Positions 1-64,000 of a stretch of DNA of 64,000 bases are shown here, piece by piece. Positions within the stretch are counted from its first letter, which is position 1, and each line of letters starts with the position of its first letter. Location: assembly GCF_036365525.1 (NCBI RefSeq), contig NC_090404.1, positions 12,180,550-12,244,549 on the forward strand, in the 5' to 3' direction. The stretch is from Heterodontus francisci (lineage: Eukaryota). The translations under genes were made by a program, and so were the position numbers. The notes under the pieces were generated by a model. It saw only the letters and a program-made list of their open reading frames with translations, did no database searches and had not been told where the DNA came from.

Positions 1-28
1 GACGTAGGGCTGGACCCGTACAAGAACA
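1..28 (+). other. 3' part (spacer + nonamer) of the VH 23-bp recombination signal; VH exon lies just upstream of the window
   Basis: Nonamer-like ACAAGAACA at 20-28, preceded by agggctggacccgt (recalled as horn-shark VH spacer). The ~400 bp distance to D1 matches the D1-D2 and D2-J spacing. Heptamer is outside the window. Confidence 0.6.
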
Positions 29-393
29 GATCGTGAGGGATTCGACAAATTCGGTCATAACCTGACGGTCAGTAATTGTATTAAATATATTATTAATTGC
101 TGCGGTCAGAACCAGACCGTACACAAAACAGCACAGAGAAAATTCAATGGTACAAATCGAAGACACTAACACTGAGTAATTTTGCCTGCACTCAATTTCA
201 ATGTTAACAGCATCAGTAATTGCAGACCTGGATAAGATGTTGATTTTAATGTGACTGATACCTGGAGGGAGTTACTTGGAGCTGTGTTCACTTCCTACCG
301 CGTGGTGTAAACTTTTGGATATGTTCTAAACTAGATCAGAAGTGAATTTCTGTTTGAAGTGAATGTTGACAGTACTGAACAGAGAGTGAGTGC

Positions 394-473
394 AGTATTT
401 GTGCGGGTTCGTGTCACTGTGGGTACTATGGGGATCACGGTGCTGTACAGAGCGAGTTCCTCTTACAAAATCC
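394..473 (+). other. IgH D1 segment (422-435, GGTACTATGGGGAT) with 5' 12-RSS and 3' 22-RSS
   Basis: AGTATTTGT(394-402)-12 bp-CACTGTG(415-421)-D-CACGGTG(436-442)-22 bp-ACAAAATCC(465-473). Confidence 0.95.
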
Positions 474-786
474 CCAGACACGGAGCTTGCTCAAAGCTGT
501 GATCACTACCACGGCAGGAGGGTCGTAAACAATGAGAATTAAATAAAAATAATGGATAAATATAATGCAGTTTGTGAAAATGTATGAAAGTCCATTGCTT
601 TATTAGTGTTGACTGTCATGCTAAATCAGCATAGATTCTTCAGAAGTATGTCAATCCGCTTTATAAATATAATGACCCGTACAAATTGAATTATCTCACG
701 GATGTACTCTTCGGTGAGTGGGAACCAGGTTTTTTAAGAGTGCTGTGGAATTTAATCTCTGTATTTTACAGTTAACAGTCCGCCGC

Positions 787-852
787 AGTATTTGACACGA
801 CGTGTCTCACTGTGTACTGGGTGGCACAGCAGTTACTGTCAATACAAAAAGC
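787..852 (+). other. IgH D2 segment (815-824, TACTGGGTGG) with 12/12 RSS
   Basis: AGTATTTGA(787-795)-12 bp-CACTGTG(808-814)-D-CACAGCA(825-831)-12 bp-ACAAAAAGC(844-852). Confidence 0.95.
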
Positions 853-1178
853 CCCTCAGCACTAATTGATGAACCTGGGTCACTGATCGTTTTTACAGTC
901 CAACTGTAGATGCAGCAAAAGTACTATTTGTGTCCAGCACTGTCTTACTAGCACGGTTTATTATGGATAAACTGATAATTATTCATTTGTCAGTTGGTGA
1001 TTTCAATAATTGCTGACATGTTACTGTGTGAAATATAAAACGTCAGGGAAATTTATGAAGAGTGAAAAGAATCATGAACACAGTTATAATTTTCTGAAGA
1101 ACCATCATGATTTTATTTTGCCTCTGTGGTGTGGATATTTAAAATAATGCTGGATTTCTCTCTATTCTGTGCAGAGCC

Positions 1179-1217
1179 GGTTATTGTGTGACCCAGCCCA
1201 GGGAATGTAACACTGTG
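1179..1217 (+). other. 23-RSS of JH
   Basis: GGTTATTGT(1179-1187)-23 bp-CACTGTG(1211-1217). Confidence 0.93.
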
Positions 1218-1265
1218 ACTATCTCGAGGACTGGGGTCAAGGGACCATGGTGACGGTGACTGCAG
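1218..1265 (+). CDS. IGHJ: IgH joining segment JH (YLEDWGQGTMVTVTA)
   Basis: WGxG motif, preceded by 23-RSS, followed by G|GTAAG donor at 1266. Confidence 0.96.
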
Positions 1266-1364
1266 GTAAGAAAAATGAACGTATTCAGTAACTGATTTAT
1301 TTGTGTTTTTATTTTAAATTTCTGTTTATTTTAATGAAACATTCGTTCACTGAAATGTGGATTT

Positions 1365-2299
1365 GGTGGATTCTGTCTTGATATTTGTTGCAATGTTTCA
1401 TTTGATTCTGCTGCAAAGGGATGAAAGAATTTAACGGTTTCTTCACAATCGGTTCTGTTGCGGGATTCAGCTCCAGATTGATGTGATTTGGTATTTATTT
1501 GCTGATGAGACTGTGTGTCTGGGCTACTTTAAATATCTAACTGTTGTTAAACTTTTTGACGTTTCTGCAATGTTTAATCTTGGTGACATCTAGTCACTGC
1601 AGGTTTTCCGATCTAATACAAACAATAAGTGTTTAAATATGTTTGCAATAAAATTGTATGCAGAAAACGTCAGTGGTCAAAAATAGCCTTACGATATTTT
1701 GATCTATTTTTATTTATGACAATTAAATTGTCATTTATCAATCTACTGCTCACGAATGCTCATATGTAATACATTAAATTTTGATGTAATTAAGAATGAC
1801 ATAAATAACAAATTTGCAGTTTTAGTCAGATTTACATTCATATAACCTCACTCATTATACTACGGTGATATCGGCCAATATTAATGAAATATGCTATAGT
1901 ATCAAGATTAATTTATTAAACATGCTGTCTGCGCTGAAAATTCTGCTGCCATTTTTATATATTTGCTGGTAAGTCAGACAGGCGGGTTCGGTGGATTCTG
2001 TATTGAGATTTGTTTGCAATGTTACGTTTGAGTCTGCTAAAGTTTTTGTCGAATTAAGCTGCTTCTCTATGAAACGTATTGAGGCCGGATTCAGTGATGT
2101 GATTTGGTGTTTATCTGCTGAGGAGAGTGTGTGTCTGTGTTACAAAGAAAAATTTGTGAAACTCTTTGGCATTGTTCTGCATTGTTTAATCTCGGTGACA
2201 TTGAGCGGCTTCATGTTTTCTGATCGAATGCAAACATTCTACGTGTTTAAAACTGCTTGAAAGACGATTGCAGCTGGAAAACTGGCAAGTTTCAGAAAT
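1365..2299 (+). repeat. Diverged ~320-bp direct duplication in the J-C intron (1365-1683 vs 1990-2299)
   Basis: Collinear shared blocks: ggtggattctgt, gatgtgatttgg(t/tg)ttat(t/c)tgctga, tgtgtgtctg, tgtttaatct(t/c)ggtgacat. Confidence 0.8.
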
Positions 2300-4514
2300 G
2301 AGAAAAGAAAACATTGAAAGATATTTCAAGGCATTTTTTAAATATAAGTGATAATCGCAGATTAAACTATTAAGCCATGTTTACAACGCACATTCAGTAC
2401 GTGGAATGTAACTGCAATTACAAACTGCATAAGTAGCAGGTTTGCGGATTGGAGAGTCAAGTTAATGTAATTCAAACAAATGTAATACGGCAGTATCTCC
2501 TCATTTAAACCAAATGTGCTTTAATATTAACATCGATTTATTATTCATTAATTGCCTTTCAGAATTCTGGTGTGCCATGCGCACAATAATCATGACCAGA
2601 ACATTTTATGGGCTGGAGACAATTTTTAATTATGCTTGAAATTATTTCAATCAGAGGGTACTTATTCCAATGTTCTGTTCAGTTTGATGAGCGCTTTTGA
2701 ATTATTTTTTATATTCCTGATTAAAACAGATGAATGACAGCTTTTATTTACTTATAACTTAAATAGGAGTTGTAAATTGCAGTTTGTCAATGTATTATCT
2801 CTGTCCGGTTATTAAATTTTTTGCGTGGAGCCCAAACCATGTTCTTCCTTCAGTGTCAATTGTTGTTGGATAGCGAGAAAATGATCACTAATCAAATATT
2901 AACCATTTTCGCGAGACAAGAAGTCGCTGGTAGTCAAAGAATTGTTCATATGATTTTATTTAAATTGAAGAAATTGTCGACTGCCCAAGGCGAGAGACAA
3001 ACAAATAGCACGTTGAAATTCAAGTAGATTCAATTAATTTCAAATGGTTAATGTTCGTTTTGACTTCAATAACAACAACCTCTCTTTCTAGCTGTGCTGC
3101 ACACAGGATAGAAATATAGACAAAGAACAGATTATACCCGAAAGTTACAATTCATTCTTATTAAGTATTAAATTGACCAACAAAGTCTCGGCTACATTTG
3201 CTCACTAAGTTTCAGTGCCGCAGATGATCTGAAAGAATTGTTCTCGTCCAGTTTTGCAGTGATCATTTTGAAGTTTCTTTCAATAGAAGCACCATGTATT
3301 TAATAATTAATTTACAGGAATTTTGTAAATTACTGGAGTAAAATATAAAAACATTGTGTGATTAAATAGTGGCAGCACAGTCACCGATCGGAAACTGCCT
3401 TGAGGAGAAATTATTGTTCAATTTAAATGATTGAACTGCGATTCGATTTAAGTAGAAGTAATATATTTTATGCATGTTTGAATCTATTAATATGATATTT
3501 ATTATTTAATATTGATTAAGTGTCACAATAATTTAATTAAACCCCCCATTATTTCACAAGGCACCAGGCAGAAGCAGGTCTTGAATTAATATTAACTTTA
3601 AAAAAAGTATAAAATCAGCTAACATGAATATTAACCAAGAATATAATAATAGCGCTAATTCATTAAACTTAAATGACCTCCCACAATTAAGTAGTGTACT
3701 TGCCGGGATTCCAATGAGTGCAAAATCTCAAGGGTCGGTGAGAATTCTGAATAAATTAGAGAACAATGTATTTCTTACTCAGCTGTTCAGAGCTCGATGA
3801 CGTGACGCCGCAGATTTTAATGAATTAACTTTGTGGACTGCTTCAATTTTTTTTGGTAAAATTTAATTATGCAATTGTATCAAACCGGTGCATAATCGGT
3901 TTGGAAGGTGTGTGCTTCCTGACTTGTTCAATTCTTATGCTGTCACTGAGTTCCTGTTACGGACATCAAATTCCTCCGAATGTGAATTGTTTTGATGAAC
4001 ACATTTTAAGAGGGACTACATCATATGTTTTTAAGATTGCAGACAAATAGGGAGAAACTGTTGGAAGTGGAAGGGTGTTTTTGAAATGAATACCAGTTTA
4101 CTTTCAAAGAGCTTACAGACTTGCATTGGTCGCAATTTGACAATTGATAAATTAGAATCAAACATCTTCATTGAAGTTGACAGATTCAACAGATCTATCT
4201 GCTGAGAGCCCCATTGTTACACCGTTTGTGCCTGTTCAGTTTCTGTGCACCTGCTCACTGTGTGGAGATCAGTAATCCTCCCGATTGGTTGTAAACCTTC
4301 TGGCTCGTCCTCATGTATTTCATGAGCGCAATTTGATCCATTTATTTAACAAACTTGTACCTGTGAGAAAAACGAAATTTTGGCTTTAAGTCTGATGAGG
4401 CGCCTTTGCGATGAGATCAGTATTCCAGTCTGTGACAGTCAGAAATAGCAGTTCAGTGTCATGACAGACAGAATGTAGAAGGAGAATTGGTCAATTTGTA
4501 ATCAGTAATGTCTC

Positions 4515-4905
4515 TCCCTTGGGAGCGTTTGACTGCCAATGTCGAGGAAGCTTTGCTACATATTTAATCCATGCTGTAACTGTCCTGGGATTGTTTGATG
4601 GGGACAGTGTCGAGAGAAAAAATACTCTGTATCTAAATCGGGTTGAACCTGTCCTGGATGTATTTGATGGGACAGGGTACAGGGAGCCTTATTTTATATT
4701 AAACTAGAGCTGTATCTGACCCAGAGTGATAGTGAAGTATAGAGGTGGCTTTCCATGGTAGATAACACTTGTGATGTCTGATCTTACAGGTCAGGATAGG
4801 GACGTACAGGGGGATCTTTACTCTACAATTTAACTGTCCTGTACCTGTCCCGAAGGCTTTTTCCCCGCAGTGTTCAAGGATCCTCAATCTGCATCTAACT
4901 CATGA
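4515..4905 (+). repeat. Degenerate shark minisatellite-like repeat (gtttgatgggacagtgtagagggagctttactctgtatctaac family)
   Basis: Several decayed units with gtttgatggg(g)acag and actct(g)tatcta(a)c; a reverse-strand copy lies at ~14150-14290. Confidence 0.55.
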
Positions 4906-5375
4906 GCTGTCAGTTCTCGAGCCAGACATATGAAAATAAATTGTTCCATTGCCCAGATGAAATAACACACATGAATTGATTTTAACCATTCATGCAAGCC
5001 CAATTTTTAATGAATTAAAAATATTTAAACCTGTTAAGTATCAGATAATTATTGAATGAGATTGGCCTGATCTTGAGTGTACTTTCAGAAGAAAGAGTTT
5101 CAGGAAGCAGCTGTCGTGCCCCAGTTAGCAGCACCTGTTCTGAACTGATGGGAGAATGGAAGTTCTTTTGGCACTTTAAATGGAAATAGTCGAGACTCCG
5201 GCAACAAATAACCATCATGATAAACTCATCTTTGAAATCATTATTTCGTTCAAGTATTTTCAAAAGATAACAGGCAGTGATAAACTCTGATGAGATGCAG
5301 TAATTGGACTGGGTCACAACTGAGGGTACTTCCCACTAAAGTCAGCTTGTGTGAAACTATTGAAGTGATACTTTC

Positions 5376-5686
5376 GGCACAGTGGTGCGGTGGTTAGCAC
5401 TGCAGCCTCATCGCTCCAGCGACCCGCGTTCAATTCTGCGTACTGCTTGTGTGGAGTTTGTAAGTTCTCCCAGTGTCCGCGTGGGTTTTTGCCGGGTGCT
5501 CTGGTTTCCTCCCACAGCCGAAGACTTGCAGGTTTTTTGGTAAATTGGCCATTATAAATTGCCCCTAGTCTCGGCAAGTGGTAGAAATATGGGCTTAGGG
5601 TAGGATTAATATAAATGATATTGATGTCCGGCGCAGACTTGGTGGGCCGAAGGCCCTGTTTCAGTGCTGTATCTCTGAATAATAAA
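5376..5686 (+). mobile_element. HE1-type tRNA-derived SINE
   Basis: tRNA-like head ggcacagtgg..ggttagcac..gttcaatt, body tgtgtggagtttg..ggtttcctcccaca, CR1-type tail gggccgaagg.cctgtttcagtgctgtatctct; homologous to the copies at 52045 and 54168. Confidence 0.85.
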
Positions 5687-5884
5687 TGATACAGTTAGCC
5701 TGCAGTCAATGTCAATCACGATAAGCTTTAAGTCTCTGACAGTATCTGATTGACTCAGTTGTAGTTTTTAAGATTAGTCGCTATTTTGGAGGGAGGGGGT
5801 TGTGCTGGGGATGGAGGGAGGGGGTGGAAGGGTGGGGGAAACACAGCAGTCTACTTGCAAAGAGCAAATTTCCAAAACACTGCA

Positions 5885-6615
5885 ATTAATAAATGTTGAA
5901 TGCTTTATTTTTTGAAAAGTGCTGCTGGTTTAGAAATAAATACTGACCGGAATAGCGGCGAAACTCCACCTCCAGCTCACCACCACCTCCTCAAGGACAA
6001 TTATGGACGGGCAATAAATGCTGACCTCGCCAGTGACGCCCACATCCCATGAATGAATAAAAGGCTCTTACTTTTGTAATGTTACAGGTCCTGTCAGAGA
6101 GGTGTGTTCCTCACCAGGGGAGCGGCAGGTGATGATCACCAAATGATGGAGTTGATAGAAGCTCCAATGTGGATGAAGGTTTTAATATTGGAATCAGTTT
6201 CTTGCTGGAGCCAAATTCCAACTTGTTTGGTTACTTGAGAAGCATGAATTACAGTGTCTAACTCGTTCAATTAATAAATGCAGAGTGTTTTTTTTGACAA
6301 AGTGCTCTTGGTTGAGAAATAAATACTGGCAGGAATAATGGGGAAACCCCTCTTCCATGTCAATCCAATGCAAGGTACTTTATTCAGGCGACGTCATAAG
6401 GCTCCTACTTTTGTAATGTAACAGATCCTGAAAGAGAGATGAATTCCTGACCTGGAGACCAACAGGTGATGATTCCCAATGATGGAAGTGGTAGAAGCTC
6501 AAATGCGGATGAAGATTTTAATCGGAAAATATTGGAATTAGTTTCTAGCTGGAGTCAAATTCCAAGTTGTTTGGTTACTTGATAAGCATGAATTACTGAG
6601 TCTAACTTGTTCAAT
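5885..6615 (+). repeat. Tandem duplication (~385 + ~345 bp) immediately upstream of CH1; first copy carries a LINE 3'-tail insert (~5973-6062)
   Basis: Both copies share aattaataaatg..agaaataaatactg..aggctc(t/c)tacttttgtaatgt..caggtgatgat..ttgtttggttacttga..aagcatgaattac..tctaact.gttcaat. Confidence 0.85.
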
Positions 6616-6632
6616 CTGCCATTCTTTCACAG

Positions 6633-6929
6633 CGACACCGTCTCCCCCAACCCTTTACGGCCTGTGCTCCTGTGAGCAACCCAACACCGACGGCTCCTTG
6701 GCCTACGGCTGTTTGGCAATGGACTACATCCCCCAAATCACCAGCGTTTCCTGGAAGAAAGATAATGAGCCGATCACCACTGGATTGAAGACTTACCCGT
6801 CAGTGCTGAACAAGAAGGGAACCTACACCCAGAGCAGCCAGTTAACCATCACCGAGTCAGAGGTGGGAAGCAGCAAAATCTACTGCGAGGTTCGACGTGG
6901 AGAGTCAGTCTGGATCAAGGAAATTCCAG
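6633..6929 (+). CDS. IGHM: IgM heavy-chain constant exon CH1
   Basis: ttcacAG acceptor at 6631-6632; [32 protein letters not shown]; G|GTTAG donor; C1-set Cys/Trp pattern, no stops. Confidence 0.97.
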
Positions 6930-7140
6930 GTTAGTGTTGTGGAAACTGTGAAAAATATAAAAGCTTTAATGATCTTATTTAGAGCTTTGGCTCGACCATA
7001 TTCAGAGTACCGTGCACAGTTCTGATCCCTCTAAACTCCAGCTGGTGTCTGCTTGACAGCAAAGAAGCTGTTAAAATATAAGAACAGTTTGCATTAGTTA
7101 TTAATTTCTTCTAAAAATGTCTAACGTGTTTTTCTTGAAG

Positions 7141-7458
7141 ATTGTAAAGGTGACAAGGTCCATCCAACTGTTATCCTCACCCAGAGTTCCAGTGAAGAAA
7201 TCACAAGCAGAAGATTTGCAACTGTCTTGTGTTCAATCATCGATTTCCATCCAGAGTCAATAACCGTGAGTTGGTTGAAGGATGGACAACACATGGAATC
7301 GGGCTTCGTCACATCTCCCACCTGTGGAGTGAACGGGACCTTCTCGGCGACCAGTCGGCTGACAGTCCCCGCTAGGGAATGGTTCACCAACAAGGTCTAT
7401 ACCTGCCAGGTCTCCCATCAAGGGGTCACCCAAAGCCGAAACATCACCGGATCTCAGG
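7141..7458 (+). CDS. IGHM: IgM heavy-chain constant exon CH2
   Basis: ttgaAG acceptor; [42 protein letters not shown]; G|GTAAG donor; phase 1 at both ends. Confidence 0.97.
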
Positions 7459-8849
7459 GTAAGAGACTTAAACCAAAGAAGCTCCAGATCATTCTGTGCT
7501 CTGTTGTTAATCAAATAAAGGAATTTATAGGAACTCGTACAAAACACAGAATATTTTCTAATTTCCCATCATGCAGTTTGTATATTTCTTTCCGCTGTGA
7601 GTGCTGAATTAGGATTGCTCACGGTTCAACATGTCATCACATCACATCAATAGTCCCCTCTGCCTAGATGCCATATAGTGAGTGAGGTGACCTTGATATC
7701 AGGTTTATTCTGAGCGGCATTAAGTAATGAGGACAGGTTTATCAGACCTAACTGGTATTGCTTTCAGTATTAAAGATGAAAAGGGAATCTAACTGAGGTG
7801 TTTTAGTTGTTTATTGGAATTGATGGAGTCGATGGAGAAAAACATTTCTTCGGGTGTGGGACTCCAGAACAAGTGGGTACAACCTACAAATTTGACCAAG
7901 ATCATATAGGGATGATATCAGGAAGGAGCTATTCACACAATGGGTAGCGCAAACCTAGAATTATCTCCCTCAACTCACTCTTGAAGTCTGGCATCAATTG
8001 AAACATTTAGTGTTGATATTGATAGATTGAAATTAGGCAAGGGAATAAGGGTAGACGGTGTTAAGATACAGATCAGCCATTGTCTAACTGAATGGTGGAA
8101 CAGGCTCGAGGGGATGAATGGACTACTCTTTTTCTTCTGTTTTTATGATTGTCCTCTGGTCAGATCGCCCTCTGACTCCAGTCGGACATATGAGGAGTTC
8201 TCACTAATGACAGATAGTTGCAAAGTGCCTCAGACCGTTATTGCAATTTATTCTCCACATCAAAAAGACTCCTGAGAATATTTTCACCACCTTTCACCCC
8301 TCCTGCGATTGGTTCCAACATATTCTCAACTCCTCAACTATCGTGACAAGGCGCCAGAAAATTAACTTTTTTTTCCTGTTGGGCCAAAATTTCGGAATTT
8401 CGTTTGACACTCGTTTTGAGCCAGTGTGAATTACATGTCTAGCTTGTGTCCATGGGAGATAGAGCCATTATATTCAGCGGAGATACGAACATACTAATTA
8501 GGAGCAGGATTTGGTCACTCGGCCTCTCGAGCCGGCTCTGCCAGAGATTTCAGGAAGAACGTTATTCAGTGCGTAACACAAATTCTCCCACAATTATTCG
8601 TTTTTTACACCGCGTACTTGCTTCAAAGTCCATTACAGGCTTCTTAGGGTGCAAGTACACAGTATATGTTATAGGATCTCCAGGAAGCTCTTTCAGGTTG
8701 TTGTCCTTCCAATAAACTATAATATTTTGAGCAACAGCTGGAGGTTGATGTCTCGAAATTGATTTAATCTCCTAGAGACAGTGAAGGCTGAAAACTGGTG
8801 CCTGATTTTGAAGATGAATCTTTGTTTGACTTTCATTTCTGTTTTACAG

Positions 8850-9158
8850 TTCCTTGCTCCTGCAATGATCCAGTAATTAAACCACTGCCACCATCAATAG
8901 AACAGGTCTTACTGGAGGCGACGGTGACCTTAACTTGCGTCGTGTCTAATGCGCCTTATGGAGTCAATGTGTCCTGGACCCAAGAACAGAAGTCTTTGAA
9001 ATCAGAGATTGCCGTCCAACCCGGAGAGGATGCAGACAGCGTGATCAGCACCGTAAACATCTCGACGCAAGCCTGGCTGAGTGGGGCTGAGTTCTACTGC
9101 GTGGTGAGTCATCAGGATCTGCCGACTCCTCTCAGAGCATCCATCCAAAAGGAAGAAG
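8850..9158 (+). CDS. IGHM: IgM heavy-chain constant exon CH3
   Basis: ttacAG acceptor; [45 protein letters not shown]; G|GTGAG donor. Confidence 0.97.
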
Positions 9159-9659
9159 GTGAGCGGTGAGATTGAAGCAATAAGTGAGAGGTTGTGATCA
9201 TTTCTTGCGTTTGTGCAAGGCCCAATTCGTCCTATTAAGTGCTCACATGGATTATTCTGATAGTTTAAGTGTAATTCCACTGAAATAATACCCTCTGGAA
9301 CCATAGGTAATGCATTTAAGGGGAAGCGAGATAAGTAGATGAGGGAGAAAGGAATAGAAGGAGATGAAGTAAGGCGGGAGGAGGTTTGTGTGCAGAGTAA
9401 GCAACAACACAGACTAGTTGGGCCGAATGACCAGTTTCTCTGCTGTAAATTCTATGTAATGTTCCAGTCTAATCCTTTAAATTCTCAGAGAGAAGGATTG
9501 CATCCACCTCTGCTCCTGGCTGGAAAACAGGACAGAGCCCAGAGGGGAAAAGGAAACCTTTAAAATTCAGCGCAAAGCACATTCCTCTAACATGTAACCA
9601 CCGGTTTTATTGTCTCTGGAATTCTCCAGTTTATTGACATTATTTTAATTTTTCTGTAG

Positions 9660-10051
9660 TTAAAGATCTGCGAGAACCGTCCGTGTCTATCCTCCTGTCC
9701 CCGGCAGAAGATGTCTCCGCTCAGAGGTTCCTCTCCCTCACCTGCTTAGTGAGAGGTTTCTTCCCACGAGAGATCTTCGTCAAGTGGACCGTCAATGACA
9801 AGTCGGTGAATCCTGGCAACTACAAGAACACCGAGGTGATGGCAGAGAACGACAATAGCTCCTACTTCATCTACAGCCTGTTATCCATTGCAGCGGAGGA
9901 GTGGGCCAGCGGCGCTTCTTACTCCTGTGTGGTGGGACATGAAGCGATCCCCTTGAAGATCATCAACAGAACAGTTAATAAATCGAGCGGTAAACCCAGT
10001 TTTGTGAACATTTCCCTTGCACTGTTGGACACTGTCAATTCATGTCAATGA
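9660..10051 (+). CDS. IGHM: IgM constant exon CH4 plus secretory tailpiece (internal donor after 9989 for the membrane form)
   Basis: ctgtAG acceptor; [41 protein letters not shown]|[19 protein letters not shown]; tailpiece has an N-glycan site and penultimate Cys; G|GTAAA donor at 9989/9990. Confidence 0.97.
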
Positions 10052-10079
10052 GAATCTCTCGATTGCATTTCAATTCTTA

Positions 10080-10095
10080 AATAAAAACCAATAAA
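10080..10095 (+). terminator. Polyadenylation signals of the secretory mu transcript
   Basis: Two AATAAA (10080-10085, 10090-10095) 30-45 bp after the stop codon. Confidence 0.8.
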
Positions 10096-11179
10096 GACCT
10101 TTTCTTCCAATCGCGATTTAAATACACAGCCACTCAATTAATTTTGCTTCCCACATTTGCGAAGGGTAGATCTGTTCATCTCAAGTAGAATATTTGAATA
10201 ACTCGTGCCCAAGTCTGTAGAATGGTACTCCAAGCTCAGATACACCACAGCTAAGCAACAAAGGAAGCGAATTCATTACAGGATTCTGCAGAGTAACTTC
10301 AGCACCTTTCCCCCTCTGGGAGAGGTCCGAAATTTTCCCTTTCCTAACAAAGAAACGAGGTGAATTTTGATTTTGGTGTTCCTGCTCCTCGTGTTGTCCA
10401 TCCTTTCAGATTTGGGGCCAGTTTTAATTTGCAGTATTGGAAGGACTGATCAGCCAAGGGGCCTGTTTCTGTGCTGTCTAACTTTGTGACTCCATGAATT
10501 GAGGGCGACACACGATTACCAACAATGCCCAAAATCCCCCAACAGGAAGAGGGAAAAGGACAATTTATTAACTCACTGTAACCCCACTTCCTGAACTGAG
10601 AAAGGGAAGGTGTAATTGTTAATCCACTGTAACTCCACTTCTCCAATAGAGAGAGGGCAGAGGGAGATGTGAACCGATTGCAGCCCTCACTCAATTCCTC
10701 CATAGATAAACGATCAAGGACATTTGTTAACCCACTATGCTCCCACTCCTCCGGCAGAGAGCTTGGAAGGCAACCGCTCTCTATTATATGGTCTCAGTTG
10801 TCATCAGTTCAAAGTCAGCTTCTAGCTGACTGTGCGAGCATTTTAAACTTTCTACACGGAAACCATCTTGTAAAACATATGTGTATGCAACATAATATCT
10901 TTAAACCTTTCCCTGTTAATCTTATTGAAACAAATTGAATTCTAACAGTCCAAATCTAACCGGTGATATAATCCTCCTCTGTTTTTTCATACTTGTGCTC
11001 CTGATGTTTATGAGGCCCATCAGTTGCATTGCTGCATGCATACAGATGACGTCATATTGCATCTCTCACAAAATACATTTACACATAGAATAGTGAAGAA
11101 TGTTCTCGACAATGCACACTGTCAAGGCCAGACCTGGTTATTGGTTCTCTGTGAAACTTTGAAGAATAATAAATATGCA

Positions 11180-12500
11180 CAGGCATACGGACAAAAACAC
11201 ACACACAAACACACTCATATACGCCTCCACACTGAAACAGGCCCAAATGCTGATATATATTCTTCCACAATCACACACACAAACATAAACATAACCATGC
11301 ACCGTAGTACAGTCTCACGTACACAGAAACATAGACATTCACCGTTAACACATATACATGAGCTTTCTTATGAGCACATTAGCAAACTGGTAAGCATGCA
11401 CCCAAACATGTCGATAGATAGACACATTAACACACAGATAAACACCAGCATTAATACACTGACACACTCACTCACACACAAATAAACACCAACATTAATA
11501 TAAATAAATGCAAAATACTGTAGATGCTGGAAATCAGAAAGAAAAACAAGAAATGCTGGAAACACTGGGCAGGTCTGGCAGCATCTGTGGAGAGAGAAGC
11601 AGAGTTATCATTTCAGAACAGTGACCCTTCATCAAAACTAGCAAATATGAGAAATGTAAAAGATTTTAAACAAGTAAAGTGGGGGTGGGGCAAGGATAAC
11701 AAAAGAAATGGTGTGGATAGGACAAAGTCACTAAGAATAACTGACCATAAGGCCACAGTTTGCCTTTGATCCTTTTACATTTTAAACCTTTTGTATTTCT
11801 AATATTTGTCAGTTCTGATGAAGGGTAACTGACCAAGCTTAATGTACTTACACCCTCACTATAAGCATCAACAGCAACTTAAGATACTGACACACTCACT
11901 GACACAGAAATAAACACCAACTTTAATATACTGACACACACATGGATAAACAAACATGCACATAAACACATACATTCGCACACATGTACAAATAATCATA
12001 CATGAAGACACGCATTAATGCATAAATGTAAACATTAACACACACAAACACATTAACACACCCAGATAGACACATTGACACATAAATACGCATTAACTTA
12101 CAGGGACACATAAAGATCCATCAACACAGAAACACAGGTTAACAAACTCACACTTAAATAAATATTAACACACTCACACAAAACAGGGACAGATAGGCAC
12201 AACACACACACACACACATCCAAGCGCACACACAGCCGCATACACACATGCGGTCACTTGAATACACATATCTATGCACATTGGCACAGCCATCAACATT
12301 TAAACAAGAACACTAATACACTCGCACTTGAGTATATAAACGAACAAATAAACACATTCATTAACACTCACACGCAAGCACACATGGATACACACACACA
12401 GAGTAATGCAAAGCAAGAGATACTGATACACACACACAGAAGCAATAAAGCGCACAGACAAAAACACTAGACTACAGACGAAAGCAGAATTCAAATGCAC
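11180..12500. repeat. CA/ACAC-rich low-complexity tract with an embedded Penelope pLTR remnant (~11500-11835)
   Basis: Degenerate (CA)n; insert gcaaaatactg..gatgctggaaatc..gcaggtctggcagcatctgtggagagagaagcagagtt is the reverse complement of the pLTR at 18470-18601. Confidence 0.75.
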
Positions 12501-13051
12501 TATTTGAACAGACAACGTCCCCAACAATTTCCTTGATACATGTTGGACTTCCAATCCCAATGAAGCAATGTTCTCAGTTAGAAACTGCGATCAATTAATG
12601 ATTTACTAACCACACTCATCACAAATAAACAAACAAGATTGGAACTCACATCCGATCTCTTACCCAGCACCATTGACAATCTCCAAACAAGTAGTTATCT
12701 GAATCTATCTTCACAATAATTGTTATCGATCAGTAAACCTCCCTCGGTATCTCACCATAATTGCTAAGGATAGAACGAAATTGATCCAAAATAAAAGCGC
12801 CTGACACTGAAGGAAAAACTGACATCTTTTCCAATATGACTTGGACGAGGATCATAAATGAAGAACGACTGTGGAGTTACTAACAGAGATTGATTGCTGA
12901 ATGTGATTAATCTAACAACAGATATAGATTTAAAATTAAATTCGGGAGCAAAATCATGGGTTAAGGAAGAGAAATGCGAATGCAAACTAACAATCTTATA
13001 TCCTGCTTTAATAAACAATCTAAATATATTTTCTCGTCTACATCCCTGTAG

Positions 13052-13179
13052 ATTCCTCAGACCACATCTGGATTGAAGACAATGAGGAAGAGAGCAGCAG
13101 CGTCTGGACAACGGCTTCTACATTCATCATCCTGTTCTTCCTGAGCATTTTCTACAGTGCTGCCGTCACTCTGGTGAAG
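13052..13179 (+). CDS. IGHM: IgM transmembrane exon TM1
   Basis: ctgtAG acceptor; DSSDHIWIEDNEEESSSVWTTASTFIILFFLSIFYSAAVTLVK with conserved CART motif; AAG|GTGAG donor. Confidence 0.96.
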
Positions 13180-13325
13180 GTGAGAAGATTCAAACCACTC
13201 ACACTTCAATTTGACTGAAGCTGTTTAATAAATCTCTAAAACTTTCATCGATTTAAAAAAAAACTCTGAGATGAAATTCCCAGACCACGAAATCTCTGCT
13301 TCATTCTTTTATCCCTCTTTTACAG

Positions 13326-13334
13326 GTCAAGTGA
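13326..13334 (+). CDS. IGHM: IgM exon TM2 (VK-stop)
   Basis: Polypyrimidine tract + tacAG then GTC AAG TGA, giving the canonical KVK tail. Confidence 0.93.
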   Translation, partial: VK

Positions 13335-13737
13335 ATGATTGAATTTCGGCCGCCCTGGATTTTCCTCATTTTCTAACATCTCTGTATTACCAAAAAAAGA
13401 GGAAAACTGTAAAAGTAGAATACTTTCAGTTTATGGTTCCGAATCTGCAGCTGAGAAAATCATAAACATTAATTCAGTTGTTCTGTTTGAAATGTATGAG
13501 ATAATCGTGGCAATAATGTAAATGTATCTTCGACTTTCATGTGTAAATAAGTAACTATTCCTTACTCATAAGTGTTTCTTCTCTTTTCTGTTTTCTCTCT
13601 CTCATATGTTACAGTTTTACAGACAGCTGACAGCTCAGACCGCATGTGTTCTGTTCTCAATGTGATGCACAGTTGTTATATTCACTCTTCCTTTTCTTTT
13701 AAAGTCTTCTCTGTAAAATGTTCCTTTTGAAATTGCT

Positions 13738-13743
13738 AATAAA
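13738..13743 (+). terminator. Candidate polyadenylation signal of the membrane mu transcript
   Basis: AATAAA ~400 bp after the TM2 stop. Confidence 0.45.
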
Positions 13744-15304
13744 TATTGAACAACAACAAACTTGGACTTTGCTGAATCCTTTACCCCAAGGCCACCCACA
13801 CCGCTCTATATTCCCTGTTCCACGTTTTTCCCCTTTCCTGACATCTATTTTGCACCAGTCCGTCTGGTTGCGTTTAAACCCACGGCTCTTCGGTGAAAGA
13901 GCCGCTGCGCCATCCAGAGCCCCATCAGAGTAAAGACACCTTTCCCTCTGCCTCATTGTGACAACCACCAGAGGCAGAAAGACCGCACAGCGACCAGGAG
14001 CACCTCGCTGACTTCCACTATCTTATGTTCTGTCAGAGTCACCTGCCAGGTTATATTAAAGAGCAGCATTCTGCTCTATCACAGATTGATACAGTATGGC
14101 ATAACAAAGAATGCGGTCCCAACAAACTTTTCCAGGACAGGCATGGAAAAGGTTAGATGTCGGAGTAATCTCACTCTACACTGTCCCATCAAACACTCCC
14201 AGGACAAGTACAGCACCAGTTAGACACAGAAGAAAGCTCTTTCTACACTGTTTCGCAGGACAGGTATGGTACAGGTTAGATTTATTACACAGACACGTGA
14301 GGAAGAACAAACCCTGGGCCTGATTCCTCGAGACTGGTGCATATCTGACATAATAAATCATCGAGTACAAATACCGAGCATTATCCCAAGAAACTGGGGT
14401 CCATCTGACAAGCAGGAAGCACAAACCCTAAGAATGATTCCCACAGCTTGGGGCTTAGCTAAAGCAAAGGAGAAGACATGCCTTGGAAATAATGTCCAAT
14501 GCCTGAACGGTATGTGATAAACAAGGCAGCACTATTCCTGGGATGAATCCCAAAGCCTGGGGCCGATCAGACAAAGGAGAGGCAATAAATTGTGGGAATG
14601 ATTCCTGGAGTCTGACGCCTATCTGATACAGAGACTCTATCTTTGTATTTTCTGTTGTACACACAACCCATTCTCTCTCCACATGTTCTGTCTCACACAC
14701 ACATACTCCACCTTTCTGTTATGCACAGGCCGAATCTCTGCCTCCACCTTTTCTGCTTTACCCATTACCCGTGCTCCTTGCCACATGTTTCCATGATGTC
14801 TTCCCTCTCTCTCTCTGCTCCTTCCCTCTACATGCCATCTGTTTGAACTCACTGAAGATCACTCCAGGTATCCTCTCTCCCTGCTTAATTCCCTCTATTA
14901 CCATCTCACTGAAATCATTGAACATCACCCCAGGGATCTTCTCTCCCTGTTCCAATCCCTCTGTACCATCTCCCTGAGCTCACTGAACATCACTCCAGGA
15001 ATCCTCTCTCCCTGCTCCATTCTCTTTGATACCATCTCTCTGAACTCACTGATCGTTACCCAGGGATCCGCATTCTATCTCCCTTTAAAAGAAGTGGCTG
15101 TCGAGATAGTGGATGCATTGGTTGTAATCTGCCAAAATACCCTAGTTTCTGGAAAGCTCCTGGCTGATTGGAAACCCGTAAAATGTGGTGTGACAGACAG
15201 CAGGAAGCTATAGACCTTTTGGCCTAACAGCTGTCACAACTATTTAGACAGAATCTCAAGACCTTGAAGAGAGTGCAGAGGAAGTACACCAGAATAGTAG
15301 CAGG

Positions 15305-15865
15305 AGTATGGCATCAAGGAGCACGAGCAAAACTGGAGTCAATGGGAATCAGGGGAAAACTCTCCGCTGGTTGGAGTCATATCTAGCACAAAGGTGGATG
15401 GTTGTACTTGTTGGAGGTGAATCATCTCACCCCCAAGACGTCACTGCAGGAGTTCCTCAGGGTAGAGTCCTAGACCCAACCATCTTCAGCTTCAATTTCA
15501 GCAATATTCATTTTCATCTTCCCTCCATCATAAGGTCAGAAGGGGAATGTTTGCTGATGATTGCACAATGCCCAGCACTCTTCCACCTCGAAGGAGAAGC
15601 GCAGCAGATGCATGGGAACACCACCAACTTCAAGGTCCCCTCCAAGCCACACACCATCCTGACCTGGGACTATATCGTCGTTCCTTTGCTGTCGCTGGGT
15701 CAAAATTCAAGATCCCTTCCTAATAGCACTGTGGGTGCACCTACACCCCAAGGACTGCAGTGGTTCAAGAAGGCAGCTCACCACCACCTTCTCAAGGGCA
15801 ATTAGGGATGGCAATAAATGCTGACCTCGCCAGCGATGCCCACATCCCGTGAAGGAATGAATAAA
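15305..15865 (+). mobile_element. Non-LTR retrotransposon 3' fragment (shark family ending ..AAHHHLLKGN*)
   Basis: RT motif GVPQG; tail cagctcaccaccaccttctcaagggcaattagggatggcaataaatgctg..cacatcc; another tail at ~16195-16370. Confidence 0.8.
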
Positions 15866-16769
15866 GTGATAAACTTGTATGTGGGGAAACGAGAAAAACT
15901 GGGATTGCTCTCCCCATATCAGTATAGAGTAGATTGCATGTAACTGGTGTAACCCAGGACTCCGATTTAAAAGAATTGCTTAAAAAAGGACAAGGAAAAA
16001 TAAGTTTTATTTAATACATGGAGATTTGTTAAGATTTAGAATGCATTGCTTGGAAGGTTGGTGGAAGCATTTTGGAATAGTAACTTTCGAAAGGGAGTTG
16101 TTCCTTTACTTGAAAATGAAAACAATGCAGCGTAGTGTGAAAATTGTAAATGGTGAGGGATGATTTAGAGAGATCTTTCAAAGAGGCATAGGGACGCTGG
16201 ACCAAAATCTTGGAACTCCCTTCCGAACAGCACTTTGGGTGTTTCTACCCCACAAGACTGCGGCAGTTCAAGAAGGCAACTCATCACCACTTTCTTAAGG
16301 CCAATTAGGGATCGACAATAAATGCCAGCCTAGACAGCGACACCCAAATCCCATGAAGGAATTACAAAAAAAAAATGATATTCAGCTGCGAGGTCTCCTC
16401 AAGTTGAATATCACATCAGGTTAAGGGAAGGAAGAATTAACGGCCCTTCTGGAGGGCTCGGAGTGATATTTGGGAATGGGTGGCGTTGATGCTTGAACTC
16501 TTTCGCTGCCCCAATATCTCTCCCCCCTCATTCCCCACCACTATCATTTGGAGCTGTCCTGTCCTCTATGCTACATTTATCGTGAATTGCCCTCGCTGAC
16601 TCTCTCTGTCCCTTTGTCCTTTCCCCGGACTGCATAAGACTTATTGCTGCACGGCAGCTTTAAGATGCTGGACAGACCTGCCTTGGGTCACAGCCATGAA
16701 TCAGGGATCACAGGGGCTGATCGGAGGTTGGAGACGGCCGTGGCCCCCAGACTCGAAATCAATGGGGGA

Positions 16770-16940
16770 AACAGCCAATCACAGTGCGACGACACGGTGA
16801 AACCCATTTCTGTCATCCACAGCTCGGGTAACCGGCGTCTGCCGTGGTTTTGAGACGTACGCTCCACCATCTTTGCATGACGTACACTACGACAGCTTTC
16901 TGTGGCGTACGGTCGGCCATGCGTCAGTGACGTCACATAT
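16770..16940 (+). promoter_or_regulatory. CpG-rich promoter-like element with TCR-V-type decamer/CRE
   Basis: CCAAT (16776), octamer-like CTTTGCAT (16871), TGACGT half-site and AGTGACGTCA (16926-16935). Confidence 0.4.
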
Positions 16941-17089
16941 TGTTTGCCGTTTATTTAGAAGAACAACTCTTTTGAAAGGAAAACCGACTTCAGTTTCTAT
17001 CAAAATTGCTGTTCCATCTTCGTCTGTAAATGTGAAGGTTTCGTCCGCACCAGGACAGCTTTGAGGAGGGATGATATGCTAAATGAATC

Positions 17090-17560
17090 ATCAAATAAGG
17101 GTGAAGTAAAAAAGGAAATTAGAAAAGCAAAGCGAGGACATGAAAAAATTTTGGCGGGGAAATAAAGGAAAACTTGAAGACGTTTTATCAGTACATTATT
17201 AGCAAGAGGATAACTAAGGAAAGGGTAGGGCCAATCAGAGATGTACAAGGGAACATACGCTTAGATGCAGAAGATGTGGGCAAGGTTCTGAATGAGCTTT
17301 TTGTCTCTGTCTTTATAAAGGAGAGGGTTGATGCAGATATTGTAGTTAAAGAGGAGGATTGTGAAATATTAGATACGATAAGCATAATGAGAGAGGAAGT
17401 ACTGGAGGGTCTGGTATCCCTGAAAGCGGATAAATTGCCAGGGTCTGATGGATTTCATCCCAGGTTGTTAAAGGAAGCTAGGGAGGAAATAACAGATGGG
17501 CTGAGGATCATCTTCAAATCCTCACCAGATACAGGAGAGGTACCAGACTATTGGAGGCAT
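17090..17560 (+). mobile_element. CR1 LINE ORF2 fragment
   Basis: ORF 17174-17614: KERVGPIRD..LNELFVSVF..DKLPGSDGFHPRLLKE..TGEVPDYWR. Confidence 0.85.
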
Positions 17561-17659
17561 GCACAATGGCGGACCTGGCGCAGAAACGCGATGAGGTCAG
17601 CACTACATGATTAAGTCATCCTGTGCATGTGCCACTTAGTCCTGGCAAGATGTAGCTGA

Positions 17660-18601
17660 CCTCATCTCCTCTGGAGATCTTCCCTCTACAGCTTGCAACC
17701 CCATACTCCAACAACCCCGGATAGCCCGCTTCTACCTCCTTCCCAAAATCCACAAACAGGACTGTCCCGGCAGACCCATTGTGTCAGCCTGCTCCTGCCC
17801 CACTGAACTTATTTCTTCCTATCTTGACTCTATCTTTTCTCCGGTGTTCCAGTCTCTTCCCACCTACATCCGTGGCTCTTCTGATGCCCTACGTCATTTT
17901 GACAATTTTCAGTAACCTGGCCCCAACCGCCTCCTCTTCACTATGGAGGTCCAATCGCTCTACACCTCCATCCCCCACCAGGACGGTTTGAGGGCTCTCT
18001 GCTTCTTCCTTGAACAGAGGGCCAACCAGTCCCCATCCACCACCACCCTCCTCTGCCTGGCTGAACTTGTTCTCACATTGAACAACTCCTCCATCAACTC
18101 CACTCACTTCCTTCAAGTAAAAGGTGTTGCAATGGGTCCCCGCATGAATCTTAGTTATGCCTGTCTTTTTGTGGGATATGTCGACCATTCATTGTTTCAG
18201 TCCGACTCAGGCCCCCTCCCCCAACTCTTTTTCCAGTACATTGATGACAGTATGTTTGTACTTGCGGCTGTTCAATTTTCAGTCCATTAACAGCTTATCT
18301 GTACGAATGCTTTGTCTTTCAACACACCATTAACATATTGTTTGCCTTTGCTCCATGACCTTCTGGTCAGCTATTCTGTGACCTTGTCCTGTTTATACCT
18401 TCCCCTTTGTTATCTCTTGCCCCACCCCGCTTTACTTGCTTCTCACCTTTTCCATTTCTAATATTTGCGAGTTCTGAAGAAGGTCCCTGATCTGAAACGT
18501 TAACTCTGCTTCTCTCTCCACAGATGCTGCCAGACCTGCTGAGTATTTCCAGCATTTCTTGTTTTTATTTCAGATTTCCAGCATCCGCAGTATTTTGCTT
18601 T
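17660..18601 (+). mobile_element. Penelope-like retroelement: RT fragment plus pseudo-LTR (~18255-18601)
   Basis: FYLLPKIHK..PGRPIVS, (D)VQSLYTSIPH, GVAMG..SYACLF, YIDD motifs; followed by pLTR with hammerhead core. Confidence 0.85.
18470..18505 (+). ncRNA. Minimal hammerhead ribozyme motif in Penelope pLTR
   Basis: AGUU-CUGAAGA-AGGUC/ccu/GAUCU-GAAA-CGUU-AACU: conserved core boxes, stem II, stem I (AGUU/AACU), palindromic AACGUU stem III. Confidence 0.6.
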
Positions 18602-19032
18602 TCAAAGTAATTCATGACAACGCTACTTCATCGGAGAACGTGATCAGGATGCGCCGCGGTGCGCACATGCGCAGACGGTCTCATGCCCCATGCGCATGCG
18701 CTGCGGTCCGACTTACCAGTGCCGCTGTGCGCATGCGCAGACGACGCGACCCGCGCATGCGCACACATTCTCTTCATCTCTGCGCATGCGCTGCGTTCCG
18801 ACCTGCCGGTAAGGTTGTGCGCATGCGCAGATGACGTCATCGCGTTATTACGTCTTCCTCGCCGACGCGCCAGTTTGGCCTCTGCGCATGCGTCAAAGCT
18901 TCCGCGCGACTTTTTGAAAGTGGAAGGAGGGGAGGTTTCGTCGGGCATCTTATCTGAATTATTTATTCGTTTTGGAGACTTGCTTCATTTTTATTTGACA
19001 CAGGAGATTGTTCCAAGTTAAGTTGCTCTGCC

Positions 19033-19382
19033 TTTGTAAGTTGCTCTGAAAACATTTCCATTGTCTGGGCCACCGCATGTTCTCCAGTCCCTGTTGTGAG
19101 TTGCCCTGAAAACATTTCCATTGTCTGGGCCACCGCATGTTCTCCAGTCCCTGTTGTGAGTTGCTCTGAAAACATTTCCATTGTCTGGGCCACTGCATGT
19201 TCTCCAGTCCCTGTTGTAAGTTGCTCTGAAAAGATTTCCATTGTCTGGGCCACCGCATGTTCTCCAGTCCCTGTTGTGAGTTGCTCTGAAAACATTTCCA
19301 TTGGCTGGGCCACCGCATGTTCTCCAGTCCCTGTTGTGAGTTGCTCTGAAAACATTTCCATTGTCTGGGCCACCGCATGTAG
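19033..19382. repeat. 60-bp tandem repeat, ~6 copies
   Basis: Unit ttgt(g/a)agttgctctgaaaacatttccattgtctgggccaccgcatgttctccagtccctg, near-identical copies. Confidence 0.95.
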
Positions 19383-19397
19383 CAGGATGAAGGCACA

Positions 19398-20501
19398 GTG
19401 ACTGTGATTTCTGGCGCCAAACAGTACACACTGCAGATACATGATGGCCAGTCTACCTGCAGCTGCATCTTCTCCATTCAGACTTTGTTGCCCTGCAAAC
19501 ATGCTGTTGTTGTGCAGAGGCATCTGGGTCTGCCTTTGGACAGGCTCGCCCCCAATTGTCGCTGGCGTGCATCTCAGACACCAACGACGACAGGCATGGC
19601 TGCTGCCATTGTGATTACAGAGGAACAGCCAAGGCCCCTCAGCCACAATGAAAAATACCGCTTGCTTTCAGATCAATTGTACCAGCTACAACAGGCCGTT
19701 CTGCAGAGTGGAACGGCAGCATTCATGAGGAGACTGGACTGGCTGCGGCAACAGACTCTCCGCTGGCAGCAAGGACTGGCTGATGAGATGGAGCCATTTA
19801 CTATGCCCAACAATTGCCCGGAAGCACCTTCGGATGGAGGTGGCCGCGCGCTGGACATCAGTCACGTGTCACAAACCCTGGATCCTGAGCGTCTCACCCC
19901 CTGGCCTAATGATCTGATGGACCATACATATGCCTACCTGTTCAAATCTCCACTTCCCCTACCTGCGGTACCCTCTCCTTGCTGCTCAGTTACACAGTCA
20001 CCTGCTCCTACACCCATCAGGGCAGTGCACATGGACACACAGTTACCTGCTCCTACACCCATCAGGGCAGTGCACATGGACACACAGTTACCTGCTCCTA
20101 CACCCATCAGGGCAGTGCACATGGACACACAGTTACCTGCTCCTACACCCAACAGGGCAGTGCACATGGACACACAGTTACCTGCTCCTACACCCATCAG
20201 GGCAGTGCTCATGGGCACACTGTTAGCTGCTCCTACACCCATCAGGGCAGTGCTCATGGACACACAGCCACCTGTTACCCCATCCGACGTTGAAACAACC
20301 ATGCAGAGCCTTGTGAGACTCCGCAATTGCCAGTTGCTGCCTGTCAAGCAGAGAGGGCGTCCAAAGGGGTCAAGCACTTGGGGAACATTCAGCAAGAAGA
20401 GACTGAGCACTAAAAGAAACAAGCATGCCGTGTCCAGTGGTAGCAGAAATGTGAATGCTCTTGCTGTGAACACAACTGGTGATAGTAGTAGGCAGGATTA
20501 A
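19398..20501 (+). CDS. MULE/ZSWIM-like transposase C-terminal ORF with SWIM zinc finger, 15-aa repeats and AT-hook (probably a transposon relic)
   Basis: CSCIFSIQTLLPCKH (CxC-x9-CxH, 19458-19502) followed by NCRW; RGRPKG AT-hook near the C-terminus; no DDE core seen. Confidence 0.6.
   Translation: MTVISGAKQYTLQIHDGQSTCSCIFSIQTLLPCKHAVVVQRHLGLPLDRLAPNCRWRASQTPTTTGMAAAIVITEEQPRPLSHNEKYRLLSDQLYQLQQAVLQSGTAAFMRRLDWLRQQTLRWQQGLADEMEPFTMPNNCPEAPSDGGGRALDISHVSQTLDPERLTPWPNDLMDHTYAYLFKSPLPLPAVPSPCCSVTQSPAPTPIRAVHMDTQLPAPTPIRAVHMDTQLPAPTPIRAVHMDTQLPAPTPNRAVHMDTQLPAPTPIRAVLMGTLLAAPTPIRAVLMDTQPPVTPSDVETTMQSLVRLRNCQLLPVKQRGRPKGSSTWGTFSKKRLSTKRNKHAVSSGSRNVNALAVNTTGDSSRQD
20001..20275 (+). repeat. 45-bp tandem repeat, ~6 copies (PAPTPIRAVHMDTQL)
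   Basis: Unit cctgctcctacacccatcagggcagtgcacatggacacacagtta. Confidence 0.95.
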
Positions 20502-20696
20502 ATGGGAATGGATGGAAAGACGCACGAGTAACATAACCACTGGCAGGGAACTGCTGGGCTAAATGGCCAGCTTTATGCTCATAGCCCAAAAGAAATGTGC
20601 TTCTTTTCCAGCACCCTCACATCATTCATGTTTTCCCTGAGAGCAGCATTGAACCATCACGAGATAGGGGCAGTAACATCATCCTGCCTCCTACAG

Positions 20697-21141
20697 CTGA
20701 GGTGGGTACTAAGTGATTCATTGGCGGTGTTATCAGTACATGCCTTTACCGCAGAACACAAAGCATTCTCAACAGTAATTTCATTGGAGGGAGGGAAGCT
20801 CTGACACTGATGTTCTTTCCTTATTTTCTTTCATGTAAAACGTGCCCTTGAGAAAACAATCCTTGACACTTAAGGACGGCATTCAAGCAAAGGAGGCAGT
20901 GCGGGAGAGGACGCAAGGATGTGCTGATTCCTGCATCTGAGGTGGGTAATAAGTGCTTCATTGGCGACGTTACCAGTTGGTGCCTTCACTGCAGAACTTA
21001 AAAAGGTGTGCACAACAGTAATTTCAGTGGATGGAGGGAGGCAAGCTCTGACTCTGATTTGCTTTATTTCTTTTCATGTAAAACATGCCGTCGAGAAAAC
21101 AATCCTTGAGACTTAAGGTCAGCATTCAAGCAACGAAGGCA
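20697..21141 (+). repeat. ~200-bp direct duplication (20697-20898 vs 20937-21141)
   Basis: ctgaggtgggta.taagtg.ttcattggcg..acagtaatttca..gagaaaacaatccttga.acttaagg..gcattcaagcaa present twice. Confidence 0.85.
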
Positions 21142-21924
21142 ACTAGATCATGCTGCGGAGCTCATCACGATGTGGAAAGGAACATTGCATTTATGGATGA
21201 ATTGGGAATGCACATTGGGATGCGCTTGGGGAACATTCACCAAGAATAGACTGAGCTCAGACTCTTGTGACTTTGCCTTCTTCACATGGACAATACAGTA
21301 GTGGAATAGAGAGCCAAGCTTTTATTCACCACAAGGCTCTCCAGGAACAATCTCTTTAGCTGTGCATAGCAGAGACTCGGCCTGTCTGTCTAACGGGAAT
21401 GCTGGACACAACACTCATGTATCCATGCACAGCAGTTCCTCGGATACTTAATGAACTTAATAAAACTTTTCAATAATTAAACTCAGAATTGTTGAGGTTT
21501 TGTTTTGCATGCTATTTCCCCGACTTTGCAACTGCACTTCAGATATTCAACTATGGTGGGGGGCGGCGGGGGGGGGGGGGGGGGGTGGTAGAGGGAGGGG
21601 TGTTTGAAGAGGGGGAGGGGTGGGGAGTGCGGGGAGGGGTGGGGAGAGGGAGCATGCAAAATGCAGGGACCAAACATTTGCAATGCCTGAAGTACTGAGG
21701 AGAAGTAGAGAAAGCAACTGGGTAGGGGAGAAAGCAACTGGATTGGGCATCCGCAGCCGGAGGGAACGGCTGAATGGAGAGGGCCGGAAGCGAGAGGCCG
21801 TAGAGAGCCGCGGGGAGCGAGCGTGCGAAGACCTTGGTGTCACCAGGTTCAGGGACTGGCCAGTAAGTCTTTTGCTGTTGTGTTTATGGCGCATGCACAG
21901 AAAAAGGCACTCCTCTTCCGTTCC

Positions 21925-22420
21925 GCTGCTCCCCCCCACTCTCTCCCCTTCCTCCCTCTCCCCCCCAGCTCTCCCCCTCCCCCCTTCCTTACCCCTCCCT
22001 CTCCCTCTTTCACCCCCCTCCCCCTTTCACTCCCTCTTTCTCCCCCTCTCCCTCTTTCTCCCCTCTCCCTCTTTCTCCCCTCTCCCTCTTTCTCCCCCCT
22101 CCCTCTCTCTCCCCCCTCCCTCTCCCTCTTTCTCCCCCCTCCCTCTCCCTCTTTCTCCCCCTCCCCCCTTCCTGACCTCTCCCTCTTTCTCCCCCTCCCC
22201 CCTCCCTCTTTCTCCCCCTCTCCCCTCCCTCTTTCTCCCCCTCTCCCCTCCCTCTTTCTCCCCCTCCCCCTTCCTTACCTCTCCCTCTTTCTCCCCCTCT
22301 CCCCTCCCTCTTTCTCCCCCTCCCTCTTTCTCTCCCTCTTTCTCCTCCCCTCCCTCTTTCTCCCCCCCTCCCTCTCCCTCTTTCTCCCCCCCCTCCCTCT
22401 CCCTCTTTCTCCCCCCCTCC
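21925..22420. repeat. Polypyrimidine/polypurine low-complexity tract
   Basis: ~500 bp of ctccctctttctccccc-type units, almost purine-free on +. Confidence 0.95.
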
Positions 22421-22454
22421 CCGGCACCGCTACCGCTGGTCTCCCCGCGCTGCT

Positions 22455-22795
22455 CTCCCGGGCCCCCGCGCTGATCACCCCGGCCCCCGCGCTGATCTCC
22501 CCGGCACCCGCGCTGCTGTCCCCGGCCCCCGCGCTGATTTCCCCGGCCCCCGCGCTGATCTCCCCGGCCCCCGCGCTGCTCTCCGTGCCCCCCGCGCTGC
22601 TCTCCCCGGCCCCCGCGCTGATCTCCCCGGCCCCTGCGCTGATCTACCCGGCCCCTGCGCTGATCTCCCCGGCCCCTGCGCTGATCTCCCTGGCCCCTGC
22701 GCTGATCTCCCCGGCCCCCGCGCTGATCTCCCCGGCCCCCGCGCTGATCTCCACGGCCCCCGCGCTGCTCTCCCCGCCCCCCGCGCTGCTCTCCG
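22455..22795. repeat. 21-bp GC-rich tandem repeat, ~16 copies
   Basis: Unit gcccc(c/t)gcgctg(a/c)tctccccg. Confidence 0.93.
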
Positions 22796-22914
22796 CGGCA
22801 CGCTCCACTCTCTCACTCCGGCCATTGATTTATGCCACGTGTTTGTTAGGTTTCATCTCTGTGATTTTTTGAGCAGCGCCATCTTTAGTCCTGGCAGCTG
22901 CAACAGTCTTCAGG

Positions 22915-23260
22915 TTTGCACTTGCGGCTGTTCAATATTCAGTATATTCACACCTAATCTGTACTAATGCTTTGTCTTTCAACACACCATTAACATATTG
23001 TTTGCCTTTTCTCCGTGACCTTTTGGTCAGCTATGTGGCCTGGTCCAATCTGCACCTTCTCCTTGTTATCTCTTGCCCAACCCCCACCTCACTTGTTTAT
23101 AATCTGTGACTTTTCTAATATTTGTCAGTTCCGAAGAAGGGCCACTGACCCGAAACGTTAACTCTGCTTCTCTTTCCACAGATGCTGCCAGACCTGCTGA
23201 GTGAATCCAGCATTTCTTGTTTTTGTTTCAGATTTCCAGCATCTGCAGTATTTTGCTTTT
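22915..23260 (+). mobile_element. Second Penelope pseudo-LTR, direct repeat of ~18255-18601
   Basis: Shares cttgcggctgttcaat..aatgctttgtctttcaacacaccattaacatattgtttgccttt..gaaacgttaactctgcttctct..ccacagatgctgccagacctgctgagt..gcagtattttgcttt. Confidence 0.85.
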
Positions 23261-23267
23261 ATTATTA

Positions 23268-24140
23268 TGCCAAGATTACCTGTTGGCCAGGGGCTGCAAG
23301 AAGTACTGAGTCTGTTATAAACTGCTGAATAACTTGTGAACTGAAGTAACCCGAGCTCAGACACTGCTGAACAGCTTGTGAACTAAGGTTACCTGAGCTC
23401 AGACACTGGCCTGTGCTGGTAAATACCAGTTTAAACTAATTAAGTTATGTGAAAGACAAGGGAGATATCACAAGAAGGGAGCCTTATTTGGACACAGAGT
23501 GATACCAGCGTCCTTGGGCTTGGGCCAATTAGGAGAAGATACGAACGTGGTGAGCAGGCCTAAACGAACAGGAAAGAGACAGCACAGCTTGAAGAGATAG
23601 GAAAGAGAATAAGTATGGAGAATCTCGGGCATAGAGCCAGCGAGAAACTCCGGAGACCAACCATCGCGGAAGTGGAAGACCCTGCGTCAGCAATGCAGCG
23701 ACGACGTAAAAGAGAGAGAGAACGGAACGCCTGGCCAGCGTCAGCTCTCCCCTTTTCGGGTATTATCCTTTGTTTTCTGTGACTCGGTCAGGGAAGGTCA
23801 GAGGAACCTAGTGGGTGTGCGTATCGATTCCAGCTAGCTTTGTCATTAACTGTATAACCCAGTTTGAGTTGCATGCTTTTGCCCAACCAAGTGTCTAAGC
23901 TTTATTCTTACATTGTACAACAACGTGAATAAAGTAACTTGATAGGTGAAGAAAGGACTGAGTTTCTTCCTCTTTGTACTAAGCCATTAACCGTAGCCAG
24001 TGGATTAAGTGGAGGGTGGCTGTCCTGTAACCCCGATATCCCAATCACCCAGCCTGAGCCTGAATTAAGATGACCTAGTCCCACGTGACGGCCAGGATCA
24101 AGTGGACGAAGGGAATAAAGGGGCCAAGGGCTAGTTGACA
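23268..24140 (+). mobile_element. Probable solo LTR
   Basis: TG...CA termini, short internal direct repeats (gagctcagacactg x2), CCAAT, AATAAA at ~23928; abuts a truncated V fragment. Confidence 0.4.
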
Positions 24141-24149
24141 CCGCGCCAC

Positions 24150-24266
24150 GGTTTACAGTTACCCAGCTCGCGATCTACAACGCACTGATCTCCCCCACTT
24201 CGCCATATATTTCTGTGCCATGAGTCTCACTGGACTGCAGAGAAATAACGGATCCACGAAAAAACC
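24150..24266 (+). pseudogene. 3' fragment of a TCR alpha/delta-type V segment with degenerate 23-RSS
   Basis: TQLAIYNALIS/(frameshift)/AIYFCAMS then CACTGGA(24228-24234)-23 bp-GAAAAAACC(24258-24266). Confidence 0.65.
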
Positions 24267-24529
24267 CACACTGACAGTTCCAGTTCCGCTCTTACACAGA
24301 TCAACAGAAGCATTAATTCAGCCTCCTTCGTGAGAGTTGCAGGAACTTTCTTAAAATTGCAATAAAGCACAAGAATAAACAACAGCAGCCGATGTCCACC
24401 TGTGCAGTTATATTAGTTTCTGATTACGATGCACATTTATAAGTAAAATTAACTGTACGATCTGTGATGCCTTGACTCTGCTTTTGTTTTTTATGCCTCT
24501 TCCTTGTCTACTTGTTCCGTCTTATACGA

Positions 24530-26925
24530 ACATACGAATTAAGAGCAAAAGTAGGCCATTCGGCCCTTCTCACCTGCTCCACGTTTCAATAAGATCATGG
24601 CTGATCTGTTTGTGTCTCGAATTCCACAATCCCATCTACCCCTGATGACCTTTGATTCCTTGCCTAACAAGAATCTAGCTACCTGTGCCTTAAAAATATT
24701 CAATGACCCCGCCTCCACTTCCTTCTGAGGTAGAGAGTCCCAAAGTCGCACAACTCTCTGAGAGAAAGAAACCCTCCTCATCTCTGTCCTAAAAGGGCAA
24801 CCCCTAATTTTAAAACAGTGCCCACCAGTTCTGGACTCACCCCACAAAAAGAAACATCCTTTCCACATCTACCTTGTCAAGACCGTTCAGGATCTTATAT
24901 ACTTCGATTAAGTCTCCCCTTATTCTTCTAAACTCCAGTGAGAACAAGCCCAGTCTGACCAACCTTTCTTTGTAAGACAACCCGTTCATTCCAGGTATCA
25001 GTCGAGTAAACTTCCTCTGAACCACCTCCAACACATTTGCATCCTTCCTCAAATAAGGAGACCAAAGCTGCACACTTTATTCCAGACGTGTTCTCACCAA
25101 TGGCCTGTATAACTGAAGCATAATATCCTTAATTTTATTTTCAGTTCCTGTCGTAATAAAGTATAGCAATCCATTAGACTTCTTTTTTACTGTACCTGCA
25201 TACGAACCTTTTGTGCCTCATGCAGTAGAATACCTAGATCGCTCTGCACCCCGACATTCTGCAGTCGTTCTCCGTTTAAGTAATACTCTGCTTTTTTATT
25301 CTTCTTGCTAAAATGAACAACTTCACATTTTCACACATCTACGAGATTTTTGCCCACTCACTTAACCTATCTATATCGGTCTGCAACTCCCCTATGTCCT
25401 CTTTACAACATACTTTCCTACCTATCATTGTGTCATCTGCAAATTTAACTACCATGCCATTGCTCCCCTCATCTAAGTCATTGATATTAACTGTAAAAAG
25501 TTGAGGCTCCAGCACAGACCCCTGTGGGGCTCCACTCGTCACATCCTGCCAATCAGAAAATGACCCATTATTGCATACTGTCTGTTTCCTTCCAGCCAGC
25601 CAATCTTCTATCCATGCTAATATGTTATCCCCGGACACCATGAGCTCCTACTCTGCGCAATAACTTTTTATGTGGCACCTTGTCAAATGTTTCTGCAAAT
25701 CAAGTACAGCACGTCAACGGACTTCCCTTTATCCACAGCGCAGGTTACTCCTTCAAAGTTTTCCAATAAATTGTTTAAACGTGATTTCCTATTCACAAAA
25801 CCATGCTGACTATTCCCGATTACCTTGAGTTTTTCTAGCTCGAGCCGACTTGATGATCGATTCCAATACCTTCCCCACGACAGACGTCAAGCGAACTGCC
25901 CTATTTTCTGACCTGATTTCTGCCTCGACCACCCACCACCAACACAGCAGCTGAATAGAGGGGTAATATTTGCTACTTTCCAGTCTGATAGAAACTTTCC
26001 AGAATATAGCAAATTGTGAAAAATTAACACCAACGCATCTACTACCTCATTAGCCACCTCTTTTAAGACCCTAGGATGCAACCCATCAGGACGCAGGAAA
26101 TTGTTAGCCCGCAGATCCATCAGTCTGCTCACTACCGGTTCCCTGGTGATTGCAATTTCACCAATTTCCTCTCTTGCTTCCACCTCCTGATTTTCAGCTA
26201 TTACTGGAATGGTTTCTGTATCCTCTATAGTGATGACAGAAACGAAATATTTGTTCATTTCATCCGCCATTTCCTTATTATCTACTATGAGCTCCCCATT
26301 CTCTCTCCCTAGAGGACCAACCCGCACTATACTTACTCTTTTCCTTTTTAAAATACACGTCGAAACTCTTGCTATCCGTTTTTACATTTCTAAGTAGCTT
26401 CCTCTCCTATTCTAATTTATTTCTCCTTATTAACCATTTAGTCATTCTCTGCCGTTCTTCATATTCTGACCAATAATCTGACCTGACACTTATCTTTGCG
26501 CATATAAATTTATTTCCTTAAGTTTGATGCTTTCGTCAACTTCGTTGGTTTACCACCGACAGTGGATCCTCCCCTTAGAATATTTCTTGACAGTAAGGAT
26601 ATACTTATCCTGAGCATTCTGAAATATCGCCTTAAACTTCTGCCATTTTTGAACTATTAACCAATCTGTTAACCTAGTAACCCAGTTCACTTCAGCTAGC
26701 TCAGCTTTCATGCCCACATAGTTGCCCTTTTCCAGTTTAGAATACTCGTCTTAGACCTGCTCTTCTCTCATTCAAACTGGATGTAACATTCAATGATATT
26801 GTGATCGCTACTACCTAGAGGTGCCTTTACTCTGAGGTCATTAATTAATCCGGTCACTTTACACAATACCAAGTCTAGTAAAACCTGCTCTCTGGTTGAT
26901 TCCAGAACTTGCTGCTCTAAGAAAG
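24530..26925 (-). mobile_element. Degenerate CR1 LINE ORF2 (RT region and 3' end)
   Basis: Minus-strand ORFs with GAPQGSVL, KFADDT, QLWSPYLRKD, PDGLHPRVLKE; CR1 3' tail near 24530. Confidence 0.9.
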
Positions 26926-27896
26926 TATCGGCTGTCTCCACTCTTTACTCACAATTGAAAATGTTTTCTTCTTCCGGTCTTTAGGTAAAAGGTTCAAAAC
27001 CTTTGTGTCTGCATGGTATATAAATTCAGGACCACTCCCAATCGATCTTTCCGGAAACAGGAGCTGTCAGATCAGGACAATGTCGAAACACAGAATTTCC
27101 CACACCCTGATCACGGGTATCTGAACCTTTCTCCCTCTCGCCACCAGAGGTCGTGAGATAACAATGTTCATTTTATGGATCTGTCGCCGGGCAGCGAAGT
27201 GAGTTAAGTTTATATTAAACTTATATATATTCAAAAATATACTCCAAAACCTGAGTATAATTTGGAATATATAGACGTTCAATAGCTGATATCAACTTCT
27301 CAGAGTAATCATTACAAAGAAGCATCTACATATCGAAGGATTACTTCTGAACAGTGTGGGTGGAAGATCGTGAAAGAATATTAAACTGTGAACGTCAGAC
27401 ACACCCTGAAATCTGAGTTCTGAATCATTAACTGTATCGTTACTGAAGGTCGATGTTAAATGAATGAAAGACAAATCGAAACCACCTGTATTTTGTTTAT
27501 TTTCCTTCTCCACTCCTTTTGCCATTCTGAGTGGAATTTGTAACAGCAGTTTTTCATGTCCTGCTGATGTTGAGTATTCTGTTTTAGTGAGAACCCACCC
27601 TACATTCCGAAGGCTTCGAACCCACACCTGGCGCTCTGCTCCCACCCACTTTCAGCCAAACAGCAACACATTGCTACAAAGCACTGATGTCTGTTCAGTA
27701 GTTTGTTCAGTAACAGCAGATATCATCGTTCTAATGTGATGGATCTATAAATCACTCCGATAAAATACCTGATCAATGTTAATTCACAAGTTAATTGATC
27801 GGTGAGGGAAATCTCACTGGATTCACGGTTACCTTGGTGCTGATGGTGAAGATACTGGAATTTGAGAGGAAGAATTAACGCCAGTATAAACCAAAT

Positions 27897-28151
27897 CCAG
27901 TAACAATCTCATGTTTCTGGTTACAATAACCAGACAAGGGATTTTGTCCCCGCCCCACGACTCTAATAGCGGAACCATTCCCCATATGAGGACAGTGACT
28001 GTAGCCCAGCTCGGGGTGTTTCCATTCACTGACAGCCAGCTCACCACCTACCGCTCTCACAGCACCACTGGGGACACAAGGAAGTGAGGTGAGAGAATCC
28101 TGAGACACGACAGCAGATTATTGAGGGTGGGGATTAGAACGGGTGTCTTCA
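27897..28151 (+). repeat. Left arm of ~255-bp inverted repeat (= upstream/promoter region of the intact TCR V)
   Basis: Reverse complement aligns to 28918-29171, including a 46-bp identical core; Ets site GGAAGT at ~28080. Confidence 0.9.
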
Positions 28152-28188
28152 AATATCCAACTCCCCTTTTACAGAGCGGACAGCGACA

Positions 28189-28234
28189 ATGCGGCTACTC
28201 AGCATCTGGGTTGTGTGGGGAGCATTTCTGACAG
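28189..28234 (+). CDS. Leader exon of intact TCR alpha/delta V
   Basis: MRLLSIWVVWGAFLT + G|GTAATT donor. Confidence 0.9.
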
Positions 28235-28347
28235 GTAATTGTGGACAAAGCACATTTCATCTTTTCTCTCGTTTCACAAACATGGTTTGAACCTGAATTT
28301 TCAACAACCGTCGGTCTGATCTTTTCCTGTTTAAACTTGTTTTTCAG

Positions 28348-28654
28348 ATTTAAGTCATGGAGATTCTGTCACTCAGCCGCGGTCCCCAGATGTTAAGACA
28401 GAAGGAGAAGCGGTGATTTTAAGCTGTACCTATGATACGACACGGAGCGAGTATTCTTTATACTGGTACCAGCAACACCCAGATACACAGCCCGAGTTTA
28501 TACTGAGGAAGGATTCTGATAATTATGAAGATAAAGCAGATTTTGCTAAAAATCGTTTCTCTGCTGAGCTCCACACCGTGACTAAATTCACCAGTTTAAC
28601 CATCTCAGGGCTGCAGCTGACTGACTCTGCCATGTATTACTGCGCCTTCAGACT
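28348..28654 (+). CDS. Intact T-cell receptor alpha/delta-type V exon
   Basis: tttcAG acceptor; DLSHGDSVTQPRSPDVKTEGEAVILSCTYDTTRSEYSLYWYQQHPDTQPEFILRKDSDNYEDKADFAKNRFSAELHTVTKFTSLTISGLQLTDSAMYYCAFR; Cys23, Trp41 (WYQQ), DSAMYYC; open frame. Confidence 0.92.
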
Positions 28655-28693
28655 CACAGTGATGGAAAGCAGTCTCACCCCTGTACAAAAACT
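28655..28693 (+). other. Near-consensus 23-RSS of intact TCR V
   Basis: CACAGTG(28655-28661)-23 bp-ACAAAAACT(28685-28693). Confidence 0.95.
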
Positions 28694-28917
28694 GCCTTTG
28701 GAGTGTGGGTGGGAGCTCCGGTCTGTTGGGGTGTGTGTAGAATCGCAGGCAGATGTGCAGCGACAATGTGCCGCGCGCAGTCAGGCACTCAAACACACAC
28801 CGAGAGGAAACCAAATTAACCTCGGATCAAACTGTCACCCAACTGTTTCCAGGAACGGCCGAGAAATCAAACTACAGAATCCAATCAGACAGACAGATCC
28901 AGCACAGAAAACATATG

Positions 28918-29171
28918 TGAGGACCCCAGTTCTAATCCCCAGCCTCAATAATCTGCTGTCATGTCTCAGGATGCTCTCATCTCACTTCCTTGTGTCTCCA
29001 GTGGTGCTGTGCGACCAGCCGGTCGTCAGCTGGCTGTCAGTGAATGGAAACACCCCGAGCTGGGCTACAGTCAGAGTTCTGATAGGGAAATGGCTGCACT
29101 TTTAGAGACCGGGGGTGGGAATGAAACCCTGGCCTGTTAATTATCACCAACCTGCTCAGGATTGTTAATGG
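28918..29171 (-). repeat. Right arm of inverted repeat (antisense copy of the V upstream region, 225 bp past the RSS)
   Basis: gttctaatcccca.cctcaataatctgctgtc.tgtctcagga..ctcacttccttgtgtc..agctggctgtcagtgaatggaaacaccccgagctgggctacagtca; the ORF track shows VSWLSVNGNTPSWATV on both strands. Confidence 0.9.
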
Positions 29172-29444
29172 CGACAGAAAATATTCCATCATTAAGGAGA
29201 CACCCTGAAGCACAATGGACATTAGAGGAACTCTGTGTTTTGCGCTTGTTTTAAACATCACAGACACTACCTTGTGAAATCTATTCATTGTGTACGAACT
29301 GTCTCTGAGTCAGCAACACGCTCTGATCAAAAAAACCCTGTGAACAGGCGGCGGTCAAAGACTCTGAGAAACTGATATCCCAATTAATTATTTATTCTCA
29401 GGAAACAGCTAATTAAAAAAAAAAAGCAACCAGTTAACCCCTGA

Positions 29445-31120
29445 ATTGTGAGTGCATGTGTGTGAAAGGGCGAGTTCGGTTAAAATAAGAAGTGATAATT
29501 GTTTTTAGACATAGGTGTATCTCAATAGTGTTTAAGATTTAGTTGAAATAAATAGTTAATTTGTTGTTGTCTAAAGATACCGGCTTTGGTCTATTTTATT
29601 CTGGGGGTTACTAAAGTGTTCACTTTGGGTGTTTTCCGGTTTGGTAGAAAAACCTTAATAATATGCTGCAATCTGTGTAGTGATGGGACTGAACTGACAG
29701 TGCATTACTCCCGCCTCGGTCGTAATATATTAATTTGGTATCTCGTGTAGGATCAGATTAATTGGGGGTTCGCATTTGGAATTATATTAGTTGCTCATAT
29801 CTGGGATAACATATAAATTGGGGTCTTGCGTCTGGCATCATATTAATTGCTATCGCATCTGGGGCCATATGAATTGGAAACTCATTTGCTGGGATACAAA
29901 CCTAATGCCAATTACGAAAACATAGCAGGAACCAGGGTTCTTGTGTAATAAGGTACAGTCTATGACATCAGAATGGCATTAGCAGTTGCAGCAGTTTTTC
30001 TGGGAAAGGACAACGTGTCCCTCAATGTCTTCACAATTTTACCTAAGAATAAACGAAAAGAACTGGCTGAAAAATTGGGATTAGAATTGAAATCAGGTGG
30101 CAAACAAAGCAGTAATAATTGACCTAATAGCCCAACATCTAAAATTAGAAAACGAAGAAGAGGAAGAAGATAGTAAGCCAGAGAATAATGCAGTGGAATT
30201 GGCGAAGATTCAGTTAGAAATCAAAAAACTGGAACTTGAACATGAAAAAGAAAAAGTCAAAGCAAAAAGTAAACTTGAGGCTGAAAAAGAATTGTAGAAA
30301 ATTGAACTTGAAAAAGAGCAAAGAGGGAAAGAAAGGGAATTTAGGTTAAAAGAGGTGGAACTAAGACAAAGGGGTGGTCTTGACTCCAGGGAAAATTCAG
30401 CTCTGGAAGAAGCTGAATTCAGCGCAGAGCACAAGGAAAAGCTCTTTACATTTATACAAGCTCTTCCTAAGTTTGAGGAAAGGGACGTAGAGGCATTTTT
30501 CATATCTTTTGAAAAAATAACCAAACTGATGGAATGGAAATAGGAAAACTGGAGACTGCTGATGCAAAGCAGGCTGATGGGCAGAGCTCTTGACGTTGAG
30601 GCCACGCTTCCTGAAAAGCCTACTGCAGATTATCAGATGGCAAAAAAGGCCATTCTCGCTGTTTATGAGTTAGTCTCTGAAGCTTACCGTCAGACGTTTC
30701 GGAACTTACGAAGATTGACTGGGCAGATGTATGTAGAATTTAAGAGAGTGAAGCAAAGTAATTTTGACCATTGGATACGAGCATTAAAGATGGAAACCAC
30801 AGATGAGAACCTTCGAGAATGGATTCTCTTGGAAAAGTTTAAAAACTGTATTCCTTCAGTAGTGAGAACTGATGTAGCTCAGATGAAAGTTTTGAAAGCT
30901 AGGCAAGCAGTGGAAGTTAATGATTTTGAGCTTGTGAATAAGCCAAAACCTTTTGTCCATCACCCCCATAAACACGAGAAGGATAGAAGGTGGGAGAGTG
31001 AAAGGAAGGCAAGTAGCCGGGGACAAGAAGGAACAGCTGTGAATGCCCCAGGATCACCTCCTCAGGCCCGAAAGGAATGTTCTGAGGGTAGAAGTGAGGT
31101 TTACATGCTGAAGTGGTATC
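29445..31120 (+). mobile_element. Ty3/gypsy (Gmr1-like) LTR retrotransposon remnant: LTR end and disrupted gag
   Basis: gag from ~29973 with coiled coil, LPKFEERDVEAFFISFEK, DYQMAKKAILAVYELVSEAYRQTFRN, ILLEKFKNCIP (SCAN-like capsid); stops and frameshifts; truncated by CR1. Confidence 0.8.
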
Positions 31121-34100
31121 AAGAACAAAGAACAAAGAACAAAGATAATTACAGCACAGGAACAGGCCCTTCGGCCCTCCAAGCCTGCGCCGATCCAGAT
31201 CCTCTCTCTAAACATGTCGCCTATTTTCTAACGTTCTGTATCTCTTTTCTTCCTGCCCATTCATGTATCTGTCTAGATATATCTTAAAAGACTCCATCGT
31301 GCCCGCATCCACCACCTCCGCTGGCAACGCGTTCCAGGCACCCACCACCCTCTGCGTAAAGAACTTTCCACGCATATCCCCCTAAACTTTTCCCCTTTCA
31401 CTTTGAACTCGTGTCCTCTAGTAATTGAATCCCCCACTCTGGGAAAAAGCCTCTTGCTATCCACCCTGTCTATACCTCTCATGATTTTGTACACCTCAAT
31501 CAGGTCCCCCCTCAACCTCCGTCTTTCTAATGAAAATAATCCTAATCTACTCAACCTCTCTTCATAGCTAGCACCCTCCATACCAGGCAACATCCTGGTG
31601 AACCTCCTCTGCACCCTCTCCAAAGCATGCACATCCTTTTGATAATGTGGCGACCAGAACTGTACGCAGTATTCCAAATGTGGCCGAACCAAAGTCCTAT
31701 ACAACTGTAACATGACCTGCCAACTCTTGTACTCAATACCCCGTCCGATGAAGGAAAGCATGCCGTATGCCTTCTTGACCACTCTATTTACCTGCGTTGC
31801 CACCTTCAGGGAACAGTGGACCTGAACACCCAAATCTCTCTGTACATCAATTTTCCCCAGGACTTTTCCATTTACTGTATAGTTCACTCTTGAATTGGAT
31901 CTTCCAAAATGCATCACCTCGCATTTGCCCTGATTGAACTCCATCTGCCATTTCTCTGCCCAACTCTCCAATCTATCTATATTCTGCTGTATTCTCTGAC
32001 AGTCCCCTTCACTATCTGCTACTCCACCAATCTTAGTGTCATCTGCAAACTTGCTAATCAGTCCACCTATACTTTCCTCCAAATCATTAATGTATATCAC
32101 AAACAACAGTGGTCCCAGCACGGATCCCTGTGGAACACCACTGGTCACACGTCTCCATTTTGAGAAACTTCCTTCTACTGCTACTCTGTGTCTCCTGTTG
32201 CCCAGCCAGTTCTTTATCCATCTAGCTAGTACACCTTGGACCCCAAGCGCCTTCACTTTCTCCATCAGCCTGCCATGGGGAACCTTATCAAACGCCTTAC
32301 TGAAGTCCATGTATATGACATCGACAGCCCTTCCCTCATCAATCAACTTTGTCACTTCCTCAAAGAATTCTATTAAGTTGGTAAGACATGACCTTCCCTG
32401 CACAAAACCATGTTGCCTATCACTGATAAGCCCATTTTCTTCCAAATGGGAATAGATCCTATCCCTCAGTATCTTCTCCAGCAGCTTCCCTACCACTGAC
32501 GTCAGGCTCACACGTCTATAATTACCTGGATTATCCCTGCTACCCTTCTTAAACAAGGGGACAACATTAGCAATTCTCCAGTCCTCCGGGACCTCACCCG
32601 TGTTTAAGGATGCTGCAAAGATATCTGTTAAGGCCCCAGCTATTTCCTCTCTCGCTTCCCTCAGTAACCTGGGATAGATCCCATACGGACCTGGGGACTT
32701 GTCCACCTTAATGCCCTTTAGAATACCCAACACTTCCTCCCTCCTTATGCCGACCTGACCTAAAGTAATCAAACATCTGTTCCTAACCTCAACATCCGTC
32801 ATGTCCCTCTCCTCGGTGAATACCGATGCGAAGTACTCGTTTAGAATCTCACCCATTTTCTCTGACTCCAAGCATAACATTCCTCCTTTGTCCTTTAGTG
32901 GGCCAATCCTTTCTCTGGTTACCCTCTTTCTCCTTATATATGAATAAAAGGCTTTGGGATTTTCTTTAACCCTGTTTGCTAAAGATATTTCATGACCCCT
33001 TTTAGCCCTCTTAATTCCTCATTTCAGATTGGTCCTACATTCCCGATATTCTTTCAAAGCTTCGTCTTTCATCAGCCACCTAGACATTATGTATGCTTCC
33101 TTTTTCCTCTTAGCTAGTCTCACAATTTCACCTGTCATCCATGGTTCCCTAATCTTGCCATTTCTATCCCTCATTTTCACAGGAACATGTCTCTCCTGCA
33201 CGCTAATCAACCTCTCTTTAAAAGCCTCCCACATATCACATGTGGATTTTCCTTCAAACAGCTGCTCCCAATCTACATTCCCCAGCTCCTGCCGAATTTT
33301 GGTATAGTTGGCCTTCCCCCAATTTAGCACTCTTCCTTTAGGACCACTCTCGTCTTTGTCCATGAGTATTTTAAAGCTTACGGAATTGTGATCACTATTC
33401 CCAAAGTGGTCCCCTACTGAAACTTCAGCCACCTGGCCGGGCTCATTCCCCAACACCAGGTCCAGTATGGCCCCTTCCCGAGTTGGACTATTTACATACT
33501 GCTCTAGAAAACCCTCCTGGGTGCTCCTTACAAATTCTGCTCCATCCAGACCTCTAACACTAAGTGAATCCCAGTCAATGTTGGGAAAATTAAAATCTCC
33601 TATCACCACCACCCTGTTGCTCCTACATCTTTCCATAATCTGTTTACATATTTATACCTCTATCTCACGCTCGCTGTTGGGAGGCCTGCAGTACAGCCCC
33701 AACATTGTTACCGCACCCTTCCTATTTCTGAGTTCTGTCCATATTGCCTCACTGCTCGAGTCCTCCATAGTGCCCTCCTTCAGCACAGCTGTGATATCCT
33801 CTTTGACCAGTAATGCAACTCCTCCACCCCTTTTACCTCCCTCTCTATCCCGCCTGAAGCATCGATATCCTGGGATATTTAGTTGCCAATCATGCCCTTC
33901 CCTCAACCAAGTCACAGTAATAGCAATAACATCATACTCCCAGGTACTAATCCAAGCCCTATGTTCATCTGCCTTACCTACTACACTTCTTGCATTAAAA
34001 CAAATGCACCTCAGACCACCAGTCCCTTTATATTCATCATCTGCTCCCTGCCTGCTCTTCCCCTTAGTCACACTGACTTGATTATCTAGTTCCTTACAGG

Positions 34101-34590
34101 CTTTTGTTACTACCTCCTTACTGTCAACTGACCTCAATTGGTTCCCATCCCCCTGCCACATTAGTTTAAACCCTCCCCAACAGCATTAGCAAAAGCACGC
34201 CCAAGGACATTGGTTCCAGTCCGGCCCAGGTGTAGACCGTCCAATTTGTAATAGTCCCACCTCCCCCAGAACCGGTCCCAATGTCCCAAAAATCGGAACC
34301 CCTCCTTCCTGCACCATCTCTCAAGCCACGCATTCATCCTGACTATTCTTTCATTTTTACTCTGACTATCACGTGGCACTGGTAGCAATCCTGAGATTAC
34401 TACCTCTGAGGTCCTGCTTTTTAACTTGGCTCCTAACTCCCTAAACTCTGCTTGTTGGACCTCATCCCGTTTTTTACCTATATCATTGGTGCCTATGTGC
34501 ACAATGACAACTGGCTGTTCACCCTCCCCCTTCAGAATGTTCTGCAGCCGATCTGAGACATCCCTGACCCGTGCACCTGGGAGGCAACAT
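31121..34590 (-). mobile_element. Near-full-length CR1 LINE: ORF1 SGNH-esterase part, APE endonuclease, RT, 3' microsatellite tail
   Basis: HIGTNDIG..DGLHL (ORF1); CFNARS, GDFNFP, LDLVL, SDHN (EN); [16 protein letters not shown] (RT); (ttctttg)n tail at 31121-31145; few disruptions. Confidence 0.95.
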
Positions 34591-36620
34591 ACAGGGTCTA
34601 GTGTAATATAAACAGGGTCCGGGTCTAATGTAATATAAACAGAGACATGGTCTAGTGTAATATGAACAGGGACAGAGGCTAGAGCAATATAAACAGAGAC
34701 AGGGTCTAGTGTAATATAAACAGAGACTGGGTCTAGTATAATATAAACAGAGACAGAGGCTGGAGCAATATAAACAGAGACAGGGTCCAGTGTAATATAA
34801 ACAGAGACAGAGGCTAGAGCAATATAAACAGAGACAGGGTCCAGTGTAATATAAACAGAGACAGGGTCTGGTGTAATATAAACAGAGACAGGGTCTAGTG
34901 TAATATAAACAGGGTCCAGGTCTAATGTAATATAAACAGAGACATGGTCTAGTGTAATATAAACAGGGACAGAGGCTAGAGCAATGTAAACAGAGACAGG
35001 GTCTAGTGTAATATAAACAGAGACTGGGTCTAGTGTAATATAAACAGGGACAGAGGCTAGAGCAATATAAACAGAGACAGGGTCCAGTGTATTATAAACA
35101 GAGACAGGGTCTGGTGTAATATAAACAGAGACAGGGTCTAGTGTAATATAAACAGGGGCCGGGTCTAATGTAATATAAACAGAGACAGGGTCTAGTGTAA
35201 TATAAACAGGGACAGAGGCTAGAGCAATATAAACAGAGACAGGGTCTAGTGTAATATAAACAGGGACGGGTCTAGTGTAATATAAACAGAGACAGGGTCT
35301 AGTGTAATATAAACAGAGACAGGGTCTAGTGTAATATAAACAGGGACAGAGGCTAGAGCAATATAAACAGAGACATGGTATAGTGTAATATAAACAGAGA
35401 CAGAGGCTAGAGCAATATAAACAGAGACAGGGTCTAGTGTAATATAAACAGAGACAGGGTCCAATGTAATATAAACAGAGACAGAGGCGAGAGCAATATA
35501 AACAGAGACATGGTCTAGTGTAATATAAACAGAGACTGGGTCGAGTGTAATATAAACAGAGACAGGGTCCAGTGTAATATAAGCAGAGACAGGGTCTGGT
35601 GTAATATAAACAGAGACTGGGTCTAGTGTAATATAAACAGGGGCCGGGTCTCGTGTAATATAAACAGAGACAGGGTCTAGTGTAATATAAACAGAGACAG
35701 AGGCTAGAGCAATATAAACAGAGACAGGGTCCAGTGTAATATAAACAGAGACAGAGGCTAGAGCAATATAAACAGAGACAGGGTCCAGTGTAATATAAAC
35801 AGAGACAGGGTCTGGTGTAATATAAACAGAGACAGGGTCTAGTGTAATATAAACAGGGTCCGGGTCTAATGTAATATGAACAGAGACATGGTCTAGTGTA
35901 ATATAAACAGGGACAGAGGCTAGAGCAATATAAACAGAGACAGGGGCTAGTGTAATATAAACAGAGACTGGGTCTAGTGTAATATAAATAGAGACAGAGG
36001 CTAGAGCAATATAAACAGAGACAGGGTCCAGTGTAATATAAACAGAGACAGAGGCTAGAGCAATATAAACAGAGACAGGGTCCAGTGTAATATAAACAGA
36101 GACAGGGTCTGGTGTAATATAAACAGAGACTGGGTCTAGTGTAATATAAACAGGGACAGAGGCTAGAGTAATGTAAACAGAGACAGGGTCTAGTGTAATA
36201 TAAACAGAGACTGGGTCTAGTGTAATATAAACAGAGACAGAGGCTAGAGCAATATAAACAGAGACAGGGTCCAGTGTAATATAAACAGAGACAGGGTCTG
36301 GTGTAATATAAACAGAGACAGGGTCTAGTGTAATATAAACAGGGGCCGGGTCTAATGTAATATAAACAGAGACAGGGTCTAGTGTAATATAAGCAGGGAC
36401 AGAGGCTAGAGCAATATAAACAGAGACAGGGTCCAGTGTAATATAAACAGAGACAAGGTCAAGTGTAATATAAACAGGGACAGATGCTAGAGCAATATAA
36501 ACAGAGACAGGGTCCAGTGTAATATAAACAGAGACAGGGTCCAGTGTAATATAAACAGAGACAGGGTTTAGTGTAATATAAACAGGGGCCAGGTCTAGTG
36601 CAAAAGAAACAGAGACAGAG
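34591..36620. repeat. 27-bp minisatellite array (~75 units), homogeneous
   Basis: Unit acagggtctagtgtaatataaacagag with variant acagaggctagagcaatataaacagag. Confidence 0.97.
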
Positions 36621-37187
36621 TGTCTTCTTTGGCCTCCTTATCTCGAGAGACAATGGGTAAGCGCCTGGAGGAGGTCAGTGGTGTGTCTATAAAGCCTGGA
36701 GTGGCTATAAAGGCCAATTCTAGAGTGACAGACTCTTCCACAGGTGCTGCAGAAAAATTTGTTTGTCTCTCAAGACAAGGAGGCCAATGCAGAATTGTTA
36801 GGATCTTCTCACCAGGCTGACTTCTGTCTACATTGTAGATTTATATTTTAATGCAAAAATTATTATTATTTGTTAATTCGCAGTGAGTTATATCGGAGGT
36901 AGCAGCGCACGAATATAACTAGTTCCGGGCCACCTGTTGGAGTTTATATTATCAATGTGAATGGTGAATTCCCAGAGATACACAAATAAACAGCAGACAA
37001 TTCTGCCCTCACACAGTTAATGTGATAATCAGACGGAATCAGTGATCGATGTGAATGATTTTTGATGGTGTTTTTGTGGATTGTGCTCGGGTTCTGCCCG
37101 CACAGGAATGTATTCACTTGTCAGTGTGTGATCCGCTGTTATAAACAGCCCTCAGCAGACAGCAGCTGTGATCCAGAAACCTGCAGC

Positions 37188-37226
37188 AGTTATTGTACGA
37201 GGCTGTAGCTCGTTCCCATCACTGAG
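37188..37226 (-). other. Defective 23-RSS of TCR V pseudogene
   Basis: Minus strand CTCAGTG (CAC broken)-23 bp-ACAATAACT. Confidence 0.85.
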
Positions 37227-38256
37227 AGACTCAGTGCACAGTAACAGACCGCGGTGTCAGACGGCCGCAGCTCCGAGATGGTCAATCGGTACAACTTGTC
37301 TGAATGCTGGACTGTATCAGAAAATTGGTTGTGAGCGAAATCCGCCTCAAATTCAGCGTGGCTCTTGTCCCTCCAGACTGAAAACTCGGGCTGTCTGCCT
37401 GGGTGTTGTTGGTACCAGAATAAGTAATAACCATCGTCGATACAGATGCAGGTTAAAGTGACATCTTCTCCCTCTGTCTGTGTGAGCGAGGACTCCCGCT
37501 GACTGACAGAATCTCCATCTCTCAGATCTGGAACACATGGTTAAAGAAAGGGGAAATCACCGATTAAAAGTTCAAAATAGACCGAACTGACGGTGAAAAT
37601 TCTGTCAGTGTTTCATAAATTTAAATAGAATTTAAAGCACAGGTCATTCGGCCCAACTGGTCCATGCCAGGGTTCCCACTCCCCACGAGCATGCTCCACC
37701 CCTCTTCATCTCACTCTAATAGCATATCCTTCCACCCCTTTCTCTCTCATCTGTTTATCTAGCTTCCCCTTAAATGCATCTCTGCTATTCACCATTCTCT
37801 GGATGAAGAAGTTTGAATTCCCGAGTGGATCTTTTGGCGATTCTAATATTTATGACCCATTGTTTTGGTATCCTCTTCAAGTGGAAACATCTTCTCCAGT
37901 TCTACCTATTGAATACCTTGATAATTTTAAAGACATCAATCAGGTTGCCCTCAGTCTTCTCTTTACGAGAGGAAAGAGCCTCAGCTGGTACAATGTTTTC
38001 TGATAGCTATTATTTCTCAATTCTGGCATCATCCTTGTAAATCGTTTTTTGCATTTTTTCCCTACATCCTTGTTGTCATATGGCGACCAGAGCTGCTCAC
38101 AATACTCCAATTGTGGTCTGACCAAGTTCGACACAATTTCCCATGAACTCTGTTTTTTCAAATTTATTTCTGTCGAAATTAATCCCTTTTTAAAGTTTGG
38201 AATTTCTTACCGATAACAAATGTCACCCAGAGCCCAGCGAGAAGAGGGAGCCGTAT
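37227..38256 (-). pseudogene. TCR alpha/delta-type V pseudogene (leader 38256-38211 with ATG>ATA; V exon 37527-37227 open; CR1 fragment in intron)
   Basis: Leader IRLPLLAGLWVTFVI+G|GTAAG; exon DLRDGDSVSQRESSLTQTEGEDVTLTCICIDDGYYLFWYQQHPGRQPEFSVWRDKSHAEFEADFAHNQFSDTVQHSDKLYRLTISELRPSDTAVCYCALS. Absent from the ORF track. Confidence 0.88.
37625..38160 (-). mobile_element. CR1 3' fragment inserted in the leader intron of the V pseudogene
   Basis: LVRPQLEYCEQLWSPY on minus strand plus CR1-type tail. Confidence 0.8.
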
Positions 38257-38331
38257 TGCTGCTGCTGCGGAATTCGAGGGACTTTCGACCTCTCAGAAAT
38301 CTGGAGAACATGAAAAGAGCTGAGGCTGGTC

Positions 38332-38405
38332 TGACGTCACTTCCTGAAGAGCCTCAAATGGAGAAAGCTGAGAGGATTGGCTCTGACTGGTCTGATGTCA
38401 CTTCC
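38332..38405 (-). promoter_or_regulatory. V promoter with two Ets-CRE/TCR-decamer elements and CCAAT
   Basis: Minus strand GGA-AGTGACGTCA (38341-38332) and GGA-AGTGACATCA (38402-38393), both matching the TCR V decamer AGTGAYRTCA; CCAAT at 38380-38376. Confidence 0.75.
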
Positions 38406-38768
38406 TTAACCACAAGTCCTTGTTTATTTTAGAGAACTGAGAAAGTAAATTCGCATTCTGCTCATCAGAGAGAAAGATTAATAAACGTGAACAGATGGAT
38501 CTCTAGTTGACCAGAGACAGAATGATCTCGAATTGATCTGAGAGGAGCTTGATGTTTAGTTGATCTGAGAGACAGTTTGATCTCCAATTGATCAGAAAGA
38601 AAGTTTTGTCTTTGCTTGACCTGAGGGAAGCCCTGTCAAGAAACAAAGACTGGTGTTGAATGCAGATAAAGATGTTCAGTTTATTTCACTATCACTAATC
38701 AGACCTATCTGGTTGACGGGTTCGGGTTTGTTTACTCCTCTGCTGAAGACACACAAGGGGAAGATTTC

Positions 38769-40800
38769 AAAGAACAAAGAACAAAGAACAGTACAGCACA
38801 GGAACAGGCCATTCGGCCCTCCAAGCCTGCGCCAATCTTGATGCCTGCCTAAACTAACACCATCTGCACTTCCGGGGCCCATATCCCTCTATTCCCTTCC
38901 TATTCATATATTTGTCAAGATGTCTCTTAAACTATCGTATCTGCTTCCACCACCTCCCCTGGCAGCAAGTTCCAGGCACTCACCACCCTCTGTGTAAAAA
39001 ACTTGCCTCGCACATCCCCTCTAAACTTTGCCCCTCGCACCTTAAACCTATGTCCCCTAGTAACTGACTCCTCCACCCTGGGAAAAAGCTTCTGACTATC
39101 CACTCTGTCCATGCCACTCATAACTTTGTAAACCTCTATAATGTCGCCCCTCCACCTCTGTCGTTCCAGTGAAAACAATCCGAGTTTATCCAACCTCTCC
39201 TCATAGCTAATGCCCTCCAGACCAGGCAACACCCTGATAAATCTCCTCTGCACCCTCTCCAAAGCCTCCACGTCCTTCTGGGAGTGTGGCGACCAGAATT
39301 GCACGCAATATTCTAAGTGTGGCCTAACTAAGGTTCTGTACAGCTGCAACATGACTTGCCAATTTTTATACTCTATGCCCCGACCGATGAACGCAAGCAT
39401 GCCGTATGCCTTCTTGACTACTTTATCCACCTGCGTTGCCATTTTCAGTGACCTGTGGACCTGTATGCCCAGATCTCTCTGCCTGTCAATTCTCCTAAGG
39501 GTTCTGCCATTTACTGTATACCTTCCACCTGCATTAGACCTTCCAAAATGCATTACCTCACATTTGTCCGGATTAAACTCCATCTGCCATTTCTCCGCCC
39601 AAGTCTCCAACCGATCTATGTCCTGCTGTATCCTCTGACAATCCTCATCATTATCCGCAGCTCCACCAACCTTTGTGTCATCCGCAAACCTACTAATCAG
39701 ACCAGCTACATTTTCCTCCAAATCATTTATATATATTACAAAGAGTAAAGGTCCCAGCGTTGATCCCTGCGGAACACCACTAGTCACATCCCTCCATTCA
39801 GAAAATCACCCATCTACTGTTACCCTCTGTCTTTTGTGACTGAGCCAGTTCTGTATCCATCTTGCCAGCTCACCTCTGATCCCGTGTGACTTCACCTTTT
39901 GCACCGGTCTGCCATGCGGGACCTTGTCAAAGGCTTTACTAAAGTCCATATGGACAACATCCACCTCATCAATCATCTTCGTCACTTCCTCAAAAAACGC
40001 AATTAAATTAGTAAGACACGACCTCCCCTTCACAAAACCATGCTGTCTCCCGCTAATAAGTTCGTTTGTTTCCAAATGGGAGTAAATCCTGTCCCGAAGA
40101 ATCCTCTCTAATAGTTTCCCGACCACTGACGTAAGGCTCACCGGCATATAATTTCCTGAATTATCCTTACCACCCTTCTTAAACAAAGGAACAACATTGG
40201 CTATTCTCCAGTCCTCTGGGACCTCACCTATAGCCAATGAGGATGCAAAGATTTCTGTCAAGGCCCCAGAAATTTCTTCCCTTGCCTCCTTCAGTATTCT
40301 GGGGTAGATCCCATCAGGCCCTGGGGACTTATCTACCTTAATAATATAAAAGCAAAGTACTGCGGATGCTGGAAATCTGAAACAAAAACAAGAAATGCTG
40401 GATTCACTCAGCAGGTCTGGCAGCATCTGTGGAAAGAGAAGCAGAGTTAACGTTTCGGGTCAGTGACCCTTCTTCGGAACTCAAGAAGGGTCACTGACCC
40501 GAAACGTTAACTCTGCTTCTCTTTCCACAGATGCTGCCAGACCTGCTGAGTGACTTATCTACCTGAATGCTTTGCAAGACACCCAACACCTCCTCCTTTT
40601 TGATAATGAGATGACTAAGACTATCTGCACTCCCTTCCCTAGGCTCATCATCCACCAAGTCCTTCTCCTTGGTGAATACGGATGCAAAGTACTCATTTAG
40701 CACCTCACCCATTTCCTCTGGCTCCACGCATAGCTTCCCATCTCTGTCCTTGACTGGGCCAACCCTTTCCCTGGTTACCCTGTTGCTCTTTATATATGTA
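38769..40800 (-). mobile_element. CR1 LINE (RT and 3' end), interrupted by a hairpin insertion
   Basis: ORFs 38927-39787 and 39806-40426 (GVPQGSTLGP, FADDT, DFSKAFDKVPH); (ttctttg)n tail. Confidence 0.93.
40339..40551. mobile_element. Penelope pLTR-derived inverted (hairpin) insertion with 13-bp target duplication
   Basis: Arms 40404-40474 and 40483-40553 are reverse complements; GACTTATCTACCT at 40326-40338 and 40552-40564. Confidence 0.85.
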
Positions 40801-41088
40801 TATTTCCTCTGGTGTCTCTGTGATCGTGACATATCAAACAGAACGGGAAAATGCATGGGCAGTGAACTGGAGAAACTTGCAATTTAACCCCCATTACCCG
40901 CTATGTTGGCCTGGTTTTCGCCTGTCGATTCCTCATTATAGAGTGAATGAAATCTGAAATCTGACTCCTCTATTCAGAGCTGATGGGAGCTGCCTTGCGG
41001 GAACATTCTGTCTGGAGAATAACCTACCTGTTCAGTGTCTCACAGAGCGGGCAGCCACACACTGTTCAAGTTACACACAGTGTGCTGA

Positions 41089-41127
41089 AGTATTTGTGCA
41101 GGGTGCACACGGAACTGTGTAGCTGTG
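41089..41127 (-). other. 23-RSS of TCR V pseudogene
   Basis: Minus strand CACAGCT(41127-41121)-23 bp-ACAAATACT(41097-41089). Confidence 0.88.
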
Positions 41128-41572
41128 TGTCTCAGGGCACAGTAATATACGGCGCTGTCTGACAGCTCCGCCGCAGAAACAGTCAGCGGAACCGTACTCT
41201 CTCCTGTGCTCAACTCTGCTGTAAAACGGTCCTTGGCGAAGTGGACTGGAAAGGTGTCATATTGGGTTATAAGCAACACGTTTACCGGAGCCCGACCGGG
41301 AAGCTGCCAGTACCAGAAAAGATAAGGGTTTGTACTTGTTGTTTCAAAACTTCAATTCAGCATCACCACTCCTTCTTCCCGCACTGTCTTGGTCGAATAG
41401 CCCTGATGAACCGAATCACCGCCAACGCTGCCGGCTGAAAGAGAAATTAAACATGAACAACTAACCGCCTCAATAACCAGACCTGTTAGTGTTTATTTAT
41501 ACACAGATTCTACATGTACTTACACAGCACAGAGAGGGCCCAAACCAGGCTGGAATAAATAAGGAAACACAT
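41128..41572 (-). pseudogene. TCR alpha/delta-type V with a single nonsense codon at conserved Cys23 (leader 41572-41524, V exon 41434-41128)
   Basis: MCFLIYSSLVWALSVL|SGSVGGDSVHQGYSTKTVREEGVVMLN*SFETTSTNPYLFWYWQLPGRAPVNVLLITQYDTFPVHFAKDRFTAELSTGESTVPLTVSAAELSDSAVYYCALR; TGA at 41354-41352; GT/AG sites intact. Confidence 0.92.
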
Positions 41573-42670
41573 CACTGTCCGCTTGTCGAATGAGAGCAGC
41601 GACACTTTCTCTCCAGTGGCAAAAACTGCCACCCACACCGGAGCAGGCTGATCTATTTTACCCTGTGACAGGGATAGAAAGGAAACTGACTCTGCAGTCA
41701 TGTCATATCCGTTATTGACAATGTCACATCATCAGGGAACAGGAAGAATTGTTGCGGTCGCTGTTTGTGCAGCAACATCAGAAATGTTTCATTGAAGAGT
41801 CCTCTGGACAGTATTTCCAGCGAAATTGTAAACTTTGTTTTTACTTGTTCAACCATTTAATCACAAAGAATGTATTTAAGGTCAGCTGAGAGAGAGGTCA
41901 GAGGAAACCATCGCGGAACTATTTACGATTCACTGTATTCAATGAACAGGGCAATTATCCCACTCAGTTCGTTATTCAGTTCATTTGCATGTACCTGTGG
42001 TATTTTACATGGACAGTACGGAGCTGCCATTAGCGTTAACGGGGGACAGGATATGATTTTAATCACTGAACACAACCGAGAGTCGGTGGAAAATCGTTCC
42101 AGAGCCACAATTGGCCAGAGACTGAATGATGCCAGTTTTCCTGGGTCGATGGCGCCCCCTAGTCTCTCTTTAATTCCCCATTTCATAGAATCCTGCGGCA
42201 ATGGAGGAGGCCATTCGGTCCATCGTGTACGTGCTGGCATTTGATTATTGCCACTGCTGTGCTCTTCCCCCATAGGCCTGTAAATTTATCCTTTTCAAGT
42301 ATATATTTAATTAATTTCTGGGAATTCCTATTTGGACAGGAAGGGCGTGAACTGCACAAGAATTGTGATAATGGAGTGAGTTTAGTCCTCGGGAATTGCT
42401 CGGTGTTCGGAATGCGTGTGCGCCCATCTGTGTGGTGGTCTATCTCAATTATATACACTGTGTGTGTACATGTGTGTGTGCGCAGTTAAACAGGATATAG
42501 TTATTTTAATAAATGAATAATTGACAGAAAGATGGAGACTGTAAAGTATTAAGCTTATAATATTGGAAGATGGTTGCAAACAATGACCGGCTGAAGGTTT
42601 TCCTGGTAACCTCACCTCACGTGGGCTGTTTAATGTCGAGCGAACATTCCCGCCTCGGTTATGTTGTGAA

Positions 42671-42772
42671 GTGCTTGTGCTAGTGATCATCAGCAGATTA
42701 CTGATGAAGAGAGGGACACAGGTGCTTGTGCTAGTGATCATCAGCAGATTACTGGTGAAGAGAGGGACACAG
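42671..42772 (+). repeat. 51-bp tandem duplication
   Basis: gtgcttgtgctagtgatcatcagcagattactg(a/g)tgaagagagggacacag x2. Confidence 0.9.
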
Positions 42773-43309
42773 GTACCTCGCCACTTCCTCACCACAGGCT
42801 CATTAGCTGTTACCATCCAGCTCCAGTGCAGTGAACTCCTCCCTGGGACGGATCAGGGTCAGACACTGAACACACTGCACCCCACCAGGGACATCACAAA
42901 CTGCCCCCTCCCTGGTTTCGTCATTGCTGGAGGGATTGAAGCCGGAATATTGGAACAGGATTGGCCATTCAGCCCCTTCGAGCCTGATGAAACATTCTAT
43001 TAGATCATGGCTGATCTGCACCTCAGTTCCATTTTCCCGCCTTTGATCCATTTCCTTTGATATATTTACCTACAAGAATCTATTGCTTCGTGTCTTGAGA
43101 ATGTGCAGGGTTACAGGGGGAAGGTGGGGGAATGGCATTAGGTGAATTGCTCTTTCGGAGAGCCAGTGCAGACAGGATGGGCCGAACGTCCTCCTTCTGT
43201 GCTGGAACAATTCTGTGATTCTGATTCGGCGATTTTAACCAAATTGACATCAAGATCTGACAGAAGCTCTCGATTCATTAGAACATGATTATTATCATTT
43301 TTTGAATGT

Positions 43310-44085
43310 GGAAGGAGAAATGTTTGTCTCGATGTCTGAAACAATTTCAAACATCAATGTGACTGGAAAAGCACCGAGACACACACACCCGAGTGGGAGT
43401 GTTCCAGTGCACTGACTGTGGAAAGAGCTTTAACCAGTTACACAGCCTGAAAAACCATCATTCCATTCACAACTGGGAGAAACAGTACACGTGTTCTGTG
43501 TGTGGCTGAGGCTTTCACTGATCATCCGATCTGGAGAGAAAGAAGGACACCCACTCCACGGCAAAACCGTGGACATTTGGAGACTGTAGGAGGGGATTCA
43601 AGTGTGAGAGGCTGTTCCGCTGCTCCATTTGTGGGAACGAATTCACTCAGTCATCCAACATCAGCGTGTTCAAACTGGAGGGCGTCCGTTCACCTGTATT
43701 GAATGTGGGAAGGTATTAAATGTTTTATCGCACCTTCTGTCGCACCAGCGAGTTCACTCTGATAAGAGACCGTTTAAATTTTTTGATTGTGTAAAGAGCT
43801 TTAAGAACAAAAGTCAACTGCTAAGACACCAGCAGCTTCACACTGGGGAGAGGCCGTTCACCTGCTCCGTGTGTGGAGACAGATTCACTTGATGCAGCAA
43901 CCTCGCTTTACATCAACTTGTTCATACCGAGCAGAAACCGTTTAAATGTTCCAACTGTGAAATGAGCTTTAAAAGCGCAAGTGATTTGCTGAAAAGCCAG
44001 TGAGTTCATATTGGGGAGAGGCCGTGCGTGGAAAGGGATTTAATCGATCAGCCAACCTGATGAGATACCAAAAAGTTCACAACTT
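43310..44085 (+). pseudogene. Krueppel-type C2H2 zinc-finger array pseudogene
   Basis: [45 protein letters not shown] with TGERP linkers; stops and frameshifts. Confidence 0.85.
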
Positions 44086-44409
44086 TAAAAGTGACTGCAG
44101 GGATTCACATCCAGTTAATCAGATCTAGGACTGACCCATGTTTATTCTGACTGCCGGGCTTCATATCTGCTGATATTAATAATACTTATAACTGGGATGG
44201 AATTTGATATTCTGGCGATGTCTTTACTTTACTTTGTAGCCATTACTCTTGAAATAAAGTATCTCCCTTCAGGCTATGCTCAAGGTTTAGTGGGATGCAA
44301 CCAAACAGTGATTTACATCCACATTTTTCAATTTATTATGTTGTATTTGATGCTCCTGATGCGGTCTGCTCCACACTGGGCAGACCGAACACCTCTGTTC
44401 AGATTATCA

Positions 44410-45645
44410 AGTATAGTAATATCAAGCAGCTCTTGCTTATCAATAACCTGCTCAGTGAAGCTCAGTTTTGTTTCCGCCAGGGTCACTCAGCTCCTGACCT
44501 CATGACGGCCTTGGTTCAAACATGGACAAAGGAGCTGAACTCAACAGGTGGGATGAGAGTGAATGCCTTTGACATCAAGGCAGCATTTGACCGAGTGTGG
44601 CATCAAGGAGCCCCAGGAAACCTGGAGTCAATGGGAATCAGGGGAAAGCGCTCCACTGGTTGGAGTCATACCTAGCACAAAGAAATATGGTTGTTGTTGT
44701 TGGAGGTCAATCATCTCAGCTTTCGGATCTCACTGCAGGAGTTCCTCAGGGTAGTGTCCGAGGCCAAAACCATCTTCAGCTGCTTCATCAATGACCGTCC
44801 TTCAATTATAAGGTCAGAAGTGGGGATGTTCGTTGATGATTTTACGATGTTCAGCACCATTCGCGACTCCTCTGATACTGAAGCAGTCTGTGTAGAAATG
44901 TAGCAAGACCTGGACAATATCCAGGCTTGGGCTGACAAGTGGCAAGTAATATTCGCGCCACACAAGTGCCAGGAAATGACCATCTCCAACAAGAGTAAAT
45001 CTAACCATTCCCCCTTGACATTTGATGGCATTACGATCGCTGAATCCCCTACTAACAACATCCTCGGGGTTACCATTGACCAGTAACTGAACTGGAGTAG
45101 CCATATAAATACCATGGCTACAAGAACAGGTCAGAGACTAGGAATCCTGCGGTGAATAACTCACCTCCTGAGTCCCCAAAGCCCGTCCACCAAGGCACAA
45201 GTCAGGAGTATGATGGAATACTCTCCACCTGCCTGGATGGGTGCAGCTCCAACAACACTCAAGAAGCTGGACAGCATCCAAGACAAAGCAGCCGGCTTAA
45301 TTGACACCACATCCACAAACATTCACTCCCTCCACCACCAACGCACAGTGGCAGCAGTGTGTACCATCTACAAGATGCACTGCAGCAATGCACCAAGGCT
45401 CCGTAGACATCACCTTCCAAACACGCGACCTTCACCACCCAGAAGGACAAGGGCAACAGATGCATGGGAACAGCACCACCTGCAAGTTTCCCTCCAAGCC
45501 ACTCACTAACCTGACTTGGAACTATATCACCCTTTCTTCACTCTCGTTGGGTCGAAATCCAGGAGCTCCCTCCCGAACAGCACTGTGGGTGTACCTACCC
45601 CACATAGACTGCAGAGGTTCAAGAAGGCGGCACACCACCACCTCC
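44410..45645 (+). mobile_element. Non-LTR retrotransposon RT-to-3' fragment (AAHHH family)
   Basis: QFCFRQGHS, DIKAAFDRVWH, GVPQGS, MFVDD; same family as 15305-15865. Confidence 0.85.
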
Positions 45646-45869
45646 TCTGATGAAAGGTCACAGACCTGAAACGTTTACTCTACTTCCCTCTCCACAGATG
45701 TTCCATGACCTGCTGAGTATTTCTCGCACTTTCTGTTTTTATTTAACCTTTCCCGATGTTTCCCATTTGGCACCGCTCTTAAAATGTGCAGAGAGGCACC
45801 GGGTGGATCTATGGAGGAAGGAGTCACTCAGCTGCGCAGCTCCATTGATCAGATCTTCAACCATTGTTT

Positions 45870-46305
45870 TATTCATTCATGGGATGTGGGCGTCACTGGC
45901 TAGGCCAGCATTTATTGCCCATCCCCAATTGCCCTTGAGAAGGTGGTGGTGAGCTGCCTTCTTGAACCGCTGTAGTCCATTTGGGGTAGGTATACCCACA
46001 GTGCTGTTAGGAAGGGAGTTCCAGGATTTTGACCCAGTGACAGTGAAGGAACTGCGATATAGTTCCAAGACAGGACGGTGTGTGACTTGGAGAGGAACTT
46101 GCAGGTGATGGTGTTCCCATGTACTTGCTGCCCTTGTCCTTCTAGTTGGTAGAGTTCGCGGGTTTGGAAGGTGCTGTCTAAGGAGCCTTGGTGCATTGCT
46201 GCAGTGCATCTTGTAGATGGTATTCACTGCTGCCACTCTGCATCGGTGGTGGAGGGAGTGAATGTTTGCAGATGGGGTGCCAATCAAGCGGGCTGCTTTG
46301 CCCTG
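45870..46305 (-). mobile_element. 3' fragment of the same LINE family
   Basis: WNSLPNSTVG..FKKAAHHHLLKGN and tail on minus strand. Confidence 0.85.
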
Positions 46306-46309
46306 AGAA

Positions 46310-46790
46310 CAGACAGGCACTGACCTGATGCACCTTAGGGTGCCTCATTCATCCAACTGAACGGGCTATTGCTCAGATCTTCATTCACTGAGACCAGATC
46401 AGGATGCGGCTGATCCACTGAGGGGAGCCTCACGAACCTCCATCAGCAAAAATCTCAGATCTCTAACCTTTGAGACCAGGCATACACTGAACGGATCCCT
46501 CGTAAGGCTCCTCACACAGCTGTAAAGGGACATTGCTCAGATAGTTAACCGTGATGTATAGAGAGGCACTGAGATGATGCACCATAGGGAGCCTCAGTCA
46601 TCTGCACAGTTACATTGTTAAGATTTTTAACCATTGAATACAGACAGTATCTGGGTTCATGCACAGAGGGGGCCTCATTCACCTGCACAAGTCCTTTGCT
46701 CAGATTTTAAACATTGAATACTTACAAATAAAGGACCAATCCCCTGTGGGAGCCTCACTCACTTACACTGGGCCGTTTCTCAGATCTTCC
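46310..46790. repeat. Degenerate ~80-bp tandem repeat
   Basis: Recurring gggagcctca..ttgctcagat..accattga/actgagaccag motifs, ~6 units. Confidence 0.6.
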
Positions 46791-46949
46791 TTTCATTGTA
46801 ATACTTCATAATTTTAACCCGCTGTTTATTTTTCTGCTCCCTGGCTAGATTTTTTTAACCTCTGCTTATCTCTATCATTCTGTTTTTTCCTTTTGCCCCT
46901 TTCTTCCCATCTCCCCAATTCCCTTCACAATGACCAGATACACAAGAGC

Positions 46950-47540
46950 ACAAGAGATAGGAACAGAGGTCGACCATATGGCCCATCGGGACAACTCCGC
47001 CATTCAATACGATCATGGCTGGTCTTCGGCTTCAACTTCATTTTTCTGGCAGCTCCCCATATCCCTTGATTCCCTGCGAGCCCAAAATTCTATCTATCTC
47101 AGCCTTAAACGTATTCAATGATGGAGCATCCACAATCCTCTGGGGGAGAGAATTCCAAAGATTCACAAACCTTTGAGTGAAATAATTTCTCCTCATCTCA
47201 GTCCTGAATGATTGGCCCCTTATCCTTCGACTGTGTCCCTGTGTTCTAGATTCCCTGACCAGTGGGAACAATCTCTCAGCTTCTACCCTATCAAGCCCTT
47301 CCAAAATCTTGTATGTCGCAATTAAATCGCCTGTCATTCTTCTAAACTCCAGAGAATATAGACCCAATTTACTCAGTCTCTCATCATAGGACAACGCCTT
47401 CATTCCAGGGTCCAATTTAGTAAATCTTCGCTGCACTGTCTCCATTGCAATCTGTCATTTCTTAAATGTGCAGACCAAAACTGCACAGAATATTCCCAGT
47501 GCGGTTTCACCAAAGCTCTGTACAATTTTAGTAAGCCTTC
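46950..47540 (-). mobile_element. CR1 3' fragment
   Basis: ETVQRRFTK..LGLYSLEFRRM..NLWNSLP. Confidence 0.85.
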
Positions 47541-48499
47541 TATTGCCATAAACGGATGGGCAAAATCATTTGAAAGCGATCTTGAAACAACAGACAGGTG
47601 ACAGAAAAACAAAGAACAAGTTAAAATAAAACAATTATTCTGATGAAATAGGACAACACAAGTGTTTGAATGAAAGGAAGATCTCAATGTCGTTCTGCAG
47701 GTGAGTGCGGGTTCCCTTGGTCGATCAGTTGAGTGCCTGTCTTTATGTAATGGTTAAAAGATGATCACCATATAACAGCCCACAGACTCAGCTCCCAGCG
47801 ACCGAGGCCTCACAGAGGCTCAGGAAGGAACAATTAGGGAGACTGGCACATGGCCGAAGCCATAACCCGCCCACCCCCATCTCCACCACCACCTTCATCC
47901 AGGATACAGGCAACTCCCCTTGGAGTTTTCCACACCTGGGGTGCGGGGTCGGTGATGCAGAAAGCTGTTACTTGGCAGGTGAGGGTTCTGAACAGGGGAG
48001 AGCGGGGTTTGAGTGACAAGCCTCTGCGATTTTGGAGGAAAGCAAAGTCACTGACCTGCAGTCAGATTGATAAATGTCTCTGTATATTTAAACTTCCTGA
48101 CTCACTGCACAAGCATTGAAAATCTATTGTAGGAGAACGGATTAGAAAGAGAGGCGTGGTCTGGTGAAGTAATAACTGAGATATGGCCTAATTGTTAGAA
48201 AGAGAGAGGGCCTTGTGTACCATACACAGTGATATGGTCTAGTTTCATAGAAGCAGAGACATGGTCTAGTCTAATATAAACAGAGACAAGGTCTAATATA
48301 ATCGTAACAAAGACCTGGTCGAGTGCAGTTATAACTGAGCCAAGGCATAGTGTAATATAAGCAGGGACATGGTCGAGTGCAGTAATTAGAGAGACAGGGT
48401 CTAGAGTAATGTAAAGAGGGGTATTATCTAGTGCAGTTTAACTGAGACAGGACCTAGTGTAGTATAACCATTGACATGGCTTAGTTCAGTAATAATTGA

Positions 48500-49540
48500 T
48501 GAGAGACAGTGGCAACATGGATGCGAAATTGGCTGAGTGACAGGAAACGGAGAACAACGTTTTTTATTTGGACTGGAGTACGGTTTGTAGTGGAATTCCC
48601 CAAGGGTTCAGTTTTAGGATGCATGCTGTTCTTGATATATTTTAATGACCTATACCTTGCTGTACAGGGAACACACTCAAAATTTGCAAAATCCGGAGAC
48701 ATTGTGAACTGTGTGGAGGACAGTGTAGAACTTTCAAAGAACATAGACAGGCTGGTGGAATGGGCGGACATGCAGAAGAGGAAATTTAAGGCAGAGAAAT
48801 GTGAAAAACGTGGAGAGGCAATGTAAAATAAAGGGTGCAATTCTAAAAGGGGTGCAGGAGCAGAATGACCTGTGTGCATATGTGAATAATTTTTTGAAGG
48901 TGGCAAGACAGGTTAAGATAGCGGTTAATGGAGCATACAGCATACTTGGCTTCAATAATATGTGCATAGAGTGCAAAAGCCATCAATGCATGTTGAAAAT
49001 TATATCGAACACTCGTTTGGCTTCAACTGGAATATTGCGTCCAGTTCTGGGCGCCAGAATTTAGGAAAGATGTGCAGGCATTGGAGAGCATGCAGAAAAG
49101 GTTCACGAGAATGGTTCCAGAGATAAAGAACTTCGGTTAGGTGGAAAAAAGTGGAGAATTTGGGACAGTTTTCTTTGGAGAAGAGACGGTTGAAAGGAGA
49201 TCTGATAGAGCTTTTTAAACTGATGTGGAGTCTGGACAGAGTAGATAAGGAAAAACTGTTCCCATTGATCGAGAACAAGAGGGCACACATTTAAGGACAT
49301 TATCAACAGAAGCAATGGTGACATGGTGACAGCGGCAGGTTAGGATCTGGAATGCACTGCGTGAGAGTGCGATGAAGTGATATTCAATCGAGGCATTCAA
49401 GAGAGAATTGGATTATTATCTGAAAAGGAAGAATGTGTCGGCCTCCGGGGAGATGGCGGTGCAGTGGCACTAGGTAAATTGCCCTTTCGGAGAGCTGGCG
49501 CAGACACGACGTGCCGAATGGCCTCCTGCTCTGATTCTGT
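48500..49540 (+). mobile_element. Degenerate CR1 RT/3' fragment
   Basis: WMRNWLSDRK..PKGSVLG..IYFNDL; CR1 3' tail. Confidence 0.8.
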
Positions 49541-50379
49541 GACAAAATGAATGAAGAAATTGTCGAAATGATTCGATTTGTTTTGATCTACAGACCATTG
49601 AGTTTGACAGAGACAGGCTGGAGAATCTGCTCCACTCAGGATAGGTGAACTCACCAATTCAATCCGAGTGGCTTCAAGGAGCACAACAAGACTTGAAACC
49701 ACGGAGTTTCTGATAGACTAGTCCCAGAGCTGCCAGTAGATGAAGGTATCGCCAAGAACCTTGTCTCAGCAGTTAATGGGCGACTCTGTAAGTGACTGTT
49801 TTAATACCGGCAGAGATCAACTTTTCCAGGCAGATGCTGCAGGGTGATTACTGCGGATTTGCCGCCATCTGGTGGAATAAATCAGAATTTCTCCCCACCA
49901 ATCTTTCCTTCAATAGGAGAACTTTTGTTTTGGAATTCATTTCGTGAGGCATTCATAAGGACACTACACCAAAACGGTTGTGATAATTAAATAATAAGTG
50001 CAGGACAAAGTACAGTTACAAAGTCAGATTGCTAAGAATCTTACCTACTAGGGCAATAGATACGCCAGAAATGGCATTGCACGTTCCCTTTGGGAGCAGA
50101 GCCGATCTCTTGCTCTGCACTGGGCCAAACTCGTATCTTTCACGTTTTTTTTGAACTTTTATGTGTCATATATTTTATAGTGTTAGTTACATCTTGCTAA
50201 CGTGATCACATTTCAATGTATTAATTTCATTACAAATTAATACTAAACACGTTAATTAAATTATACGAATTTCTTCAGTGTATCTGCATTTTTATTTGAC
50301 TCTCTGCATTGTCTCAGTTATTACTGTACAAGGCTCAGTCTCAAGTTTATATTACACACAGAACTATCTCAGTCAAGAT

Positions 50380-50820
50380 TCATTCAGGAGATGTGGGCGT
50401 CGCTGACTAGGCCAGCATTCATTGCCCATCCCTAATTGCCCTTGAGAAGGTGGTGTTGAGCTGCCTTCTTGAACCACTGCAGTTGTTGGTGTTCGGGTAC
50501 ACCAACAATCCTGTTAGGAAGGAAGTTACAGAACTTTGAACCCGTGACAGTAAAGGAATGGAGATATAGTTCCAAGTCAGGATGGTGTGTGGCTTGGAGG
50601 AGAACTTGCAGTTGATAGCTTTCCAAGCATCTGCTTCCTTTATTCTTCTAGGTGGTAGAGGTCACGGGTTTGGTAGGTGCTGGCGAAAAAACCTGGGTGA
50701 GTTGCTGAAGTGCATCTTGTAAATGGTATACACTGCTTCAACTGTCCGTCGGTGGTGAGGGAGTGAATGTTAAAGGTGGATGCCAATCAAGTGGGTGACT
50801 TTGTCTTGGATGGTGCGTCC
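50380..50820 (-). mobile_element. AAHHH-family LINE 3' fragment
   Basis: FKKAAQHHLLKGN on minus strand. Confidence 0.8.
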
Positions 50821-50866
50821 TATTATATCTCTTTTTATATTACACTCGATACTATCTTATTAATTG

Positions 50867-51026
50867 NNNNNNNNNNNNNNNNNNNNNNNNNNNNNNNNNN
50901 NNNNNNNNNNNNNNNNNNNNNNNNNNNNNNNNNNNNNNNNNNNNNNNNNNNNNNNNNNNNNNNNNNNNNNNNNNNNNNNNNNNNNNNNNNNNNNNNNNNN
51001 NNNNNNNNNNNNNNNNNNNNNNNNNN
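50867..51026. other. Assembly gap (160 N)
   Basis: Run of N. Confidence 1.
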
Positions 51027-52035
51027 TTCAAGAAAGGGGGTGACAGACAGCAAGAAACTATAGGCCAGGTAGCCTAACCTTTGTTATTGGTAAATGCTGG
51101 AATCTATTATTAAAGAAATTAAGGAAATCATTTGGCAGACGGTGAGGATGATACCAATCAACTTCAACAGGACATAGATAGGCTAGCAGAACGGGCACAC
51201 AAGTGTCAGATGTAAGTTAATACAGAGAAGTGTGAGGTGATGCATATGGGAAAAATGGATATGAAGAGGAAATAGAGACTAAATAGTACAGTTCTAAAGG
51301 GTTTACAGGGGCAGAGGGACCTGAGGGTTCCTGTGCATAGATCTTTAAAGGTGGCAGGACATATTGAGAGAATAGTTAGCAAAGCATATGGGATCTTGGA
51401 CTTCAGAAATAGAGGTATTGAGAGCTAAAGTAGGTAGTTATGCTGAGCCTTTACAAAACTCTGGTTCGTAGACAACGAAAGTATTACATCTGATCACCAC
51501 ATTTTTGGAAGGATGAGAGTGTCCTTGAGAGGGCGCAGAGAAGATTTACCAGAATGGTTCCAGAGATGAGGGATTTTAGTTACTAGGTTATGTTGGGAAA
51601 GCTGCGGTTGTTCTCCTTGGAACAAAAATATTGAGGGGCGATTTGGTAAAAGTGTGATTGTGTGTGTGAGAGAAGTGATTACGAAAGATTTGGGTAGGCA
51701 AGTCAAATAACAGCTATTCTCATTATCTGATGGTACAAGGACTAGGGGACACAGATTTAAGCTTTTGGGCAAGAGATGCAGGGGGTACATGAAGAAGAAC
51801 GTTTTTACACATTGAGTGGTAATAACCTGGAACTTGCTGCCCACAAGGGTGGTGGAATCAGAGACGATGAAATGTTTCAAAAAGAAATTGAATGCACACT
51901 TGAGGGAAATAAACTTGCAGGGCGAGGGGATGGAACCACTGAATGGAACTGTTTAGATTGCTCTACCGATAGCCAGTATGGACTTGGAGGGCTGAATGGC
52001 CCACTTCTGTGCCGTTATGATTCTATGACTCTGTA
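51027..52035 (+). mobile_element. Degenerate CR1 fragment
   Basis: agaagtgtgaggtgatgcat, agaagatttaccagaatggttcca and CR1 tail ..tatgattctatgactct. Confidence 0.75.
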
Positions 52036-52044
52036 ATGCAATCA

Positions 52045-52400
52045 GGTGGCACAGTGGCGCTGTGGTTAGCACCGCAGCCTCACAGCTCTAGCGACCCGGG
52101 TTCGATTCCGGGTACTGTCTGTGTGGAGTTTGCAAGTTCTCCCTGTGTCTGCGTGGGTTTTCTCCGGGTGCTCCGGTTTCCTCCCACAAGCCAAAAGACT
52201 TGCAGGTTGATAGGTAAATTGGCCATTATAAATTGTCACTAGTATAGGTAGGTGGTAGGGCAATATAGGGACAGGTGGGGATGTTTGGTAGGAATATGGG
52301 ATTAGTGTAGGATTAGTATAAATGGGTGGTTGATGGTCGGCACAGACTCGGTGGGCCGAAGGGCCTGTTTCAGTGCTGTATCTCTAATCTAATCTAATCA
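52045..52400 (+). mobile_element. HE1-type SINE, full length
   Basis: A/B-box tRNA head (tggcgctgtggttagc..ggttcgattcc), central conserved body, (ctaat)n tail. Confidence 0.9.
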
Positions 52401-53590
52401 ATGGATGTAATGTATTTGGATTTACAAAAGGCATTCAATAAGGTGCCACATAAAAGGTTACTACACAAGATAAGAGCTCATGGTGCTGAGGGCAATATAT
52501 TAGCATACATAAAGGATTGGCTAATTAACAGGAAACAGAGAGTCGGGTTAAATCGGGCATTTTCAGGTTGGAAAACAGTAACCAGCGTAGTGCCACAGGG
52601 ATCAGTGCTGGCTCCTCAACTATTTACAATCTATATTAATGACTTGGATGAAGGGACTGAGTGTATCATAGCCAAATTTGTGGACAATACGAAGATAGGT
52701 AGGAAAGCAAGTTGCAAGGAGGATGCAAACTGCGTGCAAGGAGATATAGATAGGTTAAGTTAGTGGGAAAAAATGGGCAGATGGAGTATAATGTGGGAAA
52801 ATGTGTGGTTGTCCACTTCGATAGGAAGGCTAGAAAAGCTGAATATTATTTACATGGAGAGAGACTGCAGAATACTGTGGTACAGAGGGATTTGGGTGTC
52901 CTCGCAAATTAATCACAAAATGTTAGCGTTCAGGTACAGCAAGTAATGAGGAAGGCAAATGGAATGTTGGTGTTTATTGAAAAGGGGATGAAGTATAAAA
53001 GTAAGAAAGTATTGTTACAACTTTACAGGGGATTGGTGAGAGCTCACTTAGAATATTGCATACAGTTTTGGTCTCCTTACTTAAGGAGGGATGTAATTGC
53101 ATTGGAAGCAGTTCAGAGAATTTTCACGAAGCTGATTTCTGGGGTTGTCTTATGAGAAATGGTTGAGCATGTTGGGCCTATACTCATTGGAGTTCACAAG
53201 ACTGAGAAATGATGTTATTGAAAGACATAAGATTCTGAGGGGGTTTGACAGGGCACATACTGAAAGGATGTCTCCACTCATGAAGGAATCTAGAACTAAG
53301 GGGCACAGTTTCAAAATAAGGGGTCTCCCATTTAAGACGGAGGTGAAGAAGAATTTCTTCTCTCAGCGGGTCGTCAGTATTTGGAACACTCTTCCCCAGA
53401 GAACAGTGGATGCTGGGTCATTGAAGATATTCAAAGCTGCTTTAGACAAATTTTTGATGTGCAAGAGAGTCAAGGGCTATGGCCAGCAGGAGTAAAGTGG
53501 AGTTCAGGCCACAATCAGACCAGCCATAAGCGTATTGAATGGTGGAGCTAACTCGAGGGACCAAATAACCTACTCCTGCCCCGATTTCTT
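52401..53590 (+). mobile_element. CR1 RT/3' fragment
   Basis: YLDLQKAFNKVPH, VPQGSVL, LEYCIQFWSPYL, WNTLP. Confidence 0.9.
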
Positions 53591-54167
53591 CTGTTCTTAT
53601 AGATAGACAGATCGACAGACAGACAAACAAATGGAAAGACAAATAGCTAAATAGATAGACAGTGTCAGTCGTATATTTAAATATAAATAAAATATACCTT
53701 TGTATGTTGAAAGAATACATTTCATTTTGTGAATAACTATCAGCACCTGTGTGCAATTTCTAATTGCTCTGGCATTACGTGGGGAATCTTTGCGTCAAAA
53801 GGATGAGTGAACCTTGAAACAATCTCACAGAGATGAACTGGGATTAAGGCACAGGACTAAAGGTGAGCAATATTGTACTGCACGTTACACTACTTAGTGA
53901 CAAAACTTTGTTGTGTTAAGGTTTACTAATTCATATTTGTGTTGTACTATGTCCATTGCTGACAGTTTTTTTTTAATGTGAAGGATTTTTTTATTTTGCA
54001 GGATTTTCGATTGAACTTTTGCCTCACCCACTGCTTGTGTTGGTCAGAGTCTGGAACCGTGTCCTCACAGCACCAGCAGATGGGCTGCCGTAGGGTCCTA
54101 ATGTCCACCCAATTATCTCTCTCTCAACTGGTTAAGAGGTGCAACTGAAAACATCTCATGTAATATG

Positions 54168-54478
54168 GGTGGCACAGTGGCGCAGTGGTTAGCCACTGGG
54201 GTTCAGTTCTGGGTACGACCTGTACGGAGTTTGCGAGTTCTCCCTGTGTCTGCGTGGGTTTCCACCGGGTGCTCCCACAGCCAAAGATAGGTTGATAGGT
54301 AAGTTGACCGTTGTAAATTGCCCCAAGTGTAGGTAGGTGGAAGGGGAATGGTGGGGATGTGGTAGACAATATGGGGTTAATGCAGGATTAGTGTAAATGG
54401 GTGGCTGTTGGTCGGCACAGACTCGGTGGGCCGAAGGGCCTGTTTCAGTGCTGCACCTCTAAATAAATAAAATAAAAT
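54168..54478 (+). mobile_element. HE1-type SINE with internal deletions
   Basis: Homologous to 52045-52400; (aaata)n tail. Confidence 0.85.
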
Positions 54479-54689
54479 ATGCTTTCTGTGTTAGTGGGAT
54501 TGTGTCTGTGCTCTCTGGTTGCCTGTATGTGCGAGTTGTATGGCTGTGTGTGGGTACACATAATTCTTAATGCTTGCAATGCATTGCACCAAGAGAAGTA
54601 ATTATGCCCACCTTCTGTTTTTCAGCATTTTATTCACCTTCGATTCACACAACATGTGATAACATTGCCAATCGTTTTATCGAAGACAA

Positions 54690-56435
54690 ATGTAGGTCCC
54701 TTACAGTCAGAAACGGGGCAATCTATAATGGGGAACAAAGAAATGGCAGAACAATGAAACACATACTTTGGTTCTGTCTTCACAAAGGAGGACACAAATA
54801 ACCTCCCAGAAATGTTAGGGAACCAAGAGTCCAACGAGAGGGAGGAACTGAAGGAAATCAATATTAGCAAAAAAATAGTGCAAGGGAAATTAATGGGATT
54901 AAAGGCTGACAAATCACCAGTGGATGCAGTGATGGTCATCTTCCAAAATGTTATTGACTCTGGAACAGTTCTTACAGATTGGAGGGTGGAAAATGTAACC
55001 CCACTATTTAAAAAAGCAGGGAGAAAAAAGCCTTACATCAGTAGTGGGGGAAATGCAAGAGTCTATTCTGAAAGATCTGATAGCAGAACACCTGGAAAGC
55101 ATAAACGGGATTGGACAAAGTCAGCATGGGTTTAGGAAAGGGAAATCATGCTGAACAAATGTTCTGGAGGTTTTTTTTGAGGATGTAACTAGCAGAATAG
55201 ATAAGGGAGAACAAGTGGATGTGGTGTATTTGGATTTTCAGAAGGCTTTTGATAAGGTCCCACTTAAGAGGTTAGTGTGCAAACTTAAAGCATATGGGAT
55301 TGGAGGTGATATACTGGCATAGATTGAGAATTGGCTGACAGACAGCAAACAGAGATTAGGAATAAATGGTCTCTTTCCGGGTGGCAGGCAGTGACTAGTG
55401 GGGTACCGCAGGGATCAGTGCTTGGGCCCAGGCTATTCACAATATATATTAACGATTTGGGTGAGGCGACTGAATGTAACATTTCCAAGTTTGCAGGCGA
55501 CACAAAGCTGGGGTGTAGGGGGTGGTGGGGAATGTGAGCTGTGAGGAGGATGCAAAGAGTCTTCAATGTGATTTGGACAAGTTAGGTGAGTGGGCAAATG
55601 CATGGTAGATGCAGTATAACGTGGATCAATGTGAGGTTATCCACTTTGGTTGTAAAAAGAGAAAGGCATATTATTATCTGAGTGGTGATAGATTGGGAAA
55701 GGGGAAGGTTCAACGAGACCTGGGTGCCTTTGTACACCAGTCGCTGAAAACAAGCATTCAGGTGCAGCAAGCACTTAGGTGGGCGAATGATATGTTGGCC
55801 TTCATTGCAAGAGGATTTGAGTACAGGAGCAAGGATGTCATACTGCAGTTATATAGGACATTGGTGAGACCACATCTGGAGTATTGTGTAAAGTCTTGGT
55901 CTCCTTATCTGAGGAAGGATGTTCTTGCCACAGAGGGAGTGCAAAGAAGATTTACTCAGCTGATTCCTGGGATGGCAGGATAGGCGTATGGGGAGAGATT
56001 GGGTCGACTAGGTCTATATTCACTGGAATTTAGAAGAATGAGAGGGGATCTCATAGACACCTATAACATTCTAACAGAGCCGGGCAGGCTAGATGCAGGA
56101 AGGATGTTCCCGATGGCTTGGGAGTCCCAAACCAGGAGTCACAGTCTCAGGATATGGGATATGCCATTTCGAACCGAGATGTGGAGAAATGTCTTCACTC
56201 AGAGGGTTGTGAACCTGTGGAATTCTCTACTGCAGAAGGCAGTGGAGGCCAAGTCATTAAATATATTCAAGAAGGGGATAGATATATTTCTTAATGCCAA
56301 AGGGATCAAGGGATATGGGGAGAAAGAAGGAACAGGGTACTGAATTAGAAGATCAGCCATGATCTTTTTTGAATGGTGGAGCAGGTCCGAATGATAGAAT
56401 GGCCTACTCCTGCCCCTATTTTTTTATGTTTCTAT
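54690..56435 (+). mobile_element. CR1 ORF2 fragment and 3' end
   Basis: [40 protein letters not shown]. Confidence 0.9.
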
Positions 56436-57924
56436 GTTTAATAACAATGACAAATATTCGCAACCCATTCTGTTGCAAGTTCTTGTTTCGAAAGCAATCT
56501 CACATTGAACATTCTGTTACCAAGGCGAGCACGTCTGTCACCGAACTCATTGAACCTCTCTCCTCTCTCTCAGACTGAGCTCACTGAACCTTTCTCCTCT
56601 CCCTCTTTTTCTCTGTCTCTCTCACTCAGACAGACCCTGACTCCCTTAAAATCTCCTGTTTTCGAATAATCCTCTGTGAGGAAAATTCATGTTGTTTGTT
56701 TCCCCTCATTTCTCCCAGTGATCATCCTCAATCCATGTTCTTCAGTGAATGCTTGAACACCCAAATGAACTCATGTCTTTTACTCTTGAAATGAGAATGG
56801 AGGTGAATGCAATGTTGAGTCCAGAAGCAATCAGTGTGCTGGTTCTTGGTGCTGTCAGAGTGAATCCACCCTCCACAGGCAGGATGACTGTTCATGGTGA
56901 TAACATGAAACAGACAGCTGCTGTTTCATTCTCAGGTAGCACAACTTCCTATTTCTCTGCTGCCGCTTCAAAACCGCACATCTCACTTCTGAGCAGAAAA
57001 TAAATCCAGGGGCCACAATCTGATGGAAACATCTGCTAAGGCGGCCTATATCTGGCCACAGAGTCGGTGCAGAGTCACACAGGTCACATTGTGGAAACAT
57101 TTACAAATGAACCTGTTGTTTCTGTTTCGAGTCTCTATTCCCGGACATAACTGGCAATGGATCAGTCACCGATCTCCCTCTGCTCTCTGGAGCCGGGAGC
57201 TGGTCGTTTGCTCCCTTTCATTTTATATAATTCCCTCTGTGTGTTCCTTGTTCGCCCATAACTCCGCTTTTATCTCTCACCACCTTCTGTTTCTGCCTTT
57301 TTATAGTCCCTCTCAGTTTTTCTCTCACTCTTTCTTTCTCTAATTTTCTCGCATCTTTTTCCATCTGCGTGTTCCTATTTAATAGAGATGTTCAAAATAA
57401 TAAGGAATTTTTGATAGATTATGTGAAGAGAAACAGGAGTTGCCCTCCATAGTGCAGAGAAGGTTAAAGGGAGATTTCATGGAAGTGTGCAAAATCAGAA
57501 AAGATTTTTCATAGATATGGAGAAACTGTTTCCAATAGCAGGAGGGTTTGTAACCAGAGGGCACAGAGATTTAAGATATTTGGAAACAGAACCAGAGGAA
57601 GAGATGAGGAGAATTTTGTTTTTAAACAGTGATTTATTGTGATCAGGAATGCACACCCTGAAAGGGTGCTGGAAGCAAATTGAATAGTAATTTTCAATGG
57701 GAACTGGATAAATATCTGAAGGGGAGCAAATTGGCTGCGTTATGGGGAATAGGACTAATTGGACAGATCACTCGTTTTTACTCTGAATTTTCCTCTGGTG
57801 AGGTTTTGAGGTTTGATCTTTTCAGTCATCATGTGCCTTGAACAGAAGATTTAAAACATTAGTTTCTGCAAACTGTCAGATCCAGCCCCGATGTTTCTGT
57901 GTAGCACGGGGACTGAAATAAAGA

Positions 57925-58185
57925 AAAAGAAAGACTTGAATTTCTATAGCGCTTTTCACAACCACCGGACATCTCAAAACGCTTTATAGCCAATGAAGTA
58001 CTTTTGAAGTGCGGTCACTATTGTAATGTAGAAGCACAGCAGCCAATTTGCAAACAACAAACTCCCACAAACAAAATTTAATCCTGCAATTTCGTGTCAG
58101 CCTTGATTTTCGTGCTCAGGCCCTGGAGTGGGTCTTGAACTGTGACTCAGAGGTGAGAGTGTTACCAACTAAGGCTCAGCTGACA
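57925..58185 (-). mobile_element. Deu-type SINE (SacSINE1-like) fragment
   Basis: tatagcgc.tttcacaacc..gctttatagccaatgaagtacttttgaagtg..cttgaac..tgactcagaggtgagagtgt; family assignment from recollection. Confidence 0.6.
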
Positions 58186-58837
58186 GCTGCAGAATGATGA
58201 GAAGGAACAGATTCTTTTCAGTGCCTCTGAGAAATGCACCATTGACACCTCAGATATCAGAAATCTCTGGAGTCCGCCACGTCTTCATGGTCACCCCCTT
58301 TTGTGCATCAGCTCTTAGTCAGGTGGAATCAGTCACATGCCTTTGTCATGATGTTTCCACACCGACATTATCACACAAATGCCTGTGTCACTCACCATGA
58401 CACAGAAGCCTGCACTGGGCCCAAAACATCATTATTTCCCTGCTCATTGTCTTCCTGTTGCAATCAGGCATTAGTTAGGCCCCCTGCCTTCCTCAATGTA
58501 AGAATACTTGCACTAAAAGCAGCTTGTGTTATTGATACACTGGAGCCCGCCTCTGTGATTATTATTATACCAGGTCCCAGTATATATTCAAGAAGGGGAT
58601 AGATATATTTCTGAATGCCAAATGGATCAAGGGATATGGGGAGAAAGTGGGAAAAGGGCACTGAGTTAGACGATCAGCCATGATCTTTTTTGAATTTTGG
58701 AGCAGGCCAGAAGGGCCGAATGGCCTACTCCTGTTTCTATTTTTGCATGTTTCTAAGACAGCAATTAACAAGATTAAACATATTATTCCATAGAGAAAAT
58801 GATTACACCCTCCCACACTCACAAATATATGGCGTGG

Positions 58838-59009
58838 AAATTGGTCTCAGGCAGTGGCACAGAACGAGCAGTATGGGATTGAATGCCTGACATCGACAGC
58901 GCCTGATATTTAATTCTGTTGACTGTAATGAAACTGAATATCAGGTGCGGCATACAACGGGCGAACGAGCCAATAGCGCCCGGTTTTGGCCGTCACACGA
59001 GACCAATTT
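58838..59009. mobile_element. Palindromic MITE-like element
   Basis: Terminal inverted repeat AAATTGGTCTC/GAGACCAATTT and inner cgcctgatatt..aatatcaggtg symmetry. Confidence 0.6.
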
Positions 59010-59049
59010 GCAGTTGAACATCTTTATTTATAATATATCTTCATCTCAT

Positions 59050-62000
59050 AGAAACATGGCCTAGTGCAGTGATAACCCGACAGGGCCAGGAACAATATAA
59101 ACATAGACAGGGTCTAGCTTGATATAAACAGAGACAGGGTCTAATTTAATATAAACAGAGACAGGTCTAGTTTAATATAAACAGAGACAGGGCTAGTGTA
59201 ATATAAACAGAGACAGGCTTTGGTGTAATATAAACAGAGACACGGTCCAGATTAATATAAACAGAGGCAGGGTCTATTGAAATTTGAACAGAGGCAGGGA
59301 CTAGTGTAAAATAACAGAGACAGGGCCGAGAGTAATATCAACAGAGTGCCTCGAATTATATAGCAGACAAAGGGTATTATAAACAGAACGGATCCAGTGC
59401 AATATAAACAAAGAAATAGTCTGGTGAAATATAGTCAGGAACAGGGCCTAGTGTAATATAAACAGAGACAGAGTCTTGCTCAATATAAACAGAGACTGGG
59501 TCTAGTTGAATATATACAGACACAGGTTCTAGTGTAATAGAAACAGAGACAGGGCCAGTGTAATATAAACAGACACGTGATCTAGTGTAATATAAACACA
59601 CGGGGTGCACTGTAATATAAACAGATACAGGGCCAACTGTAATATAAAAAGAGGCAAGCTATTGCTTAATACAAACAGAGACTGGGTCTAGTTCTATTCC
59701 CTCAGATACAAGTTCCAGTGTAATAGAAACAGAGACAGCATCGAGTGTAATATAAACAGAGATGGGGTCTTGTGTCACATTAACAGAGGCAGAGTGTAGT
59801 GTAATACAAACAGAGACACCATCTATTATAACATGGACGAAAGCAGGCTCTAGCTTAATGTAAACGGAGATAGGGTCTAGTGTGATATAAACAGAGAGAG
59901 GTCTAGTGTGATATAAACAGAGAGAGGTCTAGTGTGATATAAACAGACGGGTGGAGTGTAATATAAACAGAGACAGGGCCTAGTGTAATATAAACTTAGA
60001 CAGGGTCTGGATTAATATAAACAGAGACTGGGTCTAGTTGAATATACACAGATACAGGATCTATTGCAATAGAAACAGAGACAGAGCCGATTGTAATATA
60101 AACAGAGATAGGGCCTGTGGAATATAAACAGACACATGGTCTCGTGTAATATAAACACACGGGGTGTACTGTAATATAAACAGATACAGGGCCTAGTGTA
60201 ATATAAAGAGAGGCAGGATATTGCTTAACACAAACAGAGACTGTGTCTAGTTTAATATACTCAGATACAGGTTCTTGTAATAGAAACAGAGACAGCATCT
60301 AGTGTGAGATAAACCGAGGCAGGATCTAGTGTAATACAATCAGAGATGGGGTCTCGTCCAACATTAACAGAGGCAGAGTGTAGTGTAATACAAACAGAGA
60401 CACCATCTAGTATAATATAGACTAAAGCAGGCTCTATCTTAATGTAAACTGAGATAGGGTCCAGAGTGATATAAACAGAGAGAGGTCAAGTGTGATATAA
60501 ACAGACGGGGTGTAGTGTAATATAAACAAAGACAGTGCCTAGTGTAATATAAACAGAGACATGGTCTGGTTTAATATAAACAGAGACAGGGCTTAGTGCA
60601 ATAGAAACAGAAATTGGGTGGAGAGCAGTAACAACAGAGAAAGGCTCTAGTGTAATATAAACAGAGACACAGCGAAGTCCAATGATAACTGAGACAGAGT
60701 TGAGTGTAATATAAACTGATACAGGCCCTCGTGTAATATAAACTGAGACAGGGCACAATGCAGTAATAATTGAGATAGGATCTAGTGTAATATAAACAGA
60801 GGTAGGGTCTATTGCTATATAAGCAGAGACAGGGCCTAGTGGAGTAAGAACAGAGATTGGGTGTAGTGTAATATAAACAGAGGCAGGGCCTAGGGCAGTA
60901 AGAAGAGAGATAGGATTTCATGTAATATAAACAAAGGCATGGTCTAGCACAATATTAATGTAGGGAGAGGGCCTAGTTTAATATGAAGAGACAAGTTTCA
61001 GTGGAGTAATATTGCTCTAGTATAATAGGAACAGAGAAAGAGCCTTATGTAAGATAAATAGAGCAAGAGCTTAGTGTAATATAAACAGAGAAAGGGCCTA
61101 TTGTAATATAAATAGAGACAAAGCCTGCATTAATACAAACAGAGTCGGTGTCCAGGGTAATATTAACAGAGACAGGGTCTACGGTAATGAAAACAGAGAC
61201 AGAGTCTCGTGGAATATATACAGAGACAGGGCCAAGTGTAATATAAACTGAGACAGGACGTATTGTAATATAAACAGCGGCAAGTTCTCAGGTAATATAA
61301 ACAGAGAAAGGCCTAGTGCAATATAAAAGAGACAGGGTGTAGTAATATACACAGAGACAGGGTAAAATGTAATATAAACAGAGATAGGATCTAGTTTAAT
61401 ACAAACAGAGAAAGGGCCAACCATAATATAAACAGAGACAGGGTCAACATTAATAGAAACAGTGTGATACAGACAGAGACAATGTCAAGTGTCAGAAACA
61501 GAGATGGGGTCTAGTGTAATGCAAACCGAGACAGGGTATAGTGTAACAGAAGCATAGACGGCGTCTAGTTGCATATAAACAGGGACAGGGTATAGTGTAA
61601 TATTGACAGAGATTGGGTCTTGTGTAATATAAACAGAGACAGGGTACAGTGGAATATGAACAGAGGCAGGGCCTTGTACAATATAAACAGACATGTTCCA
61701 GTGTAATATAAACAGAGAGAGTGGTCCTAGTGTAATATAAACACAATACTAATGTAGAGAGAGGGCTTAGTTTGATCCGAAGAGACATGTTCCAGTGGAG
61801 GAATAACAGGGACATGGTCTAATGTAAGCTTAACAGAGACATTGACTACTCCAGCATTAATTGAGACTGGGTTTAGTGTAGTATAGCAGACACAGAGATT
61901 GGTGCAGTAATAACAGAGACTTTTGCGAATTTAATATAAGCAGAGTCATAGTTCTGTGTATTAATAAGTGAGACAGGGTCTAGAACAGTAATAATTGAGA

Positions 62001-63075
62001 GAGGAACTGGCGCATAGGATCGGAGACAGGCTCTGTTGTAATATGAACAGGGACAAGGTCTTGTGCAGGAATACTAAGACAGGGCCCAGTGCAGCAATTA
62101 TTGATACAGGACATATAGTAATCTAAACCAACACTGGGGATCGTTCAGTAATTACTGAGACAGGGCCTAGCGCAGTAAAAACTGGAATTGGGTCTCGTGT
62201 AGTATTCACAGACATGGGATAGTGCAATTTAAACAGATACATGTTCCAGTGTAATATGAAATGGGTCGTGTACAATAATAAGTGAGACAGAGTTTTGTGT
62301 AATGTGTGCAGAGACATGGTATAGTATAGTCAGAAGTGAAACAGAGCCTAGTGTAAGAAAAAAACTGAGACAAGTTCCAGTGCAGTTTTAACTGATAGAG
62401 AACATTGTGCAATATAAACTGAGACAGTCCCTGGTGCAGCTATTACTGATACAAGACCTGGATTTCTATGAGCTGGGACATGGACAAATGCAGTAATAGG
62501 TGAGACAGGATTCCGTGTAGTGGTATCAGTTAACAGCGAGATGGTTCATTACAGTAATAACGGAGACAGGACATTGTGTGATAGAAACAGAAACGTGGCC
62601 TAATGCAGCAATAACTTAGACAGGGCATTGTGTAATGCAAGCAGAAACATGGTCCAGTATATTAACACCTGAGATTAGGCTAATGTAGAAATACCTGAGG
62701 CATGGAATGCTTTAACATGATCTGAGAAATTGTTTGTTGTAATACAAATAGGAAAATGACCAAGTGTAATATAAACAGAGACACCATTTAGTATAGCATT
62801 GACTAAAGCAAGCTTTAGCTTCATATAAAAGCAAAATACTGCGGAGTTCCGAAGAAGGGTCACTGACCCGAAACGTTAACTCTGCTTCTCTTTCCACAGA
62901 TGCTGCCAGACCTGCTGAGTGGTTCCAGCATTTCTTGTTTTTATTTTAGCTTCATGTAAACTGAGACAGGGTCTAGTGTAATATAAATAGAGAAAAGGTC
63001 TAGTGTAATATAAACAGAGTAATTGTCTTGTGTAATATAAACAGAGACAGGGTCTAGAGCAGTATTAACTGAGGC
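59050..63075. repeat. 27-bp minisatellite array, diverged; same family as 34591-36620 (small patch also ~48160-48490)
   Basis: acagggtctagtgtaatataaacagag units with increasing divergence; Penelope pLTR piece at ~62825-62945. Confidence 0.93.
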
Positions 63076-64000
63076 AGCGCCTGTTTCTGGTAATATAAGC
63101 CAACGGGCTTTCACTGACACGTGGTGCTTGTGTTTGGCCATTGTTCCTGTTGTGAAAAAGTCGAAGTCAGTTACTGTTTCTGATATTAATACATCAAGGA
63201 ACAACTTGCATTGCGATAGCAGCTCATCACCTTCTCTGGAAGGTCCCAAAATTTGAGGTGCAACTGATTCCAGATGAACGTGGCCGATTTGTGTGCAGAA
63301 ACACCAGGAATAGAGCAAAGTGCCTGAACTCTTGTTAATGCATTTTCGTTGATCTTGGTTGATTAGGTTGTGGCACGTGAGGCAGAATCTGCCTCTCAAG
63401 GGTTGGCCTTCACAGCGTCAGCAAAGGTGCACCAAGAGAAGACACCCAACCTAAATTGATTGTTTGCTGCATGCGCATCATCTTTCTGTAGCTGGAAGAT
63501 GCCAAACCATTATTGAAGGGCAGAATGTTGACCAGGGGACAATGTGGGGACCATGGGAACTTTAATATCTAACTCAACAGATAAGGGGGAGGGGAGAGAT
63601 TATTGGTTCATGATATCATCTGAAAGACAATGGGGGCGATTTGCACCGATACTTTAAATGCTACAGAGCCTCCAATGGAGCCAAGGTTGGATCTTAAGAT
63701 GAAGAATTGATCTAGACTGCGTTTAACGGAAGATACCACCTTGGATAAGGTGTTGACGCTTGTGCTTGGATCAGTCACCCGCAGGATCATTCAGCAGCTG
63801 ATTGCCACTGAAATCGCCTGTTTGTGCTCATTAAAGAGGCTGGACTTCATTTCAGCAACTCGCACTTGACCGATCTTCTCTATAAACAGCTTCCAGCTGA
63901 GTGGGGTAAACAAGTTGTTACAGAGGGCTTTTATGCTACTTAATGGTACGACACCTTTTACTGTCCACTTGCTGCTGTAGATTTGAAGAGGAGTTTTGAA

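What the first reader, a model, noticed from the sequence alone, without database searches (positions are those of the whole stretch)
27897..29171. The only intact TCR V is enclosed by ~255-bp inverted copies of its own promoter region: invertible cassette or antisense promoter
Seen: 27897-28151 (ending 38 bp before the ATG) recurs inverted at 28918-29171, 225 bp past the RSS, with a 46-bp identical core and the GGAAGTGAG Ets element kept in both. The 766 bp between the arms is essentially leader + intron + V + RSS. No TSD was found, and no second leader follows the right arm. Inference: recombination between the arms would flip the V while leaving it a promoter, switching it to the orientation that can invert into the IgM D segments. 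Alternatively the right arm drives antisense transcription across the RSS and V (RAG accessibility, convergent transcription for AID; sharks hypermutate TCR V). A relic of an inverted duplication is the plain explanation.
Basis: partly seen in the sequence, partly recalled or inferred. Interest (0 to 1): 0.8.

Follow-up and report, generated by a model that had tools for sequence, protein, structure and literature searches.

The report
Backward promoter copy behind shark V gene
A shark T-cell-receptor V gene really is bracketed by a 260-base backward copy of its own upstream region, but this is an old, diverged feature inherited with the whole V gene family, and nothing shows that it flips the gene or acts as a second promoter.

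Summary
27897-28156 recurs inverted at 28913-29171: 81% identity over 261 columns, a 46-bp exact block, GGAAGTGAG in both arms, and only two copies in the window. Between the arms lies an intact TCR V-alpha/delta segment: leader, spliced intron, V exon, 23-RSS and 219 bp of 3' flank.

The arm is not a dispersed transposon. Its abundance in public runs tracks the V subfamily, and it has no target-site duplication. Contigs from two related species join arm-like sequence, inverted, to V-downstream sequence. This scan already noted the same layout 3.25 Mb away in this genome (s1-872206, s1-874029). So the inverted repeat belongs to an old duplication unit.

The arms are two-tiered: the inner 161 columns are 90% identical and the outer 100 are 67%. 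That fits the right arm being the orphan promoter of a lost, oppositely oriented sister V, or gene conversion of the core.

- **Flipping by homologous recombination:** improbable at this divergence, and no inverted joints were listed in same-species contigs.
- **Transcription:** RNA contigs show low-level transcription running across and beyond the right arm. That argues against initiation there, but the strand is unknown.

Verdict: a real, family-wide relic.

The parts
27897..28156 (+). Left arm: 5' flank (promoter region / distal 5'UTR) of the V gene, ending 33 nt before the ATG
   Evidence: paralog and other-species contigs align from about 27962-27986 onward
27996..28156 (+). Conserved core of the left arm (90% identical to the right-arm core); holds the 46-bp exact block 27996-28041 and the Ets-like GGAAGTGAG at 28080-28088
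28157..28188 (+). Proximal 5'UTR not included in the repeat; holds GCGGACAG[CT]GA, also found before the ATG of pseudogene V3
28189..28234 (+). Leader exon (MRLLSIWVVWGAFLT + 1 nt), GT donor at 28235
   Evidence: a spliced RNA contig joint 28234->28353 in run X5
28235..28347 (+). Leader intron (GT..AG)
   Evidence: spliced joint
28348..28654 (+). V exon, TCR V-alpha/delta type (…LSCTY…LYWYQQ…DSAMYYCAFR), open
   Evidence: Pfam V-set 8.9e-16; best single-domain PDB matches are TCR alpha and delta chains; 62-67% identical to Chiloscyllium punctatum V proteins
28655..28693 (+). 23-RSS: CACAGTG, 23-nt spacer, ACAAAAACT
   Evidence: read
28694..28912 (+). 3' flank between the RSS and the right arm; conserved in V-family paralogs to about 28845-28900
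   Evidence: contig pieces; no homology to leader or V on the minus strand
28913..29171 (-). Right arm: inverted copy of 27897-28156, without the last 33 nt of 5'UTR, leader or V behind it
   Evidence: outer edge bridged by RNA contig 29103-29477
28913..29073 (-). Conserved core of the right arm (90% identical to 27996-28156), Ets-like GGAAGTGAG at 28989-28981

Best explanation
The inverted repeat is an old structural relic that travels with a TCR V-alpha/delta subfamily. Each duplication unit is [5' flank/promoter] - leader - intron - V - 23-RSS - about 210-220 bp - [backward copy of the 5' flank]. The most likely origin is a tail-to-tail pair of sister V genes, from which the second V (leader, V, RSS) was deleted, leaving its promoter as an orphan. 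A fold-back duplication is the alternative origin. The unit was then copied many times. The left arm is the working upstream region of the V. The right arm has no demonstrated job: it is passively transcribed by low-level RNA that runs through the whole unit. It does not flip the V, because the arms are too diverged for homologous recombination. Shown: the repeat, its anatomy, its V-linked moderate copy number, RNA over it, and splicing of the leader intron. Inferred: the origin, the age, and the absence of present function.
For: Repeat and anatomy. Not a dispersed transposon: there are only two copies in 64 kb. In DNA contigs of the same species, summed depth over the arms (225-326) is like that over the V exon (236-423). 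It is about 5-10 times the single-copy flank 26970-27585 (32-59). It is far below the true transposons at 26200-26969 and 29434-30800 (5,000-83,000) (depth from contigs is rough). Family-wide and old: other-species contigs (organisms B, C) align from about 27968-27986 to about 28845-28900. They also show joints '28154 -> 28835 opposite strands' (B and C) and '28151 -> 28645 opposite strands' (B), which is arm-like sequence abutting inverted V-downstream sequence. In B and C the arm-core bin has about twice the depth of the V bins, as expected for two arms per unit. Scan notes s1-872206 and s1-874029 report the same layout in paralogs 3.25 Mb away, with the copy 216 bp past the RSS. Two-tier divergence is 90% core vs 67% outer, Fisher p 7e-6. 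It mirrors where paralog homology starts, so the right arm looks like 'another paralog's promoter'. Tail-to-tail Vs exist in this window (V1 plus strand, V2 and V3 minus strand). Against flipping: the longest identical run is 46 bp and overall identity is 81%. RNA: run X5 is RNA (spliced joint 28234->28353). It has about 0 depth on single-copy 26970-27585. It does hold a 99% contig at 29103-29477 and reference-allele letters at 28747-28772, so the RNA passes through the arm.
Against: The right-arm core (10% diverged from the left) is no more diverged than paralog non-coding DNA (about 11-17% contig pieces), although the repeat must predate the paralogs. That hints at constraint or gene conversion of the right-arm core. 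The layout seems retained across many copies and at least three species. RNA is present over the right arm and its strand is unknown, so an antisense start cannot be excluded. No paralog sequence could be fetched (look-up of encoding contigs closed), so the origin model is untested. The cross-species inference rests on joint tables and contig depths, which the tool itself warns are poor measures.
Confidence: 0.6

Rival explanations
1. The right arm is a working V-associated cis-regulatory element. It would be an antisense or bidirectional promoter, or an enhancer-like factor-binding platform, placed just 3' of the RSS. It would open chromatin for RAG or give convergent transcription that favours AID action on shark TCR V genes.
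For: The core of 161 bp is kept at 90%, with the Ets-like GGAAGTGAG intact in both arms, while the outer part has decayed to 67%. The layout is kept in paralogs and probably in related species. RNA is present past the RSS and over the arm, while a nearby single-copy stretch is silent. Mouse VH8 genes carry a conserved downstream enhancer (V8E) that works with antisense-transcribed PAIR elements (PMC10390877). Shark TCR alpha undergoes AID-type hypermutation (PMC5931798).
Against: RNA also covers 29103-29477, upstream of any antisense start in the arm, so it runs through and does not start there. The right arm lacks the 33 nt next to the ATG, including the motif shared with V3. RNA depth there (about 25-47) is tiny beside the V exon (about 1,600). 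Core conservation is equally explained by past selection on a lost sister V or by gene conversion. No CTCF motif is present. Motif matches are weak evidence.
Confidence: 0.2
2. Invertible cassette: homologous recombination between the arms flips leader-V-RSS. Each orientation keeps a promoter, and the V switches between deletional and inversional joining, for example into the neighbouring IgM D segments.
For: The geometry is right: flipping would recreate promoter-leader-V locally. Vs of both orientations occur in the window. An IgM cluster lies upstream on the plus strand (Cmu exons 6542-10048; V-D-D-J per note s1-874032). The sharp identity step at 27996 could be a gene-conversion tract.
Against: Arms are 81% identical and the longest perfect match is 46 bp. 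From my own knowledge, not checked here: intrachromosomal recombination in vertebrate cells needs roughly 130-230 bp or more of uninterrupted identity (Waldman and Liskay) and drops steeply with about 10-20% mismatch. No 'opposite strands' joint was listed for the same-species DNA run X1 (contigs drop rare forms and 193 joints were not shown, so this is weak). No RSS-like or recombinase-type site lies at the arm edges (read). V2 and V3 have no such arms.
Confidence: 0.04
3. The arms are the terminal inverted repeats, or two opposed copies, of a mobile element (MITE or foldback type) that captured or landed around the V gene.
For: Long inverted arms enclose a short unit. Several different joints cluster at the inner arm edge (28151-28178) in other species. 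Very abundant transposons lie on both sides, at 26200-26969 and 29434-30800.
Against: There is no target-site duplication. The outer termini are the least conserved part (67%), the opposite of transposon termini. Copy number tracks the V family, not a dispersed repeat. No further copy lies in 64 kb rich in transposons. No tRNA, SINE or other Rfam match was found.
Confidence: 0.05
4. The repeat acts through structure. When both arms are in one germline transcript they would form a 160-260 bp double-stranded RNA stem (or a DNA cruciform) looping out leader-V-RSS. That would affect RNA fate, editing or RAG access.
For: The predicted duplex is very stable: core -283 kcal/mol against -75 +/- 7 for shuffles. 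Low-level RNA contigs cover the arm region of a paralog up to at least 225 nt before the ATG, and also cover the right arm.
Against: Any diverged inverted repeat gives such an energy. There is no evidence that one molecule holds both arms. Compensatory change could not be tested without paralog sequences.
Confidence: 0.05

Closest known systems
Mouse Igh PAIR elements and the VH8 downstream element V8E (PMC10390877)
   Same: Non-coding modules repeated together with one V gene family, lying right beside or downstream of the V. In the mouse they are linked with antisense transcription and local activation of V recombination.
   Different: PAIR and V8E are not inverted copies of the V promoter, and their activity (Pax5, CTCF, E2A binding, enhancer assays) is proven. 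Here no CTCF motif was found, the strand of the RNA is unknown and no function is shown. This is resemblance of position only, with no sequence relation.
Inverted segmental duplications and oppositely oriented V genes in antigen-receptor loci (inverted Vs after C-beta and C-delta, mentioned in PMC12227049; the large inverted V-kappa duplication, from my own knowledge)
   Same: V genes and their flanks duplicated in inverted orientation by ordinary genome rearrangement. Both orientations coexist in one locus, as with V1 against V2 and V3 here.
   Different: Those involve whole V genes or large blocks. Here only about 260 bp of 5' flank survives, 219 bp behind the RSS, and the stub is propagated with every unit.
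Same layout elsewhere in this genome (scan notes s1-872206, s1-874029)
   Same: A V gene followed, 216 bases past its RSS, by a backward copy of its own 5' region, in two paralogs 3.25 Mb upstream. Here the distance is 219-225 bp.
   Different: This is a third or fourth copy at a new address beside an IgM cluster. Those notes are AI notes and their sequences could not be compared here.
Inversion polymorphisms driven by inverted repeats through homologous recombination, and bacterial invertible promoter switches
   Same: A unit enclosed by inverted repeats.
   Different: Those need near-identical arms or a dedicated recombinase and site. Here the arms are 81% identical, there is no recombinase site, and no second orientation was seen.

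Membership tests
TCR V-alpha/delta gene segment | Ig V-set domain with conserved Cys, Trp and YYC | tested here: met
   Pfam V-set 8.9e-16; the translation has LSC…WYQQ…YYCAFR; best single-domain PDB matches are TCR alpha and delta chains, E about 1e-18
TCR V-alpha/delta gene segment | Split leader with a spliced intron | tested here: met
   ATG at 28189, GT at 28235, AG at 28347; an RNA contig joint 28234->28353 in family transcripts. The joined leader+V protein was not searched
TCR V-alpha/delta gene segment | 23-RSS directly after the V exon | tested here: met
   CACAGTG, 23 nt, ACAAAAACT at 28655-28693
V gene promoter (left arm) | Lies directly upstream of the leader and is conserved among family members | tested here: met
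   The arm ends 33 nt before the ATG; paralog and other-species contigs align at 80% or more from about 27962-27986
V gene promoter (left arm) | Mapped transcription start and factor binding | not testable with these tools
   Only contigs were available. RNA depth rises in bin 28048-28201, but contigs cannot show starts
Antisense or second promoter (right arm) | Transcripts that begin in the arm, on the minus strand | tested here: inconclusive
   RNA covers 28720-28772 and 29103-29477. Coverage on the far side of the arm argues for read-through, but strand and ends are unknown
Invertible DNA cassette (homologous-recombination type) | Long, near-identical inverted arms | tested here: not met
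   81% over 261 columns, longest exact run 46 bp
Invertible DNA cassette (homologous-recombination type) | Both orientations present in DNA | tested here: inconclusive
   No opposite-strand joint was listed for same-species run X1, but contigs drop rare forms and most joints were not shown. Opposite-strand joints in species B and C are what the unflipped right-arm junction would give
Transposon with terminal inverted repeats (MITE or foldback) | Target-site duplication and well-kept termini | tested here: not met
   No direct repeat at the outer edges; the outer 100 columns are the least conserved, at 67%
Transposon with terminal inverted repeats (MITE or foldback) | Dispersed, high copy number independent of V genes | tested here: not met
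   Two copies in the window. Depth is like the V exon and 100-fold or more below the flanking transposons (rough)
PAIR / V8E-like V-associated regulatory module | CTCF, Pax5 or E2A binding sites and enhancer activity | tested here: not met
   No CTCF consensus (2 mismatches or fewer) anywhere in 27800-29300. Other factors and enhancer activity are not testable here
PAIR / V8E-like V-associated regulatory module | Repeated together with one V family | tested here: met
   (multi-copy with the V; joints in B and C); scan notes s1-872206 and s1-874029

The most novel reading that the evidence does not exclude
A backward copy of the V promoter core, kept about 220 bp behind the RSS in every unit of a shark TCR V-alpha/delta subfamily and across species, is a selected cis-element. 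It would drive or receive convergent transcription over V and RSS, or pair with the upstream arm as RNA or DNA. That would tune RAG access or AID-type hypermutation of shark TCR V genes.
Probability: 0.15. Interest if true: 0.7.

Novelty: new member of a known kind. Interest (0 to 1): 0.3.

Why it matters
If the backward promoter copy were functional, it would be a compact, sequence-defined handle on two questions: how V segments are made accessible, and how shark T-cell receptors come to be hypermutated. It would also be a simple natural analogue of the mouse PAIR/V8E modules. As it stands, it is a useful annotation fact. This V subfamily carries a diagnostic inverted stub behind the RSS, which marks the duplication unit and helps trace how the V array grew.

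Tried and rejected
- **Arm shared with the other Vs' upstream DNA:** Smith-Waterman scores were at shuffle level.
- **Same kind of repeat around V2 or V3:** none found.
- **CTCF pair in the arms:** no motif.
- **Structured RNA or SINE in 26000-31000:** no Rfam match at E<=1.
- **RSS-like signal at the inner edge of the right arm:** I read a 7/9 nonamer-like GTTTTCTGT, but no heptamer at 12 or 23 nt, so this was rejected.
- **Remnant of a second leader or V behind the right arm:** none.
- **Joined leader+V protein:** I dropped the joined step and searched the V exon alone by reference.
- **The search of earlier findings by sequence:** blank.
- **Literature:** a search for inverted repeats around V segments found nothing on point. 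The Sci Adv 2025 paper on the IgH-TCR alpha/delta linkage does not mention promoters or such repeats.
- **Transcription-factor motifs:** only the Ets-like site and an ACCACT are shared by both arms. I treat this as weak evidence.
- **N run at 50867-51026:** left alone.

Full report
**Observation**

- The repeat finder reports arms 27982-28156 and 28913-29087: 175 nt, 88% complementary, 756 nt apart.
- blastn extends this to 27918-28156 vs 29149-28913, 83% over 239 nt, E 4e-67, and finds no third copy in the 64-kb window.
- A gapped local alignment runs from 27897/29171 to 28156/28913, 261 columns, 81% identical. It has a 46-bp exact block (27996-28041 = 29073-29028) and GGAAGTGAG in both arms.
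- No homology continues outward or inward from the arms.
- I see no target-site duplication at the outer edges.
- Arms that differ by 19% cannot be an assembly fold-back artefact. An independent RNA contig, 99% identical over 29103-29477, bridges the outer edge of the right arm.

**What is enclosed**

The unit is laid out as follows.
- 33 nt of 5'UTR.
- A leader exon at 28189-28234 (MRLLSIWVVWGAFLT).
- A GT..AG intron at 28235-28347.
- An open V exon at 28348-28654 (…AVILSCTY…LYWYQQHPDTQPEF…DSAMYYCAFR).
- A canonical 23-RSS at 28655-28693 (CACAGTG, 23 nt, ACAAAAACT).
- 219 nt of 3' flank.

The exon is a V-set domain (Pfam 8.9e-16). Its best single-domain matches among solved structures are TCR alpha and delta chains. 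Its nearest database proteins are bamboo-shark V proteins at 62-67% identity. A spliced RNA contig joint (28234->28353) shows that the leader intron is used in transcripts of this V family.

**Context**

- IgM constant exons lie on the plus strand at 6542-10048 (C1-set domains).
- Two more TCR-type Vs lie on the minus strand at 37525-37223 and 41420-41124.
- The first of these has a spoiled heptamer (CTCAGTG) and no visible leader. The second has an in-frame stop. V1 is therefore the only intact V in the window.
- IgH clusters lying beside the elasmobranch TCR alpha/delta locus were published in 2025 (PMC12227049).
- Scan notes call the species a horn shark. I did not check that.

**Transposon or V-specific?**

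The arm has no relative elsewhere in this transposon-rich window. It has no Rfam, tRNA or SINE signature. It is not alignable with the upstream DNA of V2 or V3.

I laid public contigs on 26200-30800 at 80% likeness or more.
- True high-copy repeats lie at 26200-26969 and 29434-30800, with summed depth of 5,000-83,000 in the same-species DNA run X1.
- A single-copy stretch lies at 26970-27585 (32-59).
- The whole V unit, arms included, is at 225-423.

So the arm's abundance follows the V subfamily, not a dispersed repeat. The tool warns that contig depth is a poor measure, so I use only this order-of-magnitude contrast.

**A family-wide, old layout**

- Contigs of two other species (organisms B and C) align from about 27968-27986 to about 28845-28900. 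This runs from the start of the arm core to just before the right arm. Some contigs carry unaligned sequence beyond these points.
- Those species also show joints '28154 -> 28835, opposite strands' (B and C) and '28151 -> 28645, opposite strands' (B). This is arm-like sequence ending at the same inner edge and abutting inverted V-downstream sequence. An unflipped right-arm junction looks like this when its arm resembles our left arm more than our right arm.
- In B and C the arm-core bin has roughly twice the depth of the V bins (4145 vs 1675-2242; 900 vs 344-535), as expected for two arms per unit.
- Homologs of 28972-29433 also exist in B and C.
- Independently, the scan's own notes report the same architecture in paralogs 3.25 Mb upstream in this genome. 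There the backward copy lies 216 bases past the RSS, and the follow-up found no evidence of function (s1-872206, s1-874029). These are AI notes.

**Two-tier divergence**

The inner 161 columns are 90% identical and the outer 100 columns only 67%. The outer part is still more than 10 SD above shuffled and random controls. The step at 27996 is sharp (Fisher p 7e-6). A fresh fold-back copy of the V's own promoter should have decayed evenly.

The pattern matches where paralog homology begins (about 27962-27986). The right arm therefore relates to the left arm as any other family member's promoter would. The simplest history is this:
1. There were two sister Vs arranged tail to tail. That arrangement exists in this window between V1 and V2/V3.
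2. Their promoter cores were both under selection while their outer flanks drifted.
3. The second V was deleted up to 33 nt before its ATG.
4. The resulting unit was then duplicated.

Gene conversion of the core, or present constraint on the right-arm core, would give the same picture. The core's 10% divergence is no larger than the 11-17% seen between paralog contigs and this locus. That is a mild hint in favour of conversion or constraint, and I record it as unexplained.

**Invertible cassette**

Flipping between the arms would indeed recreate promoter-leader-V locally. The substrate is poor, however: 81% identity and at most 46 identical bases in a row. From my own knowledge (Waldman and Liskay, not checked here), intrachromosomal homologous recombination in vertebrate cells needs on the order of 130-230 bp of uninterrupted identity and falls steeply with 10-20% mismatch. 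No RSS-like or recombinase-type site lies at the arm edges. No opposite-strand joint was listed for the same-species DNA run, which is a weak test because contigs drop rare forms. I put this reading at about 4%.

**Antisense promoter**

Run X5 behaves as RNA: it has a spliced joint and about zero depth over the single-copy 26970-27585. It nevertheless holds reference-allele letters at 28747-28772, past the RSS. It also holds a 99% contig over 29103-29477, at depths of 15-24 against about 1,600 over the V exon.

So the DNA behind the RSS and across the right arm is transcribed at a low level. The coverage continues on the far side of the arm, upstream of any antisense start the arm could provide. 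The RNA therefore most simply runs through the arm. It could be read-through from the V promoter or from the abutting repeat at 29434. Contigs give no strand and no ends, so the question stays open.

The right arm also lacks the ATG-proximal 33 nt, including the motif GCGGACAG[CT]GA shared by V1 and V3. There is no CTCF motif in the arms. If one RNA held both arms they would pair very stably (-283 kcal/mol for the cores against -75 for shuffles), but any inverted repeat would do so.

**Comparison with known systems**

By position the closest analogy is the mouse PAIR/V8E modules. These are non-coding elements repeated with one VH family, beside or downstream of the V, with antisense transcription and proven enhancer activity on recombination (PMC10390877). 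Membership is not claimed: there is no sequence relation, no CTCF site and no activity data. Structurally this is an ordinary inverted micro-duplication carried along in a multigene family. A literature search found no description of V segments bracketed by inverted promoter copies, and the 2025 locus paper does not mention them.

**Verdict**

The exciting readings are not supported (flipping) or not testable here (antisense start). The plain reading is favoured, with two refinements: it is a family-wide, cross-species relic, and probably the orphan promoter of a lost sister V. The scan has met this structure before at other addresses in the same genome. Interest is modest (0.3). The best chance of something more is a conserved regulatory role for the right-arm core, at about 15-20%. 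An arm tree and stranded thymus RNA would settle that.

Noticed in passing
window 40404-40553: A perfect 71-nt palindrome (100% complementary arms, 8-nt loop), built of sequence that looks like a shark dispersed repeat. It lies about 570 nt from pseudogene V3. It could be a hairpin-forming repeat insertion or a fold-back artefact.
   Followed up: partly
window 34591-36618: A tandem array of a 27-nt unit (ACAGGGTCTAGTGTAATATAAACAGAG), about 75 copies, 84% matches, between V1 and V2.
   Followed up: no
window 29434-30357 and 26200-26969: The repeat starting 260 nt beyond the right arm is very abundant in the window's species but has zero depth in two related species, so it is a lineage-specific transposon burst. 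The repeat at 26200-26969 is very abundant in all three species.
   Followed up: partly
window 37223-37525 (minus) and 41124-41420 (minus): Two further TCR V-alpha/delta-type segments lie in the opposite orientation to V1. V2 has an open exon but heptamer CTCAGTG and no visible leader. V3 has an in-frame TGA. V1 and V2 lie tail to tail, 8.5 kb apart.
   Followed up: partly
window 28176-28186 and about 41577-41587 (minus): A short motif GCGGACAG[CT]GA sits just before the initiator ATG of both V1 and V3, although the rest of their upstream DNA is unalignable. It lies outside the repeated arm.
   Followed up: no
window 31126-32946 vs 38768-40802: A direct repeat of about 1.6-1.8 kb at 75-79% identity, with weaker matches to reverse-transcriptase-bearing repeats at 47-56 kb. 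These are probably two insertions of one retroelement family flanking the V1 and V2/V3 areas.
   Followed up: no
window 6542-10048: Four open IgM constant-domain exons (C1-set) lie on the plus strand, 18 kb upstream of V1. This is the IgM cluster within TCR V territory noted elsewhere in the scan and published for elasmobranchs in 2025.
   Followed up: partly
window 28151-28178 (other species' contigs): Related species show 'goes back' joints (28151->28099, 28178->28101). This points to 53-78 bp tandem duplications at the arm/5'UTR border in their copies of this V family.
   Followed up: no
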